A stretch of 64,000 bases of DNA, taken from assembly GCF_011045215.1 (NCBI RefSeq), contig NZ_CP049201.1; one strand, given 5' to 3'. This document shows positions 1 to 64,000 of the stretch, one piece after another. The translations under genes were made by a program, and so were the position numbers. The notes beneath the pieces were generated by a model. That model was not told the origin of the DNA, did not search any database, and was given only the letters and a program-made list of their open reading frames with translations. This DNA comes from Escherichia coli. GTDB taxonomy: Bacteria; Pseudomonadota; Gammaproteobacteria; Enterobacterales; Enterobacteriaceae. Positions within the stretch are counted from its first letter, which is position 1. Each line of letters begins with the position of its first letter.

Positions 1-617
1 AGCGTCAGCAGGCCGTTGACGACCAGGTAAATAATCCCTGCCGCACCGAACACCATTACATCGTAGGTGCGTCCGTACAACAACTGGCTGTATCCCATCA
101 CTTCCATCAGCGTAATGGTGTAAGCCAGAGAGGTACTTTTGAACACCAGCACCACTTCGTTGGAATAAGAAGAGAGCGAGCGTTTAAAGGCATACGGCAG
201 CAGGATCGCCAGCGTATCTTTTTTGCTCATTCCCAGGGCGCTACAGGACTGCCACTGACCTTCTGGGATCGCACGAATTGCACCGTAAAACAGCTGCGTG
301 GTATACGCCGCACTGTTCAGCGATAACGCAATCAGCGCACATAACCACGGTTCTGACAACAAATGCCACAGTGCCGGATACTCCTGCAAAGTCGGAAACT
401 GGCCCGGCCCGTAATAAATCAGGAAGATCTGCACCAGCAGCGGCGTACCGGTAAACAGCGTGATATAACCCCGCACCAGCCACACCAGCACCGGCGTTTT
501 CAGCGTCAGGATGATGGTAAAAATCAATGCCAGAATCAGTGCCACAATCAGCGAGGCAACGGTTAGCGTCAGGCTGGTGTGTAGCCCTTTCATCAGTTCG
601 GGTAAATACTCAAACAT
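1..617 (-). CDS. artM: Arginine ABC transporter permease ArtM (3' end cut by window start)
   Basis: Minus-strand start at 615-617 reads [21 protein letters not shown]; start overlaps artQ stop; conserved art operon order. Confidence 0.85.
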   Translation of the reverse strand, partial: MFEYLPELMKGLHTSLTLTVASLIVALILALIFTIILTLKTPVLVWLVRGYITLFTGTPLLVQIFLIYYGPGQFPTLQEYPALWHLLSEPWLCALIALSLNSAAYTTQLFYGAIRAIPEGQWQSCSALGMSKKDTLAILLPYAFKRSLSSYSNEVVLVFKSTSLAYTITLMEVMGYSQLLYGRTYDVMVFGAAGIIYLVVNGLLT

Positions 618-1333
618 TAGCTGGGCCTCCGCTCAAAACGTGTCGCGCGCAGGTCAATGCGTTTGAGAATGTACTGACTGAGCAGGGTGATCACCAGGTA
701 AATCGCCGCCGCCACAATGTACCAGGTAAATGGTTCCTGGGTACGAGTAGCGATGCTTTTTGTTTGCAGCATTAAATCATTCACACTAATCAAACTGACC
801 AGCGCGGTATCTTTCAGCAGCACCAGCCACTGGTTACCGAGGCCAGGCAGCGCATGACGCCACATCTGCGGCATCACCAGACGGAAAAAGATAGCCGATT
901 TCGACAGCCCCAGCGCCTGACCAGACTCCCACTGACCCACCGGCACCGCTTTCAACGCGCCCCGAAGCGTTTGCGAGGCATAGGCGGCATACAGCAGTGA
1001 CAGAGCGATGACACCACAAAGGAACGGGCTAACGTCGAAGTTCTCAATGTCCATCTGCACTGGGATCTGCACGAACCCAAGATTGATAGTGAAGCCATCC
1101 GAAAGCGTCAGCAGCAGCTGCGAGGAGCCAAAATAGATAAACAGCACCACCAGAATTTCTGGCAGGCCACGCAGAATGGTTACCAGCGCTGAACCTGCCC
1201 ACGCGACAGGACGCCATTTTGCCGACTCCCATACCGCAAAGAACATCGCCAGCGCCAGCCCGACAATCAATGCACAAACGGCAAGGCCGACGGTCATCCC
1301 GGCGGCGCTTGCTAAAGGAAAAAATTCATTCAT
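617..1333 (-). CDS. artQ: Arginine ABC transporter permease ArtQ
   Basis: 238-aa ORF with ABC permease features, between artM and artI. Confidence 0.9.
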
Positions 1334-1339
1334 CAGGAA

Positions 1340-2071
1340 TTACTTCTGGAACCATTTGTTGTAGATGGTTTCGTAAGTGCCATCTTTCTTCACTTTTTCC
1401 AGCGCAGTGTTGAGTTTCTGCTGCAGCTCAGTGTTGCCCTGACGTACCGCGATGCCGAGGCCAGTGCCGAAGTAATCTTTATCGGTCACTTTGTCGCCCA
1501 CCGCCGCCAGTTTCGGGTTATCTTTCAGCCACTCAGTGACCACTGCGGTGTCACCGAAGACGCCGTCGATACGCCCGTTTTGCAGATCCAGTTTTGCGTT
1601 CTGGTAGCTGTCATACGGAACGGTAGTGATTTCCGGGTGCTTATCCATAATGAATTTCTGGTGTGTCGTCCCGTTCTGTACGCCGACTTTTTTGCCTTTC
1701 AGCTGATCAACACTGGTGTATTTGCCTTGCTGACCCACAAACAGGGCAGAGTTGTCATAGTACGGGGTGGTAAACAGCACCTGCTTTTCACGCTCCGGAG
1801 TGATATCCATGCCCGCCATCACGGCTTCTACGCGACGGAATTTCAGGCTTGGGATCAGGCTGTCAAACGCCTGGTTAGAGAAAGTGCAGGTTGCATCAAT
1901 CTCTTTACACAGCGCTTGTGCCAGGTCGACGTCAAAACCAACGATCTGGTTGTTTGCATCAATCGATTCAAACGGAGGATAGGAGGCTTCGGTAGCAAAA
2001 CGAATGGTTTCGGCAGCTGTGGCGGAAAGACTAAAACCTGCAATTAACGCGGCAATCAGAACTTTTTTCAT
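1340..2071 (-). CDS. artI: Arginine-binding periplasmic protein ArtI
   Basis: 243-aa ORF with N-terminal signal peptide (MKKVLIAALIAGFSLSATA) and periplasmic binding protein character. Confidence 0.9.
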   Translation of the reverse strand: MKKVLIAALIAGFSLSATAAETIRFATEASYPPFESIDANNQIVGFDVDLAQALCKEIDATCTFSNQAFDSLIPSLKFRRVEAVMAGMDITPEREKQVLFTTPYYDNSALFVGQQGKYTSVDQLKGKKVGVQNGTTHQKFIMDKHPEITTVPYDSYQNAKLDLQNGRIDGVFGDTAVVTEWLKDNPKLAAVGDKVTDKDYFGTGLGIAVRQGNTELQQKLNTALEKVKKDGTYETIYNKWFQK

Positions 2072-2088
2072 TGTTGTTATCCCGAATC

Positions 2089-2817
2089 TTAGTGAGAGAG
2101 ATAGTTTTTAAATGCTTCGGTTTGCGGCTCGGTAAAGCAGCTCGCGTCGCCTTGTTCTACGATATGACCATTTTCCATATACACCACTCGGCTGGCGGTT
2201 TTACGCGCCACTTCAACTTCGTGGGTGACGATCACCTGGGTAATATTCGTTTCTGCCAGCTCACGAATGATGCTGACGATTTGTGCCGTAATTTCCGGGT
2301 CCAGTGCGGCGGTCGGTTCATCGAACAGCAGTACCTGCGGTTCCATCATCAACGCACGGGCAATAGCAACACGCTGCTGCTGACCACCAGAAAGATGCAG
2401 CGGGTAACGATCGCTATAAGGTTTGAGACGCAGACGTTCCAGCAGTTTTTCTGCACGGGCCAGCGCCTGATCTTTACTCAACCCCAGTACACGGCAGGGC
2501 GCTTCAATCAGGTTTTGCTGCACGGTCAGATGCGGCCACAGGTTGTATTGCTGAAACACCATGCCAACGTTACGACGCAAATCGCGAATCGCTTTGTCAG
2601 AGGGTGTTTTGGTGAAATCGAAATGGTTGCCTGCAATGTTGAGCGTACCGGAGCGCGGCATCTCAAGCAGATTGAGTACACGCAGCAGCGAGCTTTTACC
2701 CGCGCCGCTGGGGCCAAGTAACACCAGCGTTTCGCCCTGTGGGCAATCCAGCGTGATATCGAACAGCGCCTGATGCGCGCCGTAGAAGCAATTAATGCCG
2801 TTTAATTGAATACTCAT
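2089..2817 (-). CDS. artP: Arginine ABC transporter ATP-binding protein ArtP
   Basis: Walker A GPSGAGKS and ABC signature LSGGQQQR; internal start MSIQLNG (242 aa) preferred over the 275-aa extended ORF. Confidence 0.88.
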
Positions 2818-3034
2818 TGACACTCGTATACTGGCAGTCTGATAGCTATTGAGGTCGAAGATAGTACCTTTGACAGAATAATTATGCAATATTTCTGCTT
2901 TAAAAGTTAAAAGCAAAGCGCATTATTCAATAAACATAGCACAAAATAACGGGGGCGGTGGTCGGCGAGCATAAATGTCGGCATTCCTCACGAAATGCCG
3001 GACAATTTACGGGGTTTATTGGTTGATCAAGGCG

Positions 3035-3550
3035 TTAGCGATTCTCGATGGACTGACGGAGCGTACCCGCCGTGGCATGAACGCTACCGCCTAAGTAACG
3101 CACATCGTCGATGACCCAACACTGGCCTTCCTGAATCATTAACACTTCATCCTGCCAACCCTGGTCACCCTGTTTGAGATCCACGCGCAATGGAATGTTA
3201 CGGGCATCACGATTAGGGATAGTCGATGCACTGGCAACGTGGGCGCTATCTGGCAAGGTGGTTCGACTGGAGAATGGATCGTTGGTCAGTAGTTCCCGAT
3301 GGTTATTATCCCGGGAGGCATCGCTAAGCAGTGTCGCCAGTTTGTCGCTCAGATAAGGGCGCAAGGCGGTGATGTCGTTGCTGCGGTGCAAAATGCGGTA
3401 GTCATAAAATTGCTGGGCCACGTTATCCGGGCCTCCTTCAACGCAATGACCACTGCGTGTGCCGTTATCTTTATAAGCTGGAGTGACTGTGGTGCAGGCA
3501 CTGAGGAGCAGTGCGCAGGGGATAAGCATTGTCAATTTGCTGTAGCGCAT
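3035..3550 (-). CDS. ybjP: Lipoprotein YbjP
   Basis: 171-aa ORF with lipobox (LLLSAC) signal; synteny. Confidence 0.8.
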   Translation of the reverse strand: MRYSKLTMLIPCALLLSACTTVTPAYKDNGTRSGHCVEGGPDNVAQQFYDYRILHRSNDITALRPYLSDKLATLLSDASRDNNHRELLTNDPFSSRTTLPDSAHVASASTIPNRDARNIPLRVDLKQGDQGWQDEVLMIQEGQCWVIDDVRYLGGSVHATAGTLRQSIENR

Positions 3551-3675
3551 AATGATTTCCTTATAAGCGATCGCTCTGAAAGCGTTCTACGATAATAATG
3601 ATATCCTTTCAATAATAGCGTATCAGTCTGATAATGCTTTTGAGATCGAAGGCTTAGCAAACAAGGAGATCGATC

Positions 3676-3999
3676 ATGCAATTTTCTACAACCCCAACTC
3701 TGGAAGGCCAGACCATCGTTGAATATTGCGGTGTGGTGACCGGCGAAGCGATTTTAGGTGCCAATGTTTTCCGTGATTTCTTTGCCGGTATCCGCGATAT
3801 CGTTGGCGGACGTTCCGGTGCGTATGAAAAAGAACTGCGTAAAGCACGGGAGATCGCCTTTGAGGAATTAGGCTCCCAGGCGCGGGCGCTGGGGGCCGAT
3901 GCCGTCGTCGGTATTGATATCGACTACGAAACGGTCGGGCAAAACGGCAGTATGCTGATGGTTAGCGTCAGCGGTACGGCGGTGAAAACGCGTCGATGA
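3676..3999 (+). CDS. ybjQ: UPF0145 family protein YbjQ
   Basis: 107-aa ORF; stop overlaps amiD start (ATGA). Confidence 0.8.
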
Positions 4000-4826
4000 G
4001 AAGAGTCTTCTGGCTGGTCGCTGCCGCTCTGTTATTGGCAGGGTGTGCAGGCGAAAAAGGCATTGTCGAGAAAGAGGGATATCAGCTTGATACCCGACGC
4101 CAGGCGCAGGCGGCGTATCCGCGCATTAAAGTGCTGGTGATCCACTACACCGCAGATGATTTTGATAGCTCGCTGGCGACACTGACCGATAAGCAGGTCA
4201 GCTCGCATTATCTGGTCCCTGCGGTACCACCGCGATACAACGGTAAACCGCGCATCTGGCAACTGGTGCCGGAACAAGAACTGGCCTGGCATGCGGGGAT
4301 TAGCGCCTGGCGCGGGGCAACGCGCCTTAACGACACCTCTATTGGCATTGAGCTGGAAAACCGTGGCTGGCAAAAATCGGCCGGAGTGAAATATTTTGCC
4401 CCGTTTGAACCGGCACAGATTCAGGCGCTTATTCCACTGGCGAAAGATATTATTGCCCGTTATCACATCAAGCCGGAAAACGTAGTGGCACATGCGGATA
4501 TCGCACCGCAGCGCAAAGACGATCCGGGGCCATTATTTCCCTGGCAGCAACTGGCGCAGCAGGGGATTGGTGCCTGGCCGGATGCGCAGCGGGTTAACTT
4601 TTACCTTGCCGGGCGCGCGCCGCACACACCGGTAGATACCGCGTCATTGCTGGAGCTTTTGGCGCGCTACGGTTATGACGTTAAACCTGATATGACACCG
4701 CGCGAGCAGCGGCGCGTGATTATGGCATTCCAGATGCATTTCCGCCCGACGTTATATAACGGCGAAGCGGATGCAGAAACTCAGGCGATTGCCGAAGCAT
4801 TGCTGGAGAAATACGGGCAGGATTAG
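3996..4826 (+). CDS. amiD: N-acetylmuramoyl-L-alanine amidase AmiD (lipoprotein)
   Basis: 276-aa ORF with lipoprotein signal (LLLAGCAG) and amidase_2-like core. Confidence 0.85.
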
Positions 4827-5836
4827 CGCGGCAGTTTTCCGTGGTCGCGTAGCCAGGCGGCAGTTTTCTCGATACCTTCATCCAGGGTGATGACCGGCTG
4901 ATAACCTAACTCTTCCTGCGCACGCGTAATATCCAGCGTAAAGTCAAAATTCAACTTGGAGACGCCGTAGTGGGTCAGCGGCGGCTCTTTTGCTGACTTG
5001 CGGCCTAAACGCTCCATGCTGCGGGCGATCATATCCAGCATCGGGTAGGGGACGGAACGAATACGACAGTCAATATTCAACTCGTCGATCAGCTTCTGCA
5101 CGATGCTGCGCAGTGTGCGATGCTCGCCGTTGGTGATGTTGTACACACGCCCGGAAGGTAGCTTATCGCAGGCTTCCTGGCTTGCCAGCCACATTGCGTG
5201 CACGGCATTTTCATAGTAGGTCATATCGACCAGCGCACTGCCGCCATGCGGTAACAGAATACTGCCGTAGTGGTGCATCATATGCGCCAGACGGGGAATA
5301 AAGACTTTATCGTGCGGTCCGAACAGACTTTGTGGGCGCAGAATAGTAAAGCGCGTTTGTGGATTCGCCTGCGAAAGCATATTGATCACTTCTTCGCTGG
5401 CTGCTTTGCTGCGGGCAAACTCGTTGGCGAAGCGGTGAGGGCGAAAATCTTCTTTAATATCGCGATGGTGGTGATAATCGAAGTACAGGGAGGGGGAAGA
5501 GATATGAATAAAGTTACGCACACCCCAGGCGACAGCCCATTCACCCAGGCGGCGAGTGGCGCGAACGTTAGCCAGATCGAAAGCCTGTTGTGTCCCCCAG
5601 GGTGAGGTAAAGCTGGAGCAGTGCCACAGCGTATCAATGCCCGCGAGCATCACTTTAGCTTGTGATGAAACCAGCTCGGTCAGATCCGCCGGAACAAACT
5701 CTGCGCCCATTTTTTCCAGCAATTTGCCCATTGCCTCGTTGCGACCGGTCGCTCGCACGCTGATGCCTTTCTGGCATAAAAACTCTACCGCGTTTCGACC
5801 TAAGCCGCTGGTGGCGCCGGTAACCAGTACCTTCAT
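4823..5836 (-). CDS. ybjS: NAD-dependent epimerase/dehydratase family protein YbjS
   Basis: Rossmann motif [13 protein letters not shown] at the chosen internal start (337 aa); 3' end overlaps amiD convergently. Confidence 0.75.
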
Positions 5837-5934
5837 ATCAATCCACTGTTGTTGAGAAAATAACGTGCGCATTCTTCCGTGATTTCCCCCATGATGCAAT
5901 GGGAAACATGAAAGAATAACGCAGGTTTTGTCGA

Positions 5935-7365
5935 TTAATCTGTGCTTTGTTCTGCCAGTCTGGCGATTTGTTTTGCCATTCCGCGAAAAATAAACAGATG
6001 CGCGGGGATCATCAATAACCAGTAAAACAGCCCCGGCATACCGTGCGGATGCCAGAAAGCGCGGACATCGATAGTACGATAGTCGCCTTTATCTTCCAGG
6101 CTAAAACACAGTCGTCCCAGCCCCGGCGCTTTCATGCCAAATAACAACGTAAGTTGTTTTTCCGGTTCAACGACAATCACTTTCCAGCTATCTACCGCAT
6201 CGCCAGTCTGTAAATATTCGCGCTCCGGGCGGCCTTTCGCCAGCTTATGACCGATCGCGCGGTCCATCAACGCCCGTGTCTGCCACAAAATATTGCCAAA
6301 GAAATAACGCTCTTTACCGCCGATTTGGTTCACTACCTGCCATAAAGCAGCAAGGCTGGCGGACGTTTTAACGGTAAACCCCGCCTGTTTGGCAAAATAA
6401 CCGTACTCCGGTCGCCAGCGGGCAAAGGCCTGAGCGTCGTAGCCCCAGTCGCTGGAGTTGACCAGTTTTTCCTCCTCTTTCAACGTGCTACGTACCGCGT
6501 CATCGAAAGCGATCAGCCGTTGTGGGATGAGTGCACGTAGCGCGGTATCATCCGCCAGCAGATCGTGTTTCAGCCCCTGAATCAACGCCCTGGCGGTGGT
6601 GGGCGGTACGGAAGTAATCACATTGAGAAACCATACCGAAATCCAGCGGGTGGGGAGGGGGATGGGGATCAACCAGCGGCGCTTACCGCTCACCGCCATA
6701 AAATGTTCAAACTGTTGCTGATAACTGAGCACCTCTGGTCCGGCGGCTTCGAAGATGCGGTGTTCGCTGGCCGGATGATCTAACAACGCCACCAGATAGT
6801 GCAGCAAGTTTTCCAGCGCGATGGGCGTGGTGCGTGAACGTACCCAGCGTGGCGGCGTTAACACTGGCAGGTTGTAGACCATATCGCGCATGACTTCGAA
6901 CGCCGCTGAACCTGCGCCAACGATAATTCCGGCCCGAAGTTCGGTCACAGGTACATTCGCTTCACGAAGAATGTCCGCCGTAGCCTGACGAGCACGCAGA
7001 TGATCCGACTGCTCATGTGGCGGGGCCTGCAACGAACTGAGAAAGATTAATTGCTTAACTGGTACTTCACGTAGCGCATCGCGGACGTTGAGAGCCACCT
7101 GGCGCTCCTGAGCGATAAAATCGCCGCCTTCGCCCATGCTGTGCACCAGAAAATAGACGGTATCGATATCCTGCAACAGGGCCGGAAGGTTATCCGGCCA
7201 GCTGAGATCGACTTTATGGCAACTGACGTTTGCCAGTTGCAGCTTTGCAAGCCTGTCGACATGACGTGCCGCCGCCAGGATCTGATGCCCTTGCTGGCTG
7301 AGTGTGCGCACCAGATGCTGGCCAATGTAGCCACTGGCACCGAGAACTAAAATGCGTTGCGGCAC
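5935..7365 (-). CDS. ybjT: NAD(P)-binding epimerase-like protein YbjT
   Basis: Rossmann motif [14 protein letters not shown]; GTG start at 7363-7365 chosen to give about 476 aa. Confidence 0.7.
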
Positions 7366-7375
7366 GTCTCTCTCC

Positions 7376-8377
7376 TTAACGCGCCAGGAATGCGCGCCAG
7401 TGGGCGGCGACTTCCGCCAGTTGTTCGCGCGAGACGTCAAGATGCGTCACCAGGCGGACAATCGGCGAGGCGTTAATCAGCACGTTTCTCGCTTTCATGT
7501 ATTCGCCTAACGCGGCAGCATTTTCTTCCCCGACGCGAACAAACAGCATATTAGTGTCCTGACGCATCACATCCGCGCCTGCTTCACGCAGTTGCTCCGC
7601 CATCCAGGCGGCGTTGTCGTGATCTTCCTGCAACCGTGCGACGTTATTTTTCAGGGCATATATTCCGGCGGCAGCCAGAATGCCGGACTGGCGCATCCCG
7701 CCACCTGTCATTTTCCGCCAGCGGATGGCACGTTTAATGTAATCACGATTACCGACGAGTAATGAACCGACTGGCGTCCCAAGACCTTTCGACAGGCAAA
7801 TGGTGAACGAATCACAATATTGCGTGATCTCTTTCAGTTCGCAGCCGTAAGCCACCACGGCATTAAAGATGCGCGCACCGTCAACATGCAGCGCCAGATT
7901 GCGCTCGCGGGTAAATTCCCATGCTTCTTTAAGGTATTCACGCGGCAACACTTTGCCGTTGTGGGTGTTTTCCAGACTGAGTAATTTGGTGCGGGCGAAA
8001 TGGATATCGTCGGGTTTGATTTTCATCGCCACTTTATCCAGCGGTAGCGTGCCGTCGGCAGCCGCGTCGATGGGTTGCGGTTGAATACTGCCCAGCACCG
8101 CTGCGCCACCGGCTTCAAACAGATAGTTATGCGCGGCCTGACCGACAATATACTCTTCGCCACGTTCGCAGTGACTGAGCAGAGCGACCAGGTTGGCCTG
8201 AGTGCCGGTCGGCAGAAAAATGGCGGCTTCTTTACCGGAAAGCTCTGCGGCGTAGTCCTGCAGAGCATTAACGGTAGGGTCGTCTCCGTAAACGTCGTCC
8301 CCAACCGGGGCGGCCATCATTGCTTCGAGCATGGCGCGGCTCGGTCGGGTAACGGTATCACTGCGTAAATCAATCAT
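7376..8377 (-). CDS. ltaE: Low-specificity L-threonine aldolase
   Basis: 333-aa ORF, PLP-dependent aldolase-like; synteny upstream of poxB. Confidence 0.88.
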
Positions 8378-8413
8378 GGCATGTCCTTATTATGACGGGA
8401 AATGCCACCCTTT

Positions 8414-10132
8414 TTACCTTAGCCAGTTCGTTTTCGCCAGTTCGATCACTTCATCGCCGCGTCCGCTGATGATTGCGCGCAACATATACAGGCTGAAACC
8501 TTTGGCCTGTTCGAGTTTGATCTGCGGTGGAATGGCTAACTCTTCTTTGGCGACCACCACATCCACCAGCACCGGACCGTCGATGGAGAAGGCGCGTTGC
8601 AGGGCTTCATCAACTTCAGACGCTTTTTCTACACGGATACCCGTAATGCCGCACGCTTCGGCAATGCGGGCAAAGTTTGTGTCGTGTAGTTCGGTGCCGT
8701 CAGTCAAATAGCCACCAGCTTTCATCTCCATCGCCACAAAGCCCAGCACGCTGTTGTTAAAGACGACAATTTTCACTGGCAGTTTCATCTGCACTACTGA
8801 GAGGAAATCGCCCATCAACATGCTAAAACCGCCATCGCCGCACATGGCGACCACCTGACGTTCTGGCTCTGTCGCCTGCGCACCCAGCGCCTGCGGCATG
8901 GCGTTAGCCATCGAACCGTGGTTAAACGAACCTAACAGGCGACGCTTGCCGTTCATTTTTAGATAACGTGCCGCCCACACCGTTGGCGTACCAACGTCAC
9001 AGGTGAAAATAGCGTCATCGGCGGCAAAATGACTAATTTGCTGCGCCAGATATTGCGGGTGAATGGCTTTCTCGCTCGGTTTAGCTAAATCGTCCAGCCC
9101 TTTGCGGGCGTCGCGGTAATCTTCCAGCGCTTTATCCAGAAACTTGCGATCGGCTTTTTCTTCCACCAATGGAAGCAATGCACGCAGAGTCGACTTGATA
9201 TCGCCGACCAGTGCCATATCCACCTTGCTGTGAGCGCCGATGCTGGCTGGGTTGATATCAATCTGAATGATTTTGGCATCGGTCGGGTAGAAGGCGCGGT
9301 AGGGAAATTGCGTGCCGAGTAGCACTAACGTGTCGGCGTTCATCATGGTATGGAAACCTGACGAGAAGCCGATTAACCCGGTCATTCCAACATCATACGG
9401 ATTATCGTATTCGACATGTTCTTTACCGCGCAGGGCATGAACAATAGGCGCTTTAATTTTCCCGGCAAACTCAACTAACTCTTTATGCGCCCCCGCGCAG
9501 CCGCTGCCACACATCAGGGCGATATTGCTGGAATAACGCAGCAGTTGCGCCAGTTTGCGTAACTCTTCTTCTTCCGGCGTCACGACTGGTTGTGGCGCAT
9601 GATACCAGTGCATGGTTGCCCCTTCTGGCGCAGGTTTTAACGCCACGTCGCCTGGTAACACGACAACCGAAACGCCACGGTTAAGCACCGCTTTGCGCAT
9701 GGCAATCGCCAGTACTTGTGGGATCTGCTCCGGGCTGGAAACCAGCTCGCAATAGTGACTACATTCGCGGAATAGCTCTTGTGGGTGGGTTTCCTGGAAA
9801 TAGCCGCTGCCAATTTCGCTGGAGGGAATATGAGCGGCAATCGCCAGTACCGGAACGTGATTGCGGTGGCAATCGAACAGGCCGTTGATTAAGTGCAGGT
9901 TGCCGGGGCCGCACGATCCGGCGCAGACCGCCAGTTCTCCGCTAAGTTGTGCTTCAGCGCCAGCGGCAAAGGCCGCCACTTCTTCGTGGCGGGTGGACAT
10001 CCACTCGATGGTGCCCATGCGATTAAGACTGTCACTAAGACCGTTCAGAGAGTCGCCTGTGACTCCCCAGATGCGTTTCACCCCTGCCGATTCGAGTGTT
10101 TTGGCGATATAAGCTGCAACCGTTTGTTTCAT
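8414..10132 (-). CDS. poxB: Pyruvate dehydrogenase (ubiquinone) / pyruvate oxidase
   Basis: 572-aa ORF of the thiamine-diphosphate enzyme family. Confidence 0.92.
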
Positions 10133-10264
10133 GGTTCTCCATCTCCTGAATGTGATAACGGTAACAAGTTTAGTTCATCTGACGGAGGGGGAAGGGATGG
10201 GAGAGAAAGGAGGCACTAACGGTTAAATAGCCCGATGAAAGGAATATCATCGGGCATAAGGCGA

Positions 10265-11233
10265 TTATGCGAGAACCAAATCCCCCTGCGGATGGCAGGA
10301 GCAGGCCAGTACGTAACCTTCAGCGATTTCGGCGTCGGTCAGCGTCATTGTACTGCTCACCGTATATTCACCGGAAACCACTTTTGTCTTACAGCAGCCG
10401 CAAACACCCGCACGGCAGGCAGCGACAACCGGAACGTTATTGCTTTCCAGCGCCTCCAGTAGCGTGGTGCCAACCGGGGCGTAAAATTCTCGTGCCGGTT
10501 GCAGTTTGGTGAATTTCAGACCGCTGGTCGCCGCTTCTGCTACTGGGGTGAAGAATTTCTCTTTAAAGAAACGCGTCACGCCGAGCGCTTTCACTTCCTG
10601 CTCTACCCAATCCATATACGGAGCCGGGCCGCAGGTCATCACGGTACGTGAAGCTAAGTCAGGAACGCGAGTCAGCAGTTCGCGAGTGAGACGACCAGCG
10701 ATAAAGCCTTCGGTAACGTTATTTTCCGCCACCAGCGTTACCGGATAGTTACGCCACTCATCGGCGAAAATAACATCCTGCGGCGTGCGCACGTTGTAGA
10801 TCACCTGTACATCGGCCTGTGGACGGTTCTTCGCCAGCCAGCGACGCATCGACATAATCGGCGTGACGCCGCAGCCTGCCGCCAGCAACAGGAATTTATC
10901 TTCTGCTTTATCGTCGCAGGTAAATTCCCCCATCGCGTCCGAAAGCCAGAGATAATCACCGCGTTTTACATCGCGCGTCAGCCACTGGGAGCCGACACCG
11001 TCATCAATCCGCCGCACGGTCAGGGTGATATATTCACTCACGCCTGGCGTGGAGGAAATGGTGTAAGCACGCAGCGTTTCCGCTGAGTTTCGCACGCTGA
11101 CCAGTGCATATTGCCCGGCGCGATATGGGTAGTAATCGTGGCAAATCAGGGAAATCGTCCACACATCCGGCGTTTCTTGCGTAATGTGATGAACCTGCAT
11201 CCGCCACGGGCATTGATTCGTTGGCATCGTCAT
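10265..11233 (-). CDS. hcr: NADH oxidoreductase for hybrid-cluster protein (Hcr)
   Basis: Ferredoxin-reductase fold with C-terminal 2Fe-2S cysteine motif CRAGVCGCCKTKV; directly downstream of hcp. Confidence 0.88.
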   Translation of the reverse strand: MTMPTNQCPWRMQVHHITQETPDVWTISLICHDYYPYRAGQYALVSVRNSAETLRAYTISSTPGVSEYITLTVRRIDDGVGSQWLTRDVKRGDYLWLSDAMGEFTCDDKAEDKFLLLAAGCGVTPIMSMRRWLAKNRPQADVQVIYNVRTPQDVIFADEWRNYPVTLVAENNVTEGFIAGRLTRELLTRVPDLASRTVMTCGPAPYMDWVEQEVKALGVTRFFKEKFFTPVAEAATSGLKFTKLQPAREFYAPVGTTLLEALESNNVPVVAACRAGVCGCCKTKVVSGEYTVSSTMTLTDAEIAEGYVLACSCHPQGDLVLA

Positions 11234-11244
11234 CGACAAACTCC

Positions 11245-12897
11245 TTACGCGCTCAACAGTTGCTTCATGTCTTCTTCAACAGTGGTGATAGAACGCAGGC
11301 CGAATTTCTCGTTCAGCACCGCCAGCAGGTCTGGTGTCAGGAAACCAGGTGCAGTCGGGCCGGTGACGATATTTTTCACGCCCAGAGAAAGCAGCGTCAG
11401 CAGAATGACGATCGCTTTCTGTTCAAACCAGGAGAGCACCAGCGACAGCGGCAGATCGTTCACACCACAGCCCAGTTTCTCTGCCAGAGTGACAGCCAGA
11501 ATAATCGCTGAGTAAGCATCGTTACATTGACCTGCATCTACCAGACGCGGCAGACCTTCGATATCGCCAAACTCAAGTTTGTTAAAGCGATATTTACCAC
11601 AGGCGAGGGTCAGGATCAGGCAGTCATCCGGCACGCTGGTGGCGAAATCGGTGAAGTAGTGGCGCTCGCCGCGTGCGCCGTCACAGCCACCAAGCAGGAA
11701 GATATGACGCAGTTTTTCACGGCTCACCAGATCAATCAGCGTATTAGCAGCGCCAAGCAGCGTCTGGCGACCAAAACCCACGGTGATAAGGTGCGGAATT
11801 TCGCTGTACGGGAAGCCTGCCATCTGTTGCGCCTGGGTGATAACCGCAGAGAAATCATCACCGTCCAGATGACGCACGCCAGGCCAGCCAACAATGCTGC
11901 GGGTCCAGATACGATCGTCATAAGCGCCTACGGTTGGGTCGATGATGCAGTTCGAGGTCATCACGATGGGGCCAGGGAAACGAGCGAACTCCACTTGCTG
12001 ATTCTGCCAGCCGCTGCCGTAGTTACCGACCAGATGCTTGAATTTACGCAGCTCCGGGTAGCCATGCGCAGGCAGCATTTCGCCGTGGGTGTAAACATTA
12101 ACGCCCGTGCCTTCGGTCTGTTCCAGCAGGTTGTAGAGATCTTTGAGATCGTGACCGGAAATCAGGATGCATTTACCCGCCGTCGCTTTGACGTTGACCT
12201 GGGTTGGCGTCGGGTGACCGTATTTACCGGTTTCGCCTGCATCCAGAATGCTCATCACTTTGAAGTTCATCTGGCCGATTTCCATTGAACACTCAAGAAG
12301 CGCGTTCATATCGGCAGGCCAGGTCCCCAGCCACGCCATGATTTTATGATACTGGGCATAAATATCGTTGTCGTATTGACCGAGAACATGCGCGTGTTCC
12401 ATATAGGCCGCCGCACCTTTCAGGCCATACAGGCACAGCAGACGCAGGCCGAGAATGTTTTCGCCAATCGCCGCTTTATCTTTGTTAGGGGTAAATTCTG
12501 CTGCCTGACGTTGCAGCTCGCCGAGATCGTCGCTCACCAGTTGCAGGTCAGCCATCGGGTTATCGACGCGCGCGTTGGCATCTACAGCCAGGCATTGCGC
12601 TTTCAGCGCCTCGCGCAGGGCAATCGCTTCACGAGCGTAGCCGACAATACGCGGAGAATCGAAGTTAACGTTGGTCAGGGTTGAGAAAAAGGCACGTGGC
12701 GCGAAGCTGTCAACATCGTGGTTGATGATGCCGTATTCACGCGCTTTTACCGCCCAGGCAGAAAGCCCTTGCAGCGCCGCGATGAGTAAATCCTGAAGGT
12801 CAGAAGTTTCCGCCGTTTTACCACACATCCCCTGCGCGTATGAGCAGCCGTTTCCTGCCGGAGTACGGATAGTTTGTTCACATTGCACACAAAACAT
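11245..12897 (-). CDS. hcp: Hybrid-cluster protein (hydroxylamine reductase)
   Basis: N-terminal cysteine cluster MFCVQCEQT...[11 protein letters not shown]; 550 aa from the third Met. Confidence 0.9.
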
Positions 12898-13040
12898 GAT
12901 CACACCTTTTAAAGTTATATTTAATATACATGTTTAAGGTTAAGACGCTTAACGCGGGGATAAAAGGGATTTTTCATGCAACTTTAAGGGAGATTGATTT
13001 AGCGCAATTTTGGCGGCAGGGATCTACCGCCAGAGAGGTA

Positions 13041-13940
13041 TTACGCAGAGAAAAAGGCGATGAGGATCGGCACTAACAGGCTAAGAATAAAACCGTGAAC
13101 AATTGCCGCCGGGACCATATCCAGCCCGCCAGTACGTTGAAGAACGGGCAGGGTGAAATCCATTGATGTGGCACCGCATAAGCCCAGTGCAGTAGAGCGG
13201 CTGCGGCGAATCAGCCCAGGGATCAACATAATAGCAATCAGTTCACGGGCCAGATCATTAAAAAACGCCGCGCTCCCGATTACCGGGCCAAAAGATTCGG
13301 TCAATAAAATACCGGAAAGAGAATACCAGCCGAAACCGGAGGCCATTGCCAGCGCGGTATTGATGGGGAGATCAAGAATAAAGGCGTTAATTAAACCACC
13401 AATTAATGAACTGGCAACCACCACCACGGCGACAATCATTCCCCGGCGATTAAGGACAATCTGCTTTAAGGTCATGCCATTATTGCGCAACTGAATACCG
13501 ACGAGGAAAAGTAGCAGAATTAACGTGTATTCGCTGGCTTCGGTCGCGTGTTGTAAGAAAGCCAGTCCACTCAGACCAATGGCAAAACCAATCACTACTA
13601 CGCCGCACAGTTTTAGCGACTCCAGCGCCATCGCAATACGCGACGGGAGTTTTTCTTGCTGATGGTGATTGCGCCATGGCAGGCCTCGCTCCAGCCACAT
13701 CAGGGCGGCAATATTACATAGTAAAATAACGGTAATACTGACAGCAGAATAATGCAGAATCGCCAACAGGTTACTGGCGAGGTTATCGAGAAACGCCAGA
13801 CTGATACCCATAAAAAAGAGAATAAGGTAAACCATCCAGCTTAATAGCTGATTAATAACTTTTAACGCAGCTTTTTGGCGAAGCGGAATGAGGTAACCCA
13901 CAATCAGGGGAACCAGAATGATTAACAGCCCAGAAAACAT
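13041..13940 (-). CDS. lysO: Lysine exporter LysO (YbjE)
   Basis: Polytopic membrane protein; internal start MFSGLLIILVPL (299 aa). Confidence 0.8.
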   Translation of the reverse strand: MFSGLLIILVPLIVGYLIPLRQKAALKVINQLLSWMVYLILFFMGISLAFLDNLASNLLAILHYSAVSITVILLCNIAALMWLERGLPWRNHHQQEKLPSRIAMALESLKLCGVVVIGFAIGLSGLAFLQHATEASEYTLILLLFLVGIQLRNNGMTLKQIVLNRRGMIVAVVVVASSLIGGLINAFILDLPINTALAMASGFGWYSLSGILLTESFGPVIGSAAFFNDLARELIAIMLIPGLIRRSRSTALGLCGATSMDFTLPVLQRTGGLDMVPAAIVHGFILSLLVPILIAFFSA

Positions 13941-14129
13941 GAAAACCCAGTCCTTGCAAAGATGAAGTCGAAATGCGCGATGACACACTACTGAAAGCGG
14001 AAGGACGAGTAAAGTTGCAATTAAAAGGAAATGTTATGCATAAGGAGCAGTAGAGTATTCGTTTTCATTTAAAGATATTCTTGCGCTTTAATTACAAACT
14101 GCACCGATGTTGGTGGCGTCAAAATCGCC

Positions 14130-14340
14130 GAGGCGTTCCCTGAAGGCCGGGGCAGCCCACATGGATGTGGGCTGAGGGCGCGTTTTACAGGGATGTTACC
14201 TCGCGCCCGATCCGGTAGCCGTAAGGGATAAGTCGAGGGCACCGCGCAGCGGCGATTTTGTTCGCCAGAGCCCGGGGGTGCAGGGGGCGGCGGCGATTGG
14301 CCGCCCCCTGCGCGCTCCTTGCGCCAGTGGCAATATGTGG
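14130..14340. repeat. GC-rich palindromic intergenic repeat block (REP-like)
   Basis: Stem-forming palindromes seen directly, e.g. gcagggggcggcggcgattggccgccccctgc and gcccacatggatgtgggc, in the lysO-aqpZ intergenic region. Confidence 0.4.
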
Positions 14341-14395
14341 CTTAGCTCATGAAAGGAGCGCAACAAGATGATGAATCAACATATAACAACATCTT

Positions 14396-14422
14396 AAAAA
14401 AAGGCCTGACATTACGCCAGGC
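14396..14422 (-). terminator. Rho-independent terminator downstream of aqpZ
   Basis: Hairpin ggcctgacattacgccaggcc followed on the minus strand by a T-run. Confidence 0.7.
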
Positions 14423-14434
14423 CTTCTGCGTTAA

Positions 14435-15130
14435 TTAATTACGTTTTTCCAGCAGAGTCCGGTAAATCAGACCACCGATAATGCCGCCGACAATTGGCAC
14501 CACCCAGAAGAACCACAGTTGTTCTAATGCCCAGCCGCCCTGGAAGATAGCAACCGCGGTGCTGCGCGCCGGGTTAACAGAAGTGTTAGTCACCGGAATA
14601 CTGATTAAGTGAATCAGGGTTAAGGCCAGACCAATAGCGATCGGCGCAAAACCTGCCGGAGCGAATTTGTCGGTTGCACCGTGGATCACTAACAGGAAGC
14701 CCGCACTCAATACCAGTTCAACTACCAGCGCGGAAAGCATGGAATAACCGCCTGGTGAATGCTCGCCATAACCGTTAGAAGCAAAACCGCTGGCTGCCGC
14801 GTCAAAACCCGTTTTACCACTGGCAATTAAATACAGCAGCGCTGCCGCAACAATACCGCCGACAACCTGGGCAATTACGTAGCCAACGACTTCTTTTGCC
14901 GGAAAACGTCCGCCAGCCCATAAACCAATAGTGACCGCCGGGTTAAAATGACCACCAGAAATATGACCAACAGCAAAGGCCATCGTCAGAACGGTCAGAC
15001 CGAACGCCAACGCCACGCCGGCAAAACCAATGCCTAATTCCGGGAAGCCTGCGGCCAGAACAGCACTACCACAGCCACCAAAAACAAGCCAGAAAGTACC
15101 AAAACATTCAGCTGCTAATTTTCTGAACAT
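14435..15130 (-). CDS. aqpZ: Aquaporin Z
   Basis: MIP-family channel with two NPA-type motifs ([16 protein letters not shown]); 231 aa from the internal Met. Confidence 0.9.
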
Positions 15131-15555
15131 ATCCACCTCAATTAAAAATTGACCCTGTGAAAAATATGGTCGTTTTATAGGGTCGTCGTAAAAAAGTGAC
15201 GACGGAAATAATGCGCGGCTATTTTAAAAACGAAGGCGAGTCATTCACCAGATAAATAAATCCAGTAAATTTGATTTAGGGCAACAGCGGGTTGCCCCAT
15301 ATAGTCATTTGTCTGATTGACAGTGTAGTGCAAGCAAAAGATTTAATCCTTTAGGCGTAATAAAAAATAATTTATCATGCTAATTATTTGATTTTGTTGT
15401 TTTTGCAGACTTATCAGCAAGAGGGAGTATAACGCGATTATTCGCTCATTTTTCAGACATTTGCCATGCTTAAATGTGATGTCATCACGTATTAGCAAGG
15501 CCTTTCCCGTTATACTGCCAGCGTAAAGGATAAGTCACATATTTCTGGAGGGGAT

Positions 15556-17214
15556 ATGATTCTTGAGCGCGTTGAAATTGTGGGTTTTCGCGGTATCAAC
15601 CGTTTGTCGTTGATGCTGGAACAAAACAACGTCCTGATTGGGGAGAACGCGTGGGGTAAATCCAGCTTGCTGGACGCCTTAACCCTGCTGCTATCGCCAG
15701 AATCAGATCTCTACCATTTTGAGCGCGACGATTTCTGGTTCCCGCCGGGAGATATCAACGGGCGAGAACATCATCTGCATATTATTTTGACCTTCCGCGA
15801 ATCGCTGCCAGGCCGACATCGGGTTCGCCGTTATCGGCCGCTGGAAGCGTGCTGGACGCCATGCACCGATGGCTATCACCGTATTTTTTATCGTCTGGAA
15901 GGGGAGAGTGCGGAAGACGGCAGCGTGATGACACTGCGCAGTTTTCTCGATAAAGACGGACATCCGATTGATGTTGAGGATATTAACGATCAGGCACGCC
16001 ATCTGGTGCGTTTAATGCCGGTGCTGCGCTTGCGTGATGCCCGTTTTATGCGCCGTATTCGTAACGGCACGGTGCCAAATGTCCCCAATGTGGAAGTCAC
16101 CGCGCGCCAGCTCGATTTCCTCGCCCGTGAGTTGTCCTCACATCCGCAAAATCTCTCTGATGGACAGATTCGTCAGGGACTTTCCGCAATGGTGCAGTTG
16201 CTTGAGCATTATTTCTCTGAGCAGGGGGCTGGACAGGCGCGATATCGTTTAATGCGGCGGCGGGCCAGCAATGAGCAACGAAGCTGGCGCTATCTGGACA
16301 TCATCAACCGGATGATTGACCGACCTGGAGGGCGCTCGTATCGGGTTATTTTGCTCGGCCTGTTTGCTACTTTATTGCAGGCAAAAGGCACATTGCGACT
16401 GGATAAAGACGCCCGTCCATTGTTGCTGATCGAAGATCCAGAAACGCGTTTACACCCCATTATGCTTTCAGTTGCCTGGCATCTGTTGAATCTTTTGCCT
16501 TTACAACGTATTGCTACCACCAACTCTGGCGAGCTGCTTTCGTTAACTCCAGTGGAACATGTTTGCCGCCTGGTGCGTGAATCTTCTCGTGTTGCCGCCT
16601 GGCGTCTGGGGCCTAGTGGCTTGAGCACCGAAGACAGCCGCCGCATCTCTTTTCACATTCGTTTTAATCGTCCGTCATCGCTGTTTGCTCGCTGCTGGTT
16701 GCTGGTGGAAGGGGAAACGGAAACCTGGGTTATCAATGAACTGGCGCGTCAGTGCGGACATCATTTTGATGCCGAAGGAATCAAGGTCATTGAGTTTGCC
16801 CAGTCCGGGCTAAAGCCACTGGTTAAATTTGCCCGGCGAATGGGGATTGAATGGCATGTACTGGTCGATGGAGATGAAGCAGGAAAGAAATATGCCGCTA
16901 CGGTACGCAGCCTGTTGAATAATGATCGGGAAGCCGAACGAGAACATTTAACGGCGTTACCGGCGCTGGATATGGAACATTTTATGTATCGCCAGGGATT
17001 TTCCGATGTGTTCCACCGCGTGGCGCAAATCCCGGAAAATGTCCCAATGAATCTGCGCAAAATTATCTCGAAAGCGATCCATCGCTCTTCCAAACCCGAT
17101 CTTGCCATTGAAGTGGCAATGGAGGCCGGACGTCGTGGTGTGGACTCCGTACCGACGCTGCTGAAAAAAATGTTCTCACGCGTGCTGTGGCTGGCGCGCG
17201 GTCGCGCGGATTAA
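15556..17214 (+). CDS. ybjD: OLD-family ATP-dependent endonuclease-like protein YbjD
   Basis: 552-aa ORF; N-terminal P-loop-like GENAWGKSSLLDAL, then acidic DxD-rich C-terminal (TOPRIM-like) region. Confidence 0.8.
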   Translation: MILERVEIVGFRGINRLSLMLEQNNVLIGENAWGKSSLLDALTLLLSPESDLYHFERDDFWFPPGDINGREHHLHIILTFRESLPGRHRVRRYRPLEACWTPCTDGYHRIFYRLEGESAEDGSVMTLRSFLDKDGHPIDVEDINDQARHLVRLMPVLRLRDARFMRRIRNGTVPNVPNVEVTARQLDFLARELSSHPQNLSDGQIRQGLSAMVQLLEHYFSEQGAGQARYRLMRRRASNEQRSWRYLDIINRMIDRPGGRSYRVILLGLFATLLQAKGTLRLDKDARPLLLIEDPETRLHPIMLSVAWHLLNLLPLQRIATTNSGELLSLTPVEHVCRLVRESSRVAAWRLGPSGLSTEDSRRISFHIRFNRPSSLFARCWLLVEGETETWVINELARQCGHHFDAEGIKVIEFAQSGLKPLVKFARRMGIEWHVLVDGDEAGKKYAATVRSLLNNDREAEREHLTALPALDMEHFMYRQGFSDVFHRVAQIPENVPMNLRKIISKAIHRSSKPDLAIEVAMEAGRRGVDSVPTLLKKMFSRVLWLARGRAD

Positions 17215-18203
17215 CCGCGAAACATCGTGGCCATTTGTGGCTGAATAGCGTCGAGCATCTCATAGCGCCGACGGTATTCAGCCCGTTTTTTACTGGCGAT
17301 TTCGGCAATCTCTTTTCGTGCTATCTGTGCTGGAAGGCGGTAATGGCGTTCAGCATCACATACGCCGCCAACCGATTCCCAGAAAGCGTTGTAATCGGCA
17401 TGGATCTTGCCTTCTTTATCGCGATAACGCAGGCTGCGGTAAATATGCGTTTCATTGCTGACGGCAATAATCTGCTCTACCTGCAAACGTTGGGCAAACA
17501 GACAGGCCGCTTCCATCACGAGGCGTTTGGGAAATAGCCCGTGGCAGGCTTTCGTCGCATTCTGGATTTCCTGATGTGGAATTTCCCATTTTGCGCCTTG
17601 CAGTCCACCAATAAACATCGTTCTTTTCCCCTGATATTCACACAGGGTAAACGTGATTTCTGCCAGAGGAATACCTTCGCTGTTGCGGAACAGGATTGTG
17701 CTATCACCTTCTTTATCCATTGAGATCATCATGGTCAGCTCAAGCGTGAACTGCTCGCCGTTTTTGCCTTCCAGCTTCGCCAGTTGCAGCCCGGGGGTAT
17801 TCAAATATAAGCTGAATTCTTCCGCCGACATACACCCGCGGAGTAACGCATAATGGTAACGTAACGCCTCCAGCAATTGCTTACGGCTAAGATTCGCCGC
17901 AAGGTAAGGGCGATGCAGACGTACAGGCAGTCGCGGCTGGCGCGTTAACAACACATTGAGATTAGGCCAGTGTGAAAGTTCGTTCATCCACTCAACGCTT
18001 AAACGCGGCATAATCAACGAGCGCAGCAAAAATTTCTGGCGAAAACTACGGCGATGCCAGAATTTACCCGGCCGACACTGTCCACGTGCCAGACTAAGAA
18101 AAAGTGACAGGCTGCTGAGAGATTCAGATGGCGTAAAGGTCCGTTCAGTTAGCTGCGACATATTCATGAAATCAATGGTTATACATGACGTCGATTTCAC
18201 CAT
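17211..18203 (-). CDS. ybjX: VirK/YbjX family (DUF535) protein
   Basis: 330-aa ORF; 3' end overlaps ybjD convergently by 4 nt. Confidence 0.8.
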   Translation of the reverse strand: MVKSTSCITIDFMNMSQLTERTFTPSESLSSLSLFLSLARGQCRPGKFWHRRSFRQKFLLRSLIMPRLSVEWMNELSHWPNLNVLLTRQPRLPVRLHRPYLAANLSRKQLLEALRYHYALLRGCMSAEEFSLYLNTPGLQLAKLEGKNGEQFTLELTMMISMDKEGDSTILFRNSEGIPLAEITFTLCEYQGKRTMFIGGLQGAKWEIPHQEIQNATKACHGLFPKRLVMEAACLFAQRLQVEQIIAVSNETHIYRSLRYRDKEGKIHADYNAFWESVGGVCDAERHYRLPAQIARKEIAEIASKKRAEYRRRYEMLDAIQPQMATMFRG

Positions 18204-18317
18204 TGCGTATCTTAACCAAACATCAATAGTGCGATTACTAACGTAAATTTTAGGGTTTTGTTGATATTTCGTTGAAGTTAATGACCCGGATTGGCATATG
18301 GAGTATTCAGAATATTT

Positions 18318-19433
18318 ATGAAAAAGCGGAAAACCGTGAAGAAGCGTTACGTTATTGCGCTGGTGATAGTCATCGCCGGACTGATTACGTTATGGAGAAT
18401 TCTTAACGCACCCGTGCCGACTTATCAGACACTGATTGTGCGCCCCGGTGATTTACAGCAAAGCGTGCTGGCGACCGGAAAGCTGGACGCGCTGCGTAAG
18501 GTTGATGTGGGCGCGCAGGTCAGCGGTCAGTTGAAAACGCTGTCGGTGGCGATTGGCGATAAAGTAAAAAAAGACCAGCTTTTAGGGGTCATTGATCCTG
18601 AACAGGCTGAAAACCAGATCAAGGAGGTCGAAGCAACGCTGATGGAGCTACGCGCGCAGCGGCAGCAGGCGGAAGCGGAGCTGAAACTGGCGCGGGTGAC
18701 GTATTCCCGTCAGCAACGTCTGGCACAAACGCAGGCGGTTTCACAGCAGGATCTCGACACCGCCGCGACGGAGATGGCTGTGAAACAGGCGCAAATTGGC
18801 ACCATTGACGCGCAAATCAAGCGCAATCAGGCTTCTCTCGATACGGCTAAAACCAATCTCGATTACACTCGCATCGTTGCCCCGATGGCCGGGGAAGTCA
18901 CGCAAATCACCACTCTGCAAGGCCAGACGGTGATTGCCGCACAACAAGCACCGAACATTCTGACGCTGGCAGATATGAGCACCATGCTGGTAAAAGCGCA
19001 GGTTTCTGAAGCGGATGTAATCCACCTGAAGCCGGGGCAAAAAGCCTGGTTTACGGTGCTTGGCGATCCACTGACGCGCTACGAGGGGCAAATCAAGGAT
19101 GTGCTACCGACGCCGGAAAAGGTTAACGACGCCATTTTCTATTACGCCCGTTTTGAAGTACCCAACCCCAATGGTTTGCTGCGGCTGGATATGACTGCGC
19201 AAGTGCATATTCAGCTCACCGATGTGAAAAATGTGCTGACGATCCCTCTGTCGGCGTTAGGCGATCCGGTTGGCGATAATCGTTATAAAGTCAAATTGTT
19301 GCGTAATGGTGAAACACGCGAGCGTGAAGTGACGATTGGCGCACGTAACGATACCGATGTTGAGATTGTCAAAGGGCTGGAAGCGGGCGATGAAGTGGTG
19401 ATTGGTGAGGCCAAACCAGGAGCTGCACAATGA
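18318..19433 (+). CDS. macA: Macrolide export membrane fusion protein MacA
   Basis: Periplasmic adaptor protein with coiled-coil; internal start MKKRKTVKK (371 aa). Confidence 0.88.
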
Positions 19434-21376
19434 CGCCTTTGCTCGAATTAAAGGATATTCGTCGCAGCTATCCTGCCGGTGATGAGCAGGTTGAGGTGCT
19501 GAAGGGCATCACCCTCGATATTTATGCTGGTGAGATGGTGGCGATTGTTGGCGCTTCGGGTTCCGGTAAATCGACCCTGATGAATATTCTCGGCTGTCTG
19601 GATAAGGCCACCAGCGGCACCTATCGCGTCGCCGGTCAGGATGTTGCCACACTGGACGCCGATGCGCTGGCGCAACTGCGCCGCGAGCATTTCGGCTTTA
19701 TTTTCCAGCGTTACCATTTGCTTTCGCATTTAACCGCCGAGCAGAACGTTGAAGTACCCGCCGTCTATGCCGGTCTTGAGCGGAAACAGCGGCTGCTTCG
19801 CGCCCAGGAGTTGCTGCAACGGCTGGGGCTGGAAGACCGTACAGAGTATTATCCGGCACAGCTTTCGGGCGGTCAGCAACAGCGCGTCAGCATCGCGCGG
19901 GCATTGATGAACGGCGGTCAGGTAATTCTTGCCGATGAACCAACCGGCGCACTGGACAGCCATTCTGGCGAAGAGGTGATGGCGATCCTGCATCAGCTGC
20001 GCGATCGCGGACATACGGTGATTATCGTCACCCACGATCCGCAGGTCGCTGCTCAGGCCGAGCGGGTGATCGAAATTCGCGACGGCGAAATTGTGCGCAA
20101 TCCTCCCGCCATTGAAAAAGTGAATGTTGCTGGCCGGACGGAACCTGTTGTCAACACGGTGTCTGGCTGGCGGCAGTTTGTCAGCGGTTTTAACGAGGCG
20201 CTAACGATGGCGTGGCGGGCGTTGGCAGCGAATAAAATGCGTACTTTACTAACCATGCTGGGGATTATAATCGGTATTGCGTCGGTGGTTTCCATTGTCG
20301 TGGTGGGCGACGCCGCCAAACAAATGGTGCTGGCGGATATTCGTTCTATTGGTACGAATACTATTGATGTCTATCCCGGGAAAGATTTTGGCGATGACGA
20401 TCCGCAATATCAGCAGGCGCTGAAGTACGATGACTTAATCGCCATCCAAAAACAACCGTGGGTCGCCTCAGCCACACCTGCCGTCTCGCAAAACCTGCGC
20501 CTGCGTTATAACAATGTTGATGTTGCTGCCAGTGCCAATGGCGTGAGCGGCGATTATTTTAATGTCTATGGCATGACCTTCAGTGAAGGGAACACCTTTA
20601 ATCAGGAGCAGCTGAACGGTCGTGCGCAGGTCGTGGTTCTCGACAGTAATACTCGCCGCCAGCTTTTCCCCCATAAAGCAGATGTGGTTGGCGAGGTGAT
20701 TCTGGTCGGCAATATGCCCGCCAGAGTCATTGGTGTGGCGGAAGAAAAACAGTCGATGTTTGGTAGCAGTAAAGTGCTGCGTGTCTGGCTACCTTACAGC
20801 ACGATGTCCGGGCGAGTTATGGGCCAGTCGTGGCTTAACTCCATTACTGTCAGGGTGAAAGAAGGATTTGACAGCGCCGAGGCGGAACAGCAACTCACGC
20901 GTTTACTTTCACTGCGCCACGGAAAGAAGGATTTCTTTACCTGGAACATGGACGGCGTCTTGAAAACTGTTGAAAAGACCACACGTACTTTACAACTGTT
21001 TCTGACGCTGGTGGCGGTGATTTCGCTGGTGGTGGGCGGTATTGGTGTAATGAATATTATGCTGGTGTCAGTGACCGAGCGGACGCGGGAAATTGGCATT
21101 CGCATGGCTGTAGGTGCGCGAGCAAGCGATGTTTTGCAACAGTTCCTGATCGAAGCCGTACTGGTTTGCCTGGTCGGTGGCGCGTTGGGAATAACACTGT
21201 CACTGTTAATTGCTTTCACCTTGCAGCTTTTCTTACCCGGCTGGGAGATTGGTTTTTCACCGTTGGCGCTGCTGCTGGCGTTTCTCTGCTCGACGGTCAC
21301 CGGGATTTTATTTGGCTGGTTACCCGCACGAAATGCGGCACGACTGGATCCAGTAGATGCTCTGGCACGAGAGTAA
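19430..21376 (+). CDS. macB: Macrolide export ABC transporter ATP-binding/permease MacB
   Basis: Walker [10 protein letters not shown], signature [15 protein letters not shown]-terminal FtsX-like permease; 648 aa. Confidence 0.92.
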
Positions 21377-21390
21377 TTTTTGAGATAAAA

Positions 21391-21417
21391 ATGCCAGCCG
21401 ATCGGGCTGGCATTTTG
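21391..21417. terminator. Bidirectional rho-independent terminator between macB and cspD
   Basis: Hairpin atgccagccgatcgggctggcat flanked by a T-run on each strand. Confidence 0.7.
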
Positions 21418-21448
21418 CCTTTAGGATGTACACAATGAGACAGAAGAG

Positions 21449-21673
21449 CTATGCGACTGCCGCTTCTACTTCGACGGGCACAATAACACTGGCGTGATTG
21501 CCTTTTGGCCCCTGGTGGACATCAAACTGAACGGATTGTCCAGCTTTTAGCGTTCTGTAACCATCCATCTGAATGGTGGAATAATGAGCGAAAATATCTT
21601 CGCCGCCGCCTTCAGGGCAGATGAAACCAAACCCTTTGGCATTGTTGAACCACTTAACAGTACCCTTTTCCAT
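21449..21673 (-). CDS. cspD: Cold-shock-domain protein CspD
   Basis: 74-aa CSD protein MEKGTVKWFNNAKGFGFI. Confidence 0.88.
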   Translation of the reverse strand: MEKGTVKWFNNAKGFGFICPEGGGEDIFAHYSTIQMDGYRTLKAGQSVQFDVHQGPKGNHASVIVPVEVEAAVA

Positions 21674-21995
21674 GCTTCGACATCCTTCGCAAATCTTATA
21701 CAAGTAAGATGGAATAAACCGGGGTCAGAGAGGGGGCTGTTCAAAACCTCGCCAACTCTAGAAATACAATTTAGAGAATTAGGGCGAGCCGTCAAGCATT
21801 TGACAGGGGACAAGGGGCAGGTATGAATCAAAAATTTGAAGCAGTTAACGCTATTGACAGGAATGTGACAGATGTCGCTGATGCCAACGATAGATGATAG
21901 TTATCTATCATGTGGAGTAGATTGGTCAGGCAAATAAGCTCTTGTCAGCGGCAGGGCGTTCTGCCGATAACCGTAACCGAAGATGATAACTGACA

Positions 21996-22316
21996 ATGGG
22001 TAAAACGAACGACTGGCTGGACTTTGATCAACTGGCGGAAGAAAAAGTTCGCGACGCGCTAAAACCGCCATCTATGTATAAAGTGATATTAGTCAATGAT
22101 GATTACACTCCGATGGAGTTTGTTATTGACGTGTTACAAAAATTCTTTTCTTATGATGTAGAACGTGCAACGCAATTGATGCTCGCTGTTCACTACCAGG
22201 GGAAGGCCATTTGCGGAGTCTTTACCGCCGAGGTTGCAGAAACCAAAGTGGCGATGGTGAACAAGTACGCGAGGGAGAATGAGCATCCATTGCTGTGTAC
22301 GCTAGAAAAAGCCTGA
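21996..22316 (+). CDS. clpS: ClpS adaptor protein
   Basis: 106-aa [20 protein letters not shown] immediately upstream of clpA. Confidence 0.9.
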
Positions 22317-22346
22317 ATGCAGGCATAAAAATTGGGGGAGGTGCCT

Positions 22347-24623
22347 ATGCTCAATCAAGAACTGGAACTCAGTTTAAATATGGCTTTCGCCAGAGCGCGC
22401 GAGCACCGTCATGAGTTTATGACCGTCGAGCACTTGTTACTGGCGCTGCTCAGTAACCCATCTGCCCGGGAGGCGCTGGAAGCGTGTTCTGTGGATTTGG
22501 TTGCGCTCCGTCAGGAACTGGAAGCCTTTATTGAACAAACCACACCCGTTCTGCCTGCCAGTGAAGAGGAGCGCGACACACAGCCGACGCTGAGTTTTCA
22601 GCGTGTACTGCAACGTGCGGTCTTCCATGTCCAGTCCTCCGGTCGCAATGAGGTTACCGGTGCAAACGTTCTGGTCGCTATCTTTAGCGAACAGGAGTCG
22701 CAGGCGGCATATCTGTTGCGTAAACATGAAGTCAGCCGTCTCGATGTGGTGAACTTTATCTCTCATGGCACGCGTAAAGACGAGCCGGCACAGTCTTCTG
22801 ATCCTGGCAGCCAGCCAAACAGCGAAGAACAAGCTGGTGGGGAGGAACGTATGGAGAATTTCACGACGAACCTGAATCAGCTTGCGCGCGTGGGCGGAAT
22901 CGACCCACTGATTGGTCGTGAGAAGGAGCTGGAGCGTGCTATTCAGGTTCTCTGCCGTCGCCGTAAAAACAACCCGCTGCTGGTGGGGGAATCTGGTGTC
23001 GGTAAAACCGCGATTGCAGAAGGTCTTGCCTGGCGAATTGTTCAGGGCGATGTGCCGGAAGTGATGGCTGACTGTACGATTTACTCTCTCGATATCGGTT
23101 CTCTGTTAGCGGGCACAAAATATCGCGGCGACTTTGAAAAACGTTTTAAAGCGTTGCTCAAGCAGCTGGAGCAGGACACTAACAGCATCCTGTTTATTGA
23201 TGAGATCCACACCATTATCGGTGCGGGTGCAGCGTCTGGTGGTCAGGTCGATGCGGCTAACCTAATCAAACCGTTGCTCTCCAGCGGTAAAATTCGCGTA
23301 ATTGGTTCGACAACCTATCAGGAGTTCAGCAACATTTTCGAGAAAGACCGTGCTCTGGCGCGTCGCTTCCAGAAAATTGATATTACTGAACCGTCGATCG
23401 AAGAAACTGTTCAAATCATCAATGGCCTGAAACCGAAGTATGAAGCGCACCACGACGTGCGTTATACCGCAAAAGCGGTGCGTGCGGCGGTAGAGCTGGC
23501 GGTGAAATACATTAACGATCGTCATCTGCCGGATAAAGCGATTGATGTTATCGACGAAGCGGGCGCTCGCGCACGCCTGATGCCGGTAAGCAAACGCAAG
23601 AAAACCGTAAATGTGGCGGATATTGAGTCCGTGGTGGCCCGTATTGCACGCATTCCAGAGAAGAGTGTTTCTCAGAGTGACCGCGATACCCTGAAAAACC
23701 TCGGCGATCGCCTGAAAATGCTGGTCTTCGGTCAGGATAAAGCTATTGAGGCGCTGACTGAAGCCATTAAGATGGCGCGTGCAGGTTTAGGTCACGAACA
23801 TAAACCGGTTGGTTCGTTCCTGTTTGCCGGCCCTACCGGGGTCGGGAAAACAGAGGTGACGGTACAGCTTTCGAAAGCTTTGGGCATTGAGCTTCTGCGC
23901 TTTGATATGTCCGAGTATATGGAACGCCATACCGTCAGCCGTCTGATTGGTGCGCCTCCGGGATACGTTGGTTTTGATCAGGGCGGTTTGCTGACTGATG
24001 CGGTCATCAAGCATCCACATGCGGTGCTGCTGCTGGACGAAATCGAGAAAGCGCACCCGGACGTGTTCAATATTCTGTTGCAGGTGATGGACAACGGTAC
24101 GCTGACCGATAACAACGGACGCAAAGCGGACTTCCGTAACGTGGTGCTGGTGATGACCACCAACGCCGGGGTACGTGAAACTGAGCGTAAATCCATTGGT
24201 CTTATCCACCAGGATAACAGCACCGATGCGATGGAAGAGATCAAGAAGATCTTTACACCGGAATTCCGTAACCGTCTCGACAACATTATCTGGTTCGATC
24301 ATCTGTCAACTGACGTGATCCATCAGGTGGTGGATAAATTCATCGTCGAGTTGCAGGTTCAGCTGGATCAGAAAGGTGTTTCTCTGGAAGTGAGCCAGGA
24401 AGCGCGTAACTGGCTGGCCGAGAAAGGTTACGACCGGGCAATGGGCGCACGTCCGATGGCGCGTGTCATCCAGGACAACCTGAAAAAACCGCTTGCCAAC
24501 GAACTGCTGTTTGGTTCGCTGGTGGACGGCGGTCAGGTCACCGTCGCGCTGGATAAAGAGAAAAATGAGCTGACTTACGGATTCCAGAGTGCACAAAAGC
24601 ACAAGGAGGAAGCAGCGCATTAA
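22347..24623 (+). CDS. clpA: ATP-dependent Clp protease ATP-binding subunit ClpA
   Basis: Two AAA+ modules (Walker A GESGVGKT and GPTGVGKT); 758 aa from [11 protein letters not shown]. Confidence 0.92.
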
Positions 24624-24647
24624 TCTGATTGTTAAGTAGGTTGGTGA

Positions 24648-24681
24648 AGTCCGTAATCTCGAAAGAGGTTACGGACTTTTT
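24648..24681 (+). terminator. Rho-independent terminator of clpA
   Basis: Hairpin agtccgtaa / ttacggact followed by TTTTT. Confidence 0.75.
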
Positions 24682-24836
24682 ATTTATGGGGTGGAGGAGG
24701 TTCAGACCCTTTTTTTGATGATGATGGTTAGTTGTTGATAATTAGTCCTGCTGGAAGGTAAGGATAAAAAAGGGTGGCAGCAGGAGAATGAGATGGTTTT
24801 GCTTTATTAACAACGGGCTAAACGTGTAGTATTTGA

Positions 24837-24984
24837 GTTCACTGCCGTACAGGCAGCTTAGAAAAATTGTCGGCGCATTTTCCCATTAGTTGCAAAGTTC
24901 ACTGCCGTACAGGCAGCTTAGAAATTCACAGGTAACATACTCCACCCGCCCACCATGTTCACTGCCGTACAGGTAGATAAAATG
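24837..24984 (+). CRISPR. Orphan type I-F-like CRISPR mini-array (3 repeats, 2 spacers)
   Basis: 28-bp repeat GTTCACTGCCGTACAGGCAGCTTAGAAA at 24837-24864 and 24897-24924; degenerate third copy at 24957-24984; two 32-bp spacers; AT-rich leader-like sequence upstream; no cas genes in window. Confidence 0.85.
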
Positions 24985-25041
24985 CGAAAAAAAAGCTCGT
25001 ACTTTCGTTCGAGCTCTTCTTTAAATATGGCGGTGAGGGGG
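24982..25041. repeat. att-like direct repeat copy 1 (tRNA-Ser 3' end plus terminator)
   Basis: 25028-25046 is the reverse complement of the last 19 nt of tRNA-Ser(GGA), preceded by hairpin plus A-run (a minus-strand terminator); the 60-bp unit recurs at 25161-25220. Confidence 0.7.
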
Positions 25042-25160
25042 GGATTGACTCGCTTCGCTCGCCCTGCGGGCAGCCCACTCACTGCGTTCGTGGTCTGTCC
25101 AACTGGCTGCGCCAGTTGTCGAACCCCGGTCGGGGCTTCTCACCCCCCCTGGAGTGCATT

Positions 25161-25220
25161 ATGCGAAAAAAAAGCTCGCACTTTCGTACGAGCTCTTCTT
25201 TAAATATGGCGGTGAGGGGG
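25161..25220. repeat. att-like direct repeat copy 2 (island left junction)
   Basis: Near-identical to 24982-25041 (2 mismatches); the tRNA-like match is shorter (about 14 nt); lies directly upstream of the integrase gene. Confidence 0.7.
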
Positions 25221-25380
25221 ACCGCCTGAAATAAATCTGACTTAATCCAGGGGTGTTATATAATTTCATTATAAACAATGTATTACACTTTTTGTTGTCC
25301 GATATTATCTAATGTATTCTTAGTGAAGCGAGAGACTAATGGCATACTGGATGGCATACCAGAGTGACGGGAATTAGCGT

Positions 25381-26583
25381 ATGGCAGTATTGACGGATAC
25401 GAAAGCAAGACATATCAAACCTGATGACAAACCATTGCCCCATGGGGGAATTACCGGACTGACCCTTCATCCTTCTTCAGTAAAGGGGCGGGGGAAATGG
25501 GTTTTTCGTTATGTAAGTCCGGTGACACAAAAAAGACGTAATGCTGGATTGGGAACTTACCCAGAGGTCAGTATTGCTGAAGCTGCACGTACTGCCCGGA
25601 TAATGCGAGAGCAACTTGCTGCAGGTGATGATCCTCTGGAGATTAAAAAGGCTGAATCTGAGAAAGTCGTTATCCCAACATTTGCCGATGCAGCCAGGCG
25701 TGTACATGCAGAACTGTCTCCTGGATGGGAAAATCCAAAGCATGTAAGGCAGTGGTTATCGACGCTTGAGAATTACGCGTTTCCTCAACTGGGAGCAAAA
25801 ACGCTGGATTCGATTACGGCTGCGGACGTGGCAGAAACATTGCGTCCAGTCTGGTTAACCTTGTCAGAAACGGCAAGCCGGGTTAAACAGCGCATTCATG
25901 TTGTTATGCAGTGGGGATGGGCGCACGGTTTTTGTGTGGCAAATCCTGTTGATGTGGTTGACCATTTGCTTCCTCAGCAGACAAGAGGACGTGATGAACA
26001 CCAACCCGCAATGCCCTGGAGGCAGTTACCGCTTTTTGTGGCGACCAGTGTGTATAGTGATGAACCTTATAATGTTACCCGCGCACTGTTATTAATGGTG
26101 ATACTTACAGCAACTCGCTCGGGCGAAGCCAGGGGAATGCGCTGGGCTGAAATTGATTTTCATAAGCGGGTATGGACTATACCTGCAGAAAGAATGAAAG
26201 CTAGGCTACAGCATCGTGTTCCTTTATCCCGGCAGGCTATTTACATTCTGGAAAATATACGTGGCCTGCATGATGAACTGGTGTTCCCTTCACCCAGAAA
26301 GCAGCAGATCCTTTCCGATATGGTGTTGACAAGTTTTCTGCGTAAAAAGAAAGCCGTCAGTGACATTCCGGGGCGAGTTGCCACGGCACATGGTTTTCGC
26401 TCAACATTCAGGGACTGGTGTAGTGAACAGGGGTATTCGCGGGATCTGGCGGAAAGGGCGCTCGCTCATACGCTGAAAAATAAGGTTGAGGCGGCATATC
26501 ATCGCACTGATCTACTGGAGCAGCGTGTACCGATGATGCAGGCATGGGCGGATTATGTGATGTCTCAAATTGTGAATAAATAA
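25381..26583 (+). CDS. Tyrosine recombinase, P4-type integrase family
   Basis: 400-aa ORF; N-terminal arm-binding-like region and C-terminal catalytic region (AHGFRSTFRDW...LAH...Y); adjacent to att repeat. Confidence 0.85.
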   Translation: MAVLTDTKARHIKPDDKPLPHGGITGLTLHPSSVKGRGKWVFRYVSPVTQKRRNAGLGTYPEVSIAEAARTARIMREQLAAGDDPLEIKKAESEKVVIPTFADAARRVHAELSPGWENPKHVRQWLSTLENYAFPQLGAKTLDSITAADVAETLRPVWLTLSETASRVKQRIHVVMQWGWAHGFCVANPVDVVDHLLPQQTRGRDEHQPAMPWRQLPLFVATSVYSDEPYNVTRALLLMVILTATRSGEARGMRWAEIDFHKRVWTIPAERMKARLQHRVPLSRQAIYILENIRGLHDELVFPSPRKQQILSDMVLTSFLRKKKAVSDIPGRVATAHGFRSTFRDWCSEQGYSRDLAERALAHTLKNKVEAAYHRTDLLEQRVPMMQAWADYVMSQIVNK

Positions 26584-26770
26584 TAGTGAAAATGTATATT
26601 GTACGATCATGATTTGATATGTGATCGTGGCAGTAGTAATTAAGGAACCGCTTTTATGTCAAATGTATTGAGCTGATAATTATCAGATCGTCAGGAAAGC
26701 GTATTTTTATAAACAGGGGATTACTCAACAATCTCCTGTTTATAAAAAACAATTTGCCTGTTTTAACGTT

Positions 26771-28588
26771 TCACTCCTGCTGAGACTGAATTATTCCTAG
26801 TGCGTCATAAATCAGTCTTCTGCGTAGTTTATTGTTTTTATCTGCACCATATAACATAAATATATTTTCAACTTTTTCTTCAGGTGTTCTGAGATAATGG
26901 ATAAGAAAGGTTATCATTCCAACACAATGGAATAAAGTGAATCCATCAAACAGGCTTATCAGGTTTCCTTTTTTTTCCCGTGTTGTAAGTATTTTTTCGC
27001 GGGTAAGAATATTTGCTAGTTCATGGGGGGTTGATATATTTCTGCTGTCTATAATGTTATTTATTTTACCAAGGGCTATATCAACTTCCTGTAATAGGTT
27101 ATTTATCATAGCTGAGTGAATGTTATTGGTTTCATGTTCCTGACAGTTTATGAACTTATAAATCATTGAGTTATACAGAAATATTACTCTTCCTAATAAA
27201 TATGTGTTTGTGTCATTTTGAAGACAGGACTCTGGGTATTCGTGATCCAGTGAAATAAGGTTAATGGACTCGCCCTGATAAGTCATAAAATAATTGATGT
27301 CATTTAATAATGCTCGGATATTTACATGATTTTTACTGAATTTTATTTTAAATGCTATCTTTAGTATAGCAAACGCGGCAATGATAAATCCAAAAGGTAA
27401 TTTCTCATAGTTCAGTTTATTGATGGTGCGATGAACACTTTCAGTCTTTCCTGAAGTAAGTTGTATCAAACAGTTAACAAATTCTGTATAGCCATTTAAG
27501 ACATAATGGCATGAAGAATCTTTTAAAGTGTTTTCTATGTTTTGTAATGTGACGCCGTTGTTCAATGTATAAATGTAACCGCCAAAGACAATGTTTTCAA
27601 TCTCAACGACACAATTTATTGTTTTTTGTTCAGGATAAAGATAAATATCAGAAATACTATAGTCTCGTATTGCGTCAATGGCCTCCCACGATAATGCACT
27701 GTCAATTTTCAGTGTATAAAATGGTGAGTTCTCATTAGGAAAGTAATATATGTGTTTGTTCAGTATATTCATTACATCTATTGGGTTGGTTAAATATAAT
27801 AACTGGCATTCATATTCTGAAACTTCTCTTTCGCTTATCAGCATTTTATATAAAGTTGCCAGGGCGCTTGTTAATGAAGTTCGTCTTTCGAAAGCCAGTA
27901 ATATGGTGAGATAATAACATGCAACTTGAATTTTATCTAAGTCAGAAATTATTTTTTCCTTGTCTTCATTACTTAAATAAAGCAGATGTTTACAGGTTTC
28001 TTTGCATGTGTTGATAGTTGCGGTAAGTTTTGTTTTTCCTGGTGTACTGTTTTTGCGAATATTACGAATGAATTCATATACGCCATCAAAGATATCTTTG
28101 AAATGCGCATTCGCTGGTGTGTATCCGGATAAACATAACTTAATGTAATTTCGCAGATATGTCCTTGCAGCATGATATATATCATCCTCATTATCCGGTA
28201 TCTGAGTGAGAAAAGAATGAATATGATAGTAAAATGCCATCTCATTATCCGGGCGATATGTGTTCCTGATGTCGAGTGCGAGAATCATTGGTACAATGTC
28301 ATTAAAATATTTTTGTTTTATTATTTGATGTGTTTTGTCTGTAAAAACAGAATAGTGCATTAGCTTAACATAGAGATCTTCATATCTCCTAAATATAACT
28401 TTTCGTTGTTCTGTACTCAATACTTGTTCTTTATCAATAATGTTTATTAATTCATCAAACATGTCGCCCAGTGAATGTTGATGTGAGGAAAAATTTTTAA
28501 TATTTCGGATGTCACGGGTATTCTGGTTTTTAGCCAGAACACCAAAACATGAAAAGACATCATACATTATAGTGATAAAATTATACAT
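26771..28588 (-). CDS. Hypothetical 605-aa protein, AT-rich, no recognised domain
   Basis: Long uninterrupted ORF with strongly AT-biased codons; no P-loop or nuclease motif recognised by eye. Confidence 0.55.
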   Translation of the reverse strand: MYNFITIMYDVFSCFGVLAKNQNTRDIRNIKNFSSHQHSLGDMFDELINIIDKEQVLSTEQRKVIFRRYEDLYVKLMHYSVFTDKTHQIIKQKYFNDIVPMILALDIRNTYRPDNEMAFYYHIHSFLTQIPDNEDDIYHAARTYLRNYIKLCLSGYTPANAHFKDIFDGVYEFIRNIRKNSTPGKTKLTATINTCKETCKHLLYLSNEDKEKIISDLDKIQVACYYLTILLAFERRTSLTSALATLYKMLISEREVSEYECQLLYLTNPIDVMNILNKHIYYFPNENSPFYTLKIDSALSWEAIDAIRDYSISDIYLYPEQKTINCVVEIENIVFGGYIYTLNNGVTLQNIENTLKDSSCHYVLNGYTEFVNCLIQLTSGKTESVHRTINKLNYEKLPFGFIIAAFAILKIAFKIKFSKNHVNIRALLNDINYFMTYQGESINLISLDHEYPESCLQNDTNTYLLGRVIFLYNSMIYKFINCQEHETNNIHSAMINNLLQEVDIALGKINNIIDSRNISTPHELANILTREKILTTREKKGNLISLFDGFTLFHCVGMITFLIHYLRTPEEKVENIFMLYGADKNNKLRRRLIYDALGIIQSQQE

Positions 28589-28755
28589 AACATTCTCCTT
28601 TTATTGCACTATATAAAATTTTAACATTATATCATTTTGCTTTTCTGTTAACTGGTTTTCATTTTTGAATCAATATTTTCTGAACAGGGTAATAGTACAC
28701 GTATTAACAGATTATGTCAGAAGGCCCCGGTGATGCCTTCTGACGATAGATTAAT

Positions 28756-29477
28756 GTGATATTCTATTGGTATCTGGAGACCATATGGCAACAGTTACAG
28801 TACATTCTCCCCGCTGTAATTCCTATAAAGTGTACCATTATGATCACAGCACCTCAGATCATGAGCGTTTCCAGTGCTAATCCTGCAAATGTGTGTATTT
28901 CAACTGAATTACATCTACGAAACCCGAAAACCAGGCATCAAAGAGCAAATTGTTGAAATGGTTCATAACGGAGTCGGGTTCGCGATAGCTCCAGAACGCT
29001 GAAGGTGGATATCAACACCGTCATTCTCACTTTATAAAACGCTCACCACGCAAAGTAACCACATCTCCAGACGTCAGTGCCGATGTGGCGCTTATCTGCG
29101 AACTTGATGAACAATGGAGTTTTGTCGAAAACAAAGCTCGTCAGCAGTGGCACTGGTATGCGTATAACACCAAATCTGGAGGTGTGCTGGCTTACACTTT
29201 TGGTCCTCGCACTGATGAAACATGTCGTGAGTTGCCGGAACTCCTGAAGCCATTCTCCACAGGCATGATAACCAGAGACAACCGGAGCAGTTATACCAGA
29301 GAAATGCCACAGGATAAGCATCTTGTCGGCAAGATATTTACCCGGCGCATTGAGCGCAACAATCTGACACTTCGTACTCACATCAAACGACCAGCCCGGA
29401 AAACGATTTGCTTTTCACGCTCCCTGGAAATTCACGAAAAGCCATTGGTTCATTTATCGAAAACACTGTACTACTGA
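28756..29477 (+). pseudogene. Degenerate IS1-family element remnant (InsA/InsB-like, frameshifted)
   Basis: 29085-29477 translation ALICELDEQW...YTFGPRT...QRIERNNLTLRTH matches the InsB pattern; InsA-like pieces upstream broken by stops. Confidence 0.6.
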
Positions 29478-29700
29478 CTGGAGTCATTACCAGGGCCTCT
29501 TTTGCTGTTTTTTTACCAATGAATGATAATGAGAATCGACAGTGATAAGGAGAAAGTAAAATAACAATAATGCTGTTGTTTTCTATCGTATTGATTTTTA
29601 ATTATTTATTGTCTTTTTGCTCAGCCCATTTTTTTACGCAGACAAATTTACCCGGGGAATACAAACTGTAACGACAGTTCACCACACTATGGGGGATAAA

Positions 29701-29997
29701 ATGCCAGATCAATCCGGATACTGCTGGACTCCTTCACGCATCTTACGGATGCCTGAACTGAGCCAATTGTTAGGTATATCTCGTTCGACAATTTACGAAA
29801 AAATGAATCCGTTATCGAAATACTACGATGCAACCTTCCCCAGGCCGGTACGTCTTGGTAGTGGTTCTGTGGGCTGGCGTTCATCAGCTATTGACGAATG
29901 GCTTACTTTACATACTGTACCTGCCAGATCAGCAGTCAAAGGTGTTAATGACGAAGTGCGACATACGCTTTCTTCAGATATGACCATGAGCAGATAA
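29701..29997 (+). CDS. AlpA-family transcriptional regulator / excisionase-like
   Basis: HTH segment LSQLLGISRSTIYEKM...FPRPVRLGSGSVGWRSSAIDEWL; SD-like ggggga before ATG at 29701. Confidence 0.65.
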   Translation: MPDQSGYCWTPSRILRMPELSQLLGISRSTIYEKMNPLSKYYDATFPRPVRLGSGSVGWRSSAIDEWLTLHTVPARSAVKGVNDEVRHTLSSDMTMSR

Positions 29998-30170
29998 GTT
30001 TTTGTCATCACGTGATCACCTCAGGAGGAAAAAGAAGCATAAGAACAATTTAGCCAGAAGTTTAATTGATAAACAGAATTTCCAGCATTCATTGTTGAAA
30101 GAGCAGCTATTGTCGCTATTGTAGCGGTAATTGCTGCTATAACCGAAACGTATTACGAAAAAGGAAGCAT

Positions 30171-30421
30171 TTATGTCTTACATCAAACCGGATATGCCGT
30201 ATTCAGTATATACGTGACCATCAATGATAGGGAAGGCAATAATTAAAGCTCAATACAATAAACAAGTACCTCTGACTCTGGTTGCAATGTCAGTATTAAC
30301 AGCGATGTCAATTGCCTGTCAGAATCAGGTTGACGTATGCAGCCCCGGAAATTTACGTGGGGCCGTTAATATTTACACTATGGTTCTGGAGAAAGGGAAA
30401 AGACCGGGGGAAAGGTATTAG
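30171..30421 (+). pseudogene. Truncated, frameshifted duplicate of the N-terminus of the downstream DUF3987-like gene
   Basis: 30224-30421 translation ...VAMSVLTAMSIACQNQVDVCSPGNL parallels VATSALTAISIACQNQIDVCRPGNL of the 30640 gene; upstream leader also duplicated. Confidence 0.45.
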
Positions 30422-30639
30422 TGAAATAATTTCTGGAGGTATTAAGAATGAGAAATATGAATGATATTTCGTGGTAAATAATACAGTCTGCACTGAATTA
30501 ACCTTATCGGTTTATTAAACATCAGATCTACAAATGCTCAGTATTTCTCAGAGCATCAGGTCTGAATAGCAGCTATTTTCGCTATTGTAGCGGGAGTTGC
30601 TGCTATTTTACTAACCCATTAATGAAAAGAGAGGCTTTT

Positions 30640-32073
30640 ATGTGCTTACTTGCACCAGAAAATCCTTATCCGATATATGCACTACCACCGCTGGTGAGAA
30701 ATGCAATAATTGAAACTCAAAAAAATACACAGGCACCTTTGGCTATGGTGGCAACATCCGCATTAACAGCGATCTCAATTGCCTGTCAGAATCAGATTGA
30801 CGTGTGCAGACCTGGAAATTTACATGGGCCTGTTAATCTTTACTCTCTGATTCTGGCTGATTCCGGTGAAAGGAAAACGACCGTGGATAAAGTGTTTATG
30901 AAAGCATTTTATCTCAGGGATGAAGCCCTGGCGGAAGAATACGCGAAACTGGTTGAGAATTACAGTACAGAAAAGGAAATATGGGAGCAAAAACAAAAAG
31001 CGCTGGAATCAAAATTTCATAAAGAGATTCGTGCCGGTAAAGATTACAAGGCAACAGAATCAGAGCTTGAAACGCATCTGAATAAATCTCCTGTTCCGCC
31101 GCAGATACGTCGAACAATTTTTAATGAGACAACGATAGAGGGAATGTTAAAATATTACTCTGATAGCAATCGCTCTTTTGCTCTTGTATCCAGTGAAGGG
31201 GGGGTAATTTTTGACAGCCGGGCCATGAGTAAACTGGGAATTATTAACACTTTGTGGGATGGAGGTTCTCTTTTCATCGACAGGAAATCATCTCCCGGAA
31301 TTAATTTGAAGGAGCCAAGACTGACGATATCGGTGATGATTCAGCCTGATGTTTACCACAAAGGTTTTTGTACGCGAAAAAAAGAACTTGTGAAAACGTC
31401 AGGACATCATGCAAGGTTTTTGATGTGTCAACCAACATCAACGCAGGGGACAAGGATAATAACCGGAGATAATTATTCATCACAGTATCAGGATTTGTTT
31501 GAAGAGAGGATCAATGAGCTTATTGATGAAAGTCTGGCGATGAGTGGTGAACGACGTTGCCTTCACTTTTCTCCTCAGGCTGCCAGAATCTGGACGGATT
31601 ATTACAATGATGTGGAATCGAAGCTGGGGGGATTGGGGCCTTTAAGACATTGCCGGGAATATGCTGCTAAAAATGCAGAGTATATGGCAAGACTGGCAGG
31701 ACTTATTTACCATTCGAGCGGTGAAGAGGGGGAGATTTCCCCTTACACTGCAGAAATGGCGAGAGAATTAGCAATATGGTACGGTAATGAGTATGTGCGG
31801 TTGTCTAATCCGTTAACTTTTGACAACTCCGCCCTGACCGTACCTGTGCGACTCATTCCAGAGGAGCTTGAACTTTTCAACTGGATAAAAAGCTATTGCA
31901 TTGAGAAGGGGATCCTCTGTATGAAAAAAAATGACATTTTACAGCGTGGCCCGAACCGTTTCCGGAAAAAGGATAAAATCAACTGGTTACTGGATTTACT
32001 GTATGAACAAAACAGAGTTGTACCGGTTATTGAGGGAAAAACGTTGTGTGTCGCACCTAACTTTGACCTCTGA
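30640..32073 (+). CDS. DUF3987-like (YfjI-like) island protein
   Basis: About 478-aa ORF; assignment from recalled similarity to prophage YfjI-type proteins; SD agagagg before ATG at 30640. Confidence 0.5.
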   Translation: MCLLAPENPYPIYALPPLVRNAIIETQKNTQAPLAMVATSALTAISIACQNQIDVCRPGNLHGPVNLYSLILADSGERKTTVDKVFMKAFYLRDEALAEEYAKLVENYSTEKEIWEQKQKALESKFHKEIRAGKDYKATESELETHLNKSPVPPQIRRTIFNETTIEGMLKYYSDSNRSFALVSSEGGVIFDSRAMSKLGIINTLWDGGSLFIDRKSSPGINLKEPRLTISVMIQPDVYHKGFCTRKKELVKTSGHHARFLMCQPTSTQGTRIITGDNYSSQYQDLFEERINELIDESLAMSGERRCLHFSPQAARIWTDYYNDVESKLGGLGPLRHCREYAAKNAEYMARLAGLIYHSSGEEGEISPYTAEMARELAIWYGNEYVRLSNPLTFDNSALTVPVRLIPEELELFNWIKSYCIEKGILCMKKNDILQRGPNRFRKKDKINWLLDLLYEQNRVVPVIEGKTLCVAPNFDL

Positions 32074-32334
32074 ACGACTTAATCGTTGAGTACATATAGT
32101 CTCCTCTGCTACTTGCGGAGGAGACTAATGTCTTTACCATGTCAGCGTTGTATTAGAAAACTCTGGTACAGGTCAGTCAGTAAATATAACTGGTGTAACC
32201 ACTATTTACTATTGGATAGAGTGTTGCTCAGGATATTGTCGGCTTTAGTCTGAGGTGAGGTGGGGCCTTCATTGTTTTCGTGTTCAATAAATAATTTAGG
32301 TTAATTAGTATTATTAGTGGGAGTTATGTGATCT

Positions 32335-32702
32335 GTTATGTTGTCTCTTTTATCGTAATGTCACTCCTCTCTATGCTAAGTATTCTGTATGTGTGTAATA
32401 CATATATCTCCATACACTACGCAGTGAAGCATATGGGGGGAAGCTGTATGGTGAATTATGTGGTGTAATGTTGGGAACATAAATCTGTTATGTTATGTTG
32501 TCTTGTACGCACTTAACACTGGTTACGTACCGGAACACTATTAGAGTATGTTATGGCTCCGTTACAGTTTATAAGCATAGGTAAATATAATATTTTCTGT
32601 ATGAAATAATCTTCTTATTGTGAGGTTAAATATCTGTAGGCTCTCTCTGCAGAGTCTCTGTTTTTACTTAATGGTACGGCAATATTAATAGCGATGTTGT
32701 CT
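32335..32702. repeat. Iteron-like short direct repeats in AT-rich non-coding region
   Basis: GTTATGTTGTCT at 32335-32346 and 32504-32515, related ATGTTGTCT at 32694-32702, within a 0.9-kb gene-free AT-rich stretch upstream of a Rep-like gene. Confidence 0.4.
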
Positions 32703-33011
32703 GTGGCTACCCGGTACTGACTTTTGTGAAGATCAGATTATATCCTGTAAGTAATTGAATGGTGCTTTCTTAAACTCAATTATATGAGGTGTGTTTTTTA
32801 TTGTAATTCGTTCTGGTCCTCAGTTTAAGAAAGTCTTACTGTATTCTGAATCATTACCCTATTACTGTAATGAGGTAATACGAAACAGTTTTATCAGGTT
32901 GTCTGTGCTGCTGGTTACCTCTTTTATTAATGCCGCGGTACGGCGTTTCTGTACTCTCAGTATTTATGTAATTCCACTTTCCTGTCAGTTTTATAAAGTA
33001 AGGACTATAAA

Positions 33012-33575
33012 ATGTATAATGCCAATCCCAATTACGAAATGAATTTCGCGATTCTGAAAGATGTGAATGAACACATGGAAGGTCTGTTTCAACGTTTTTC
33101 TAAACTGTTACCTTTCAGAATTGATTTTGCTTACAGGAAAGACACGCCCAGTTTTGGTCTTTCCTGTAAGCACAGTATGTGTATGGAAATGTACCGCTTA
33201 CTTAGCGAAACCCAGACGATGTTGGCGGGATATTACTGGGTAATGGAATATACACCAGACAAAGGGCTTCATATTCATTTTATCGGCTATCTGGATGGAC
33301 AACGTCACAAGAACTCTTATCAGATATCCAGGCAACTGGGAGATATCTGGAGGCGGATCACGGAAGGGGAGGGTTATTTTCACCTGTGCCGGGCTAAAGA
33401 TAAATACCCGGTGCGTATCGATCATGTAATTCACTATAGTGATAAATCTGCGGTAGACGACTTACGTTACGCCCTTAGCTATCTGGCGAAACAGGATCAG
33501 AAAGAACACGGTATTATTCTGGGGCGTAGCAGGCTTCCCGAAAAAAGTAACCGCGGCCGACCACGACATAACTGA
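33012..33575 (+). CDS. HUH-motif Rep-like protein (YagK/YfjJ, inovirus Gp2-like family), paralog A
   Basis: 187-aa ORF with His-hydrophobic-His motif (GLHIHFIGY) and downstream Tyr-containing region. Confidence 0.55.
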   Translation: MYNANPNYEMNFAILKDVNEHMEGLFQRFSKLLPFRIDFAYRKDTPSFGLSCKHSMCMEMYRLLSETQTMLAGYYWVMEYTPDKGLHIHFIGYLDGQRHKNSYQISRQLGDIWRRITEGEGYFHLCRAKDKYPVRIDHVIHYSDKSAVDDLRYALSYLAKQDQKEHGIILGRSRLPEKSNRGRPRHN

Positions 33576-33669
33576 ATTATGGGGGCTTATGTCCGAACTA
33601 TCGTAAGTTATCGCGTGGATTTGCCTTCACACGAATTTCAGTCGTGGTGCCGCCGGGAGACAGGTACAA

Positions 33670-34033
33670 GTGATAACGCATATGGTTTATAAATCTGACA
33701 GCGATGAACTAGCAGTACTGCGGGCAGAAAATACCCGGCTGGTCTCATTACTTGAAGCTCATGGGATTGAATGGCGACGTAAACCGCAGAGCCCTGTGCA
33801 GTGCGTTTTCGTATTATCCACGGATGAGAAAGTTGCGTTATTTTGTCGACTGTTTCGCGGGCGTGATGATGTATGGGCCCTTCGATGGGAAAGCAAAACC
33901 AGCGGAAAGGGTATTCGTCTACCTGGCTAACGAATGGCTGTTGGGAATATGCAGTAAGCCCTGGATAAAATGTGGGGACTGCGCTCACCGTCAGTTGATC
34001 CCTGTATCTGATCTCATCATCTACCAGAGGTAG
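33670..34033 (+). pseudogene. 5' remnant of a larger gene (coiled-coil plus Cys-rich segment), frameshifted
   Basis: 33670-33930 encodes ...ALFCRLFRGRDDVWALRWESKTSGKG; an overlapping frame continues ...ANEWLLGICSKPWIKCGDCAHRQLIP before a stop; no downstream body. Confidence 0.3.
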
Positions 34034-34147
34034 TGTACAATATGCCGATATCGAACTGATACTTAATTAAAATATCTAGAGTGTGATATATCTCTGAGAA
34101 CTATCAATACGAATATTAAAAATACTTCCAGAATAACAGCAATACGG

Positions 34148-34651
34148 GTGGATCTCCATTACCCTCCTGTGATTGACAACGGGGATACCATTACCTGTTT
34201 TCCTAACCTGACCCCCGGAGAAATATCTCGTTTCCGTAACTCGCTGAATGCGAAAATTAATGCAGATCAACACCGTAAAAAACAACAAGGCAAACGCACC
34301 TACGCAACGTCGGTTTGTATTATCTGGGCGAAAGAATATACGCAGTCCTTTAAATGTCATTATCACGTCTGCCTGTTGTTTAACAAAGACGCCTATTACC
34401 ACCTGGGAGACTATGAGCGCTCTGACACCCTGAGAGGGTTAATTACCGGAGCCTGGTACAGTGCCTTAGGGTTGGAACTGGAAGATCACCAGGGATTAGT
34501 TCATTTCCCTACTAATGGGCGTTACATCCTGGATATTAACGATCCTGATTTCCCTGAGCAGTACCAGCGCTTATTGGTACGTCTGGATTATTTGACGAAG
34601 CTCGACACTAAAGCATCAGGCCAGCGTAACTTTGGCTACAGCGGTTTTTGA
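34148..34651 (+). CDS. HUH-motif Rep-like protein, paralog B (start uncertain, GTG at 34148)
   Basis: His-hydrophobic-His motif CHYHVCLLF aligning with paralog A; upstream in-frame sequence still resembles the A N-terminus, so the gene may be 5'-truncated. Confidence 0.5.
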   Translation: MDLHYPPVIDNGDTITCFPNLTPGEISRFRNSLNAKINADQHRKKQQGKRTYATSVCIIWAKEYTQSFKCHYHVCLLFNKDAYYHLGDYERSDTLRGLITGAWYSALGLELEDHQGLVHFPTNGRYILDINDPDFPEQYQRLLVRLDYLTKLDTKASGQRNFGYSGF

Positions 34652-34941
34652 CCTATTGTAACTATAAGGTGATTTATTATGTATATAGAATCTTACCAGA
34701 AAAAATACTTTTCCTTGTGATTTGGTACTGAGTTAACATTTAGTACAGTATTAGGGCCTTCATTGTCAGGCCCTGCTTTGCAATTTTTCAAAGCTCCAGG
34801 TAAGCTTTTTTCCGATAAACATGCTGATATCAAACACCGCTTCTTTACCAGCACTATCAAAAATAATTCTGATATTTGGTTTTTATCTCCTTGTCTATAG
34901 ATTCGTCACCAATACTGTAGCTTGTATCATTACTTCCTCAA

Positions 34942-35715
34942 TTAAGTGGTTAAAGCTCTAATGCTAAAAGAATGCAATATTGGTAGAGAGTTTTTTGAGC
35001 ACCATGACAGATTTTCTTTACTCAGTATTTCATCAATAACAGACTTAGCAAATGGAATGGTGAGCAAGAATGAAGCTTTTTTATCTTTATTTGGAACTAT
35101 GCGGTTACCACCATTTACCCAATGTGCTTCAAGTCTGACATTTAGATCTTGCCATTTTACACCTTTTCGAACACGTTCTTTTTTTAATGAATAGAAAAAA
35201 GTTGATTTACCATTTGGTGTCGGGTGGTTATCCATTAACATTAGCATAAGAGGGATTCCCCAGTCAGGCATATAGCTATAATGCCAGATCCCAAAACTAT
35301 CCGCGATCCTGACCATCCGAATGAATGATTTTTGATCAAGCTTCCCTTCACCTCCCCTTAATGCTCTACAAACAACCCAGGCCCGATAGAGGTTATCAAA
35401 TTGCATGAATTGATTTCGGCGAGATACTGCAATTTCTGCTGAAGCAGAGCGTTCATTACCTGAAAAACCAGAAAAACGTTGAGATCTTGCGCTTAGGGGA
35501 CAGAACTCTTTATTTTCTGGTGAAGCGGAATGAGAGAATCTGGGGCTATAATCAGGATTGGGAGTGACTAATCCGCTATCATGGACAGGTTTCTCGCATG
35601 AGATACAACGTAATGGTGGGTAGTCATCTCGTGATATACCCTTAACTTTTTGTGCATATGCATCAATACTGATTTCAATCCAATAACCTTTTTCCAGAAC
35701 TTCAGCTTTATTCAT
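34942..35715 (-). CDS. Hypothetical 257-aa protein
   Basis: Uninterrupted ORF with AT-rich upstream region; no recognised domain. Confidence 0.45.
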   Translation of the reverse strand: MNKAEVLEKGYWIEISIDAYAQKVKGISRDDYPPLRCISCEKPVHDSGLVTPNPDYSPRFSHSASPENKEFCPLSARSQRFSGFSGNERSASAEIAVSRRNQFMQFDNLYRAWVVCRALRGGEGKLDQKSFIRMVRIADSFGIWHYSYMPDWGIPLMLMLMDNHPTPNGKSTFFYSLKKERVRKGVKWQDLNVRLEAHWVNGGNRIVPNKDKKASFLLTIPFAKSVIDEILSKENLSWCSKNSLPILHSFSIRALTT

Positions 35716-36022
35716 AATGTGTTGCCTCTGATATTGTTCATGTGATTATTGATAATAATAGATTACAGATAAAAAAGAAGAAATATGTATTTAAATCTTG
35801 TATTACAATGTATATATACAATTCAATCAAAAATTAGTGTTTTTAATCTCATGGCATAATCAGAAAACAGCAGAACGGGGTATTTGTTTTAATGGCGCCT
35901 CGATAAAAATTGAGATAACAGTTGCAGTTTAAAACACCTCTATTTCGTGGTTCTGAATATAGAGGCTTTACGATTTATTAAAATATTACTAAAATATGTT
36001 CATATTCCGATGCACAGACCTT

Positions 36023-36418
36023 TCACTTCTGCTTTTTCTCATTTTTGTCAGTTGTAGACTCAGTTTTTTTACGTTTTAACTTTAATATCATCTTTCCATT
36101 GCTAAATTCAATTTCTTCGTAATCGCGGAAAACAGTAATAACCAGAGCAATACCAATGGATGCTGCAGCAATAATAACAGCGATATCAAGTCCGGATAAT
36201 GCAGCTAAAGAACTAACAGCTAAAACAGAACCTCCACCAGTGAGTGGAATAGTAGCACAAGTTGCGATCATGGCAGCAATAACAACACCACTTACTTTTG
36301 TTACAGCCTTTGCTTTTTTAATTTTATTTGCTAACTCTCCTTCAATAATTATAATTTCAGCTCTGCTGTTTTGAGCTTTTTCGAGTTCATCCTTCGATCT
36401 TACAGTAAATTCAGCCAT
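36023..36418 (-). CDS. Hypothetical small membrane protein (131 aa)
   Basis: Central long hydrophobic segment with charged N- and Lys-rich C-termini; hairpin cctctat...atagagg downstream. Confidence 0.45.
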   Translation of the reverse strand: MAEFTVRSKDELEKAQNSRAEIIIIEGELANKIKKAKAVTKVSGVVIAAMIATCATIPLTGGGSVLAVSSLAALSGLDIAVIIAAASIGIALVITVFRDYEEIEFSNGKMILKLKRKKTESTTDKNEKKQK

Positions 36419-36677
36419 AATTATCCTGGTCTTGTAACATTTATGCCATCTTAAGTACTTTTATTTAGAGCGTTAACACGCTCCGCAGTCTATTAAACGC
36501 AACCGCAATAAAAATTAATGTATTTTACCAATCGTAGTCAACTAAAAGTTTCTTAATACCCTGAACGCTACATCCCATACTTCTACTACGATTTGAGCAA
36601 CATTTTGGTATTGACACTGCAGTTTTCCCAATGAAATATGGGCTTATTCAGCTTTTATTGTTTCCTGAATCTATATT

Positions 36678-37301
36678 ATGCGTACACGAATTGATTATCT
36701 GGTGAATAAATACTGTTTTACAGAACTGAATGAATCTCCACGTCTTCGTCGGCAGTGGCAGGATGTTCTGGATGAGTGCCGGCAGACAGGGGCCGGGCCA
36801 GAAGAACGGCTGCGTATTGCACTGCTGAATGTGGATTACGTCACCAGTTTTGAGCTGCCTTTTCGCTTGCTGCTTACCCGGACACCACAACTGATTGCCG
36901 CGCTGCGTGAAGAATGGGGCATCAGCCAGAAAAATGTGGTGTTCAACGATAAACGGTTTGGCTGCGTGTACAGCCTGAAGGCCAGCCTTTCGGGTGTGCC
37001 GGATACATTCCGGTATCATCTGTCTCACCGTATTCGTCGCGTGGTTGGGAATGAAAACACATCATTGCCATATCAGCAGGTTGCCCGGGAAGTGAAAGCG
37101 TCCCGTGAACGGCTGAAGTATGCGCTGGAAGCAGGTTTACTGGTGACCGCACTGGACGGGCTGTTCTGGTCTGGCAGTCAGCGTATTGCGGCTGATGTCC
37201 TGAGATTAAGACAGAGCGGAATGCCGGTAGTGACAACGAATGTGGAGGTGCACGATAACCTGACGGGAACAACCCGCAAAGTGCCGGCATACCATCTCTG
37301 A
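36678..37301 (+). CDS. Hypothetical 207-aa protein
   Basis: ORF with balanced composition; no recognised motif. Confidence 0.4.
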   Translation: MRTRIDYLVNKYCFTELNESPRLRRQWQDVLDECRQTGAGPEERLRIALLNVDYVTSFELPFRLLLTRTPQLIAALREEWGISQKNVVFNDKRFGCVYSLKASLSGVPDTFRYHLSHRIRRVVGNENTSLPYQQVAREVKASRERLKYALEAGLLVTALDGLFWSGSQRIAADVLRLRQSGMPVVTTNVEVHDNLTGTTRKVPAYHL

Positions 37302-37387
37302 TACGACCATCAGGGGGGGCTCTGGCAGCAGTATGACATTCTTTATACTTTTACCCGTGCCTGAAAACATGTGCTAAGGAAACGGGA

Positions 37388-37621
37388 ATGGCAAGGTCCG
37401 ATTACGATATTATCAATCTGTCTCTGGAACATGAACTGAATGAGTGGCTGGCAGAGAGAGGTTATGCCGGACTGGCGGATAACCGGAATCGCCTGGCAGA
37501 AGTTGTTACCCGCAGATTGCAGGACAGCTTTTATATAAACGTTTCCTGGGATGCGCTGAACACGGCATACAGTGAACACCCGGAGTGGTTTTCTGGGCTT
37601 GTCTTCGGGGATGAGAATTAA
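37388..37621 (+). CDS. Hypothetical 77-aa protein
   Basis: Short ORF directly downstream of the 207-aa gene; weak support. Confidence 0.3.
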   Translation: MARSDYDIINLSLEHELNEWLAERGYAGLADNRNRLAEVVTRRLQDSFYINVSWDALNTAYSEHPEWFSGLVFGDEN

Positions 37622-37673
37622 AAAGTGGATTATGCTGCCATCAGGCAGTGTGATTGCCGGCAGGAATTTCGTT

Positions 37674-37865
37674 TTATTCTGTTTCTTCCCGGGGTTCGGG
37701 TTTGAATTTTCCTGGAAAGTTGTACATTGGCCGCATACAGGGATGTGGATAGCCGTCCCGCATAAATACCACCCGGGTTTCCTCAACACTGGTTACGGTG
37801 ACAAGCGCACCATGATCGTCTCTGTATCGCTGACCGACTTTGGGTAACGGGATATCTTCAGACAT
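37674..37865 (-). CDS. Small DUF4222-like protein (63 aa)
   Basis: Short ORF; family assignment by recalled similarity only. Confidence 0.3.
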   Translation of the reverse strand: MSEDIPLPKVGQRYRDDHGALVTVTSVEETRVVFMRDGYPHPCMRPMYNFPGKFKPEPREETE

Positions 37866-38231
37866 AACTTCCGGAACAATGTTGTTTTACACGATATTGT
37901 TGTTATTACCCGGTACGTTGCGGATGCTTTTTCGGGGTATGTTAATTTATTGTTTTGTTGATTTTTTTTTGCTTTTTGTGCATTCCTGTCACTCTGATTT
38001 CTGCCTTTTACCTCACCTCCCTTTCTTCTGACTTTCGCTGAGAACCGCTCAGATTCTGTACTGCATAAACTTCAATGATTTTAATCAAAAATCACTTTTT
38101 TCAGTGTTGACTGGCTGTATTTGAAGCATCTTACGGAATAATTTTCTGTCGTTTTTTGTTCTCCGTGGTTATAAGTTTTGCAATATGCTGCTTTTGCGAT
38201 ATTAGTTGGAATAAATAACTACGTGATAACT

Positions 38232-38291
38232 ACATATCGATCGATATGTCTGCAATATTGAGAATTTTCAGATCTTCATTCTATAATGATC
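38232..38291. promoter_or_regulatory. GATC-containing palindrome and candidate promoter upstream of cdiB
   Basis: Perfect 18-bp palindrome ACATATCGATCGATATGT (38232-38249); GATC at 38239, 38271, 38288; TATAAT at 38283-38288 with TTGAGA 19 bp upstream. Confidence 0.35.
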
Positions 38292-38456
38292 AAAATTAAA
38301 CCAATTCAGAGTTGACAAATTTATTACTCAACATTCTGGTACCGGTTGATGCGGGTAAATACCGGAAGGGCGGTAGCGTACCATCGCAAAACATGGTGGG
38401 AGGTATCGTCAGGAGGCTGGTGATTGTTGGTATGACATGAATAAAAGGTTTTTCGT

Positions 38457-40196
38457 TTGACTGGAAAATTATGTTGCAGGAACGAGAGGGCTGAGGAACA
38501 AAGCGTATTCCGGCGCTGTCCGTCCTTGCTGTCACTGACACTGATGTCTGTTTTATTATCGCCTTTATCTCTTCAGGCCGCGGATGTCCGGCGTAGCGGA
38601 GATAATGCATTTATCATTCAGCAGCAGCGTCAGGAAGCCCTTGAGCAACAACTGACGCCTTCAGCCCCTGATGTTCGCCTTTCTGCACCTGGCTCTTTTG
38701 CCCGTAAGATTAATTTTCCTGTTGAAACGCCCTGTTTTCAGATTAAACAGACGGAACTGGAGGGGGCTGATGCGTTACCACACTGGCTGCCTTTACAAAA
38801 AATCGCCAACGGGGCGGTCGGGCATTGCCTGGGGGCGAAAGGAATTAATCTGCTGATGAGTACATTGCAGAACCGTCTGGTCGATCATGGTTATGTCACC
38901 ACCCGTGTTCTGGCACCTTCGCAGGATTTAAAAAGCGGTATCCTCCGGCTGGTTGTTATTCCCGGTGTTGTGCGACATGTGCGTCTGACACCGGACAGTG
39001 ATGACTATATTCAGTTGTATTCCTCATTCCCGGCACACGAAGGTTCTCTGCTGGATTTACGGGACATTGAGCAGGGGCTGGAGAATATGCAACGACTGCC
39101 GGGTGTGCAGGCTGATATGGAAATTGTACCCGGTGAGCAGCCAGGGGAAAGTGACATTCTTATTACCCGCAAACAGGACAAATACTGGCGACTGGGGTTT
39201 TCGCTTGATGATTCAGGTACCCGCAGCACAGGGCGTTATCTCGGTGGTATAACATTTTCTCTGGATAATCCTTTTTCCCTGAGTGACCTGCTGTATGTTT
39301 CTGCCACCCGTAATTTTCCACATTACGGGGGTAAGGGCAGTAAAAACTACACGGCCCATTACTCTGTGCCTTTCGGCTACTGGCAGTTTTCCGTCACCGC
39401 CAGTGATTACGATTACCATCAGACGGTAGCTGGTGCGGTTGAGGATTACCAGTACAGTGGCGAGAGTCAGAATCTGGGTATGCAGCTGAGCCGGGTACTG
39501 CACCGTAACGGGACGCAGAAAACGGTGCTGACCTACGATGTTCAGGCCCGCAGGTCGCGTAACTACATTAATGATACGGAAATCCAGGTGCAGCGCCGGC
39601 AGACAGCGGCCTGGCGACTTGGGCTGCAGCACCGTCATTATATTTCTCAGGCCACACTGGATGCTGGTGTCAGCTGGCAACGGGGAACCCGCTGGTTTGG
39701 TGCACAGCCGGCGCCGGAAGAAACGTTCGGTGAGGCAACGGCGCTCAGTAAGATCCTGCAGTTGAATGCATCCTTTAATCTGCCCTTTACCCTTGCAGGG
39801 CAGCCCTTCAGTTATTCCTTCCGGTATCAGCGCCAGCTGAGCAATACCCCGCTGACCCCACAGGAACAGTTTGCCATCGGTAACCGCTGGACGGTTCGTG
39901 GTTTTGACGGGGAGCGAACGCTGAATGCCAGTAACGGCTGGTATATCCGCAACGACCTGGCCTGGCGTACGCCACTGCCGGAGCAGGAGTTATATCTGGG
40001 AATGGATTACGGCGAGGTGGGGGGAGCCGGCAGTGAATACCTGGTGGGACGTCATCTGGCTGGTGGTGTTGTGGGGCTGAGGGGGCAACTGTTCAGTACG
40101 GATTATGACGTTTTCATCGGTCGTCCGTTTTCAAAGCCGGCGGGTTTTATGACGAGTGATGTGACAGCCGGTTTTAATCTGTTCCGGGATTTCTGA
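38457..40196 (+). CDS. cdiB: Two-partner secretion outer-membrane transporter CdiB (TpsB family); start uncertain (TTG at 38457)
   Basis: Signal peptide ending [13 protein letters not shown]-like N-region, C-terminal beta-barrel ending in aromatic residue; directly upstream of cdiC-cdiA. Confidence 0.85.
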
Positions 40197-40205
40197 GAAA
40201 GTTTC

Positions 40206-40733
40206 ATGCGTAACGGGAAATATGACGTTCTGAGTCCCCTGTATTCCGGTGAGCCGGTCAATGAGGCGGAAGTCCTGGGGGCGGCCGTCTGGTTGTGGAT
40301 GCACTCCCCCCTGCATCGTGATGCGCCACTGCATACCCTGCCGGACCTGCTGCTGCCGGTGATTAAGCACCGACAGTATGTGGTGGCAACAGAGCAGGGG
40401 CGACCGGTTTTCTTCATGAGCCAGGCCTGGCTCAGCCCGGAGGCAGAGGCGCGTTATCTTACGCAGCCGGCAATTCTCATGCCTCAGTCGGACTGGAACA
40501 GCGGCGACCGGATGTGGGTCTGTGACTGGATTGCCCCTTTTGGACATACCCCGGATATGAGTCGTCTTGTCCGGCAGGATATTTTTCCCCGTCTGTGCTG
40601 GCGTTCGCTGTACCACCGTGGGCAGCAGACCGGGTTGCGGGTGATGAATTTCCGGGGTGCACAGGTCAGTCGTGAAGAGGCGCGCCAGTGGCGTGTGCAG
40701 CACCCGCTTGCTGTGGATGTGCCGGAGAGATAA
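40206..40733 (+). CDS. cdiC: HlyC/RTX-family toxin-activating lysine acyltransferase (CdiC-like)
   Basis: Motifs WLWMHSPLHRD and GDRMWVCDWIAPFG closely parallel HlyC (WLWASSPLHRN, GDRKWFIDWIAPFG); 175 aa. Confidence 0.8.
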   Translation: MRNGKYDVLSPLYSGEPVNEAEVLGAAVWLWMHSPLHRDAPLHTLPDLLLPVIKHRQYVVATEQGRPVFFMSQAWLSPEAEARYLTQPAILMPQSDWNSGDRMWVCDWIAPFGHTPDMSRLVRQDIFPRLCWRSLYHRGQQTGLRVMNFRGAQVSREEARQWRVQHPLAVDVPER

Positions 40734-40748
40734 GTCAGGTTTATCAGA

Positions 40749-43700
40749 ATGAACAAAAATTGTTACCGCATTATTTTTAACAAAGCCCGGGGAATGCTGA
40801 TGGTGGTGGCAGATATTGCCCGTTCCGGTCGCGCCGGTGCATCACCCTCCTCCCGTACAGGATATCCACGCAGGCAACGTATCTGCCGTGTCACATCGCT
40901 TGCATTCTCCCTGTGGCTGGCCTCGGGGATGGTGCATTCTGTCAGTGCTGCAGGCATTGTCGCAGACCATGGCGCACCGGGGCATCAGCAGCCCACGATT
41001 ACGCAGACAGCCAGCGGCATTCCTCAGGTCAATATCCAGACACCTTCTGCAGGTGGGGTATCGCACAATACTTACAGTCAGTTTGATGTCAGTCATCAGG
41101 GTGTCATTCTGAATAACTCGCATAAAAATGTGCAGACCCAACTGGGCGGCATGGTTGCCGGTAACCCGTGGCTGGCGAAGGGAGAGGCCCGAATCATTCT
41201 TAATGAAGTGAACAGTCGCAATCCCAGCCAGTTGAACGGTTTTGTTGAGGTTGCCGGGAAAAAGGCGCAGGTGGTGATTGCGAACCCGGCCGGCATCAGT
41301 TGCGACGGGTGCGGTTTTATTAATGCGAACCGGGCCACGCTGACCACGGGGCAGCCTCAGATGAAAAACGGCAGTCTGACCGGATTCAGTGTTGAACGTG
41401 GTGAGATTCAGATTACGGGCAAAGGGATGGATGCCTCGCGCACGGATTATACCGATATCATTGCCCGGTCTGTGAAGATTAATGCGGGTATCTGGGCGCA
41501 GGACCTGAAAGTGACCACCGGACGTAACAATGTGGATATTGCACACGGGCAGACTGAGAAAAAAGCCGCTGATGCCTCTTCGCAGCCACAGGTGGCGCTG
41601 GATGTGTCCAGCCTTGGTGGAATGTATGCCGGAAAAATTCGCCTTGTCGGTACGGAAACGGGGGTGGGTGTTCGTAACGCCGGTCATATTGGTGCGCAGG
41701 CAGGGGCGGTTACCCTGACGGCTGACGGACGAATTGAAAACAGTGGCAGTATCAGTGCGAAAACGGATGTGCATCTGGTGACAACCCGGGAGCTGCATAA
41801 CAGTGGTTCTGTTTATGCGGGGCAGGATACGCAGATACAGAGTGATGGTGTATTCACCCATACAGGCTCTGTGGCATCACGTCGCAACACCCGGATTCAG
41901 ACAGCGCGTCTGACCGGCGGTGAGCGGAGTCTGCTGGCCGCCGGGGTGAAAGATGACGGACGTCTGGCGGCAGCGGGCAACCTGACTGTCAGTACCACCG
42001 GCGAACTGGCGGCACACGGACAGGTTCTGTCCGGTGGGGACATGCAACTGAAGGGGCAGGGGCTGGATTTAAGCAACAGCCGGATACAGGGACAACATAC
42101 TGAGCTGGATGCAGGCAGCGGAAATCTGTTCACGCAAAATGCGCAACTGAGTGCCGGTACGCTTTCCGCCCGGACTGCCGGGCAGTTCAGCAATAATGAC
42201 GGCACGATAAATGCCGACACACTGCAGATATCAGCACAGAGCCTGTCAAACCACAGGGGTAAACTGATTCAGACGGGAACAGGGGATTTTTCACTGAACC
42301 TGCCGGGAGGTGTGGATAACCGGGAAGGGCTGCTTGCGGCAAATGGCGCGGTGCGCCTGGATGCACTGAGCCTTGATAATCGCAGGGGGAAAGTGCAGGC
42401 GGCGCAGTCAGGTAGTCTGCAGGTGAGGACAACCGGCGCCGTGGATAACCAGCAGGGAAGTCTGATTGCCAGCCGTGACATCCTGATTAATACACAGGCA
42501 CTGAATAACGACAACGGACTGATTTCAGCTGCTGCCGGAACGGGCAGGATAAAAACACAGCAGGCTGTCAGCAATACTGAGGGACGAATGGAGTCCGCCG
42601 GCAGGCTGGATATTTCGGCAGGGAGTCTGAATAACCACCAGGGTACGGTGGTGTCTGACGGGCTGTCCGTGACGCTGGATGGTGCGCTGGATAATACGTC
42701 CGGCAGACTGCTTTCACAGAAAACGCTGTCTGTGTCAGGCAGCGAACTGGTCTCTGATGATGGTCTGATTCAGTCCGGCAGTGACATGACGCTGGATGTA
42801 CAGGACGGGGTTCTCAGTAACCGGAACACGAAAACACGGGGTGGTATCAGCAGCGCCGGTACCCTGACAGTACGGGCCGGTATGCTGAATAACCAGCAGG
42901 GATTTATGGCGGGTCAGAAGGATATGACCCTGAACGCCGGAACGCTCGATAACCGTCAGGGCGTGCTGGGGAGTCAGGCGTCATTACAGATATCGTCAGG
43001 TACGCTGATGAACCAGAAAGGCGCACTGAAGGCCGGGACGGATATGTTGCTGAGTGGTGGCGATGTCAGTAATCAGGAAGGGACGCTTGCCGCCGGCGGG
43101 GACCTGAATGCGCACCTGAATGTGCTGGAAAATCAGCAGGGGACGGTGGTCAGCAACGGTAACAGCAGGCTGGATGTCACCCGCTCTGATAATCAGGGCG
43201 GCAGACTGGTGGCACAGCAGTCACTGACCCTTTCCTCGACGGATATCAGCAATGATGCAGGTGGTCTGATACAGAGCGGTGCCACACTGAATCTCCGTGC
43301 TGACACACTGAGCAACCGTAACAGTGGTGACCGGGGCGGGGTTATCAGTCAGGGCCCGATGACGCTGAATGCCGGCACACTGGACAGCACTGCCGGTGTG
43401 CTTTTGTCGGGAGATGCGCTGTCCCTGACTGCAGGCGTGGTTAACAATACATCCGGTCAGGTGGTGGCGAATGGTCAGATTGTGGCGACCGGTCTGCCCG
43501 GCCGGAACAGTCTGGCGCTGAACAATCAGTCCGGTCTTATTCAGGGGAAAGGCATCAGCATTAATAGCGCAGGCCGGACGCTGGATAACAGAGGGGGTAC
43601 GCTGAACAGCCTGCAGGAACTGACTGTCAGTACCGGAGCAATGGATAACCGGGGCGGGACCGTGGGGGCGAAAACGACAGCTGACCTGAGCACCACCTCG

Positions 43701-46700
43701 CTGGATAACCGTGAGGGTGGCCGGCTGGTCAGTGAAGGTGAACTCCGTCTGCATACGGGAGGCCTGCAGAACAGCCACGGACAGATACAGTCTGTGGGCG
43801 ACATTCTGTTCGACAGTGTACGGGGCGTTGTGGACAACGTCTCTGGTCTGATTCGCAGTGGTTCTGCCATTACGCTGAACGCCCTGCAGTTTATCAATCG
43901 CCACACGCAGAATACCGGCCAGGGGCTGGAAGCGCAGACAATACACATCACGACGCAGGACCTTGATAACCAGGAGGGCAGTATTCTGGCAGACAGGGCG
44001 CTTACGGTTATGGCAGACAGGACGCTCAGTAATAATGATGGCGTGCTCTCTTCCGGCGCGACATTGTCTGTCAGTGGCCGTCAGCTGGCGTTTTCGAACC
44101 GTGACGGCGTGGTTAAGGCCGGGCAGTCAGTCTCTGTGGATGTCGGTCAGCTTGGTGGTGACGGGAAACTGCTTTCGCCGGGCGATATAACGCTGAAAAG
44201 TAACACAGCGTTCAGTAACAGTGGTCAGACCATTGCAAACGGAAACCTTACGCTTTCCGTTAATGGCGATGTCTCTAATACCGGCAGCCTGCTGGCAGGC
44301 AGCCGGCTTGACCTGAACAGCATCCGCCTTGAAAACACAGAGAAAGGTGAAATCAGTGCCGGGCAGACCTGGCTTAACGTGACGGACACACTGCTGAACC
44401 GTGGGCTGATTGACGGGAAATATACGCATCTTCAGGCGAACACCCTGACGAATTCCGGTACCGGGCGAATCTACGGCGATGCTGTTGGTGTCAGCGCTGC
44501 CACATTTAATAATCTGGATGAAAATGGCGTGGCGGCGACGCTGGCCGGACGTGAGCGTGTGGACCTGGGGGTACAGACCCTGAATAACCGGACGCACAGC
44601 CTGATTTACAGTGCAGGTGATATGCATATCGGTGGCATGCTGGATGCGAATGGCGCCGCCACGGGGAAAGCCGGTGTACTGAATAATCACAGTGCCACGA
44701 TTGAAGCCGCCGGTTCCCTGACACTGAGTGCCGGGCAAATCAATAACGTCAATGACCATTTCACCACGGAGCGCGTGGTGGTCTCCACGGAAAAGGTGAC
44801 TGAGTATCAGCATCGCGGGTCAGATGTCCGCTGGAATGCAAAAGATGAGGGGGTGTTCATTGATAACAACTCCTCTGATGGACTGCTGAACCTGAACACG
44901 CCGGATGATACCGGACATAACAACGACCGGTTCACAAAATATGAATACACCCGTACCGTGGAGGAAACCCGGGTAAAAGACTCCGACCCGGGGAAAATAC
45001 TGTCCGGTGCCGGCATGACGGTTGTGGCAGACAAACTGCTTAATGACAAGAGCCAGGTGGTTGCAGGTGGTCTGCTGGATATGCAGGCCGGTGATGTGGA
45101 AAACGTCAGTGTCAGCGGAGAGCGCCATGTTACTGATAAAGGGACATCCACATATTATTACCGGATAAAAAGAAAAAATAAAAATGACAGGCAGGGGGAA
45201 AGAATTTCCCCTTACGAGCCGCCCCCCGTCATTCAGACCATCACGCTGAAGCCGGGAGAGCTCACCAGCCACGGACAGGTTCAGGGCAGCCAGGTCACGC
45301 TTTCTCCCCTGAAGCCACAGGGAACGGATGTACAGACAGGACTGACCGGAAATGTGGATGCGACAGTAGCCGTTACTGACCGGATACCGCTTCGCCCGGT
45401 GGTGTCAGCCGGTGAACCGGTCATTCTGTTGCCGGGGCAGCAGTTTGAAGTCAGCGCACCTCAGGGCAGTATCCATGTTGCCGGGCCGGATACCCGTCTG
45501 CCGGACAGCAGCCTGTTTAAAACAAATCCGGCAGTGAATGTGCCATATCTGGTTGAAACGGACCCGCGTTTTACGAACCAGAAGACGTGGCTGGGCAGTG
45601 ATTACATGCAGAAGGCGTTTTCTCAGAACGGGGATAACATGCTCAAACGCCTGGGGGATGGTTTTTACGAACAGCGTCTGATTCGTGAGCAGGTTGTCGC
45701 TCTGACCGGGCAACGGTACCTGGACGGATACAGTAATGATGAAGAGCAGTTTAAGGCGTTAATGGATGCGGGTATTGCATTTGGTAAGCAATACAACCTG
45801 ACACCAGGTGTGGCGCTGACTGCTGAGCAGATGGCGTTACTGACCGGTGATATTGTCTGGCTGGTTAACACCACGGTGACACTGCCGGACGGCAGCACGC
45901 AGACGGTTCAGGTACCTCAGGTGTATGCCCGTGTAAAACCCGGTGATGTGAACAGTGCCGGTGCGCTGATTGCCGGCAGGGACATGGTGATGAAGCTGGA
46001 TGGTGACCTGTTTAACAGCGGTAAACTGGCCGGGAAGCAGGCCGTGCAGCTCAGTGCAGAAAACATTCACAACCAGGCCGGCACCATTCAGGGAGCAAAT
46101 GTCAGCCTGACGGCCCGGACGGATATTAACAGTACCGGCGGGCTGCTGCAGGCCACGGACAGCCTGCTGGCGATGGCCGGACGGGATATCAGTCTGACCA
46201 CCACCACCCGTACGGCACAGCGCGACGCCGGGCAGAACCATTTTGAACGTACCAGTATCGACAGTGTGGCCGGCGTGTATGTGCAGAACGACCAGGGAAG
46301 ACTGGTGCTGCAGGCCGGACGGGATATGAATCTGACGGCGGCAACGGTGGTGAATCAGGGTAAGGACAGCCTGACACAACTCAGTGCCGGCAGGGATATG
46401 ACGCTTTCCACGGTGACCACATCCGCGCAGGACAATATTACCTGGGATAAAAATAATCGTCTGTCGCAGGGCGTCACACAGAATACGGGCAGCACACTTG
46501 CCGGTAACGGTGATGTCACGCTGACCGCCGGACGGGATATGACGTCACAGGCGGCATCGCTGTCAGCTCAGAAAGGCCTGGCCCTGATGGCGGGTCATGA
46601 CGTGACGCTGACCGGTGCACAGAATACCCGCTCGCTGGATGAATACCATAAAGTGACCGGCAACAGCGGGATGTTATCGAAAACCACCACTACCACGCAT

Positions 46701-49700
46701 GATGTCACTGACCGCCGGACCATGACGGGCAGTGAACTGAACGGGGATACGGTCAGTATCGGTGCCGGACATAATCTGAACGTCACGGGCAGCAGTGTGG
46801 CCGGGGATAACCGTGTCTCCCTGGCTGCCGGAAATAACCTGAGTATCGGAACGCTGACAGAAAGCAACCGTGAAACACACCTGAAACAGGAGAAAAAATC
46901 CGGACTGATGAGCTCCGGAGGTGTGGGATTCAGCGTGGGCAGCCAGAGTCTGAAGGTCACGGACACCGCAACAGACACCACGCAGAAAGGCAGCACGGTG
47001 GGGAGTGTTCACGGTGATGTTTCCCTTCAGGCAGGTAACCGGTTGACCGTCAACGGCTCTGACCTGATTGCCGGCAGGGACATGGCACTCAGTGGTAAGG
47101 AGGTCAGCATTACCGCCGCCACTGACCGGCATGTGCAGACACATACGGTGGAGCAGAAAACCTCCGGTCTGACGCTTGCCCTGTCCGGCACAGCGGGCAG
47201 CGCCCTGAACACGACGGTGGAGACCGTACAGGCGGCGAAATCTGCCGGAAACAGCCGGCTTGAAGCCCTGCAGGGGGTGAAGGCCGCGCTCTCGGGGGCT
47301 CAGGCCGTGCAGGCCGGACGACTGGCAGAAGCACAGGGCAACCAGAAAGAGAATAACAATACCGTGGGTATCAGCCTCTCTTACGGCAGCCAGTCTTCGA
47401 AATCAGAACAGCAGTCAGAGCAGACGGTGGCGAAGGGCAGTACACTGACCGCAGGTAATAACCTCAGTATTCAGGCCACCGGCTCCGGCGTGAAGGGCGT
47501 GGATGGTGACCTGACGATACAGGGCGGTCAGATAAAGGCCGGGAACAACGTTCTGCTGCAGGCAAACCGTGACGTGAATCTGGTATCAGCAGAAAACACG
47601 TCAAAGCTGGAAGGAAAGAACACATCCAGTGGTGGCAGCGTGGGTGTCGGTATCGGTGTGGGGCCCGGAGGGCCTGGTTTCAGTCTGTCAGCCAGCGCAA
47701 ACCAGGGTAAGGGCAGTGAAAAAGGCAACGGTACCACCCATACAGAAACCACGGTGGATGCGGGAAACCGGCTGACCATTATCAGCGGGCGGGACACCAC
47801 GCTTACCGGCGCGCAGGCTGGCGGTGAAACGGTGAAAGTGGATGCCGGTCGTCATCTGACACTGACCAGTGAGCAGGACAGTGACCGTTATGACAGTAAG
47901 CAGCAGAATGCCAGCGCCGGAGGCAGCTTCACTTTCGGGTCCATGAGCGGTTCGGCGAGTGTGAACCTCAGCCGGGATAAAATGCACAGTAACTACGACA
48001 GTGTACAGGAGCAGACGGGGATTTTTGCCGGCAGGGGCGGGTTTGATGTCACCACCGGACAGCATACGCAACTGAACGGTGCGGTGATTGCGTCCACGGC
48101 AACGGCAGATAAAAACAGGCTGGATACCGGCACACTGGGCTTCAGTGACACTGAAAACCGGGCTGACTTTAAAACGGAACATCAGAGTGCAGGGCTCAGT
48201 ACCGGTGGCAGTGTTGCCGGAAATTTCCTGGGGAACATGGCAAACAATCTGCTGGTCGGTGCAAATCATGAAGGCCATGCGGACAGTACCACGCAGTCGG
48301 CTGTGTCTGCCGGGAATATCACTATCCGGGATACACAGAGCCAGAAACAGGATGTGGCAGACCTGAACCGTGACGTTGCGCATGCAAACCAGACGCTGTC
48401 CCCCATCTTTGACAGGGAAAAAGAGCAGCAGCGGTTGCAGCAGGCGCAACTCATTGGTGAGATTGGTAACCAGGTGGCAGATATTGCCAGAACGGAAGGA
48501 CAGATAGCCGGTGAGAAAGCGAAGCGGGACCCGGCAGCACTGAATCAGGCCCGCGCAGAGCTTGAGGCAGCAGGAAAACCGTACACGGAACAGGATGTGG
48601 CACAGCGGGCCTACAATAACGGTATGGCAGCCTCCGGTTTTGGAACGGGAGGCAAATACCAGCAGGCGATACAGGCCGCAACGGCAGCGGTACAGGGACT
48701 GGCCGGCGGTAATCTGAGTGCAGCCCTGGCAGGTGGTGCAGCGCCGTATATTGCTGAAATTATCAAACAGACCACCCCGGACGGTGCGGGGCGTGTGGCA
48801 GCTCATGCAGTAGTGAATGCCGCCCTGTCTCTGGCACAGGGTAAGAATGCCCTTGCCGGTGCTGCAGGTGCAGCCACCGGCGAGGTGGTGGGAATGATAG
48901 CCACACAGATATACGATAAATCGGTGAGTGAACTGAGTGAGACAGAGAAACAGACGGTCTCCACGCTGGCAACGGTTGCTGCCGGCCTGGCCGGTGGTCT
49001 GGTGGGAGACTCGGGGGCTTCAGCGGTAGCCGGCGCACAGTCAGGTAAGACGACTGTTGAGAATAATTATCTTAGCGTGTCTGAAAAGACAGAGCTTGAG
49101 ATAGCAAAACAGAAGCTTAAAAACAGTAAAGATCCGGCAGAGCGTGAAAAGGCACAGCAGAAATATGATGCATTGCTTGAAAAAGATATCAGCAGTGATA
49201 AGGCAGTAATCGCTGCGTGCAGTAACGGACAGGCAGCCAGCGCAGCTTGTGCCGGTGAAAGACTGAAGGTTATTGCAGCTAAAGGAGGTTATGAAACCGG
49301 ACACTACAATAACCAAGTCAGCGATATGTATCCGGATGCTTACGGGCAGATAGTAAACCTGCTGAATATCACCAGTGTTGATGCACAAAATCAACAACAG
49401 GTGAAGGATGCGATGGTGAACTATGCCATGGTGCAGTTTGGGGTCGATAGGGCGACGGCACAGGCATACGTTGAAACTTATGATGGAATGAAAGTTGTAG
49501 CTGCTTCGATGGCACCAGTAATAGGTGCTGCGGCGGCCAGTAAGATAGAAGTTCTGGCTGGTAAACAACGCTTGTCTAATAGTTTCGAGGTTAGCTCACT
49601 TCCAGATGCAAATGGGAAAAATCACATCACGGCTGTAAAAGGTGATGCTAAAATACCTGTCGATAAGATTGAACTATATATGCGTGGTAAAGCTTCTGGT

Positions 49701-50069
49701 GACCTTGATTCTTTGCAAGCAGAATATAATTCTTTAAAAGATGCAAGGATTAGCAGCCAAAAAGAATTTGCAAAAGATCCAAACAATGCTAAAAGGATGG
49801 AAGTATTAGAAAAACAAATCCATAATATTGAGCGTTCTCAAGATATGGCTCGTGTATTAGAACAAGCAGGTATAGTGAATACTGCCAGTAATAACAGCAT
49901 GATAATGGATAAGTTATTGGACTCAGCTCAGGGGGCTACGTCTGCAAATAGAAAAACATCTGTTGTTGTATCAGGGCCTAACGGTAACGTAAGGATTTAT
50001 GCTACATGGACAATATTACCTGATGGCACGAAAAGACTTTCAACTGTTAATACGGGGACATTCAAATGA
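40749..50069 (+). CDS. cdiA: Contact-dependent inhibition exoprotein CdiA (3106 aa) with VENN-delimited C-terminal toxin
   Basis: Extended signal peptide MNKNCYRIIFNKARGMLMVVADIA, TPS domain (ANPAGISCDGCGF), long FHA-type repeat tracts, VENN at 49056-49067, AT-rich C-terminal 333 aa. Confidence 0.9.
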   Translation: MNKNCYRIIFNKARGMLMVVADIARSGRAGASPSSRTGYPRRQRICRVTSLAFSLWLASGMVHSVSAAGIVADHGAPGHQQPTITQTASGIPQVNIQTPSAGGVSHNTYSQFDVSHQGVILNNSHKNVQTQLGGMVAGNPWLAKGEARIILNEVNSRNPSQLNGFVEVAGKKAQVVIANPAGISCDGCGFINANRATLTTGQPQMKNGSLTGFSVERGEIQITGKGMDASRTDYTDIIARSVKINAGIWAQDLKVTTGRNNVDIAHGQTEKKAADASSQPQVALDVSSLGGMYAGKIRLVGTETGVGVRNAGHIGAQAGAVTLTADGRIENSGSISAKTDVHLVTTRELHNSGSVYAGQDTQIQSDGVFTHTGSVASRRNTRIQTARLTGGERSLLAAGVKDDGRLAAAGNLTVSTTGELAAHGQVLSGGDMQLKGQGLDLSNSRIQGQHTELDAGSGNLFTQNAQLSAGTLSARTAGQFSNNDGTINADTLQISAQSLSNHRGKLIQTGTGDFSLNLPGGVDNREGLLAANGAVRLDALSLDNRRGKVQAAQSGSLQVRTTGAVDNQQGSLIASRDILINTQALNNDNGLISAAAGTGRIKTQQAVSNTEGRMESAGRLDISAGSLNNHQGTVVSDGLSVTLDGALDNTSGRLLSQKTLSVSGSELVSDDGLIQSGSDMTLDVQDGVLSNRNTKTRGGISSAGTLTVRAGMLNNQQGFMAGQKDMTLNAGTLDNRQGVLGSQASLQISSGTLMNQKGALKAGTDMLLSGGDVSNQEGTLAAGGDLNAHLNVLENQQGTVVSNGNSRLDVTRSDNQGGRLVAQQSLTLSSTDISNDAGGLIQSGATLNLRADTLSNRNSGDRGGVISQGPMTLNAGTLDSTAGVLLSGDALSLTAGVVNNTSGQVVANGQIVATGLPGRNSLALNNQSGLIQGKGISINSAGRTLDNRGGTLNSLQELTVSTGAMDNRGGTVGAKTTADLSTTSLDNREGGRLVSEGELRLHTGGLQNSHGQIQSVGDILFDSVRGVVDNVSGLIRSGSAITLNALQFINRHTQNTGQGLEAQTIHITTQDLDNQEGSILADRALTVMADRTLSNNDGVLSSGATLSVSGRQLAFSNRDGVVKAGQSVSVDVGQLGGDGKLLSPGDITLKSNTAFSNSGQTIANGNLTLSVNGDVSNTGSLLAGSRLDLNSIRLENTEKGEISAGQTWLNVTDTLLNRGLIDGKYTHLQANTLTNSGTGRIYGDAVGVSAATFNNLDENGVAATLAGRERVDLGVQTLNNRTHSLIYSAGDMHIGGMLDANGAATGKAGVLNNHSATIEAAGSLTLSAGQINNVNDHFTTERVVVSTEKVTEYQHRGSDVRWNAKDEGVFIDNNSSDGLLNLNTPDDTGHNNDRFTKYEYTRTVEETRVKDSDPGKILSGAGMTVVADKLLNDKSQVVAGGLLDMQAGDVENVSVSGERHVTDKGTSTYYYRIKRKNKNDRQGERISPYEPPPVIQTITLKPGELTSHGQVQGSQVTLSPLKPQGTDVQTGLTGNVDATVAVTDRIPLRPVVSAGEPVILLPGQQFEVSAPQGSIHVAGPDTRLPDSSLFKTNPAVNVPYLVETDPRFTNQKTWLGSDYMQKAFSQNGDNMLKRLGDGFYEQRLIREQVVALTGQRYLDGYSNDEEQFKALMDAGIAFGKQYNLTPGVALTAEQMALLTGDIVWLVNTTVTLPDGSTQTVQVPQVYARVKPGDVNSAGALIAGRDMVMKLDGDLFNSGKLAGKQAVQLSAENIHNQAGTIQGANVSLTARTDINSTGGLLQATDSLLAMAGRDISLTTTTRTAQRDAGQNHFERTSIDSVAGVYVQNDQGRLVLQAGRDMNLTAATVVNQGKDSLTQLSAGRDMTLSTVTTSAQDNITWDKNNRLSQGVTQNTGSTLAGNGDVTLTAGRDMTSQAASLSAQKGLALMAGHDVTLTGAQNTRSLDEYHKVTGNSGMLSKTTTTTHDVTDRRTMTGSELNGDTVSIGAGHNLNVTGSSVAGDNRVSLAAGNNLSIGTLTESNRETHLKQEKKSGLMSSGGVGFSVGSQSLKVTDTATDTTQKGSTVGSVHGDVSLQAGNRLTVNGSDLIAGRDMALSGKEVSITAATDRHVQTHTVEQKTSGLTLALSGTAGSALNTTVETVQAAKSAGNSRLEALQGVKAALSGAQAVQAGRLAEAQGNQKENNNTVGISLSYGSQSSKSEQQSEQTVAKGSTLTAGNNLSIQATGSGVKGVDGDLTIQGGQIKAGNNVLLQANRDVNLVSAENTSKLEGKNTSSGGSVGVGIGVGPGGPGFSLSASANQGKGSEKGNGTTHTETTVDAGNRLTIISGRDTTLTGAQAGGETVKVDAGRHLTLTSEQDSDRYDSKQQNASAGGSFTFGSMSGSASVNLSRDKMHSNYDSVQEQTGIFAGRGGFDVTTGQHTQLNGAVIASTATADKNRLDTGTLGFSDTENRADFKTEHQSAGLSTGGSVAGNFLGNMANNLLVGANHEGHADSTTQSAVSAGNITIRDTQSQKQDVADLNRDVAHANQTLSPIFDREKEQQRLQQAQLIGEIGNQVADIARTEGQIAGEKAKRDPAALNQARAELEAAGKPYTEQDVAQRAYNNGMAASGFGTGGKYQQAIQAATAAVQGLAGGNLSAALAGGAAPYIAEIIKQTTPDGAGRVAAHAVVNAALSLAQGKNALAGAAGAATGEVVGMIATQIYDKSVSELSETEKQTVSTLATVAAGLAGGLVGDSGASAVAGAQSGKTTVENNYLSVSEKTELEIAKQKLKNSKDPAEREKAQQKYDALLEKDISSDKAVIAACSNGQAASAACAGERLKVIAAKGGYETGHYNNQVSDMYPDAYGQIVNLLNITSVDAQNQQQVKDAMVNYAMVQFGVDRATAQAYVETYDGMKVVAASMAPVIGAAAASKIEVLAGKQRLSNSFEVSSLPDANGKNHITAVKGDAKIPVDKIELYMRGKASGDLDSLQAEYNSLKDARISSQKEFAKDPNNAKRMEVLEKQIHNIERSQDMARVLEQAGIVNTASNNSMIMDKLLDSAQGATSANRKTSVVVSGPNGNVRIYATWTILPDGTKRLSTVNTGTFK

Positions 50070-50551
50070 TAAATGTGAATAGTACCGCAAAGGATATTGA
50101 AGGTTTAGAAAGTTACCTAGCTAATGGCTATGTAGAGGCTGACTCTTTTAACGACCCAGAGGATGATGCGTTAGAGTGTCTCAGTAATTTATTAGTTAAA
50201 GATTCGAGGGGGGGGCTGTCATTTTGTAAAAAAATACTTAATTCAAATAACATTGATGGTGTTTTTATTAAAGGTTCGGCGCTGAATTTCTTATTATTGT
50301 CAGAACAGTGGTCTTACGCCTTTGAGTATTTGACAAGCAATGCGGATAATATAACTCTTGCAGAGCTTGAAAAGGCGCTTTTCTATTTTTACTGTGCAAA
50401 AAATGAGACAGATCCTTATCCTGTACCAGAGGGTTTATTCAAAAAACTGATGAAAAGATATGAAGAACTGAAAAATGACCCTGATGCAAAATTTTATCAT
50501 CTTCATGAAACGTACAATGATTTTTCAAAAGCTTATCCTCTGAATAATTAG
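50066..50551 (+). CDS. cdiI: Putative CdiI immunity protein for the main CdiA-CT
   Basis: 161-aa AT-rich ORF; start overlaps cdiA stop (ATGA at 50066-50069). Confidence 0.6.
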   Translation: MINVNSTAKDIEGLESYLANGYVEADSFNDPEDDALECLSNLLVKDSRGGLSFCKKILNSNNIDGVFIKGSALNFLLLSEQWSYAFEYLTSNADNITLAELEKALFYFYCAKNETDPYPVPEGLFKKLMKRYEELKNDPDAKFYHLHETYNDFSKAYPLNN

Positions 50552-50780
50552 AAGCTATCGCCATGGAATATTGTCTATGACTGCATGGAAGGATGATGGT
50601 CATAGTGTGTTGGGAGCTATTCTTTAACAGATTTGGGGGAAATGGTGTAACTGGCTGAAAGGGCGCGTCAGGGCAAAAAGTTGTTGCGCCGGAATTATAG
50701 CAGGACAAAGCGGTTTTAACGCGCTGAAAGCACAGGGAAAACTTGTTTTATCACAGCAACCTGCGGCGGAAAGAGTTGTT

Positions 50781-51716
50781 GTTGAGAATAACTTTTTGAC
50801 CGCGGATCAGATCGATAGCTTTGCGGCAAAAGCAAAAGGGTGTGAAGTACGTGGCGACTGCAAACAGATTGTAAAGGAGATGGAGGAGCTCAGCCTTAAG
50901 CAACAGCAGGAAATGATAGCTGTCTGCGCAACAAACCCTGCGGCCTGCAAAGAGAAATTCGGCGATATACCAGCTAAAGGAATGCTTGTACGAGAAGCGA
51001 TAGATCGTGTGTTAGGTGCAGATGTACCGTCTGCAATGAAGAATGATATGTCTTCGTTGTTAGCTCAGCAGATCGAAGCGGAAGGTGTTGTTACCAGTAC
51101 TGAATTTGCCTGTCAGCTACAAAATCGTTACGGTATAGACAAGCAACAGGCTGAAATCCTTGCCGTCGCAGCATTGGGAGCAGTGACAGGTGGGATGGGG
51201 AAATCAGGTACTTCAACGGTAACTAAAAACATCGTTGTGGTTAATTCAGGTAAGAAAGGGGCCTGGAATCAAGCAATGAATAAGCCGGAACCGAATACCG
51301 TTTATAAGGTCGATGGAAATAAAACATACCAGACTGATGCATTGGGAAGAACTAGTTCAGTTGAGGGTATACTAGTTGCTTCGAAAAGCGACAGAAACAC
51401 TTATCAGCAATGCAAGGCCGGGAAATGTGGTAGCTCTGGTGATGAAGGTGGTCATTTAATTGCCAGTATTTTTAATGGTCCTGGCGAAAAACTCAATCTT
51501 GTTCCTATGGATGGCAACCTGAATAAAGGTGTATGGAAACAGATGGAAAACACATGGGCTAATGCTTTGAAAGATGGCAAACAAGTTAATGTTAAAATAG
51601 AACCTGTTTACACTGGGGAGAATAAGCGTCCTGAAAGCTTTAGTGTAACATACTCTATTGATGGAGGCCGTCCTGTTATCAAAGACATCAGCAACACACC
51701 TGGAGGGGTAAAATGA
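50781..51716 (+). CDS. Orphan cdiA-CT module 1 (VENN-prefixed toxin domain, activity unknown)
   Basis: VVENN at 50781-50792 without upstream CdiA body; about 310 aa follow, with a His-containing segment GDEGGHLIASIFNG. Confidence 0.6.
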   Translation, partial: VENNFLTADQIDSFAAKAKGCEVRGDCKQIVKEMEELSLKQQQEMIAVCATNPAACKEKFGDIPAKGMLVREAIDRVLGADVPSAMKNDMSSLLAQQIEAEGVVTSTEFACQLQNRYGIDKQQAEILAVAALGAVTGGMGKSGTSTVTKNIVVVNSGKKGAWNQAMNKPEPNTVYKVDGNKTYQTDALGRTSSVEGILVASKSDRNTYQQCKAGKCGSSGDEGGHLIASIFNGPGEKLNLVPMDGNLNKGVWKQMENTWANALKDGKQVNVKIEPVYTGENKRPESFSVTYSIDGGRPVIKDISNTPGGVK

Positions 51717-52051
51717 ACGAATTAGATGATCTGCATAATAAAATAGGTCAGTTATTAGTGGATGCCGGTCCTGCTAATGCGATGAAGATCATTGCTCGTG
51801 CTAAATTATCACTAGATGGTGAGTCATGTGAGTATGAGTATGATTATCTTGATCAAGAGGGAGATGAAGATTGGTTCGTTCCTGATAAGTTAGCCAGTCA
51901 CGATCTTAGGCTACTGTTAGTTAAAATGAGGGATTTTTACATCCGAAATAATATGACTAACGGGAAACCAGCATGGATAGGTTGTGAAATAATCGTTGAT
52001 ATACCAGAAGAAAAAATTAGCATAAACTTTCAATATGATGATGAACTATGA
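51713..52051 (+). CDS. Orphan cdiI module 1 (putative immunity protein)
   Basis: 112-aa acidic ORF; start overlaps the orphan toxin stop (ATGA). Confidence 0.55.
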   Translation: MNELDDLHNKIGQLLVDAGPANAMKIIARAKLSLDGESCEYEYDYLDQEGDEDWFVPDKLASHDLRLLLVKMRDFYIRNNMTNGKPAWIGCEIIVDIPEEKISINFQYDDEL

Positions 52052-52215
52052 TCTAGGCCCCGGGATCTCCACAATGCCCATAGCGTGTACGGTGGAACAA
52101 AGCGTGTCGGGGAAAAAATCGGCGGGCAGCGAAACGCAACAGAATAAAGGTTGTAACAAACTGAAAGAAAAGGGGAAAATCGTCTCCTTCACCACAATGC
52201 GCGTCAGAGAGAGTT

Positions 52216-52710
52216 GTTATTGAGAATAACTTCTTAAGCTCTAAAGAAGCCCGACAATTCGATGAAGAACTGGTGGAATGCAAGGCTTCTGGTGGAGACT
52301 GTAAATCTGTTATTCAGAAATATCTGGATATCAGCAACCAAAACAGTAAGGAACTGGCTGAAGCCTGTACTGGCGGTGGTGTTGCATGCGTAACTTGGGA
52401 GGAATTAATTCAGGGAAGGACTAATGTTGCTAATGTTGCTAATGATCCACATTCCGGACAATTCAGACTGGATGAAAAACTTAAGGATCCCGATGCGGTC
52501 GCTATTGTGAATTATCTCAACGGCTCAGACCTCAAGTTCCTTAAAGATAATATTACAGAGGGGGATCGCTTACTGTCTGTTATCAGCGATCCAACTTCAT
52601 GGCCTGTTGCTGTAATGGGAGGAAAGGCCTTTATCACCAATGCAGTCAATAATACTAAAGAACAGCTTATAGCTGTGGGGGTTGGTGTTGGATTAGGGGC
52701 CGGTATTTAG
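52216..52710 (+). CDS. Orphan cdiA-CT module 2, N-terminal part (VIENN-prefixed)
   Basis: VIENN at 52216-52230, then Cys-containing region ECKASGGDCKSVIQKY similar to module 1; ends at TAG 52708-52710. Confidence 0.5.
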   Translation, partial: VIENNFLSSKEARQFDEELVECKASGGDCKSVIQKYLDISNQNSKELAEACTGGGVACVTWEELIQGRTNVANVANDPHSGQFRLDEKLKDPDAVAIVNYLNGSDLKFLKDNITEGDRLLSVISDPTSWPVAVMGGKAFITNAVNNTKEQLIAVGVGVGLGAGI

Positions 52711-52751
52711 CAACAGGCAGCGTTGCCCTGTTACCGGGGAGTGCCCAGGCT

Positions 52752-53231
52752 ATGTGGTTACTTGGTGCCGGGACAAATGCCGGGATGCAGTATGCAGATA
52801 GTGGTGAAATAAACCCGGTCAACTCAGTGGCAGCAGGCTGGATAAATGTGATAACCATGGGGCAGGGCTGGAAAGGGACAATAGCCTGGAATGCGGCAGG
52901 TGGAGCATTAACCAACGCCATAAACGGAGATGATCCTCTTACTGGGGCGATTACAAATGGAGCGGGGGCCGGGTTTGGATATGGGGTTGGCAATTATGTG
53001 GTCAAGCCTGCTGCAAATACAATCGGTAAATGGATAACCGGTGGCTGGAATCCTAAATTCGATCCGACTCTACTAAAATATACTGAAGTTAAAGGGCAGT
53101 TAGGTCTATCTAAAGAAATGGTACCGAGTAAGATCCCTGGTGCTGTGGGTAATGCGGGTGGTAGTTTATCATCTGAGTTTGGAAGCTCCATTATCCAGAA
53201 AAAGAAAGATGCAATGGAGGCTGGGAAATGA
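52752..53231 (+). CDS. Glycine-zipper-rich protein, probable C-terminal toxin part of orphan module 2 (different frame)
   Basis: 159-aa ORF with Gly-rich hydrophobic stretch (GAITNGAGAGFGYGVGNYVV); stop overlaps the next small gene. Confidence 0.45.
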   Translation: MWLLGAGTNAGMQYADSGEINPVNSVAAGWINVITMGQGWKGTIAWNAAGGALTNAINGDDPLTGAITNGAGAGFGYGVGNYVVKPAANTIGKWITGGWNPKFDPTLLKYTEVKGQLGLSKEMVPSKIPGAVGNAGGSLSSEFGSSIIQKKKDAMEAGK

Positions 53232-53461
53232 AGAACCTTCTTATTGTTGTCTTATTAATGACTGTATGCATATTTGGTTTGTTTATAGTCGGTTCGATTT
53301 TTTATCTTCTTCTGAAGATATTTATGTATTTTTATTTGAATGCCCCAATATCATTTGAAGTTTTTCAGTTTTCTAGACTGTTAAAAATGAGTGTGTATGG
53401 GGGGGGGATCTTAGGCTTGGGTATTGGTTTGTTGCATATCATGAAAGTTAAGGGGTTCTGA
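53228..53461 (+). CDS. Small two-helix membrane protein, putative immunity protein of orphan module 2
   Basis: 77-aa very AT-rich ORF with two hydrophobic helices; ATGA overlap with upstream ORF. Confidence 0.5.
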   Translation: MKNLLIVVLLMTVCIFGLFIVGSIFYLLLKIFMYFYLNAPISFEVFQFSRLLKMSVYGGGILGLGIGLLHIMKVKGF

Positions 53462-53464
53462 AAT

Positions 53465-53605
53465 GTTGTTGAGAATAACTACCTCAGCTACGACGAGGTA
53501 CATGCTTTTGACAGAGAAATGACTGTCTGTCGTAAAGCTGATCGTGAATGCGGAGATATTCAGAACAAGTATGCTGTAATTAATGCTGATAACCGGTTGA
53601 AATAG
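53465..53605 (+). pseudogene. Orphan cdiA-CT module 3 remnant (VENN plus 41 codons)
   Basis: VVENN at 53465-53479 followed by a short Cys-containing peptide and stop at 53603-53605; no immunity gene follows. Confidence 0.5.
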
Positions 53606-53726
53606 CATATTAATGTAGCTGTTGTTCCTCTGACGTATCAACCACCCTCAGAGTGATTGACATCAGATAGAAATATTAGCATCATTATTTCATCAAATAA
53701 CTCTCATTAACAATGGAGATAATAAA

Positions 53727-54284
53727 ATGAAAAAACTGTCAGTTCTTTCAGCCATCATATTATCAGTGGCAAGCGGTTCCGTGCTGGCTGACAACCATTC
53801 GTTTTCTGTCGGTTATGCACAGAGTAAAATTCAGAACTTCAAGAATATTAGAGGGGTAAACCTGCAGTACAGGTATGAATGGGACTCCCCGGTCAGTATT
53901 ATGGGCAGTTTCTCCTGGATGAAAGGGGATGGTAATCAGGAATATCATTCATATGGCGATTCAATTAAAAACCAGGTTGATGCAAAATATTATTCCTTAC
54001 TGACCGGCCCCGTATGGCGCATTAACGATTATATGTCACTGTATGCGGCTGGCGGCGTGGCGCATGTTAAAGCTGATGGTAAAACAGCATGGACAAACGT
54101 TGATGGTTATTTCGCCAGAGAAAATATTTCGAAAAAATCCACATCTTTTGCTTATGCTGCCGGGGTAATGATCAATCCGACAAGTAATATTACAATTAAT
54201 GCCGGATATGAAGGAACCAGAGCAAAACTTGGCGATAATTATTCCATTAATGGATTCAATATTGGCGTGGGTTATCGCTTTTAA
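53727..54284 (+). CDS. Ail/Lom/OmpX/PagC-family outer-membrane beta-barrel protein
   Basis: 185-aa ORF with signal peptide, alternating aromatic/hydrophilic strands, terminal ...GVGYRF. Confidence 0.75.
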   Translation: MKKLSVLSAIILSVASGSVLADNHSFSVGYAQSKIQNFKNIRGVNLQYRYEWDSPVSIMGSFSWMKGDGNQEYHSYGDSIKNQVDAKYYSLLTGPVWRINDYMSLYAAGGVAHVKADGKTAWTNVDGYFARENISKKSTSFAYAAGVMINPTSNITINAGYEGTRAKLGDNYSINGFNIGVGYRF

Positions 54285-54852
54285 TAAAGTAGAATGAACA
54301 TAATAGCGTTCATATCTGTTTTTTTACTTAACCAAGCGGTACATATATGTACCGCTTGTCTGTAATAAATCAATACCGCCTGTAACGGTACGAATGACTA
54401 TTGCCATGAACGCAATCATGTTTCTGTTGTTGCCGAACATCGTTCTGTGCAGAGGCTTTTGGTGTGCCTTCCATCAGCCAGCGTAATGATTCTCAGGCAA
54501 TTTTGTATCGTTTCGGTTAACTCATACTGATGCGTCGGTGGCGGGGCATCCGAACGATCGCAGTCTGACAATGGTCGATTTATTTTGCTTGCGCAGGGGC
54601 GAGCGCCAGGCTGGTATCGGAGGCGGGTTCTGAAGGACTGAGTCGGGTAATTGCGTCAGGTCGCGAAGTACTGACACGGGTACTGGTGGCAGGTGATGAA
54701 GTGCAGCCCCGGGAATGGCTCCGGGCTGACTCAGGTTCTGATTCGCTGTCAGCCCGCGTGGTGGCTGGCCTGGCTCATTTCCTGTCGTCAGGCGTTCAAC
54801 TCCCGACTGCAGATTATGGCACGCTGCAAGAACACCTGACGACAGGTATCAC

Positions 54853-56355
54853 TCACCCGGAGAAGGTAAATCCCTCAAGGGGCAGCAACTCTGCCAGTCG
54901 CTCCTCTGGCCATTCCGGCAGACGCGCCAGGACGTCTGTCAGCCAGGCATGTGGCTCCAGACCATTACGTTTTGCCGTTTCCAGAAGGCTCATTATCTGT
55001 GCCGCGCGGTTTCCGGCCATCAGTGAACCGGCGAACAACCAGGCCTTTCGTCCCATAACGACCGGGCGGATAGCACGCTCGCAGATATTGTTGTCCAGGG
55101 GCACGGCTCCGTCACCCAGGAAGCAGCTCAGTTCATCGCGCCGGTTCAGGATATAATTAATCGCTTTGTTTAGTGGTCCGTCGGGCGGACAGCACGGCTC
55201 CTGCTCTTCAAGCCAGGCAAACAGGTCATTCACTATCGGCCGGGAATACCGTTGTCGCCATTGCCGTATTTTTTCCACAGGACGTTCACGGATGAACTTC
55301 TCAATGCGATAAAGACCCGCGATTTTTCTCAGCGCCATGGCTGCACGGGGCTCCCTGCTGGCCTTATACAGACTGGCGAAGCCGCGTCTTGCGTGGCTCC
55401 AGCAACAGGCAGATGTAATACCGGGGTCATTATCCGCCAGAGATTTGTACACGCTGTATCCGTCACTCACCAGCGTGCCACCACGCCAGCCCTGCAGCCA
55501 GGCCTCAGGATATCTGAGGGCCCGTCCGGTCTGCGAGTCAAAACAGACGACCGGCGGGCCGCTTCTTTCTCCGCTGACGTAAGCCCACAGCCAGCCGGAG
55601 CAGGATTTACCGCCTTTCCGGGTATCAAGGAGCCTCAGGGACGTTTCATCTGCATGAATAACATCCCGTGTCAGAAGCTCGTGGCGTAACAATTTTGCCA
55701 GCGGGGCCAGTGCAGCGCCAGCAACACCGACCATATCCGCCATTGTACTGACGGGGAGCTCCACACCCATTCGGGAGAAAATGTGCTGCTGGCGATACAG
55801 GGGCAGATGGTCGGTATATTTGCTGATGACAACCTGTGCGATGACCGATGGCTCAACAGCACTTTTCGGAAGGATATGTGCCGGCATTTTTCCGCTGAAC
55901 ACTTTCTCACAGCAGGGACAGCTGTACTGCGGGCGGATATAGCGGTGGACCACAACCTGTGCGGGGATATATTCCAGCTTCTCGCTGACTTCATCGCGAA
56001 TGAAGTGCAGGGGGGCATCACAGTCAGGACAACGTTCCTCAGCTGGCGGGATAACCTTTTCAGCACGGGGAAGATGTGAAGGCAAGGGCTTACGAACAGG
56101 ACGTGTTGTTTTTTCTTCGTCCCCGGTCTGAGGAAGCAGTTTGTCCAGACGCGCCGAGATTTCTGCGATATCCGCGTCAACATCCTCTTCGAACAGGGAA
56201 CGCTGCATCCCGGCCAGCGATTCGCATTTTTTACCAAAACGCTGCTGGCGTGCGAGCTTCATCTGCTCTTCCAGGATGCGGATACGGTTCTGAAGTTCTG
56301 CAATATTCCGGTCTTTTTCCAGCACCATATTTGCAAGGTTCTGACTCTCAGCCAT
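54853..56355 (-). CDS. IS66-family transposase TnpC
   Basis: 500-aa ORF; N-terminal leucine-zipper-like coiled coil, Cys-rich zinc-finger region (CPDCDAPL...CPCCE), DDE-type core. Confidence 0.8.
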   Translation of the reverse strand: MAESQNLANMVLEKDRNIAELQNRIRILEEQMKLARQQRFGKKCESLAGMQRSLFEEDVDADIAEISARLDKLLPQTGDEEKTTRPVRKPLPSHLPRAEKVIPPAEERCPDCDAPLHFIRDEVSEKLEYIPAQVVVHRYIRPQYSCPCCEKVFSGKMPAHILPKSAVEPSVIAQVVISKYTDHLPLYRQQHIFSRMGVELPVSTMADMVGVAGAALAPLAKLLRHELLTRDVIHADETSLRLLDTRKGGKSCSGWLWAYVSGERSGPPVVCFDSQTGRALRYPEAWLQGWRGGTLVSDGYSVYKSLADNDPGITSACCWSHARRGFASLYKASREPRAAMALRKIAGLYRIEKFIRERPVEKIRQWRQRYSRPIVNDLFAWLEEQEPCCPPDGPLNKAINYILNRRDELSCFLGDGAVPLDNNICERAIRPVVMGRKAWLFAGSLMAGNRAAQIMSLLETAKRNGLEPHAWLTDVLARLPEWPEERLAELLPLEGFTFSG

Positions 56356-56474
56356 GGCTTTTGCACCATGGCAATTGCCAGAGCGCGAAGCTGTTCAGGG
56401 TCACTGGTGGTACTGAGAAGCGAGATATCCATGCGGTGGATTATATGACATCACGCATGGATATTCATTATATT

Positions 56475-56876
56475 TCATTGAGTTATTGCGTTGCTCTGAG
56501 CATCTTCGGGTTCTTCCTGGTATACCCATTTTGCCAGGTCATGCCCTTTCACCTGTTGCCAGTCAACCCCACAGACCAGCCAGTGAAACTCATCCTGTGT
56601 GAGATGCCATGTGGCATCACCTTTCCGGGGCCAGCGGAAGCTTCCCCGGTGCAGTCGTCGGGTACACAGCCATACGCCATGTTTGTCCCACCGGAGAACT
56701 TTTATGCGGGAGCGGACTTTATTGGTGAAGACAAAAGCAGCACCGTCATGCCATGCAGCGTTAAGTTCGTTCTGGACGTACTGTGTCAGTGTGTCGATAC
56801 CCCGGCGCATATCGACGGGTTTTACGACCAGGAATACGTTATCAGGCGTCAGCATGGCGAAGAGCCCGGAAAACAT
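56475..56876 (-). CDS. IS66-family accessory protein TnpB (Orf2)
   Basis: 133-aa ORF (MLTPDNVFLVVKPVDMRRG...) between tnpA and tnpC. Confidence 0.7.
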   Translation of the reverse strand: MFSGLFAMLTPDNVFLVVKPVDMRRGIDTLTQYVQNELNAAWHDGAAFVFTNKVRSRIKVLRWDKHGVWLCTRRLHRGSFRWPRKGDATWHLTQDEFHWLVCGVDWQQVKGHDLAKWVYQEEPEDAQSNAITQ

Positions 56877-57171
56877 CGGTTAACTGAGAAGGCTGGCAGC
56901 ACATCCGGATACCTCCGGGAAGGAAAAGTGTGACAGGCTCATCCGACAATGGTCTGCCATCAGCCATACCGGGAGCGCCAGACACTGAAACTGGAATAAT
57001 TTCAGGTGCTCTGGCTCGTTTTTCGGCTTTTGCAACATCCTGCGGCCACTGGCGCAGGGATTTAAACGGAATGTCGTAAAGTTCACAGTACTGTTCACGG
57101 GTAAGGCCGCTTGCGCGCCATGCGGCAACGTGATGTTTTTTCTGATCAAGCGTCCATCGTATCCTGGGCAT
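56842..57171 (-). CDS. IS66-family accessory protein TnpA (Orf1)
   Basis: 109-aa ORF with HTH-like N-terminus, overlapping the tnpB start. Confidence 0.65.
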   Translation of the reverse strand: MPRIRWTLDQKKHHVAAWRASGLTREQYCELYDIPFKSLRQWPQDVAKAEKRARAPEIIPVSVSGAPGMADGRPLSDEPVTLFLPGGIRMCCQPSQLTDVFRALRHADA

Positions 57172-57288
57172 TGTTTACTCTCCACAGAAGGAAGTTATAC
57201 GAATACCGGAATGTTAATGAACAGAATATTTCTGTGAAGATAAGATCCCCGAAACGATACAATCATTAAATATGAACTGGAGGTACAA

Positions 57289-57771
57289 ATGAATAAATAC
57301 TTAATTATTTTATTTTTTATTGCTGACACTTCTAACGCTTCAGAAGCTATATCAAATAAGTACACAATAGATTCAGACAGTCAGTTAATATTATCGAATG
57401 GAAATATTAAGGCTGTTGGCAATGTACACGCTGTAAGCGGGGACATGACTATTGATGCAGATGAAGCTATTTATCATCGTGAAACCCCTGATAACACCTA
57501 TATAACTGCCACAGGGGATCCAATAAAATACAATGGGATAACAGAAGATGGCAAGCCGTTTTCAGGAAACTCGAAAAAGCTTAAATATACTCCCAAAACA
57601 GGAGAGGTGATCCTGACAGACGAAGCTTTTGTCCAACAGAGTGGAAATTCTCTGTCGGCCGAAGTAATAACATATAACACCATCACAAGAAAAATGACAG
57701 CCTCAGCAACTCCCGGTAAAAGAGTAAGGAGTGTGATTTATCCTGACAATATATCCCAGAATGAAAAATAA
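57289..57771 (+). CDS. Secreted LptA/OstA-N-like domain protein
   Basis: Signal peptide MNKYLIILFFIADTSNASEA, then repetitive beta-strand pattern resembling the LptA fold; AT-rich. Confidence 0.45.
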   Translation: MNKYLIILFFIADTSNASEAISNKYTIDSDSQLILSNGNIKAVGNVHAVSGDMTIDADEAIYHRETPDNTYITATGDPIKYNGITEDGKPFSGNSKKLKYTPKTGEVILTDEAFVQQSGNSLSAEVITYNTITRKMTASATPGKRVRSVIYPDNISQNEK

Positions 57772-58052
57772 TTACGCTTGGTTAATAATATGCTGAATCT
57801 GCCAAAACCTTTTATCCTGACAACTTACTGCCAAGATAAAAAGTCAGACGTCATACAGCAGAGTTATTAACAGGCAGCATACATCACCCCGACTGGAGAG
57901 TAAGCTCGCACAGTTCAAGTCATTGACGAAAAAATGTTTCACTACTGACGATACAGTGGCAGGTATTCGCAGTATTTTCCCGTTACAGAGCCGGCGTTGC
58001 CGCGCTCTGTCAGGCAGAACGGGACTGGCGCTTACTTGTTATCTGAACATTC

Positions 58053-58699
58053 ATGTGTACTATCTTTATGTTACTGATGATGCAACAACATAAATTCGTT
58101 TTTCTTCTCACAGCATTGTTAAGCACCTTCTGCCTCAATTTGTTTCCTGTGGCAGAAACAGGAAATAGCATTACTGTATTGTTACAGATTGCTGCTGATG
58201 TCAATTTATTGTATCGCCGCTGGCAGATGACAGGCCTGAGCATACTGCGGATAATTTTATTACTGCGCAGTGGTTATACAACTCAGCCCTCACAGTACTA
58301 TTATATTACAGTGCTTATCTGTTATTCTCTATTCTTCAGTCAGTTATTGTCTTCCGGCAGGTTGTTTTCTCCTCTGGCATTAATACTGAAACTGTATGCG
58401 CAGCCCTGTGCGGATTTTTACTCATCGGATATATGGGATTCTTTCTATTTGCAACACTGGAGAATCATACGTCGGGCTCTTTTCGTGGTCTTCCCAAAGA
58501 AGGGTTATTGATGATGAAGGGATTATTTTATTACTCTGTTATCAGTATACTGACTGTAGGATATGGTGACATAGTTGCCGTCATCTGGCCAATCCGTAAT
58601 GCAACCATTCTGGTTATATTACTTGACTGCGTCTATTCTCTGGTATTTATTGCACGTATTGTTGGTAGTTTTTCCGCACAAAAAAACGAACAAACGTAA
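58053..58699 (+). pseudogene. Potassium-channel-like gene with TVGYGD selectivity-filter signature, apparently frameshifted
   Basis: 58433-58699 frame encodes ...YYSVISILTVGYGDIVAVIWP... plus a following TM helix; upstream TM helices are in the same frame but without a start codon, while the ATG ORF at 58053 is in another frame. Confidence 0.45.
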
Positions 58700-58844
58700 A
58701 AATCTCCGCCCGTATTCTACCGGACATAACTATTCGCATAATATCCATTCCTTCGGATTTTTCCTGCCCCCGAACACGCTAAAAAACCGGGCTTTCATAC
58801 CCAGTAATCAGAGCTCCAGGAGAAAGCCCGGATACAATATATTA

Positions 58845-59249
58845 TCACCAGCCCCCTGTGCCAGGTAATTGTTTTTCCACACGTATACTGGCTCGTTCTT
58901 TTTCCAGCTGACAAATCTGTCGATTTAACGCATTACGCCGGGATATATCTGTCACTCCTCCCAGCTGACTTCGCAATTCATCAATTTTCATCTGCAAAAC
59001 CAGTTTTCTCTGTTGCACTGACTGCATACGCTCAACGGATAATATGACTGAGCGACTGACGCTATCTCCCTGCTTCCTGAGTACATCCGCATGAGTATCC
59101 ATATTAGCTGAAAGCGTCTTCAGAGCCGCTTTCCCACTTTCTGATTTCAGTTTACCAATTTCCATACCAGGCTCCGCTGCAACACCAGCACCAGTCACCA
59201 GAATTACCACTATCGTAAACAAAGTCGGTAATATTACGTTCCTCTTCAC
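58845..59249 (-). CDS. Hypothetical secreted coiled-coil protein (134 aa)
   Basis: N-terminal signal-like hydrophobic segment, then heptad-like region. Confidence 0.4.
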   Translation of the reverse strand: MKRNVILPTLFTIVVILVTGAGVAAEPGMEIGKLKSESGKAALKTLSANMDTHADVLRKQGDSVSRSVILSVERMQSVQQRKLVLQMKIDELRSQLGGVTDISRRNALNRQICQLEKERASIRVEKQLPGTGGW

Positions 59250-59779
59250 TATAGCTTAGCCTCCGGCACAATAAGTCTATCATCGCCTGAGCCATCACCC
59301 GTGACGTAAGCGCGAAAAAAGTCAGCAGTATGACAATGACTCATGCAAAGATACACTAAAAAAAGCCGCTACCAACAGCCAATAACAGCACCAGACTTGT
59401 CGTCATCAGAAAATAAACATAATCACATAACCTTTTATTAATATAACAATCAATACGATAATGGCAACAGGCGACCAGCATACTGTATTTCCGCCGGAAT
59501 AATCAACAGTAAAAAAACGCACCTGTCCTTGACCCACGATATTCAGACAGTCGTTGTATCTTAAGTTGATGTTACCCGCTGACGTCGATATTCCCTTGGT
59601 GAGAGATAACCTAACGCACTATGCGGATGGTTTTCATTGTAATACTCGATTGCCACTGCAAGGTTATGCAATGCCGTTCTTGCGTATTCCGCTCTATTCG
59701 ATCACGGATTTGCATCGAAGTCCGATCAGCGATTCGCATACTTTCGATCAACCGGGAACTTAACTTTTTCTACCGCTTT

Positions 59780-60535
59780 TTAACTCGTTTTTTCGATGCT
59801 TTCCACTACCGGGGGGTTTTTCCTCAGGGACTCTCCCTGAAGGACCAGTCTGTGTGAGTTATGTACCAGTCTGTCCAGGATGGCATCTGCTGTTGTTGGG
59901 TTCTCCATCAGACCATGCCATTTATCTACCGGGAACTGGCTTACCACTATCGTGCTGCTTTGACCGTAACGATCTTCTATGAGCTCCAGAAGGTCATTAC
60001 ACTGGGCGTTACTTAACTGTTCCAGCCCCAGATCGTCCAGGATTAGAAGCTGTATTTTTTGCAACTGTTTCAGATATTTCAGCCAGCTGCCATCAACACG
60101 TCCCTGAGTCAGTTCTTCCAGTAATCGCCCGGTTCTACAGTACCGGACGCTGTGTTTCTGTCTACATGCCTGTTCGCCCAACGCATTGGCTATCCAGCTT
60201 TTGCCGCATCCTGTCGGACCGGTTATCAGCAGGTTTTTCCTGTGGATTATGTAGTGACCGTTCAGCAGCTCCCTCATCTGTTCAGCCCGCAGACCTCTTG
60301 AGGCCGGATAGCGCAGCCCTTCCGGTGTTGCCTGGTATTTCAGACCGGCATTTTTTCTCAACCGTGCCACACGATTGGTTTCTCTGCTCAGAAGCTCGTC
60401 ATCAACCAGCTGCGTCAGCCTTTCCTCGAACGACAGTTCGTCGTAAGTCTGAGGCGTTTCCCGCTGCCGTATCAGGCTCCCGGCCATCGCCGGGAGTTTC
60501 AGTTGGGTCAGTTTGTTTAACAGATTATCACTCAT
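59780..60535 (-). CDS. istB: IS21-family helper ATPase IstB
   Basis: Walker A GPTGCGKSWIANALG and Walker B LLILDDLG; start chosen at MSDNLLNKLTQL (251 aa). Confidence 0.8.
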   Translation of the reverse strand: MSDNLLNKLTQLKLPAMAGSLIRQRETPQTYDELSFEERLTQLVDDELLSRETNRVARLRKNAGLKYQATPEGLRYPASRGLRAEQMRELLNGHYIIHRKNLLITGPTGCGKSWIANALGEQACRQKHSVRYCRTGRLLEELTQGRVDGSWLKYLKQLQKIQLLILDDLGLEQLSNAQCNDLLELIEDRYGQSSTIVVSQFPVDKWHGLMENPTTADAILDRLVHNSHRLVLQGESLRKNPPVVESIEKTS

Positions 60536-60551
60536 TCGGTTGTTCCTTCTG

Positions 60552-62087
60552 TCAGTGGTAGTAGCCAGGACCACGCAGGTTTTCATGCTCTGAAGCATAT
60601 GCCGGATGTTGTTCGCCCTGGCGGGATAACGGAAGCTCAACGTTATCCCGATGATGACGCAGCAGATTGTCGATAAAGCGTCTGTCCGGGGCGTTATAGT
60701 GCAGGGCAACGTAACAGGCCTTTTCCAGCCGTTCCGGGCCGTATTTTTTCTGAAGTGCCAGCAGACCCAGGACTGCACGGTAAGCCAGCTCCGGATGGGG
60801 TTTGGCTTTCAGCATGGATTCAACCACCCGGCCTGTGGACGGACCTGTACGGTTTCCCTGCTCGATAAGGCGTTCCGGTGTCCATGTCCCATGCCGCCGG
60901 TGGCGTTCTGGCATGTGAAGCGGATTGGTTGTGTGTTTATATTCATGTGTGCTGCGCGGATGTTGCGCCACACACTGCCCCTTGTGCCAGAGTTGTACCA
61001 CCGACTGCCCCGCCTTCAGTGACAGACGCTGACCGACCAGTTCGTGTGGAACGGAGTACCAGTGACGGGCATATTCAACGTGATAGTCAGGGCCAACCTT
61101 CACGGCTTTGTATTCCGTGTATTCATAAGGTGCCAGAGGCAGCGGAGAGAGTGCTGGCGCATCCAGTATGCGGAAGCGTTCTGCACGGGTTTGATTGCCG
61201 TACCCCTTCATTGGCCGGTTATTCATGTCTGTCAGTAACTCCCGAAGGCGCGCATTCAGCGCCCTGAGCGTGTGGAAGGTTTCATTACGGATGCGGGCAA
61301 GAAGCCATCGTTCGACGATGAGGACGCCGTTTTCTGCTTTTGGTTTATCTTTAGGTTTGCGTGGTCGGGCCGGGATAATAACCGTGCCATAGTGCTCAGC
61401 CAGCGCCTGATAACTGTCGTTGATGACAGGCTCATAGCGATCGGCTTTTTTCACTGCGCTTCTGAGGTTATCGGGGATGAGCAGCTTCGGTACGCCGCCC
61501 AGGAAGGTCAGGCAACGGCTGTGGGCATTTAACCATGACATCATGTCCTGACCTTCGCACGCTTCAACATAGGTATAGTTGGACGCCCCCATTACAGCCA
61601 CGAAGATTGCCACGCGGCGTATCTCTCCGGTGTCCGGATTAATAACAGGGACCGTAGGACCACAGAAGTCGATAAAGAGCTTTTCGCCAGCACGATGCTC
61701 CTGTCGCATGGAGAGGCGTCGCGTTTTTTTCCACTTCCGGTAGCAACGGCAGAAGTGTGAGTATCCCATCGCTTTGTCACCCGCCTGTGCCTTGTATTCC
61801 ATCCACAACAGTTGGCGCGTCACGCCAGGTTTTCTCATTTCCGTATCGAAGTACAGCATGTCAGGCATAACAAGCTCCGACGCAGAGGTGTCTTTGGGCG
61901 GGTAAATGAGTTTCTCCAGCGTGTCATGGGATATATCAGCAGGTAATGGCCATGACAGAGAAGAGGCTTTGAAGCGTGCAAGAACCTCAAAAACGGTTGA
62001 GGCGCTGATGTGTAATGTCAGCCCGATACAACGGTTAGTCAGCTTCTGGTCGAACTTGAGCTGAAGGATCTTAAAACAGGTTTCCAT
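60552..62087 (-). CDS. istA: IS21-family transposase IstA
   Basis: DDE integrase-like core upstream of istB; start METCFKIL chosen, the longer ORF start at 62198 lies in flanking IS sequence. Confidence 0.75.
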   Translation of the reverse strand: METCFKILQLKFDQKLTNRCIGLTLHISASTVFEVLARFKASSLSWPLPADISHDTLEKLIYPPKDTSASELVMPDMLYFDTEMRKPGVTRQLLWMEYKAQAGDKAMGYSHFCRCYRKWKKTRRLSMRQEHRAGEKLFIDFCGPTVPVINPDTGEIRRVAIFVAVMGASNYTYVEACEGQDMMSWLNAHSRCLTFLGGVPKLLIPDNLRSAVKKADRYEPVINDSYQALAEHYGTVIIPARPRKPKDKPKAENGVLIVERWLLARIRNETFHTLRALNARLRELLTDMNNRPMKGYGNQTRAERFRILDAPALSPLPLAPYEYTEYKAVKVGPDYHVEYARHWYSVPHELVGQRLSLKAGQSVVQLWHKGQCVAQHPRSTHEYKHTTNPLHMPERHRRHGTWTPERLIEQGNRTGPSTGRVVESMLKAKPHPELAYRAVLGLLALQKKYGPERLEKACYVALHYNAPDRRFIDNLLRHHRDNVELPLSRQGEQHPAYASEHENLRGPGYYH

Positions 62088-62241
62088 AGTGCTCCTGGAT
62101 TTTCTCTTTCTGGACATTGCCGTCTCCATTGGTTTAAACACGGCAATGAAGACTGTGGCGAAAAGAGTTAATTCCCGGAGTGACTGGCAGGATGCCAATC
62201 AATGATCGGAAGCGTGCCAAATCGTGATCGATTGTGATGCC

Positions 62242-63737
62242 AACATACCCTTACCCACAAGTTTTCTGGGCTATTTCTATGGCATTAATTGACAGCATTA
62301 ATTGTGTTAATCCTGACCATATAGTCTTAGGGCCTGGAGGCGAATCATTTTTTCTTGCCAGATATCCTCCTAATCTTGCAAGCATTAAAACCGCCGTTCT
62401 TATATTCGGTATGTTTTCAGGTGGAGGCGTATTCTCTACCAATATCCAGAGATACTCATATTCTTTCTTTTCGAAAATTAAATCACAGGGTTCCTCCGGA
62501 ACCATTTTATACAATGAGCTAAGATAAAGTATTCTCCATGAGATTATAAGGTATAAGGCCAGACAGTTCCTTGTGCGTTCAAATGTCTCAAGTTGTAATT
62601 TCTCAACCTGACATCCGCTTTTTAATACCTTAAAGAAAACTTCAATCTGCCAGCGTAATAAATACCATTGAATAAGCTGTGCGGGTTCCGTCAGCTTTTC
62701 TGGAGGTACACTACTCATTAGCCACCATACTAATGGCTGGACACTTTCTGGAGCATTTATTTCCTTTGCAAGTAATACAGTTACCGTTACCGGAGAACAA
62801 CGTAACTTTCCTCTTCGACCGGTGGGTGGATGTAGCGTCAACCTTGCTAAGCGTAGCTCCTGCTGGACTTTGCGGGAAGGTTGTCCTCGTCCTTCCGGAA
62901 GGGTAAACTCAATTATCTGCTGTGGCAAAATCTGCATCATTTTTTCATTCAGGAGTAATGAGTCTCTTTTTCCTGATGAATTCAGTATAGCCCGGTTAAT
63001 GCTCTTCATTCTTACGAGCCAGTCAGCCTTTATCCCACTTTCATTTTCTGCACTCTCAAAGAGGTCGTAAATATCACCTTCACGGTCTGAAACAGAAATT
63101 ATCTGGGTATCAGGACAGGACCTAGCCAGTTCTGTTGCTTTTTTATATCCTTCTATCCACCGTCCTGTTTCTTTCTCACTGATATGTTTCCTGTGAAGTG
63201 AATCATTAGTTATTTCTTTACGACTTTGTTTCTGAGTTTTGAGTTCTTTTCTGAACCATTGATAATCATCATAAACCCCTAAGCAAATACCTGAATCACT
63301 TATAACCAATTGAGGGTGAATAAACAAATCTCGCTCATTTTCATGTCGTCTGGGACCGACGCCCTGTTTCTTTTTTTGACCAGAATAATTTAGTTCAGTC
63401 GTATCCTGTAAAACCAGAGCCCGTTTAAACTGTTTAGTCCTTTCGATGATATTTTTCTTATGGGGAGCCATGATTTTATCGGCTGAAATTTTATCACTGG
63501 AAAAGCAACGATAAGCAGCTTTTGTCTCACTCCAGGTACGGCAGGATACGGGAATACTTTCCTTTGGTGAACGGCTAAGCACACTGAGAACGTGCTTTAT
63601 TCGCTTTTCGAGCCTGATATCACCAACATTCAGAGATTCCAGCTCCTTAATAACCCAGTTTTCCATAGTTCCTCTAAATTATGGTTAATTTATCAACAGA
63701 ATAACATCACTCGGATTTATGGGTAAGGATATGGAAT
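62242..63737 (-). mobile_element. IS4-family (IS50-like) insertion sequence
   Basis: Terminal inverted repeats CATACCCTTACCCACAAGT (62244-62262) and its imperfect reverse complement at 63715-63733 bracket a single transposase gene. Confidence 0.7.
62251..63666 (-). CDS. IS4-family (IS50/Tn5-like) DDE transposase
   Basis: 471-aa ORF with DREGD motif and YREK-type signature (YLLRWQIEVFFKVLK); several segments align with remembered Tn5 transposase. Confidence 0.8.
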   Translation of the reverse strand: MENWVIKELESLNVGDIRLEKRIKHVLSVLSRSPKESIPVSCRTWSETKAAYRCFSSDKISADKIMAPHKKNIIERTKQFKRALVLQDTTELNYSGQKKKQGVGPRRHENERDLFIHPQLVISDSGICLGVYDDYQWFRKELKTQKQSRKEITNDSLHRKHISEKETGRWIEGYKKATELARSCPDTQIISVSDREGDIYDLFESAENESGIKADWLVRMKSINRAILNSSGKRDSLLLNEKMMQILPQQIIEFTLPEGRGQPSRKVQQELRLARLTLHPPTGRRGKLRCSPVTVTVLLAKEINAPESVQPLVWWLMSSVPPEKLTEPAQLIQWYLLRWQIEVFFKVLKSGCQVEKLQLETFERTRNCLALYLIISWRILYLSSLYKMVPEEPCDLIFEKKEYEYLWILVENTPPPENIPNIRTAVLMLARLGGYLARKNDSPPGPKTIWSGLTQLMLSINAIEIAQKTCG

Positions 63738-63766
63738 GCCAAACCGTGATCGATTCAGATGCCATT

Positions 63767-64000
63767 TTGCAGTTCTTACATTCGGTTTCGACATGAACGC
63801 GATGTAGTCTTCTTTCATCGTTTTCACGAACCTTTCTGCCATTCCATTGCTCTGAGGGCTACTGACTGCCGCCGTGCAGGGCTCCAGATTCAACTCTCTG
63901 GCGAACTGCCGTGTTTCATGCGCTCTGTACGCTGAACCGTTATCTGTCAGCCACTGGATTGGCCGTTCCGCTCCTTTATCGCCAAAGCGTTTTTCTATCG
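63767..64000 (-). CDS. IS3-family transposase OrfB, C-terminal fragment (continues past window end)
   Basis: Minus-strand translation ...[51 protein letters not shown]... matches the IS3/IS2 integrase core. Confidence 0.6.

Follow-up and report, generated by a model that had tools for sequence, protein, structure and literature searches.

A class IV cdiBCAI locus with an EC3006-type tRNase toxin/immunity pair in a genomic island of Escherichia coli

A 64,000-nucleotide stretch of Escherichia coli DNA (contig NZ_CP049201.1 of assembly GCF_011045215.1; hereafter the window) very probably carries an intact class IV contact-dependent inhibition (CDI) system, cdiBCAI, in a genomic island adjoining clpA (probability about 0.9). 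The sequence itself shows the order of the genes, every domain, the catalytic residues, the conserved lysine, and a toxin and immunity protein nearly identical to crystallised ones; acylation, lipopolysaccharide (LPS) binding, PtsG dependence, tRNA-Ile cleavage and expression would follow by analogy with published work on homologues. The system is real but ordinary, as its type is already characterised, with class IV published and the structures of toxin and antidote solved. The exact CdiA is already deposited (GenBank QIF16127.1 / WP_164476217.1), and at least 80% of the locus is present in 178 of 5426 complete E. coli genomes. The features of the locus, all on the + strand, are as follows.

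38258..38287, +, candidate sigma-70 promoter TTGAGA-18-TATAAT 5' of cdiB (11/12 consensus matches)
38544..40196, +, cdiB, TpsB (Omp85-family) outer-membrane transporter (POTRA_2, POTRA_3 and ShlB domains)
40206..40733, +, cdiC, toxin-activating lysine acyltransferase (TAAT/HlyC family), 175 aa (HlyC PF02794)
40749..50069, +, cdiA, class IV CDI effector, 3106 aa, no internal stop (ORF, profile searches)
40749..40862, +, ESPR, CdiA aa 1-38 (Pfam ESPR 1.9e-10)
40950..41738, +, TPS secretion domain, CdiA aa 68-330 (Pfam TPS 2.5e-57; TIGR01901 1.6e-21)
44748..45569, +, class IV receptor-binding domain (RBD), CdiA aa 1334-1607 (alignment to C5 and STEC_O31-type CdiA)
45174..45176, +, codon of Lys1476, predicted CdiC acylation site, equivalent to Lys1467 of CdiA-STEC4 (alignment position)
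48924..49076, +, VENN-marked pre-toxin PT-VENN domain (Pfam PT-VENN 2.8e-20)
49068..49574, +, C-terminal (CT) segment between VENN and the tRNase (6VEK_A stretch; DUF6862 1.5e-9)
49575..50066, +, BECR-fold tRNase toxin domain, EC3006 type (6CP8_A 1.4e-99)
50066..50551, +, cdiI, cognate immunity protein, 161 aa (6CP8_C, 6VEK_I)

The original prediction placed a co-oriented cdiB-cdiC-cdiA-cdiI locus at 38457-50551, and the ORF list agrees, returning exactly the four described + strand ORFs, uninterrupted within that interval. The gene content thus stands, while the bounds hold only in part, as 38457 is probably not the start of cdiB and CDI material goes on past 50551 in the form of orphan modules. 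The longest cdiB ORF runs from a TTG at 38457 to 40196 (579 aa), but GenBank entries for the exact CdiB begin at the ATG at 38544 (550 aa, QIF16125.1), which is probably the start; the 579-aa form is used in one GenBank entry, for a relative in the same 90%-identity cluster. The predicted TpsB identity of this protein is confirmed by its Pfam domains (POTRA_2 1.9e-22, POTRA_3 6.7e-17, ShlB 7.2e-109) and by solved CdiB structures (6WIL 4.3e-77, 6WIM 5.4e-54); FhaC was matched too, and the CdiB proteins rank above ShlB or FhaC. The candidate promoter is the best scoring in the region, by consensus match alone, and activity of the STEC_O31 locus requires the native promoter region 5' of its cdiB (PMC8510554).

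The 175-aa HlyC-family acyltransferase likewise proved to be as described, with both of the motifs by which it had been recognised, WLWMHSPLHRD and GDRMWVCDWIAPFG, found in the product. CdiC aligns across the full HlyC model (PF02794, 4.6e-32), matches the ApxC structure 4WHN (3.6e-27), retains the catalytic His37/Asp107 pair, and is identical at 174 of 175 residues to the CdiC proteins of E. coli C5 and 08-00022. It shares the HlyC model and the His/Asp pair with the RTX acyltransferases HlyC, CyaC and ApxC, although the substrate of those enzymes is an RTX pore-forming protoxin, whereas that of CdiC is the receptor-binding domain of a type Vb CdiA. The proposal that an acyltransferase at this position implies lipidation of CdiA agrees with what has been found experimentally for a locus of this type (PMC8510554).

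For cdiA itself, the predicted 3106-aa exoprotein with extended signal peptide, TPS domain and FHA repeats was recovered by the ESPR, TPS and filamentous haemagglutinin profiles, the last comprising Fil_haemagg (FHA-1) and Fil_haemagg_2 (FHA-2), with TIGR01731 also matched. Every family put forward for profile search (TPS, FHA, HlyC and PT-VENN) gave a match, and the internal stops that would have spoken against an intact gene are absent from the 40749-50069 ORF. The VENN motif lies at CdiA aa 2770-2773 (49056-49067), and other class IV loci are homologous up to this point, the break falling at query base 10610-10611, or 49066-49067 of the window. Up to VENN the GC content of cdiA is about 0.57; it drops to 0.42 for the CT and 0.35 for cdiI, in keeping with the description of the immunity gene as AT-rich. 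That gene also overlaps cdiA as described, the cdiA stop and cdiI start sharing ATGA.

The original prediction held that neither the receptor-binding region nor the toxin could be classified from sequence, and both can be assigned. Alignment to class IV CdiAs supports the RBD being of the class IV, LPS-core-binding type: residues 1334-1607, a stretch without any Pfam family match, are equivalent to V1328-P1601 of CdiA-STEC4, are 82% identical over 253 aa to STEC_O31-type (STEC4) fragments, and lie in a region (aa 1251-1650) about 98% identical to the CdiA of E. coli C5, which is listed as class IV (Fig. S5 of PMC8510554). In CdiA-STEC4 this domain binds LPS core, and CdiC attaches 3-hydroxydecanoate to Lys1467 (Halvorsen et al. 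2021, mBio, PMC8510554).

The toxin is that of E. coli 3006, paired with its own antidote. From VENN to its end the CT is identical at 336 of 337 residues to the CdiA-CT of this strain (chain 6VEK_A), with a single residue differing in the product of 49068..49574 from the corresponding 6VEK_A stretch, and CdiI is identical at 159 of 161 residues to CdiI-EC3006, crystallised in complex with the toxin (6CP8_C, 6VEK_I). The tRNase domain spans all 163 residues of 6CP8_A with one gap (1.4e-99), and all five catalytic residues listed for the EC3006 tRNase (K204, Y208, H256, R260 and T330; PMC9086364) are present. The EC3006 toxin combines a PtsG-dependent entry domain with a BECR tRNase that cleaves tRNA-Ile (PMC9424206, PMC9086364), and both the PtsG dependence and a disulfide-containing helical structure have been described for its CT (PMC9424206). 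In E. coli 3006 (PDB 6VEK, 6CP8) the CdiA is 3257 aa long, against 3106 aa here, and its CT starts at residue 2921. The same CT/cdiI also occurs in E. coli STEC434, on an unrelated 3259-aa CdiA without cdiC. Because the FHA-1 region of the STEC434 protein is only about 29% identical to that of the window CdiA, and its RBD gave no alignment with the RBD described here, the same EC3006 warhead is carried in the window on another receptor class. Such sharing of a CT/cdiI pair is what CDI module exchange predicts.

Among characterised systems, the STEC_O31 cdiBCAI locus (CdiA-STEC4, PMC8510554) has the same gene order, a TAAT/HlyC CdiC with His37 and Asp107, and a CdiA of the same domain layout, with VENN near residue 2770, a homologous RBD (82%), a YYY-basic patch and the aligned lysine K1467. 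It differs in its toxin, Ntox25, which dissipates the proton gradient across the membrane and has its own immunity protein, where the window has the EC3006 tRNase/immunity pair. The locus of E. coli C5 (CdiA WP_073521113.1) is closer in backbone (96% identical over CdiA residues 614-2785; RBD about 98%) and occupies the same island setting next to clpA, with its CdiC one residue different; it too carries an Ntox25 toxin in place of the tRNase, and its cdiB and the 5' part of cdiA, intact here, are fragmented in the current RefSeq annotation.

Taken with this published work, the locus would operate as follows. CdiB would export CdiA across the outer membrane for surface display, and in the producer cell CdiC would acylate, with acyl-ACP as donor, one RBD lysine in a basic, Tyr-rich patch, predicted to be K1476, the lipid in the studied homologue being 3-hydroxydecanoate. 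The lipidated RBD would then attach to a neighbouring cell by binding the phosphorylated heptose inner core of its LPS, and the C-terminal region of CdiA would enter the target periplasm, where it would be cleaved at VENN. Using PtsG, the glucose transporter of the inner membrane, together with the proton gradient, the freed N-terminal entry domain would lead the toxin into the cytoplasm, where the BECR-fold tRNase would cut tRNA-Ile and stop growth; sibling cells would be protected by CdiI binding to the toxin.

Downstream of cdiI, three orphan toxin/immunity modules that the original prediction had missed occupy 50775-53605.

50775..51716, +, orphan cdiA-CT 1, beginning at a retained VVVENNFL, without a CdiA body 5' (frame translation)
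51713..52051, +, orphan cdiI 1, 112 aa (4-base overlap with orphan CT 1)
52213..53231, +, orphan cdiA-CT 2, beginning at VVIENNFL (frame translation)
53228..53461, +, orphan cdiI 2, 77 aa, hydrophobic (position, composition)
53462..53605, +, third orphan CT remnant, NVVENNYLSYDE..., stop after 47 codons (translation)

The C-terminal end of orphan CT 1 is a DNA/RNA non-specific endonuclease (Endonuclea_NS_2 3.6e-38; DUF6862 also matched) with matches to the EssD nuclease structures 8GUO and 8GUN (1e-15). Family and profile searches gave no match for orphan cdiI 1, which by its position is presumed to confer immunity to the orphan DNase. Orphan CT 2 is broken into two frames (52273-52710 and 52752-53231), and an intact relative reads through the break point; its C-terminal toxin is glycine-rich and without an assigned family. 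The product of orphan cdiI 2 is probably a membrane protein, its function being read from position and composition. The flanks of the locus are rich in IS elements.

The locus could also be structurally correct and yet silent or decaying in this strain, retained only as island cargo. Some observations point that way: E. coli 08-00022 and C5 have a cdiB annotated with a frameshift and a cdiA that is fragmented or split by IS66, the flanks here are IS-rich and one orphan module is already broken. That many related E. coli loci have decayed means that selection for function is not universal. In the window, however, none of the four ORFs is interrupted, the 9.3-kb cdiA being free of stops, the catalytic residues of CdiC and the tRNase are kept, a strong promoter-like site, by consensus match, lies 5' of cdiB, and the STEC_O31 homologue shows activity under its own promoter (PMC8510554), so that we consider an inactive locus unlikely. 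A host-directed role is highly improbable. TPS domains and FHA repeats are common to haemolysins and adhesins, and HlyC-family enzymes are known, besides class IV CDI, as activators of RTX cytolysins (PMC8510554), which would allow a ShlA/HpmA- or FHA-like cytolysin or adhesin activated by HlyC-type acylation in the manner of RTX toxins. Such a protein is hard to reconcile with a PT-VENN domain that leads into a CT matching a crystallised antibacterial tRNase at 336 of 337 residues, with an adjoining cognate immunity gene and orphan CT/immunity modules downstream, or with a transporter whose best structure matches are CdiB and not ShlB or FhaC.

The class IV CDI system might also work while its RBD allele binds something other than a K-12-type LPS inner core, or while K1476 goes unacylated. 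The RBD is 18% diverged from the STEC4 type, the one tested experimentally, and the patch around the lysine is the one variable spot in an RBD that the window and C5 share at about 98% identity. K1476 aligns with K1467 (YYYRIKRKNKNDRQGER versus the STEC4-type YYYRIRKKGK-DKQGEK), yet the preceding residue is Arg here and Lys1466 in STEC4, where K1466A lowered modification (PMC8510554), and G1468 is replaced by Asn with a one-residue insertion. At least three patch alleles occur across E. coli class IV CdiAs: the STEC4-type RIRKKGKDKQGEK, the RIKKKG-TDRQGES of C5, and RIKRKNKNDRQGER, that of the window. On the other side, the lysine equivalent to K1467 is present in all three alleles and is always Lys at this position in cdiC+ clusters (PMC8510554), CdiC is 174/175 identical between loci with the two non-STEC4 alleles, and the window allele keeps its basic, Tyr-rich character, which together make a different receptor or an unmodified lysine rather improbable.

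The class IV reading, with predicted acylation at K1476, is retained, and the patch alleles raise one further, doubtful idea: that they modulate the recognition of particular LPS core types, or the efficiency or lipid of CdiC modification. If true, the patch would be a specificity determinant, and the window allele, which has Arg where STEC4 has Lys1466, would behave unlike the STEC4 protein.

The observation of a complete CDI locus is confirmed, and its interpretation as a cdiBCAI system is supported. Four co-oriented + strand genes are borne out by the ORF list and the translations, and every coordinate of the original prediction holds except, probably, the start of cdiB, as GenBank records of the exact CdiB protein begin at the ATG at 38544 (550 aa) instead of at 38457. 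The CdiC motifs quoted in that prediction are found in the translated 175-aa protein, and cdiA is free of internal stops, as claimed. The core locus is laid out as follows.

38258-38287, candidate promoter, consensus match only
38457-40196, + strand, cdiB, 579 aa, TTG start, longest possible ORF
40206-40733, + strand, cdiC, 175 aa
40749-50069, + strand, cdiA, 3106 aa, uninterrupted
50066-50551, + strand, cdiI, 161 aa, start overlapping the cdiA stop in ATGA

GC content is ~0.57 in cdiA as far as VENN, falls to 0.42 in the C-terminal toxin region (CT) that follows, and is 0.35 in cdiI.

Profile searches recover each of the proposed protein families. CdiB, the TpsB transporter, carries the Pfam domains POTRA_2, POTRA_3 and ShlB, and its best solved-structure matches are the CdiB structures 6WIL and 6WIM, followed by FhaC. 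The HlyC-family assignment of CdiC likewise stands, with the 175-aa protein covering the whole Pfam HlyC model (4.6e-32), matching the ApxC structure 4WHN, and possessing both His37 and Asp107, the catalytic pair named for CdiC (PMC8510554). In CdiA, the extended signal peptide (ESPR), TPS domain and FHA repeats (Fil_haemagg and Fil_haemagg_2) are all matched, followed by PT-VENN and then DUF6862, with VENN at residues 2770-2773. Pfam returns no family over CdiA residues ~1340-1770, the region holding the receptor-binding domain (RBD), and NCBIfam returns none for CdiB, CdiC, CdiI or the orphan proteins described below, for which Pfam and a PDB sequence search were used instead.

Halvorsen et al. 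(2021, PMC8510554) described this arrangement as the class IV cdiBCAI system. For E. coli STEC_O31 it is reported that the LPS inner core is the ligand of the class IV RBD and that waaC, waaF or waaP mutation confers resistance; there, Lys1467 of CdiA receives a 3-hydroxydecanoate group from CdiC, and deletion of cdiC or mutation of H37, D107 or K1467 lowers killing ~100-fold (PMC8510554). The receptor-binding region had been held unclassifiable from sequence, but it can be placed in class IV by ~98% identity to the E. coli C5 CdiA over residues 1251-1650, C5 being listed among class IV effectors (PMC8510554), and by 82% identity to STEC_O31-type fragments. Across residues 614-2785 the C5 and window CdiA proteins are 96% identical, and the CdiC proteins of C5 and E. 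coli 08-00022 are each identical to window CdiC at 174/175 positions. The RBD homologue search returned only short partial proteins, from which the STEC4-type patch (STEC4 being the STEC_O31 CdiA) was recovered.

Acylation of window CdiA is predicted at K1476, which pairs with K1467 of STEC4 in the BLAST alignment. In STEC4 the patch has the sequence YYYRIRKKGKDKQGEK, whose "RKK" ends in K1467 (letters taken by OCR from Fig. S3 and confirmed in database fragments), and the window patch reads YYYRIKRKNKNDRQGER. The window patch differs from STEC4 in having Arg at the K1466 position, where K1466A lowered modification in STEC4 (PMC8510554). Among E. coli sequences the patch comes in three alleles, all retaining the acceptor lysine, and this allelic basic patch around the predicted acylated lysine might affect recognition by CdiC or by LPS.

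The toxin, also thought unclassifiable, can be assigned from near-complete identity to the crystallized CdiA-CT/CdiI pair of E. coli 3006 (EC3006). From VENN onward, CdiA matches chain 6VEK_A at 336 of 337 residues, the last 164 residues match the full length of 6CP8_A, and the 161-aa protein is identical to CdiI of both 6VEK and 6CP8 at 159/161 residues. All five catalytic residues (K204, Y208, H256, R260 and T330) are present, and import of this CT type needs exact cleavage after VENN (PMC9424206; PMC9086364). Alignments with other class IV loci end at query base 10610-10611, corresponding to window 49066-49067, which is the end of the VENN codons and the site of the GC drop. The CT/cdiI module is found in 14 complete E. 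coli genomes. In EC3006, CdiA is 3257 aa long and its CT begins at residue 2921 (PMC9424206), while in STEC434 the module terminates a 3259-aa CdiA encoded in a locus without cdiC, where, relative to the window, FHA-1 is ~29% identical, the RBD is unalignable and CdiB is only 30% identical. Because the module sits on an unrelated CdiA elsewhere, the window locus pairs a known warhead with a receptor class that is different but likewise known.

Three orphan CT/cdiI modules follow cdiI (50775-53605), past the coordinates originally considered; orphan arrays of this kind are familiar from CDI loci (PMC9086364).

50775-51716, + strand, orphan CT 1, beginning at a retained VVVENNFL, with a terminal Endonuclea_NS_2 DNase domain (3.6e-38) related to EssD nucleases
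51713-52051, + strand, orphan cdiI 1, 112 aa, presumed immunity gene overlapping orphan CT 1
52213-53231, + strand, orphan CT 2, beginning at VVIENNFL, in two frames with the break just past GVGVGLGAGI
53228-53461, + strand, orphan cdiI 2, 77 aa, hydrophobic, presumed immunity gene
53462-53605, + strand, orphan CT 3, a 47-codon VENN remnant beginning NVVENNYL

An intact relative of orphan CT 2 continues through the break point. Pfam has no family for this glycine-rich toxin or its 77-aa immunity protein, and a membrane target is only a guess, prompted by the toxin's richness in glycine and the hydrophobicity of its immunity protein.

The locus sits in an island whose flanking core genes (aqpZ, ybjD, macAB, clpS and clpA) are 97-98% identical to E. 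coli. A tyrosine integrase (25381-26583) lies just after clpA in the island start region (~24624-26583); ARAGORN finds no tRNA gene, and so no tRNA integration site for the island, in the 64-kb window, and a PADLOC scan of the island ORFs gives no match. Directly after the orphan array is an Ail/Lom/OmpX-family outer-membrane β-barrel gene (53727-54284, + strand, 185 aa; 6.3e-45 to a Rck-like model, below the model cut-off), and E. coli 08-00022 has the same gene after its cdi locus. The distal island (54853-64000) is a pile of insertion sequences, with relatives of IS66, IS110, IS21, IS4 and IS3 by comparison with E. coli 52F4. Between IS elements, ~7 kb from the cdi locus, lies an LptA paralog (57289-57771, + strand, 160 aa) that scores 97.7 bits on TIGR03002 (cut-off 71.7) but is well short of the threshold set for full-length E. 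coli LptA. A conserved link between this paralog and LPS-binding CDI was rejected, since in E. coli C5 and 52F4 the counterpart gene and the cdi locus are far apart.

By analogy with homologues on which the experiments were performed, the RBD would bind the LPS core, CdiC would acylate K1476, and the toxin would enter in a PtsG-dependent manner and act as a tRNA-Ile nuclease; this mechanism is applied to the window locus because of the near-total toxin/immunity identity, the 82-98% RBD identity and the conservation of all catalytic and acceptor residues. The presence of a VENN toxin, an immunity gene and orphan modules rules out a host-directed TPS haemolysin or adhesin. Silence or ongoing decay, the state of many class IV relatives, is the main rival reading of the locus. 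Of 5426 complete E. coli genomes, 178 carry at least 80% of the locus, and the same backbone and CT combination occurs in only one of these, E. coli 08-00022, where IS66 interrupts cdiA and the cdiB annotation records a frameshift. In the comparison loci from 08-00022 (L001, 6088-7740) and C5 (L002, 3088-4740), the annotation gives a POTRA pseudogene and a distinct ShlB-family CDS in place of cdiB; cdiA is fragmented or IS66-split, and the 359-aa ShlB-only form is a recurring database protein. From these features many class IV loci look decayed, unlike the window locus, whose intact 9.3-kb cdiA ORF and conserved catalytic residues argue against silence or decay.

No part of the system is new. 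The exact 3106-aa CdiA is in GenBank (QIF16127.1/WP_164476217.1, on one 5.41-Mb contig), and the exact 550-aa CdiB has two accessions in one genome (QIF14237.1 and QIF16125.1), which suggests that the same 5.41-Mb chromosome has another cdiB copy outside the window. In complete E. coli genomes carrying the locus, cdiC is annotated "toxin-activating lysine-acyltransferase", and GenBank gives generic labels ("hemagglutinin repeat-containing protein", "hypothetical protein") to the exact or near-identical proteins. The main value here is precise annotation, with little significance beyond it: a class IV cdiBCAI locus with a predicted LPS-core receptor, predicted K1476 acylation, a putative PtsG-dependent EC3006-type tRNA-Ile nuclease with its cognate immunity protein, and the three orphan modules. 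This intact copy could serve experiments, given how many related loci are broken in complete E. coli genomes. New pairings of warhead and receptor class are the normal mode of CDI locus variation, and the window locus is a clean case in which two unrelated CdiA receptor classes bear an identical toxin/immunity module.

Follow-up and report, generated by a model that had tools for sequence, protein, structure and literature searches.

Positions 49056-50551 of the 64,000-nucleotide stretch of Escherichia coli DNA that we analysed (the window) encode, with a probability that we put at about 0.95, the contact-dependent growth inhibition (CDI) toxin/immunity module CdiA-CT/CdiI(EC3006), which lies at the C terminus of an intact class IV CdiA and, judged by its sequence, should act as it does in EC3006. 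A preliminary description of this DNA had recognised the main C-terminal toxin of CdiA and the immunity gene that belongs to it, and the match to CdiA-CT/CdiI(EC3006) bears this out. The same description had called the pair one of unrecognised type; here it does not stand, as the toxin region and the immunity protein are 99.7% and 98.8% identical to the EC3006 pair (PDB 6CP8 and 6VEK). The toxin/immunity pair is already known, and the PDB search returned just the kind of high-identity match to a characterised CdiA-CT/CdiI pair that the description had named as speaking against its own proposal.

The identification came from a phmmer comparison of the CT, taken as the 337 residues from Val1 of VENN, with PDB. 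CT residues 1-337 aligned to residues 2-338 of 6VEK_A ('contact-dependent toxin CdiA') with a single mismatch (336/337 identical, E=2.4e-214), and the last 164 residues also matched 6CP8_A (E=1.4e-99). Over the toxin domain, the CT and 6VEK_A agree at every position (100% identity). The 161-residue protein encoded downstream is identical at 159 of 161 positions to both 6CP8_C and 6VEK_I, which are named CdiI (E=1e-105). Both entries come from E. coli 3006: 6CP8 according to a review (PMC9086364) that cites Gucinski et al. 2019, and 6VEK according to PMC9424206. The substitution that sets the CT apart from 6VEK_A is A53 (T in the PDB entry), within the entry domain, and CdiI departs from the PDB entries at D26 (N there) and N151 (D there). 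We aligned nine natural CdiI variants that share a 90% cluster with this CdiI: all have asparagine at position 151, and D26 occurs among natural variants as a rare polymorphism. None of A53, D26 and N151 is a listed catalytic residue, and the five residues that the literature gives for the active site (K204, Y208, H256, R260 and T330, with Val1 of VENN as residue 1) are all present. The entry domain contains the VENN|Y junction as well as Cys55 and Cys65. The exact CdiI sequence occurs on 52 public contigs.

The sequence search of PDB was the only informative one for the pair, as Pfam and NCBIfam were silent on the toxin domain and on CdiI. Within the CT, Pfam detected only DUF6862 (2.5e-10), which falls in the N-terminal entry domain; the toxin domain and CdiI matched no Pfam family, and no family was found for either in NCBIfam, which holds no CdiI model. 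This lack of models explains why the pair could not be placed by eye and why CdiI still carries the RefSeq label 'hypothetical protein'. The earlier remark that the toxin could not be assigned to a family by eye is understandable in this light.

The boundary of the module is well defined. VENN occurs only once in CdiA, at residue 2770 (gtt gag aat aat; nt 49056-49067), and this motif closes the Pfam PT-VENN pre-toxin domain (PF04829, E=2.5e-20), which spans 48924..49076 on the + strand and CdiA residues 2726-2776 (residues 727-777 of the fragment searched). VENN is therefore the true pre-toxin boundary and no chance tetrapeptide, as had been proposed. It is followed by 333 codons (residues 2774-3106) and by the 161-aa cdiI, which overlaps cdiA by 4 nt (ATGA); the ORFs and the ATGA overlap agree with the preliminary description in this. 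The description had also held that the CT and the immunity gene are more AT-rich than the cdiA body, and the measured values are in line with it: GC content is 56.9% in the cdiA body, 41.8% in the whole CT and 34.6% in cdiI. Within the CT, the entry domain (residues 1-173) has a GC content of 46.1% and the toxin domain (residues 174-337) one of 37.4%. At third codon positions, the GC content drops from 61% in the cdiA body to 26% (toxin domain) and 30% (cdiI).

The module is carried by a locus in which cdiB, cdiC, cdiA and cdiI, all on the + strand, are uninterrupted ORFs. The gene for the two-partner-secretion outer-membrane transporter, cdiB, lies at 38457..40196 in the ORF listing (579 aa) and begins with TTG; a UUG start has been noted for class IV cdiB (PMC8510554). 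The N terminus of CdiB has a signal-peptide-like sequence, and the annotation of the homologous region in E. coli 08-00022 names a ShlB/FhaC/HecB family protein. Downstream, cdiC (40206..40733, 175 aa), the gene by which class IV cdi loci are recognised, encodes a predicted toxin-activating lysine acyltransferase (Pfam HlyC PF02794, E=4.6e-32); NCBI lists this very protein as a toxin-activating lysine-acyltransferase, and it carries His37 and Asp107, the catalytic residues that were mutated in PMC8510554. The effector gene cdiA (40749..50069 in the ORF listing of the window) is intact and encodes 3106 aa with a TPS domain (TIGR01901, 1.6e-21), FHA repeats (TIGR01731, 1.8e-54; NCBIfam), a Pfam Fil_haemagg_2 match and PT-VENN, and its product is identical to NCBI QIF16127.1 / WP_164476217.1 from an E. 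coli chromosome. The CT is divided into a putative PtsG-dependent cytoplasm-entry domain (49068..49574, directly after VENN; residues 1-173 of the CT when VENN is included), identified by identity to 6VEK_A and by DUF6862 and with its function taken from PMC9424206, and a predicted BECR-fold tRNase toxin domain (49575..50069; CT residues 174-337 and the stop codon), identified by identity to 6VEK_A and 6CP8_A. The gene for the predicted all-alpha immunity protein, cdiI, occupies 50066..50551. The order cdiB-cdiC-cdiA-cdiI defines class IV CDI loci, and on this gene order we assign the locus to class IV (cdiBCAI). We had also considered that cdiA might be a pseudogene with a nonsense mutation, since the 175-aa ORF at 40206..40733 shares the cdiA frame; this was ruled out, as that ORF is the separate HlyC-family gene and the CdiA start at 40749 has its own extended signal peptide.

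The toxin and immunity genes lie within a stretch that is common to unrelated cdiA genes. By blastn, positions 49024-50792 (+ strand) are 99.1% identical over 1769 nt to E. coli STEC434, and outside this cassette the cdiA genes of the window and of STEC434 share only one alignment, of 445 nt at 70%. On its left, the cassette begins 32 nt ahead of the first VENN; on its right, it stops with the final codon of another VENN (50781-50792), the one that opens the next orphan module. The STEC434 cdiA encodes 3259 aa and directly follows cdiB, with no cdiC, and its RefSeq (PGAP) name is 'contact-dependent inhibition effector tRNA nuclease'; its CT differs from that of the window by one residue. The segment 49024-50792 is a classical VENN-to-VENN exchange unit, and its presence on unrelated cdiA scaffolds supports horizontal swapping, which the preliminary description had proposed for the cassette. 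At least 80% of the cassette was found in 14 of 5426 complete E. coli genomes, in 10 of them at 99% identity or more. The contexts include the main CT of a cdiA without cdiC, the IS66-disrupted class IV cdiA of 08-00022 and orphan copies, one of which lies on an EC93 plasmid. The entry-domain segment alone, at 80-95% nucleotide identity, occurs in about 670 of the 5426 genomes, fused to other toxin domains.

The cdi locus sits inside an integrase-bearing island that adjoins clpA. Positions 1-24000 of the window are core genome (macB, poxB, clpA and others) with 99.4% identity to many strains. A search with ARAGORN for a tRNA that could mark the insertion site of the island found none, whether in the window or in the C5 locus homologous to it, and the number of promoter and terminator sites around cdiI was not above that in shuffled controls.

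Near-identity to the EC3006 pair allows the EC3006 mechanism to be carried over to the window pair. CdiB would export CdiA, which would then bind a neighbouring cell. The LPS core is the receptor of class IV effectors, and CdiC lipidates them, as shown for CdiA(STEC4) (PMC8510554); by analogy with that protein, the receptor here may be the LPS core and CdiC-dependent lipidation of the receptor-binding domain may aid binding. The CT region would then reach the periplasm of the target cell and be cleaved precisely behind VENN; the EC3006 CT enters only if it is cut at this position, which gives Tyr5 as the new N terminus (PMC9424206). The freed entry domain would cross the inner membrane by way of the glucose permease PtsG and the proton gradient, both of which are required for EC3006 import into the target cytoplasm (PMC9424206).

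In the cytoplasm, the toxin domain would act as a cofactor-free, colicin-D-like RNase of the BECR fold that cuts uncharged tRNA-Ile(GAU) after C71, so that translation stops. The review account of the EC3006 toxin describes a colicin D-like BECR fold, a cut in the acceptor stem of uncharged tRNA-Ile(GAU) after C71 and no need for a protein cofactor (PMC9086364), and its Table 1 gives an active site composed of a Lys-Tyr-Thr triad with His and Arg. CdiI, predicted to form an alpha-helical solenoid encoded by the overlapping gene, would bind the tRNase domain and thereby protect the producer and its siblings. The same review describes an entirely alpha-helical CdiI(EC3006) that buries 1928 A^2 of toxin surface, with 8 salt bridges and 23 hydrogen bonds tabulated at the interface (PMC9086364, Table 1). 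For the window pair, the cleavage of tRNA-Ile(GAU) and its block by CdiI are predicted from the 100% identity of the toxin domain, and the BECR fold is likewise a prediction taken from the solved structure 6CP8, whose sequence is identical, and from the classification in PMC9086364.

Other readings of the locus would place it outside the EC3006 type or deprive it of function. That the pair belongs to an unrecognised or uncharacterised toxin family could be argued from the missing Pfam and NCBIfam families for the toxin domain and CdiI and from the 'hypothetical protein' label in RefSeq, but near-identity to two PDB entries with published biochemistry makes this extremely improbable. It is quite unlikely, too, that the EC3006-type module is silent or decayed and the locus non-functional, as in E. 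coli 08-00022. This strain has the closest whole-locus match, and its copy is clearly inactivated, with cdiA split by an IS66 element and cdiB fragmented; in the window, an IS66 copy lies at 54546-57255, 4 kb downstream. Many cdi loci are weakly expressed in the laboratory, which also counts in favour of a silent copy. Against decay, the four cdi genes of the window are free of interruptions, the catalytic residues of CdiC and of the toxin are intact, and neither the signal sequence nor the TPS domain is missing.

A third reading accepts the EC3006 origin of the module and holds that D26 of CdiI or A53 of the entry domain has shifted the specificity of immunity or entry, giving a functionally distinct EC3006 allele. 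CDI immunity is highly specific, and close relatives often lack cross-protection (PMC9086364); the rarity of D26 among natural CdiI variants would fit such a shift. However, CdiI has to bind a toxin domain that does not differ from the EC3006 one, an interface of this size would probably survive one conservative Asn/Asp exchange, and STEC434 pairs the same toxin domain with a CdiI that has N26. The identical toxin domain and the extent of the interface thus make a D26 specificity shift highly improbable. It is only a little less doubtful, and still very unlikely, that the chimera as a whole, in which a class IV, CdiC-lipidated and LPS-binding CdiA would deliver a cargo with PtsG entry and tRNA-Ile tRNase activity alongside the rare CdiI D26, could act unlike EC3006. 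If it did, it would differ from EC3006 in, for example, its target range or a subtly shifted immunity specificity, and shifted immunity would separate this lineage from other EC3006-type strains. We therefore retain the reading of an intact class IV effector that carries the EC3006 module and its activity.

The main value of the EC3006 assignment is a corrected annotation. The CT is best annotated as a putative toxin that pairs a PtsG entry domain with a tRNase for the acceptor stem of tRNA-Ile(GAU), and the downstream 'hypothetical protein' as its probable immunity protein. The locus also provides a clean textbook case of CDI modularity: two unrelated CdiA scaffolds share, at 99% identity, a cassette with VENN at either end, and other E. 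coli have orphan copies of it. What is added to existing knowledge is limited to the carrier of the EC3006 cargo, here an intact effector of class IV (with cdiC), and the finding makes no open question newly testable.

Among known systems, the EC3006 pair is like that of the window in its two-domain CT, VENN|Y junction, active-site residues and 4-nt gene overlap. The carriers differ: the EC3006 CdiA has 3257 aa (PMC9424206), whereas the module of the window is borne by the 3106-aa class IV CdiA accompanied by cdiC. The pair from K. pneumoniae 342 (PDB 6CP9) resembles the EC3006 toxin in its BECR, colicin-D-like fold, in its substrate, uncharged tRNA-Ile(GAU), and in a similar Lys-Tyr-Thr triad (PMC9086364). 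It differs in that the CT has only about 15% identity, cleaves after C72 and is stimulated by EF-Tu, EF-Ts and GTP, and in that the immunity protein is a beta-sandwich dimer (PMC9086364); 6CP9 was not detected in PDB by phmmer with the window CT as query. Colicin D, whose tRNase domain was the structural prototype used to find the EC3006 active site (PMC9086364), has 3% identity to the EC3006 toxin at an rmsd of 3.6 A, cuts the anticodon loop of tRNA-Arg and differs from EC3006 in delivery and immunity protein.

Other CdiA proteins share either the entry domain or the gene order of the window. The CdiA-CTs of E. coli NC101 and STEC_O31 (class III) have the PtsG-dependent entry domain in common with it, at about 70% identity (PMC9424206), but their toxin domains, an EF-Tu-dependent tRNase and an EndoU tRNase, are unrelated, as are their immunity proteins. 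The class IV cdiBCAI locus of STEC_O31 (CdiA-STEC4) has the same gene order and an HlyC-family CdiC with His37 and Asp107 (PMC8510554). The CdiA of the window has a Tyr-rich, basic patch (TYYYRIKRKNKNDR) at about residues 1468-1481, which recalls the acylation region of STEC4 by description rather than by alignment (PMC8510554); in the STEC4 receptor-binding domain, the conserved acylated lysine is Lys1467 (PMC8510554). The two class IV effectors part at the cargo: CdiA-STEC4 carries an Ntox25 toxin, which is membrane-depolarising and AcrB-dependent, whereas the effector of the window carries the EC3006 tRNase with its PtsG entry domain.

Orphan module 1, a nuclease-type toxin module at 50781-52051, is composed of a pre-toxin remnant, an entry-like region, a nuclease domain and an overlapping ORF. 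The remnant spans about 57 codons and has VVENN at its end; a DUF6862-like entry region follows, and next comes the nuclease domain, which we identified as Endonuclea_NS_2 (PF13930, E=3.9e-39). Among PDB entries, this domain is closest to the EssD nuclease of S. aureus (8GUO, E=1e-15). Overlapping these parts is a 112-aa ORF (51713..52051), for which searches of PDB and NCBIfam gave no match and which is presumably the immunity gene of the module.

Orphan module 2 (52273-53461) contains three ORFs. Its entry-domain-like ORF (52273..52710) does not share a reading frame with its glycine-rich ORF (52752..53231), an arrangement that suggests a frameshifted orphan CT. The glycine-rich part had no match in a Pfam search, and it is followed by a very hydrophobic 77-aa ORF (53228..53461). 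Together, the module has the appearance of an ionophore-type toxin that acts on membranes, paired with a small immunity protein of the membrane.

Directly past the orphan modules, we found a gene for a 185-aa outer-membrane protein of the Ail/Lom/OmpX family (53727-54284). Its NCBIfam matches score under the curated cut-off, and its homologue in E. coli 08-00022 carries the annotation Ail/Lom. This strain holds the closest whole-locus relative, a degraded locus (4881-19182 of its own sequence, L002) that is otherwise similar but lacks orphan module 1. There, cdiB survives as two pieces, one a partial POTRA fragment and the other a shorter ShlB-family ORF, and cdiA is in fragments, broken by IS66; cdiC and cdiI are still intact. 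An IS66-family element is also present here (54546-57255) and shares 97.8% identity with the IS66 copy inside the 08-00022 cdiA. Further IS21, IS4 and IS110 sequence lies beyond this element, toward the window end.

Elsewhere in the window, two type I-F CRISPR repeats (24837-24864 and 24897-24924; Rfam CRISPR-DR4, 50.1 bits each) enclose a single 32-nt spacer. The pair sits between clpA, which is directly upstream, and the island integrase. We also observed a borderline RtT RNA match on the minus strand (25028-25163), which at 46.3 bits is just above the gathering score of 45. ARAGORN found no tRNA genes over the whole window, and the insertion site of the island is therefore not an obvious tRNA.

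The lysine acyltransferase CdiC (40206-40733) retains the catalytic residues His37 and Asp107. Within CdiA, residues ~1468-1481 (about nt 45150-45191) form a Tyr-rich, basic patch, TYYYRIKRKNKNDR. This patch resembles the surroundings of the acylated Lys in CdiA-STEC4, the class IV effector of E. coli STEC_O31, although the sequences are too divergent to name the modified Lys.

Follow-up and report, generated by a model that had tools for sequence, protein, structure and literature searches.

What is stored behind the immunity gene of the cdiBCAI locus in this 64,000-nt stretch of Escherichia coli DNA (the window, analyzed at its full length)? The first-pass annotation described three further (V/I)ENN motifs downstream of cdiI, each opening a toxin-like reading frame without an upstream CdiA body, and interpreted them as a reservoir of displaced toxin/immunity modules. 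Our analysis makes it very probable that the array consists of orphan cdiA-CT/cdiI cassettes that retain immunity genes and one loadable toxin, and its most likely function would be that of an immunity-gene bank with one reloadable toxin. The units themselves are less complete than they were taken to be.

The resident cdiBCAI locus and the VENN motifs

All genes of the locus (cdiB, cdiC, cdiA and cdiI) and all orphans share the plus strand, between 38457 and 53635. cdiB (38457..40196) is recognized as a TpsB-type transporter gene from its ORF and from the syntenic ShlB/FhaC/HecB genes upstream of cdiA in related loci. It is separated from cdiA by cdiC (40206..40733), which encodes a HlyC-family acyltransferase (Pfam PF02794, E=4.6e-32). 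cdiA (40749..50069) encodes a protein of 3106 aa, with the VENN codons at 49056–49067 and the CT spanning 49056–50069. The resident CT is an EC3006-type tRNase (PDB 6VEK_A, E=2.4e-214; 6CP8_A, E=1.4e-99), and cdiI (50066..50551) encodes its immunity protein (6CP8_C/6VEK_I, E=1e-105). CTs of the EC3006 type are tabulated as type 9 with PtsG entry (Table 2 in PMC11630599), and we predict the entry domain of the resident CT to be PtsG-type. NCBIfam offered no family for cdiI, cdiC or any orphan toxin or immunity protein. The cassette closes with a non-coding 3' tail (50552..50780), which has a stop at 50625 and then no start codon before the next VENN. In other strains this tail stays with the EC3006 CT and cdiI whichever cassette comes next (50000–50792 is matched at 97–99.7%).

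The three motifs reported after cdiI are indeed present at 50781, at 52219 (with a V codon before it at 52216) and at 53468 (with a V codon before it at 53465), in addition to the VENN of cdiA at 49056. The VENN-coding 11-mer TTGAGAATAAY occurs four times, always on the plus strand and within 4.4 kb (49057–53479), versus 0.06 occurrences expected from shuffled sequences. Other [VI]ENN peptides, sought in all six frames, amount to two isolated ones elsewhere, roughly as many as chance would give, and the sites of the array have in common a longer motif, VENN[YF]L[ST]. The array is not an assembly artefact, since 4.3 kb of it recurs at 99.8–100% identity in at least nine contigs from other, independent E. 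coli draft assemblies.

A complete DNase cassette

The first orphan, O1 (50781..51716), contains the VENN motif, an entry domain of ~170 aa that includes a match to DUF6862 (PF21726, E=1.3e-4, just after VENN) and an Endonuclea_NS_2 DNase domain, and it is complete. The toxin domain matches PF13930 over the whole model (positions 1–132 of 132, E=5.3e-39), has the GHLIA motif of the GHLIA…N active-site region and is related to Staphylococcus aureus EssD (8GUO, E=1.1e-15). The immunity gene cdiI-o1 (51713..52051) overlaps the toxin gene by ATGA at 51713 and has its own Shine-Dalgarno sequence, GGAGGGG. Its product of 112 aa is acidic (24 acidic vs 11 basic residues) and gives a weak match over its whole length to the YezG-like family PF04634 (E=0.07, below significance). 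The O1 nuclease thus resembles that of the EssD (EsaD) system with its YezG/EsaG-type PF04634 protein, whereas delivery is by type V CdiA here and by type VII secretion there.

The closest parallel to O1 is found in E. coli 1303, where 304 of the 311 residues (97.7%) are identical in the CT of the full-length CdiA WP_077878363.1, and the immunity gene after that cdiA encodes a protein identical to cdiI-o1 at 112 of 112 positions. In strain 1303 this CT sits on a full-length CdiA in the second cdi locus, whereas here it is detached and lacks a start codon; strain 1303 also has a more diverged orphan copy of the O1-type CT. The 1303 CT is listed as type 6, an Endonuclea_NS_2 DNase with MetI entry (Table 2 in PMC11630599), and the entry domain of O1 appears to be of this 1303 type, the one tabulated as MetI-dependent. 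Other proteins combine the O1-type entry domain with DUF4258 toxins, a pairing listed for entry family 1 (Bartelli 2022; MetI). Searches of the PDB with the O1 entry domain returned nothing at E<=10, and relatives of it with other toxins (P0250, P0256, P0271) revealed no link to 5T86.

From VENN onwards, the O1 toxin ORF is uninterrupted in 14 of 15 loci, and the dN/dS values, which are based on small counts, are 0.23–0.33 for the toxin and 0–0.29 for the immunity gene. It is thus kept open and under purifying selection while presumably untranslated, which an immunity bank alone would not explain. The cassette ends with a 3' tail (52052..52218); tails of this type (…PSPRCASERVV) also follow O1-type cassettes in the loci L004, L007, L008 and L014, where the next cassettes differ. 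As judged from these features, O1 is evidently the sole complete toxin/immunity module of the array.

An out-of-frame fusion of two ionophore cassettes, and a stub

The second unit had been read as one toxin gene coupled to a small downstream gene by an ATGA overlap at 53228. This overlap exists, as does the one at 51713, but the IENN reading frame at 52219 is not the one that reaches it, because it ends at the TAG at 52708–52710. This frame, O2a (52219..52710), consists of IENN followed by 163 codons from a group-4 ionophore CT with a YciB-type entry domain; it is cut off at the beginning of its ionophore domain and has no immunity gene of its own. Up to 52707 it shares 97% of its nucleotides with the main cdiA-CT found in E. 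coli SCU-152, and its relatives WP_073535323 and WP_097742568 (84–86% nucleotide identity) are among the group-4 CdiAs in S1 Appendix of PMC11630599; ionophore groups (4 and 6) were assigned throughout via relatives placed in that appendix.

The following unit, O2b (52707..53231), retains 174 codons from the 3' end of a group-6-type alpha-helical ionophore CT, from which VENN and ~45 codons of a short entry domain are gone. It is identical at 173 of 174 positions to an intact orphan of 225 aa in strain 08-00022 and at 50–54% to the main CTs of strains A12 and TB06051, both of which are placed beside group-6 strains in S1 Appendix of PMC11630599. An internal ATG at 52752 opens an ORF of 159 aa, for which exact protein matches were found in the non-chimeric arrangement only. 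The glycine zipper GxxxGxxxG is conserved (GAGFGYGVG in O2b), with the columns G256, G260 and G264 invariant in the alignment with relatives. The AlphaFold2 model of O2b is of low confidence (mean pLDDT 45, pTM 0.28), and is mostly helical with five long helices. O2b is followed by cdiI-o2b (53228..53461), with the ATGA overlap and its own Shine-Dalgarno sequence GGAGG, which encodes a predicted, very hydrophobic membrane immunity protein of 77 aa (GRAVY 1.43), whose N-terminus holds a TM segment and whose C-terminus a Gly-rich hydrophobic one. Immunity proteins of CDI ionophores are described as very hydrophobic two-helix proteins of 72–100 aa (PMC11630599), and cdiI-o2b agrees with them in size and type.

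A three-way alignment places the junction between O2a and O2b at 52705..52707, at a 3-nt microhomology (ATT), with the two frames one base apart. Among 5,426 genomes, position 52707 is the end of every O2a-type match and the beginning of every O2b-type match. We also considered programmed -1 frameshifting from O2a into O2b at GGT-ATT-TAG and rejected it: there is no slippery heptamer, and the shift would require tRNA-Ile to pair anew on UAU. The sequence that looked like one module is therefore, on the alignments, an out-of-frame illegitimate fusion of a 3'-truncated group-4 CT to a 5'-truncated group-6 ionophore. It is the fossil of an event in which one ionophore toxin's entry half was joined to a second toxin's ionophore half, and the immunity gene of the second alone was kept.

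Comparison with the type 10 alpha-helical CDI ionophores (PMC11630599) leads to the same picture: O2a corresponds to a group-4 (YciB) entry domain, and O2b to a group-6 (DtpA/DtpB)-related ionophore domain with its zipper and hydrophobic CdiI of 77 aa. Unlike these toxins, which combine an entry and an ionophore domain in one CT, as the intact parents of O2a and O2b also do, O2a has no ionophore domain and O2b has neither VENN nor entry domain, the frames differ, and neither is a whole toxin. The junction recalls the engineered entry/ionophore hybrids described in the same work (PMC11630599), but it joins the two parts out of frame and away from the domain linker.

The Cys-containing segment reported after VENN in the first two units was seen, and it is found in the third one as well (CRKADREC); the proposal that it marks one common entry domain did not hold. 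O1 and O2a are 29% identical over the first 58 residues only, a region that gives matches to Pfam DUF6862 (PF21726, E=0.028 for O2a), and they diverge beyond it; O2a is instead related over residues 10–138 to 4G6U_A, EC869-o11's YciB-dependent entry domain (E=2.1e-7). Since the likeness stops at about residue 58 and the rest differs, O1 and O2a have an N-terminal subdomain in common rather than one entry domain.

The third unit, O3 (53465..53635), has VVENN and 44 codons up to a TAG at 53603–53605, in agreement with the 46-codon remnant noted at first pass, and decayed homology goes on past the TAG to about 53635; there is no immunity gene. It shows 83% nucleotide identity to the start of the CT of a full-length cdiA on the plasmid of E. 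coli M9/M19, whose CT has an ionophore architecture like that of type 10. O3 is evidently a dead, nonsense-terminated stub of a third ionophore CT. The term "toxin/immunity module" therefore applies to O1; of the supposed second module, two truncated cassettes out of frame, only the immunity gene is intact.

Cassette exchange, expression and rival explanations

For every orphan of the array, a full-length CdiA elsewhere carries a related tip (O1 in 1303, O2a in SCU-152, O2b in A12 and TB06051, O3 on the M9 plasmid), as expected of orphan cassettes, and we infer that they are displaced. In this, the array agrees with the orphans described by Poole et al. in EC93, EC869, strain 254 and Yersinia (Poole 2011, PMC3150448). 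They have the same place downstream of cdiI and the same strand, VENN-prefixed toxins without an initiation codon (here O1, O2a and O3, as O2b has no VENN), immunity genes with their own start and Shine-Dalgarno sequence (here O1 and O2b, as O2a and O3 have no immunity gene), interstrain homology that runs from one VENN to the next, and flanking IS elements. The array differs from them in that no orphan keeps pre-VENN cdiA sequence, one unit is an out-of-frame fusion, and one of the three could give a toxin. With one complete cassette only, in a well-known type of array, the locus is an ordinary example of an already known kind rather than a discovery, and it adds little that is new.

In at least 16 loci across strains, the VENN codons mark the exact limits of the cassettes, and each tail is kept with the preceding cassette. 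A VENN-to-VENN unit brings together, after its VENN codons, entry and toxin domains, an immunity gene and a brief non-coding tail; other strains have such units in a different sequence or joined to a full-length cdiA. The tails of the O1 and EC3006 cassettes share 73% identity over 82 nt. A deletion or exchange of 1,725 bp, from VENN to VENN, would put O1 in frame on CdiA and could thereby switch the weapon, while O2 and O3 would yield no working toxin by such loading. Fusion of an orphan to cdiA by deletion was described in Y. pestis Microtus (Poole 2011, PMC3150448). The recombination homology to the resident cdiA that had been suggested upstream of each orphan's VENN did not appear when the alignment was run: the identity is confined to the 12 nt of the VENN codons. 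Homologous recombination that depends on RecA usually requires far more than 12 nt, so reloading may be very rare or use another mechanism. The strict VENN-to-VENN boundaries, the portable and partly conserved 3' tails and the mere 12–17 nt common at the joints could be read as signs of a dedicated, integron-like cassette exchange with its crossover in the VENN codons, distinct from ordinary homologous recombination and with the O2a/O2b joint as a failed domain shuffle; we consider this reading distinctly improbable.

As to expression, there is no ATG, GTG or TTG from the upstream in-frame stop to the VENN of O1, O2a or O3, so that the orphans lack not only a CdiA body, as noted at first pass, but also a start codon before VENN. 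Without a start codon or a ribosome-binding site at VENN, the orphan toxins would probably remain untranslated, whereas each immunity gene has its own strong Shine-Dalgarno site, from which it would be translated. No terminator-like sites were found on the plus strand between 49800 and 54400, and consensus promoter matches for the orphans themselves do not exceed the number expected from shuffles, with the best promoter-like site (53657–53685) lying before the Ail/Lom gene. Transcription would then reach the array by read-through from the cdiBCAI promoter, and the two immunity proteins would guard against neighbours armed with a 1303-type DNase or with this variant of the ionophore. Some internal translation of O1 may occur, as PGAP annotates in several other strains an endonuclease ORF of 260 aa (783 nt) from an internal ATG at 50880.

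This last ORF bears on a rival explanation, according to which the cassettes are autonomous, toxin-antitoxin-like addiction elements that stabilize the island, with toxins made from internal starts (TTG 50796 or ATG 50880 in O1, ATG 52752 in O2b) and coupled immunity. The ATGA overlaps, which couple the toxin frames with the immunity genes behind them, would fit it, as would the GGGGAG 10 nt upstream of ATG 52752 and the toxicity of some CDI ionophores when made in the cytosol (PMC11630599). However, AAGGAG abuts ATG 50880 with zero spacing, TTG 50796 has no Shine-Dalgarno sequence, and promoter-like sites are not enriched. The toxicity of ionophores from inside still requires the entry domain and its receptor (PMC11630599), and O2b is devoid of that domain; the CT protein of the EC93 orphan was undetectable (PMC3150448). 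VENN-prefixed cassettes that are found on the tips of CdiA elsewhere are explained by CDI rather than by toxin-antitoxin biology, and we regard the addiction scenario as distinctly improbable.

That the whole array is pseudogene debris from past cdi rearrangements, with no part functional now, is what the truncation of O2a, O2b and O3 would suggest at first sight, and the IS66 and IS21 elements, together with a relic of the same debris in UMNF18 in the absence of any cdi locus, indicate that fragments can persist passively. This is nevertheless highly improbable for the array as a whole, given that the ORFs of the O1 toxin and of the two immunity proteins are all intact, both immunity genes have retained good Shine-Dalgarno sites, cdiI-o1 is 100% identical to the copy that strain 1303 carries in a functional context, and O1 combines dN/dS values below 0.35 with an ORF open in nearly all loci. 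Finally, the possibility that the VENN motifs are chance occurrences in ORFs unrelated to CDI, for which nothing but the shortness of the motif speaks, is virtually nil and already refuted by the excess of the 11-mer over expectation, the common longer motif, the Pfam and PDB matches and the near-identity to CTs of full-length CdiA.

Read as a bank of immunity genes with one reloadable toxin, the array illustrates how orphan arrays may serve E. coli strains as a stock of immunity genes and spare toxins in contact-dependent competition. It provides a worked example of cassette exchange exactly between VENN codons, of immunity genes that outlast their toxins (two intact cdiI vs one intact orphan toxin), and of entry and toxin domains of ionophore CTs that can recombine illegitimately in nature. 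It also holds a lesson for annotation, as what was counted as three modules amounts to one toxin and two immunity genes that are usable, plus three dead fragments.

The resident locus and the orphan array

The resident locus comprises cdiB (38457-40196), a HlyC-family acyltransferase gene (cdiC, 40206-40733; PF02794, E=4.6e-32), cdiA (40749-50069, encoding 3106 aa, with VENN at 49056) and cdiI (50066-50551), all on the + strand. Because the HlyC-family gene sits between cdiB and cdiA, we classify the locus as cdiBCAI; it is the counterpart of the cdiC-containing loci reviewed in PMC9086364, where CdiC-dependent lipidation is described for CdiA of STEC_O31. The C-terminal toxin region (CT, from VENN onward) of the resident CdiA matches PDB entries 6VEK_A (E=2.4e-214) and 6CP8_A (E=1.4e-99), its CdiI matches 6CP8_C/6VEK_I (E=1e-105), and the two are the tRNase/immunity pair of E. 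coli 3006 (EC3006). At the resident VENN site the GC content falls from ~58% to ~40%.

The first-pass annotation proposed that three orphan VENN-prefixed toxin modules lie downstream of cdiI, and the kind of system, an orphan toxin/immunity array, was recognized correctly. (V/I)ENN peptides are encoded at 49056, 50781, 52219 and 53468, each on the + strand and each followed by [YF]L[ST]; the nucleotide motif TTGAGAATAAY occurs four times, at these places only, against 0.06 occurrences expected from shuffles, which confirms that the orphan sites are real. The first-pass annotation is likewise right on the ATGA overlaps (51713 and 53228), on the 46-codon length of the third unit and on the Cys-containing segments. 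The count of three modules was overstated, as was the common entry domain postulated for the first two: the second module consists of two fragments, O2a (52219-52710) and O2b (52707-53231), and the third (O3) is a stub that lacks an immunity gene. An overlap with the small gene at 53228 does exist, but the ORF begun at IENN, to which it had been attributed, ends with TAG at 52708-52710, and it is another frame that overlaps.

The exact 4.3-kb array sequence is present in at least nine contigs of other E. coli draft/Logan assemblies at 99.8-100% identity, including a 100% match over 4,301 nt in GCA_009900925.1. None of 5,426 complete genomes carries 80% or more of the array in one place.

Orphan modules and their parents

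Orphan 1 (O1, 50781-52051) is open for 311 codons from VENN and is followed by its immunity gene cdiI-o1 (51713-52051, 112 aa). Pfam searches identified DUF6862 right after VENN (E=1.3e-4) and a full-model C-terminal match to Endonuclea_NS_2 (E=5.3e-39); the nuclease domain is also related to EssD, a type VII toxin of S. aureus (E=1.1e-15). The toxin region is identical at 304 of 311 positions to the CT of a full-length CdiA that E. coli 1303 encodes in a second cdi locus, and the cdiI-o1 product is identical (112/112) to that of the gene following this cdiA. Isolate 1303 is assigned to toxin type 6, an Endonuclease NS_2 DNase with MetI-dependent entry (Halvorsen et al. 2024, Table 2, PMC11630599). 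In other genera the O1-type entry domain (~170 aa) is linked to different toxins, DUF4258 among them, a pairing consistent with the predicted entry via MetI. With 24 acidic and 11 basic residues, the cdiI-o1 product is an acidic protein; over its whole length it aligns weakly with PF04634, a family of YezG-like immunity proteins (E=0.07). Of the 15 loci examined, 14 keep the O1-type toxin ORF open; pairwise dN/dS lies at 0.23-0.33 (toxin) and 0-0.29 (cdiI-o1), both from small counts.

The reconstructed O2 protein has two classes of relatives, matching either its C-terminal half at 98% or its full length at 50-61%, because its halves come from different CT types: one type is ~97% identical to the 163 N-terminal codons that follow IENN, another 98-99% identical to the 174 C-terminal codons. 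At the DNA level all O2a-type matches end at 52707, where all O2b-type matches begin. A three-way alignment places the joint in an ATT microhomology (52705-52707) between the left parent GGTATT/CAATAC (main cdiA-CT of SCU-152) and the right parent GCATT/AGCAAC (orphan of strain 08-00022). The joint is out of frame and runs straight into TAG. This natural fusion parallels the entry/ionophore hybrids engineered by Halvorsen et al. (2024, PMC11630599) but is non-functional.

Judged by its relatives, O2a is what is left of a group-4 ionophore toxin, its entry domain. It resembles the YciB-dependent EC869-o11 CT (4G6U_A, E=2.1e-7), and its relatives on full-length CdiA (84-86% nt), WP_073535323 and WP_097742568, appear with group 4 in Halvorsen et al. 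(2024, S1 Appendix, PMC11630599). O2a breaks off right at the boundary to its own ionophore domain (GVGLGAGI/QYGTTGE) and lacks its own immunity gene, the equivalent of which in SCU-152 encodes 74 aa. An in-frame 9-nt tandem duplication (AATGTTGCT x2) at 52423-52440 (+) yields NVANVAN in place of the NVAN seen in SCU-152 and other relatives.

O2b is the ionophore domain of a toxin different from that of O2a. Strain 08-00022 has an intact orphan CT of 225 aa to which O2b is identical at 173 of 174 positions. O2b also shares 50-54% identity with the main CTs of A12 and TB06051, proteins that adjoin the group-6 strains 8.0127, ERS1497042 and FSIS12028765, with identical search statistics (Halvorsen et al. 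2024, S1 Appendix, PMC11630599). The A12 and TB06051 CTs have a short entry domain (VENNLLGGSE…SCSDNPSGEAC); O2b is missing VENN and ~45 codons of it and retains the conserved GxxxGxxxG zipper. An AlphaFold2 model of O2b is mostly helical at low confidence (pLDDT 45), and no conclusion rests on it. The very hydrophobic 77-aa product of cdiI-o2b (53228-53461; GRAVY 1.43) fits the description of ionophore immunity proteins as two-helix proteins of 72-100 residues (Halvorsen et al. 2024, PMC11630599). In TB06051 and 1303 the O2b-type match stops at 53153; from there both the last ~25 ionophore codons and the immunity gene, whose 76-aa product is 38% identical, diverge from 53153-53461 of the window. 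This joint divergence agrees with the co-variation reported between CdiI and the ionophore helices.

O3 (53465-53635, +) comprises VVENN and 44 codons, a TAG where its parent has Leu, and ~10 more recognizable codons. The E. coli M9/M19 plasmids carry this parent (83% nt), a full-length cdiA whose CT combines a YciB-like entry domain with a C-terminal Gly zipper. The block of cdiI-o2b, O3 and the following Ail/Lom-family gene is kept together in many strains. UMNF18 has a relic of this block (14001-14856 of that locus), made up of the last cdiI-o2b codons, the stub O3 and the Ail/Lom gene. An IS110 element adjoins it, and the surrounding tRNA-Phe island lacks a cdi locus.

Cassette organization, expression and proposed role

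We extracted all VENN-coding sites from 16 related loci. Throughout, the pre-VENN sequence is set by the preceding cassette and the post-VENN sequence belongs to the next one. The cassette ends are constant (…KLVLSQQPAAERVV/VENN for EC3006, …PSPRCASERVV/VENN for O1 and …KVKGF*NV/VENN for O2b), and the cassette that follows each non-coding tail varies by strain. BLAST boundaries coincide with the VENN joints (50792, 50781, ~52230 and 53465). The same VENN-to-VENN structure is found in EC869 o7 and strain 254 o1 (Poole et al. 2011, PMC3150448). Aligning the pre-VENN regions with the resident cdiA, as had been suggested, gave only 12 identical nt (TGTTGAGAATAA) and no pre-VENN homology; the tails of the EC3006 and O1 cassettes are alike (73% over 82 nt), and only 12-17 nt of identity are available for exchange at VENN. 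Two drafts (L025 and L026) share an identical block of cdiI, O1 and O2a/O2b behind different upstream cassettes, and therefore the block predates its present attachment to this cdiA. L026 carries even the EC3006 CT as an orphan, preceded by a pre-VENN fragment of 538 aa.

No orphan has a start codon between the upstream in-frame stop and VENN. The first in-frame starts after VENN (TTG 50796, ATG 50880 with an abutting AAGGAG, GTG 52273) have no usable SD; good SDs stand at normal spacing before cdiI-o1 (GGAGGGG) and cdiI-o2b (GGAGG). From cdiA to the Ail/Lom gene there is no terminator-like site on the + strand, and promoter-like sites do not exceed chance (10 vs 11.9 expected), the best of the region (53657-53685) lying in front of the Ail/Lom gene. 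By analogy with EC93, the array would be transcribed by read-through from the cdiBCAI promoter, the orphan toxins staying silent and the immunity genes being expressed.

Beside the anatomy of the array, the origins of its parts, the junction and the conservation, all directly observed, we propose that it serves as an immunity bank against the 1303-type DNase and this ionophore variant, holding O1 as its single reloadable toxin. Deletion of the 1,725 bp between the VENN sites at 49056 and 50781 would attach O1 to CdiA in frame; in Y. pestis Microtus an orphan was joined to cdiA by such a deletion (Poole et al. 2011, PMC3150448). In exchange, the EC3006 CT and cdiI would be lost, a disadvantage that the same authors discuss. 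O2 and O3 are probably unable to give toxins. Loading O2a would supply an entry domain only, and O2b should yield no toxin because it lacks VENN and the entry domain: ionophore toxicity, even from inside the cell, requires the entry domain and its receptor (Halvorsen et al. 2024, PMC11630599).

The features of the array map onto published counterparts and are in this sense already known, the orphan modules in Poole et al. (2011, PMC3150448), and toxin types 6, 9 and 10 with their entry domains in Halvorsen et al. (2024, PMC11630599) and Bartelli (2022). The out-of-frame O2a/O2b fusion is the sole detail for which we found no prior description in the literature.

Surroundings of the array

The window is chromosomal E. 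coli DNA; its macB-clpA region is ~98% identical to many complete genomes. Just past clpA lie two CRISPR-DR4 repeats (24837-24924, +; 50.1 bits each, single spacer) and then an RtT RNA (25028-25163, -; 46.3 bits vs the gathering threshold of 45). A P4-type integrase (25381-26583; NF007246, E=9e-55) starts a low-GC island, on which the resident cdi genes lie; ARAGORN found no tRNA gene across the whole window despite this integrase-bounded island. Within 25381-38000 it has several very low-GC ORFs (26771-28588, 30622-32073, 33012-33575, 34148-34651 and 34942-35715), for which neither NCBIfam nor PADLOC gave a family. At this chromosomal position, Zorya or TOTE defence systems are found in other strains.

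Directly after O3 lies the Ail/Lom-family outer-membrane protein gene (53727-54284, +; NF011777, E=6e-45, under the curated cut-off), and this junction is kept in 25 complete genomes. To the right of the array stands a complete IS66-type element (54853-57171, -), in which tnpC (54853-56355) is accompanied by two small accessory ORFs. An IS21-type element (59780-62198, -; IstB 59780-60778, E=6e-76) lies further on. IS66 remnants of a similar kind break up orphan arrays in other strains. Within the island, a 160-aa protein (57289-57771, +; TIGR03002, E=5e-28, over the cut-off) looks like an extra LptA-like periplasmic protein encoded outside the lpt operon.

Follow-up and report, generated by a model that had tools for sequence, protein, structure and literature searches.

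The second orphan cdiA-CT/cdiI module behind an Escherichia coli cdiBAI locus (52216-53461 of the window, by which we mean the whole 64,000-nucleotide stretch analyzed here) is best explained as an out-of-frame chimeric pseudogene of two CDI ionophore toxins, one of group 4 and one of the group 6 M15 type. At a probability that we put at roughly 85%, the chimera is inert as a toxin and has kept immunity to M15-type toxins. The host assignment is straightforward, as the macAB-aqpZ housekeeping stretch of the window is 99.5% identical to many complete E. coli genomes.

The CT regions of CDI ionophore toxins consist of two domains: an entry domain at the N-terminus, by which an inner-membrane protein is hijacked, and an ionophore domain at the C-terminus, for which a five-helix bundle is predicted (PMC11630599). 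The E. coli toxins of this kind fall into six groups by entry domain, and a glycine zipper is the sole sequence motif common to the family (PMC11630599). Group 4 entry domains use the inner-membrane protein YciB, as published for CT-VREC0495 and CT-Eict (PMC11630599). CT-M15, the prototype of group 6, depolarises its targets; it depends on DtpA or DtpB, and CdiI-M15 blocks it (Halvorsen 2024, PMC11630599). Immunity proteins to these ionophores are two-helix membrane proteins of 72-100 aa (PMC11630599). Orphan modules have been described separately: their cdiA-CT fragments are without initiation signals and are not detectably made, and their cdiI genes, which have their own Shine-Dalgarno sequence and ATG, are co-transcribed, expressed, and protective (Poole 2011, PMC3150448).

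The locus is laid out as follows.

40749-50069: cdiA, full-length, 3106 aa.
50066-50551: the main cdiI.
50796-51716: orphan 1.
51713-52051: immunity gene of orphan 1, 112 aa.
52216-53461: orphan module 2, the subject of this analysis, after orphan 1 and its immunity gene.
53462-53605, plus strand: start of a third orphan (NVVENNYLSYDEVHAFDREM...), found by translation, which stops after 47 codons, is without an immunity gene, and sets the downstream limit of module 2.
3' of this third VENN fragment: an Ail/Lom outer-membrane protein gene, then IS66 genes.

Like other orphans, module 2 lies 3' of cdiBAI, starts with VENN-coding sequence, and has no translation initiation signal; the first in-frame start codon of its upstream frame is a GTG at 52273, 3' of the VVIENN motif. 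A VENN restart right after cdiI, of the kind that begins the third orphan, was also seen in three further loci (L001, L003, L004). No Rfam family was found in 50000-54600, and a scan for promoters and terminators around module 2 returned nothing exceeding chance. The features of the module itself are these.

52213..52230, plus strand: VVIENN, the VENN pre-toxin motif with V replaced by I, marking the start of the orphan cdiA-CT (from translation; no in-frame start codon 5').
52219..52641, plus strand: complete entry domain assigned to group 4 (YciB-type), residues 1-141 from the VENN position, ending ...KAFITN (from identity to SCU-152 and M18, and from the Eict boundary).
52424..52441, plus strand: 9-bp in-frame tandem duplication (AATGTTGCT, two copies), adding 3 residues to the entry-domain remnant (from alignment with SCU-152 and M18).
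52642..52707, plus strand: N-terminal 22 residues (AVNNTKEQLIAVGVGVGLGAGI) of the ionophore domain that belongs to the group 4 toxin, reaching about 20 residues into its first helix; the remainder of this domain is absent together with the 74-aa immunity gene.
52705..52710, plus strand: recombination junction ATT/TAG, with 1-2 nt of microhomology (from a three-way DNA comparison).
52707..52733, plus strand: last 9 residues (L50-L58) of a group 6 (DtpA/DtpB-type) entry domain and linker (from comparison with CT-M15).
52734..53231, plus strand: complete CT-M15-type ionophore domain (P59-K223) and stop (from 170/173 identity to M15).
53216..53220, plus strand: Shine-Dalgarno-like GGAGG, 7 nt 5' of the cdiI start codon (read from the sequence).
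53228..53461, plus strand: cdiI, coding for a CdiI-M15-type immunity protein of 77 aa, a two-helix membrane protein that carries R3N and E30K (from 75/77 identity to the ORF that follows cdiA in M15 and in M9).

The reading frames reported in a first-pass annotation of this DNA, which had been made from the letters alone, were all placed correctly. Frame 1 from 52213 reads ...ASERVVIENNFLSS..., with VIENN at 52216-52230, and continues as ...ASERVVIENNFLSSKEARQ... to a TAG at 52708-52710, so that the VIENN-prefixed ORF does stop at 52710. The 159-aa ORF (52752-53231) lies in a frame other than that of the VIENN ORF, and the 77-aa ORF occupies 53228-53461, its ATG overlapping the TGA of the 159-aa ORF (ATGA). 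The region had looked unknown at that stage because neither the ionophore nor its CdiI is represented in Pfam, NCBIfam, PADLOC, or the PDB. In our own searches of Pfam, NCBIfam, and PADLOC, neither the three products nor the intact parent CTs had a significant match; the lone weak family match, DUF6862 (E = 0.049), fell where the group 4 entry domain begins.

Comparison with individual toxins was more informative. Hereafter, we refer to the left, group 4 sequence as type A and to the right, group 6 sequence as type B. For the translated piece from 52216 to 52707, amino-acid identity is 95.1% to the CT of a full-length CdiA (E. coli SCU-152) and 83.5% to the CdiA-CT of strain M18 (WP_073527780.1); at the nucleotide level, 52220-52707 shares 97% identity with the C-terminal toxin region of the SCU-152 full-length CdiA. 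The M18 CdiA has been assigned to group 4 and is 99.66% identical to CT-B088 (S1 Appendix, PMC11630599). By homology to toxins that their authors placed in group 4, we therefore assign the upstream piece to the group 4 entry domains. The four Cys of such domains are kept (C-x7-C, C-x6-C), and the upstream linker, ...ASERVVIENN, is similar to the linkers found in intact group 4 orphans, e.g., P0026 (...QQPASERVVVENN). The end of the piece, ...KAFITNAVNN TKEQLIAVGVGVGLGAGI, fits the domain boundary drawn for the E. ictaluri (Eict) toxin, which its authors placed within ...AFITNAVNN at N142 (primer CH6271, PMC11630599). In SCU-152, the same sequence goes on as ...GAGIQYGTTGEV... for 127 residues further, after which comes a hydrophobic ORF of 74 aa (CdiI).

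The downstream piece has a different source. From 52707 to 53231, the window encodes CT-M15 from residue 50 to its end, identical at 170/173 residues to strain M15; the differences, given as M15 to window in the numbering of the 173-aa stretch, are T62A, V89F, and S144G. From 52707 onward, the DNA is 98% identical to the last 174 codons of a 3238-aa CdiA of strains M9 and M15, which are followed there by the same 77-aa ORF (the M15 pair is APL26259.1/APL26260.1). In M9 and M15, the CT follows directly on VENNLLGGSEW..., and in many strains the right-side sequence also occurs as intact orphans running from VENN to the end. As the boundary between the entry and ionophore domains of the M15 toxin was set at Leu58 by a hybrid-construction primer (CH6273, PMC11630599), the window keeps CT-M15 residues 50-223 and is missing entry-domain residues 1-49. 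No single polypeptide here carries both domains: the foreign entry domain is in the other frame and ends at the TAG at 52708-52710.

The glycine-rich part had been proposed to be a membrane-acting toxin. That proposal is right in that the part is an ionophore domain nearly identical (170/173) to that of the depolarising CT-M15, but without its entry domain the remnant is most likely inert. The description of glycine repeats within hydrophobic stretches likewise proved half right. Glycine makes up 18% of the downstream frame (173 codons, 52710-53228, with the 159-aa ORF among them), and two overlapping GxxxGxxxG motifs, GAGAGFGYG and GAGFGYGVG, lie at nt 52959-52991 (residues 84-94 of the 173-aa stretch), where an alignment shows the G/Y/G/N columns around the glycine zipper to be conserved in group 4 and group 6 homologues. 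"Hydrophobic" was an overstatement: because the GRAVY of this frame is about 0 and its Kyte-Doolittle score never exceeds 1.6 in any 19-residue window, the product is amphipathic and not classically transmembrane. An AlphaFold2 model of the ionophore part, built on a 35-sequence alignment, was mainly helical (10-31, 36-48, 53-71, 76-110, and 155-170) but of a confidence (mean pLDDT 47.6, pTM 0.38) too low for the packing to be judged; the predicted five-helix bundle comes from PMC11630599. A sequence search of the PDB with the ionophore CT found no relative.

The join between the two pieces can be placed to the base. When 52200-53700 was compared by megablast with 5,426 complete E. coli genomes, all alignments began or ended at 52707, and no record in those genomes spanned both sides of this position, either in that search or when it was repeated with 52030-52760. 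Base by base, the join reads ...GGGGCCGGTATT / TAGCAACAGGC... (GGTATT / TAGCAAC). Type A continues as ...ATTCAATAC (more fully, ...GGTATTCAATAC), and type B reads ...GCATTAGCG (more fully, ...GCCGCATTAGCGACAGG). The type B frame begins at 52707 with TTA, the codon of Leu50 of CT-M15, one base off the type A frame, and the TAG stop at 52708-52710 was created by the joining of type A to type B. GC content rises from 43% to 52% across the junction. Because only 1-2 bases are common to both sides, we regard the junction as illegitimate and not as a homologous crossover. It is not a clean domain swap either: the ionophore domains of groups 4 and 6 are homologous throughout, with GAGI/QY of type A aligning with NAGM/QY of type B, so that half of helix 1 is present twice at the junction. 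The two ORFs are not one toxin split by a simple frameshift, as had been suggested; the halves come from two toxins, group 4 upstream and group 6 (DtpA/DtpB-type) downstream, joined illegitimately and out of frame. As an orphan CT, the module thus falls short of a complete toxin, its frame being broken at 52708-52710 between sides of different origin.

The 77-aa ORF, on the other hand, is the immunity protein that it had been taken for, being 75/77 identical to CdiI-M15 and paired with a partner 170/173 identical to CT-M15. It is small and very hydrophobic (GRAVY 1.43), it has two such segments (a long one at about 4-36 and a Gly-zipper segment at about 55-72), and its start overlaps the CT stop. 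CdiI-M15 protects against CT-M15, and a few residues can shift specificity in the CDI ionophore family (PMC11630599), so the R3N and E30K substitutions could alter the specificity of the window's protein. Given how published orphan modules are expressed, this CdiI is likely the only functional product of module 2, and its gene is probably co-transcribed with cdiBAI; as no promoter-like signal exceeding chance lies near the module, expression would need read-through from cdiBAI.

The junction recurs. The exact 145-aa upstream ORF is present on 9 contigs, and we retrieved seven of these loci (L016-L022), drawn from two Logan run assemblies and five NCBI assemblies. The junction string is present in every one of the seven, and their sole departure from the window across 52100-53700 is one downstream base. 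Their upstream flanks vary, L016 and L019 being 99.5% and 98.7% identical to the window, respectively, both with indels. A pattern allowing 1-5 junction bases matched a single JGI metagenome contig (L037), which has the same three-T allele, and matched nothing among the GTDB representative genomes. The junction is thus a real, inherited allele and not a sequencing error, and resequencing, which had been suggested, is unnecessary because independent assemblies reproduce it. For the same reason it is barely credible that the stop at 52708-52710 is an error of sequencing or assembly, or that programmed frameshifting bypasses it so that a hybrid toxin is made. The frame change does sit in a short T run, but the identical sequence stands in 8 further contigs, which stem from different assemblies and sequencing runs and from a metagenome; a -1 shift on GGT-ATT-TAG would need the P-site tRNA-Ile to re-pair with UAU, at a site that is not slippery, and the upstream frame has no initiation signal in any case. 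Nearest to the frameshift suggestion is the idea that the module was once a functional in-frame hybrid of a group 4 entry domain and an M15-type ionophore domain, broken by loss of a single T (ATTTTA to ATTTA), which we consider unlikely, if the least so of the alternatives. One T inserted at the junction gives GGT ATT TTA GCA ACA, which reads in frame as ...GAGI-L50-ATGSVALL...; the junction is only 8-9 residues before the boundary of the functional entry/ionophore hybrids built by Halvorsen et al.; and there is a natural in-frame protein, P0039, in which a group 4 entry domain is followed by one and a half ionophore domains. Yet all 9 junction copies carry the three-T run, and an in-frame copy is absent from 5,426 E. 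coli genomes, from JGI metagenome contigs, from the GTDB species representatives, and from 5.8 billion clustered proteins. In this last collection, a search with the conceptual hybrid found no high-identity full-length in-frame match: type B proteins cover about 52% of the query at 98% identity, and ordinary group 4 toxins cover about 95% of it at ≤ 61% identity. The in-frame hybrid would moreover hold the duplicated half of helix 1, and the frame is not under selection, because orphan CTs are untranslated (PMC3150448).

The other suggestion made for the 159-aa ORF was that it is a separate small toxin, which in its fullest form would be an independent membrane toxin translated from the ATG at 52752, with the 77-aa protein restraining it in the manner of a type I-like toxin/antitoxin pair. 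This ATG has a weak GGGGAG 10 nt 5', the ORF overlaps the start of the immunity gene, and gene callers predict the exact 159-aa sequence in 183 blocks of the assembly collection. The same ORF is called in intact orphans, however, and there only as the ionophore domain read from the first ATG inside it (Met65). In 8/8 retrieved loci with the exact ORF, an intact VENNLLGGSE... orphan or CdiA lies upstream, and the codons 5' of the ATG are in frame (...VVVENNLLGGSE(W/L)LQTEK...ATGSVALLPGSAQA-MWLLG), so that in every other locus retrieved these codons are the interior of a longer VENN-prefixed CT or a full-length CdiA. The ORF is without any entry domain and without the first 6 residues of the ionophore domain. 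When CT-M15 is made in the cytosol, it is toxic only with its entry domain, in the presence of the DtpA/DtpB receptor, and with an N-terminus that has been precisely processed, and the full CT-M15, with or without VENN, is non-toxic until its N-terminus is engineered (PMC11630599); because of these requirements, the entry-less fragment from Met65 is unlikely to be active, and we judge an independent toxin to be very improbable. A more speculative reading, which we hold to be quite improbable though not as much so as an independent toxin, takes the chimera as a snapshot of the shuffling of entry and ionophore domains in orphan arrays, stable and one base away from a YciB-entry/M15-ionophore hybrid; in a weaker variant, re-initiation of the 159-aa ORF 41 nt after the stop would give it a cell-autonomous role with CdiI. 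If the reading of a shuffling snapshot is true, a single T insertion and recombination at VENN could load CdiA with a toxin of new receptor need, with the matching immunity already present. Set against all of these, an inert out-of-frame chimera with a retained immunity gene is the explanation that we prefer.

Such a chimera would have arisen when orphan modules, whether neighbours or newcomers, recombined or underwent a deletion between them. The event would have removed the group 6 module's VENN and entry domain and, on the group 4 side, the 74-aa cdiI and the greater part of the ionophore domain. In the simplest model, a deletion of about 1 kb would have occurred between an intact group 4 orphan and a group 6 orphan following it. 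The corresponding ancestral array, a group 4 orphan and its cdiI directly 5' of a group 6 orphan, was not found in ten loci with the 74-aa group 4 CdiI, and type B sequence was present in 0/10 type A loci examined. If the module recombined onto cdiA at VENN, translation would end after the entry domain. No deliverable toxin comes from module 2, because its CT frame is broken and the 159-aa ORF lacks VENN, a secretion context, and an entry domain. The 77-aa CdiI would be an inner-membrane protein that binds the ionophore helices of CT-M15-type toxins as they arrive and so shields the cell against neighbours armed with such toxins.

Each half of the module can be set beside its published counterpart. 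The right half resembles CT-M15/CdiI-M15 in the ionophore domain and 8 linker residues (170/173), in the CdiI (75/77), in the glycine zipper, in the ATGA overlap of CT stop and cdiI start, and in the VENN fragment that restarts right after cdiI. Unlike CT-M15, it has no VENN and no DtpA/DtpB entry residues 1-49, which are replaced out of frame by the sequence of another toxin, and it belongs to an orphan, whereas the M15 toxin is the end of a full-length CdiA. Like the group 4 toxins CT-B088, M18, and SCU-152, the left half has a VENN (here IENN), an entry domain in full, and the first part of an ionophore domain, but it ends 22 residues into the latter, has no 74-aa CdiI, and carries the 9-bp tandem duplication. 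As in the orphan modules of Poole 2011 (PMC3150448), among them the 11-module array of E. coli EC869, the module starts at VENN without an initiation codon, lies 3' of cdiBAI, has a cdiI with its own Shine-Dalgarno sequence and ATG, and stands in tandem with other orphans and IS elements; it differs in that its CT is interrupted and chimeric, so that recombination onto cdiA alone yields no working toxin. It also recalls the engineered swaps CT(Eict-EC93) and CT(M15-EC93) (Fig 9, PMC11630599), in that a group 4-type entry domain precedes a heterologous ionophore domain with a junction near the boundary; the natural junction, unlike the engineered ones, is out of frame and carries a partial duplicate of helix 1.

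Orphan 10 of EC869 was considered as the same module and rejected: its immunity protein, CdiI-o10, starts MKLINPLKINK (primer CH2362), unlike the 77-aa protein. An O157:H7 orphan that was matched agrees in its entry domain and early helices and differs in its C-terminal helix and its immunity protein.

As for database records of these loci, RefSeq gives the parent CdiA proteins the label "tRNA nuclease", and the cdiI gene is often missing from its annotation.

The toxin family, the M15 toxin/immunity pair, the modularity of the domains, and the architecture of orphan modules are already published, and the only addition made here is the recognition of this orphan as a chimeric out-of-frame pseudogene common to a small set of E. 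coli assemblies. Three ORFs that were unannotated or misleadingly annotated are now correctly named. For the strain, our reading predicts immunity to M15-type ionophore toxins together with an inability to deploy one. For the family, the module is one more natural example of recombination near the boundary between entry and ionophore domains, and it fits both the published modularity of these toxins and orphan arrays made of usable and decayed toxin parts.

The region around orphan module 2 (52216-53461), in which a group 4 entry-domain remnant is followed by an out-of-frame CT-M15-type ionophore domain and a 77-aa cdiI gene, comprises the following features:

49002-50551: main CdiA-CT and cdiI, EC869 type
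50796-52051: orphan 1, a DUF6862-type entry region, Endonuclease_NS_2 toxin and 112-aa immunity gene
52424-52441: 9-bp tandem duplication (AATGTTGCT twice) within the group 4 entry-domain remnant of orphan 2
53462-53605: start of the third orphan, NVVENNYLSYDEVHAFDREMTVCRKADRECGDIQNKYAVINADNRLK*, opening one codon past the cdiI stop of orphan 2
53727-54284: Ail/Lom outer-membrane protein gene, next after the third orphan fragment
54853-56876, minus strand: IS66-family genes (500-aa transposase and 133-aa TnpB-like ORF), immediately downstream of the orphan array

The main CdiA-CT, of EC869 type, matches PDB 6VEK (E = 2e-214) and 6CP8 and is followed by a cdiI of 161 aa; in other strains (loci L004 and L010), this same CT/cdiI pair is present as an orphan. 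The toxin of orphan 1 is EssD-like (PDB 8GUO match, E = 1e-15), and this module appears intact, in contrast to orphan 2. The third orphan breaks off at 47 codons, and no immunity gene accompanies it.

Within orphan 2, the duplication adds three residues relative to the group 4 CdiA-CTs of E. coli SCU-152 and M18, a change consistent with an untranslated fragment undergoing neutral decay. A natural in-frame protein of 522 aa on a 456-kb NCBI contig (P0039) begins with a group 4-like entry domain and continues with roughly 80 residues from one ionophore domain and then a second ionophore domain, which is complete and divergent. Fusions like that of the window therefore also exist in frame elsewhere.

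Among the M15-type relatives, the 77-aa cdiI downstream of cdiA is left unannotated by RefSeq in E. coli M9 (L003, 3522-3755) and M15 (L036). An O157:H7 orphan (L007, strain FRIK944, 2354-3261; L006, 4798-5468) has the M15 entry domain and, like the window, the first of the ionophore helices in common with this type, but then changes to another C-terminal helix (...GNMGASITSEMTGTELQKVINDKLKKGERE) and carries a different CdiI protein of 76 aa. This switch is the sub-group polymorphism at the CdiI-contact helices, as described by Halvorsen 2024 (PMC11630599). In S4 Table of that paper, the names "TMC005-mid-for/rev" (CH3953/3954) and "M15-mid-for/rev" (CH4127/4128) appear to be interchanged, because CH3953/3954, labelled TMC005, encode the M15 sequences VENNLLGGSEW and ...HIMKVKGF*; this is relevant only when sequences are assigned from that table.

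The arrays of M9, MIN10, and ZYB62 are also broken up by IS66/ISCro1 copies and fragments, and such elements may be drivers of array rearrangements.

Follow-up and report, generated by a model that had tools for sequence, protein, structure and literature searches.

The locus and its product

We analysed the gene at 53727–54284 on the plus strand of a window of 64,000 nt (the whole stretch of DNA that was analysed) from Escherichia coli (GCF_011045215.1, NZ_CP049201.1). The gene encodes a PagC-like outer-membrane protein and stands at the 3' end of a CDI locus, the order in the window being cdiB, cdiC, cdiA, cdiI, orphan toxin genes, the Ail gene and an IS66 element. The features of the window that are used below are as follows.

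38457..40196, plus strand: cdiB, TpsB transporter (Pfam ShlB, 1.3e-109; POTRA_2; POTRA_3)
40206..40733, plus strand: cdiC, HlyC-family lysine acyltransferase (Pfam HlyC, 3.7e-32)
40749..50069, plus strand: cdiA effector, 3106 aa (from the ORF list; homologous CdiA in 26 related loci)
50066–50551, plus strand: cdiI, directly after cdiA
50796..53461, plus strand: orphan toxin/immunity array
50796–52051, plus strand: Endonuclease_NS_2 orphan with its immunity gene
52273–53461, plus strand: second orphan with its immunity gene
53462..53606, plus strand: terminal VENN stub (translation NVVENNYLS...RLK and a stop), last relic of the CDI array
53645..54435, plus strand: module of ~790 bp (promoter, gene and 3' hairpins), ~94% identical to the copy on pUMNK88_Hly-type plasmids
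53657..53685, plus strand: candidate sigma-70-like promoter (TTGACA, 17-nt spacer, CATCAT; 10/12 matches to the consensus)
53715..53718, plus strand: Shine-Dalgarno sequence GGAG, 8 nt before the ATG (read from the sequence; invariant in five alleles)
53727..54284, plus strand: Ail/Lom (PagC-like) outer-membrane beta-barrel gene, 185 aa, ATG start
53727–53789, plus strand: predicted signal peptide, with the mature protein at 53790–54281 (sequence reading, homolog conservation and AlphaFold model)
54286..54322, plus strand: first 3' stem-loop with a run of seven T at its end, weak terminator candidate (RNA fold)
54333..54358, plus strand: perfect 26-bp palindrome, predicted RNA hairpin of 11–13 bp, no U-tract
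54546..57255, minus strand: complete IS66-family element (tnpA/B/C), ~190 bp after the palindrome
57289..57771, plus strand: island-borne LptA-like gene with an LptD_N/OstA domain (Pfam LptD_N, 2.8e-18)

The upstream locus has the gene order that defines class IV, with an HlyC-family acyltransferase gene, the hallmark of these LPS-binding cdiBCAI loci (PMC8510554), between cdiB and cdiA. As the initial annotation had noted, the Ail/Lom gene comes directly after the orphan toxin array, whose last element is the VENN stub ending at 53606. The same stub is found upstream of the Ail gene in strains C5 and UMNF18, and homology starts at 53468 in C5 and at 53397–53405 in the porcine ETEC genomes. 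The second orphan toxin is divided over two ORFs (52273–52710 and 52752–53231) and is followed by an intact immunity gene (53228–53461); the split suggests a frameshift or stop inside the orphan.

On the other side of the gene, the IS66 element is missing from the corresponding spot in C5, and related IS66 ends border CDI arrays in several other strains. The LptA-like gene downstream of the IS66 element is present in C5 too. We considered it as a member of a conserved unit with the Ail gene and rejected it, as it is missing from all 74 loci of other genera described below and is therefore specific to the E. coli island; it is nevertheless curious to see an additional LPS-transport paralog beside an LPS-targeting CDI locus. 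In this type of island cdiB is immediately preceded by zorABCD, an anti-phage system of the type I Zorya kind (C5, locus L001, 1–4688), and in F7349 (locus L085, 9085–16949) the CDI array is followed by genes for type I restriction-modification and DarTG. Judged by these neighbours, the CDI locus of the C5/F7349 island type is embedded in a defence island.

According to the Pfam search, the protein matches PF06316 (Ail_Lom) with an E-value of 3.5e-23 (82.8 bits, cut-off 23), and the alignment runs over the full length (residues 5–185 against profile positions 7–199 of 199). Sequence matches in PDB include Yersinia Ail (3qra, 1.8e-23), phage Lom (9wso, 5.4e-19) and OmpX. The AlphaFold model, for which 28 homologs were the input, has a pLDDT of 86.3 and contains a signal helix and eight long strands (24–35, 40–50, 56–75, 78–98, 103–123, 129–149, 155–167 and 171–184) arranged as an eight-strand barrel. 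Foldseek places Ail (3qra) first among known structures (E-value 5.5e-15, target TM 0.82), followed by OmpX (1qj9). The HMM search thus agrees with the Ail/Lom family named in the initial annotation, and the matches to solved structures and the predicted fold back it. Outside E. coli, the closest relatives (60–67% identity) are chromosomal and come from Leclercia, Lelliottia, Cedecea and Atlantibacter; some of them are named 'putative virulence related protein PagC' by their sources.

The N-terminus, as read directly from the sequence, is a classical Sec signal peptide (MKKLSVLSAIILSVASGSVLA, with DNH after the predicted cleavage site). The LADNH junction is kept across homologs, and the signal region appears as a low-confidence N-terminal helix in the AlphaFold model. 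The protein ends in ...GVGYRF, so that its last residue by sequence reading is Phe; among the 28 aligned homologs G182, Y183 and F185 are invariant and R184 is nearly so. The protein therefore combines a Sec signal peptide with a C-terminal aromatic beta-signal for BAM, as members of the Ail/Lom family do, and the small barrel with signal peptide and terminal aromatic residue that had been described at first is found again in the MKKLSVLSAIILSVASGSVLA-type N-terminus, the eight modelled strands and the final Phe. Variation among homologs clusters in the modelled extracellular loops 2 and 3, and the barrel strands and the C-terminal GYRF are conserved.

The reading frame is intact in every copy of the gene examined. 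Among five copies (window, C5, UMNF18, 08-00022 and pUMNK88_Hly, i.e. chromosomal, plasmid and 08-00022 alleles), dN/dS ranges from 0.034 to 0.094 with dS up to 0.26; on these ratios the gene is under strong purifying selection.

Three more specific assignments were tried. The Rck equivalog (NCBIfam NF011777) scores 153.1 bits (curated cut-off 258) and the OmpX equivalog (NF006917) scores 101.7 bits (curated cut-off 176), and orthology to Rck or OmpX was rejected because both scores are under the curated cut-offs. A phage Lom-type gene was rejected as well: the neighbours are CDI genes and IS elements, with no phage genes nearby and no lambdoid late region. On inspection by eye, neither a PhoP box nor a GTTTA-type direct repeat was seen in 53600–53727. 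By itself, then, this is a routine accessory outer-membrane protein gene, already labelled Ail/Lom by annotation pipelines, and a divergent member of a known family within a known type of island module.

Occurrence of the gene and its linkage to CDI genes

The allele was found in 30 of 5,426 complete E. coli genomes (27 chromosomal and 4 plasmid places), which sets it apart from a widespread core paralog, and the wider PagC-like group was found in 537 of the 5,426. Carriers of the allele are mostly porcine ETEC or O139:H1 strains, with some bovine strains. In addition, 11 conjugative plasmids in PLSDB carry a copy at ~94% identity. On pUMNK88_Hly this copy lies between a transposase fragment and vapBC, without CDI genes: as read from the translated flank, the left edge is a truncated IS256-family transposase frame (L002, ~7800–8000) that ends exactly where homology to the chromosome starts, and vapBC is on the right of the module. 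In the porcine ETEC strain UMNF18, the gene is in a tRNA-Phe (pheV) island just after an IS110-family element, and just the last ~320 bp of the CDI array are left upstream of it. In UMNF18 (L003, 16668–19048) the Ail gene and the pheV integrase are separated by an IS1-interrupted phosphoethanolamine transferase gene, a further envelope/LPS-modifying gene in the same island corner. The full order cdiB-cdiC-cdiA-cdiI-orphans-Ail is found in C5 and 08-00022, and apparently in 52F4. The orphan toxin at 52707–53611 occurs in other E. coli genomes without an Ail match. This patchy occurrence, including CDI-free copies on plasmids and in ETEC, indicates that the gene is accessory rather than core and that it can exist without CDI.

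Using the Ail alignment as query, we scanned one genome per species (GTDB representatives) and obtained 74 loci in other Enterobacterales, which were searched with the CdiB, CdiC and CdiA of the window; those with at least 8 kb of sequence 5' of the homolog (60 loci) were taken as evaluable. (A blastn search with cdiB does not reach non-class-IV genes, which are too diverged at the DNA level.) Same-strand CDI genes (cdiB, cdiC or cdiA) are upstream of the Ail homolog in 26 of the 60 evaluable loci and in 4 of the 14 shorter ones, and three further loci contain orphan cdiI or CdiA-CT pieces. As an internal control, CDI genes were not seen downstream of Ail or on the opposite strand at any locus, except for the embedded case described next. 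The order cdiB-cdiC-cdiA-cdiI-Ail is found in Enterobacter, Lelliottia (with a gap of ~230 bp before Ail in locus L025), Huaxiibacter and Silvania. In three genomes the gene is embedded in the CDI operon as cdiB-cdiC-ail-cdiA-cdiI, with a gap of ~50 bp after cdiC: Mixta tenebrionis (L069, ail at 9983–10591), L093 (9133–9714) and L095 (10001–10585). The Ail proteins of L093 and L095 share 65% and 57% identity with that of L069, and L095 has a terminator-like hairpin with a T-run between ail and cdiA.

The CDI-linked Ail genes are spread over several clades of the Ail tree and lie in at least 10 unrelated downstream contexts, and Ail is kept even beside degenerate cdi loci. Where a species lacks CDI genes, Ail and the genes downstream of it are as in CDI-bearing species of its genus, and synteny breaks 130–200 bp 5' of Ail; these downstream genes are ordinary (LysR regulator, SDR, methyltransferase, amidohydrolase). 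Species of Lelliottia, Pantoea and Mixta without CDI genes still carry an Ail homolog. In Erwinia typographi two tandem Ail/PagC-like paralogs (L049, 5560–6120 and 6754–7308) are found 3' of a lone cdiB remnant.

Within E. coli, cdiC was found in 197 genomes, from which we inspected 10 cdiC loci picked from evenly spaced rows of the search. Seven of the 10 end with an OI-122-type Ail/Lom gene (RM7190, C8, 2014C-3097, RM10410, 158274-3, M19 and SHP24). The other three (F7349, GPEC349-628 and D10) have no Ail gene and have type I restriction-modification genes after the array, with IS elements in between in GPEC349-628 and D10. The 'pagC' of EDL933 OI-122 (region 8453–9573 of L005) and the CDI-linked copies, e.g. 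that of RM7190 (region 26299–27417 of L083), have the same TssE pseudogene upstream; downstream, a truncated NERD-domain gene in OI-122 takes the place of the 3'-5' exonuclease gene of the CDI-linked copies. Because of the common TssE pseudogene and the corresponding downstream position, OI-122 pagC appears to sit in the slot of these copies after loss of the CDI genes.

The initial annotation had proposed that the gene may ride along with the CDI module. Co-occurrence in 26/60 species loci and 7/10 E. coli cdiC loci, together with the three embedded cases, upholds the linkage; exclusivity does not hold, as the gene is CDI-free on pUMNK88_Hly-type plasmids and is accompanied by just a CDI relic in porcine ETEC. 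What emerges is a PagC-like barrel gene that is habitually last in LPS-directed CDI loci, and internal in three genomes, in Enterobacter, Lelliottia, Leclercia, Silvania, Pantoea, Erwinia, Tatumella, Mixta, Dryocola and E. coli. Accordingly, 'pagC' (OI-122, LAA module III), in wide use as a marker of STEC, may be the surviving end of a CDI locus and not an independent virulence gene.

Proposed role and rival readings

The best explanation, to which we give a probability of roughly 0.6, is that 53727–54284 is an intact PagC/Rck-like gene with its own transcription unit and a role in survival at the cell surface, and that it is a conserved 3' neighbour of class IV CDI genes, co-imported with them and of independent benefit. 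We infer that the precursor is exported by Sec and cleaved after VLA21, that BAM inserts the barrel via the C-terminal ...GYRF beta-signal, that the four extracellular loops of the eight-stranded barrel are its variable, ligand-facing part, and that the gene is expressed from the sigma-70-like promoter as a unit of its own, with its Shine-Dalgarno sequence and two 3' stem-loops, of which the palindromic hairpin would act at the RNA level. Going by Ail, Rck and PagC, it most likely helps the cell to withstand attacks on its outer membrane that come from the host or the environment, be it via complement resistance, adhesion or envelope robustness; the 'virulence or serum-resistance cargo' of the initial annotation is likewise a suggestion drawn from the family. 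The gene would be the conserved 3'-terminal neighbour of class IV (cdiB-cdiC-cdiA-cdiI) loci across Enterobacterales, in a position that is probably not accidental, and would have entered the E. coli island together with the CDI locus. It appears to keep a benefit of its own, since it survives where the CDI genes have been lost.

A tighter relation is conceivable, and we put it forward tentatively: the PagC-like protein could be a working accessory of class IV CDI (whose CdiA binds the LPS core and is lipidated by CdiC), conditioning the outer membrane against the lipidated CdiA tip of self or siblings, or promoting contact. This would be consistent with the same-strand adjacency in 26/60 species loci over at least 10 contexts with zero opposite-strand cases, with the retention of Ail beside degenerate cdi loci, and with the three cdiB-cdiC-ail-cdiA genomes, whose ail genes follow cdiC after ~50 bp and encode proteins that are 65% and 57% identical to that of L069. 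The multiple contexts and the embedded operons favour a function in CDI. Ail-family proteins are known for an intimate interaction with LPS. The class IV locus as published (CdiA-STEC4; Halvorsen et al. 2021) consists of four genes, cdiBCAI; the receptor of its CdiA is the LPS core, specifically phosphorylated HepI and HepII, and CdiC lipidates the receptor-binding domain of CdiA, the acylated residue of CdiA-STEC4 being Lys1467; CdiA inserts its acyl chain in a manner likened to polymyxin (PMC8510554). The same receptor is also displayed by the producer, how the producer handles it is not addressed in that paper, and Ail, OmpX and PagC are not mentioned there (PMC8510554); an LPS-associated barrel next door is an obvious candidate for coping with it. 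Literature searches for CDI together with Ail/Lom found no paper that links the two, and searches by the protein accessions found nothing.

Several observations speak against the accessory role. Cloned cdiBCAI-STEC4 alone is enough to inhibit targets up to 10^5-fold in E. coli K-12 (PMC8510554), and therefore the Ail gene is not essential for delivery. Three of the 10 sampled E. coli class IV loci are without the gene, purifying selection persists where CDI is absent, and CDI-less Lelliottia and Pantoea keep the gene with ordinary downstream genes, as would be seen, too, for a resident gene next to a hot spot of insertion. That cdiBCAI suffices, that three E. coli loci have no Ail gene and that the gene exists free of CDI all favour independence. 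It is accordingly a possibility of limited weight that the Ail/Lom protein is a fifth conserved class IV CDI component, encoded at the 3' end or between cdiC and cdiA, that adapts the outer membrane of the producer or stabilises contacts. If so, the 'pagC' virulence marker of E. coli OI-122 would be a leftover of such a CDI locus.

We think it unlikely that the adjacency is purely positional, i.e. that a resident gene flanks a hot spot for cdi islands and came into E. coli as a passenger with no role in CDI. The synteny break 130–200 bp 5' of the Ail start codon, seen between CDI-bearing and CDI-less species that share the same ordinary downstream genes (LysR regulator, SDR, methyltransferase, amidohydrolase), is what such a hot spot would leave, and the gene has its own promoter-like site and 3' hairpin. 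However, Ail and CDI genes are found paired in at least 10 downstream contexts that are unrelated to each other, the gene moved with the CDI genes into pheV-type islands of E. coli, and three genomes have the operon-embedded form; a single ancestral hot spot is therefore no explanation for the contexts, the joint transfer and the embedded operons taken together.

The reading we prefer, an independent gene conserved beside class IV CDI, includes signals at both ends of the transcription unit. The candidate promoter lies 42 nt 5' of the start codon, and the common 82 bp upstream differ between the window and the plasmid copy by one substitution and one indel, compared with 16% at synonymous sites. 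At the 3' end, the RNA fold of 54282–54400 has a z-score of -3.9. The initial annotation had reported a perfect 24-bp palindrome at 54337–54360; its perfection is confirmed (aagcggtacatatatgtaccgctt) and its position is corrected to 54334–54357, 3 nt to the left. The 26-bp palindrome occurs once in the window (0.00 expected, 100 shuffles). With a stem of -18.3 kcal/mol and the tail UCUGUAAUAAAUC, it was tried as an intrinsic terminator; the terminator scan made no call, and a canonical terminator was rejected because there is no U-tract. An integron attC site was rejected on inspection too, as ACTTAAC before the stem fits RYYYAAC and no GTTRRRY follows. The Rfam search of the palindrome gave sub-threshold noise only and no match.

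Comparison of alleles was more informative. Stem pair 4 of the hairpin is G-C in the window and C-G in both the 86% allele (L007) and the plasmid copy, and stem pair 7 is G-C in the window, G-U in the 86% allele (L007) and A-U in the plasmid copy. The hairpin is thus kept in three alleles via compensatory changes, with loops of 3 to 17 nt; the 86% allele, whose stem pairing was set by hand and with single-sequence folds, has a 15-nt insertion in the loop. Unrelated strong hairpins are found at the same place in the 79% allele and the OI-122-type allele. The palindrome most likely works at the level of RNA, as a hairpin that forms the 3' end or stabilises the transcript. Intrastrand templated repair, with no selection on the RNA, is another way in which symmetric changes in a palindrome can arise.

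It is rather improbable that the 26-bp palindrome is a DNA-level site, such as the binding site of a dimeric regulator or a target for recombination or insertion, instead of an RNA hairpin. The perfect symmetry, the AT-rich centre and the lack of a U-tract would suit such a site, as would the IS-related edges of the module (IS66 from 54546 and, on the plasmid, what reads as an IS256-like fragment). Against this, the pairing is conserved and the sequence is not (two covarying pairs), and the G-U intermediate is tolerable in RNA and not in a DNA site. The 15-nt loop insertion of the 86% allele, the unrelated hairpins of other alleles, the single copy in the window, the lack of an Rfam match and the missing attC inverse-core half (GTTRRRY) argue in the same direction.

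Finally, a decaying remnant or a phage Lom-type lysogenic-conversion gene is a highly implausible identity for 53727–54284: the gene does lie among IS elements and truncated toxin genes, and Lom is among its PDB sequence matches, but its frame is intact in every copy examined with dN/dS of 0.03–0.09, no phage genes flank it, and the Lom match (5.4e-19) is weaker than that of Ail (1.8e-23).

Comparison with known systems

Yersinia Ail (3qra) and E. coli OmpX (1qj8) are the nearest solved structures by sequence and fold. Identity over the structural alignment is 34–38%, and the window protein has longer loops 2 and 3. Ail and OmpX are not known as neighbours of CDI loci.

Salmonella Rck, the complement-resistance protein of the virulence plasmid, is alike in length (185 aa), in its eight-strand topology and in that the window gene has a plasmid-borne relative, and the Rck model is the best-scoring NCBIfam model for the window protein (153 bits). 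It is unlike in that identity to the pSLT-type Rck is 46% and that the sequences of loops 2 and 3 differ. Given the differing loops, the ligand specificity of Rck should not be assumed for the window protein, and given an identity of just 46%, serum resistance is not confidently transferable from Rck.

The closest parallel within E. coli is the pagC-like gene of OI-122 (Z4321), LAA module III and PAI ICL3 (ORF42). Module III (PAI ICL3) contains pagC (ORF42), tpsA (ORF43) and tpsB (ORF45), whose function was described by its authors as uncharacterised (PMC5539235; PMC10562709), so the adjacency of pagC and CDI genes in E. coli is already on record, descriptively. The two genes belong to the same family and size class and share one position, as the last gene 3' of a cdiB-cdiC-cdiA-cdiI array in pheV-type islands, and the window locus has the make-up of such a module (tpsB/tpsA with an adjoining pagC-like gene in a mosaic, IS-bounded island) with a divergent allele. 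The differences are in sequence (58% amino-acid and 66% DNA identity; 185 aa in the window and 191 aa in the OI-122 type), in the upstream neighbour (the VENN stub as compared to the TssE pseudogene), in the downstream neighbour (IS66 and the LptA-like gene as compared to a 3'-5' exonuclease) and in frequency, the window allele being much rarer (30 genomes as compared to about 500 for the OI-122 type).

As compared to the published class IV system cdiBCAI, the window locus has the same defining cdiB-cdiC-cdiA-cdiI order and the HlyC-family acyltransferase; the difference is that a fifth conserved neighbouring gene is documented here.
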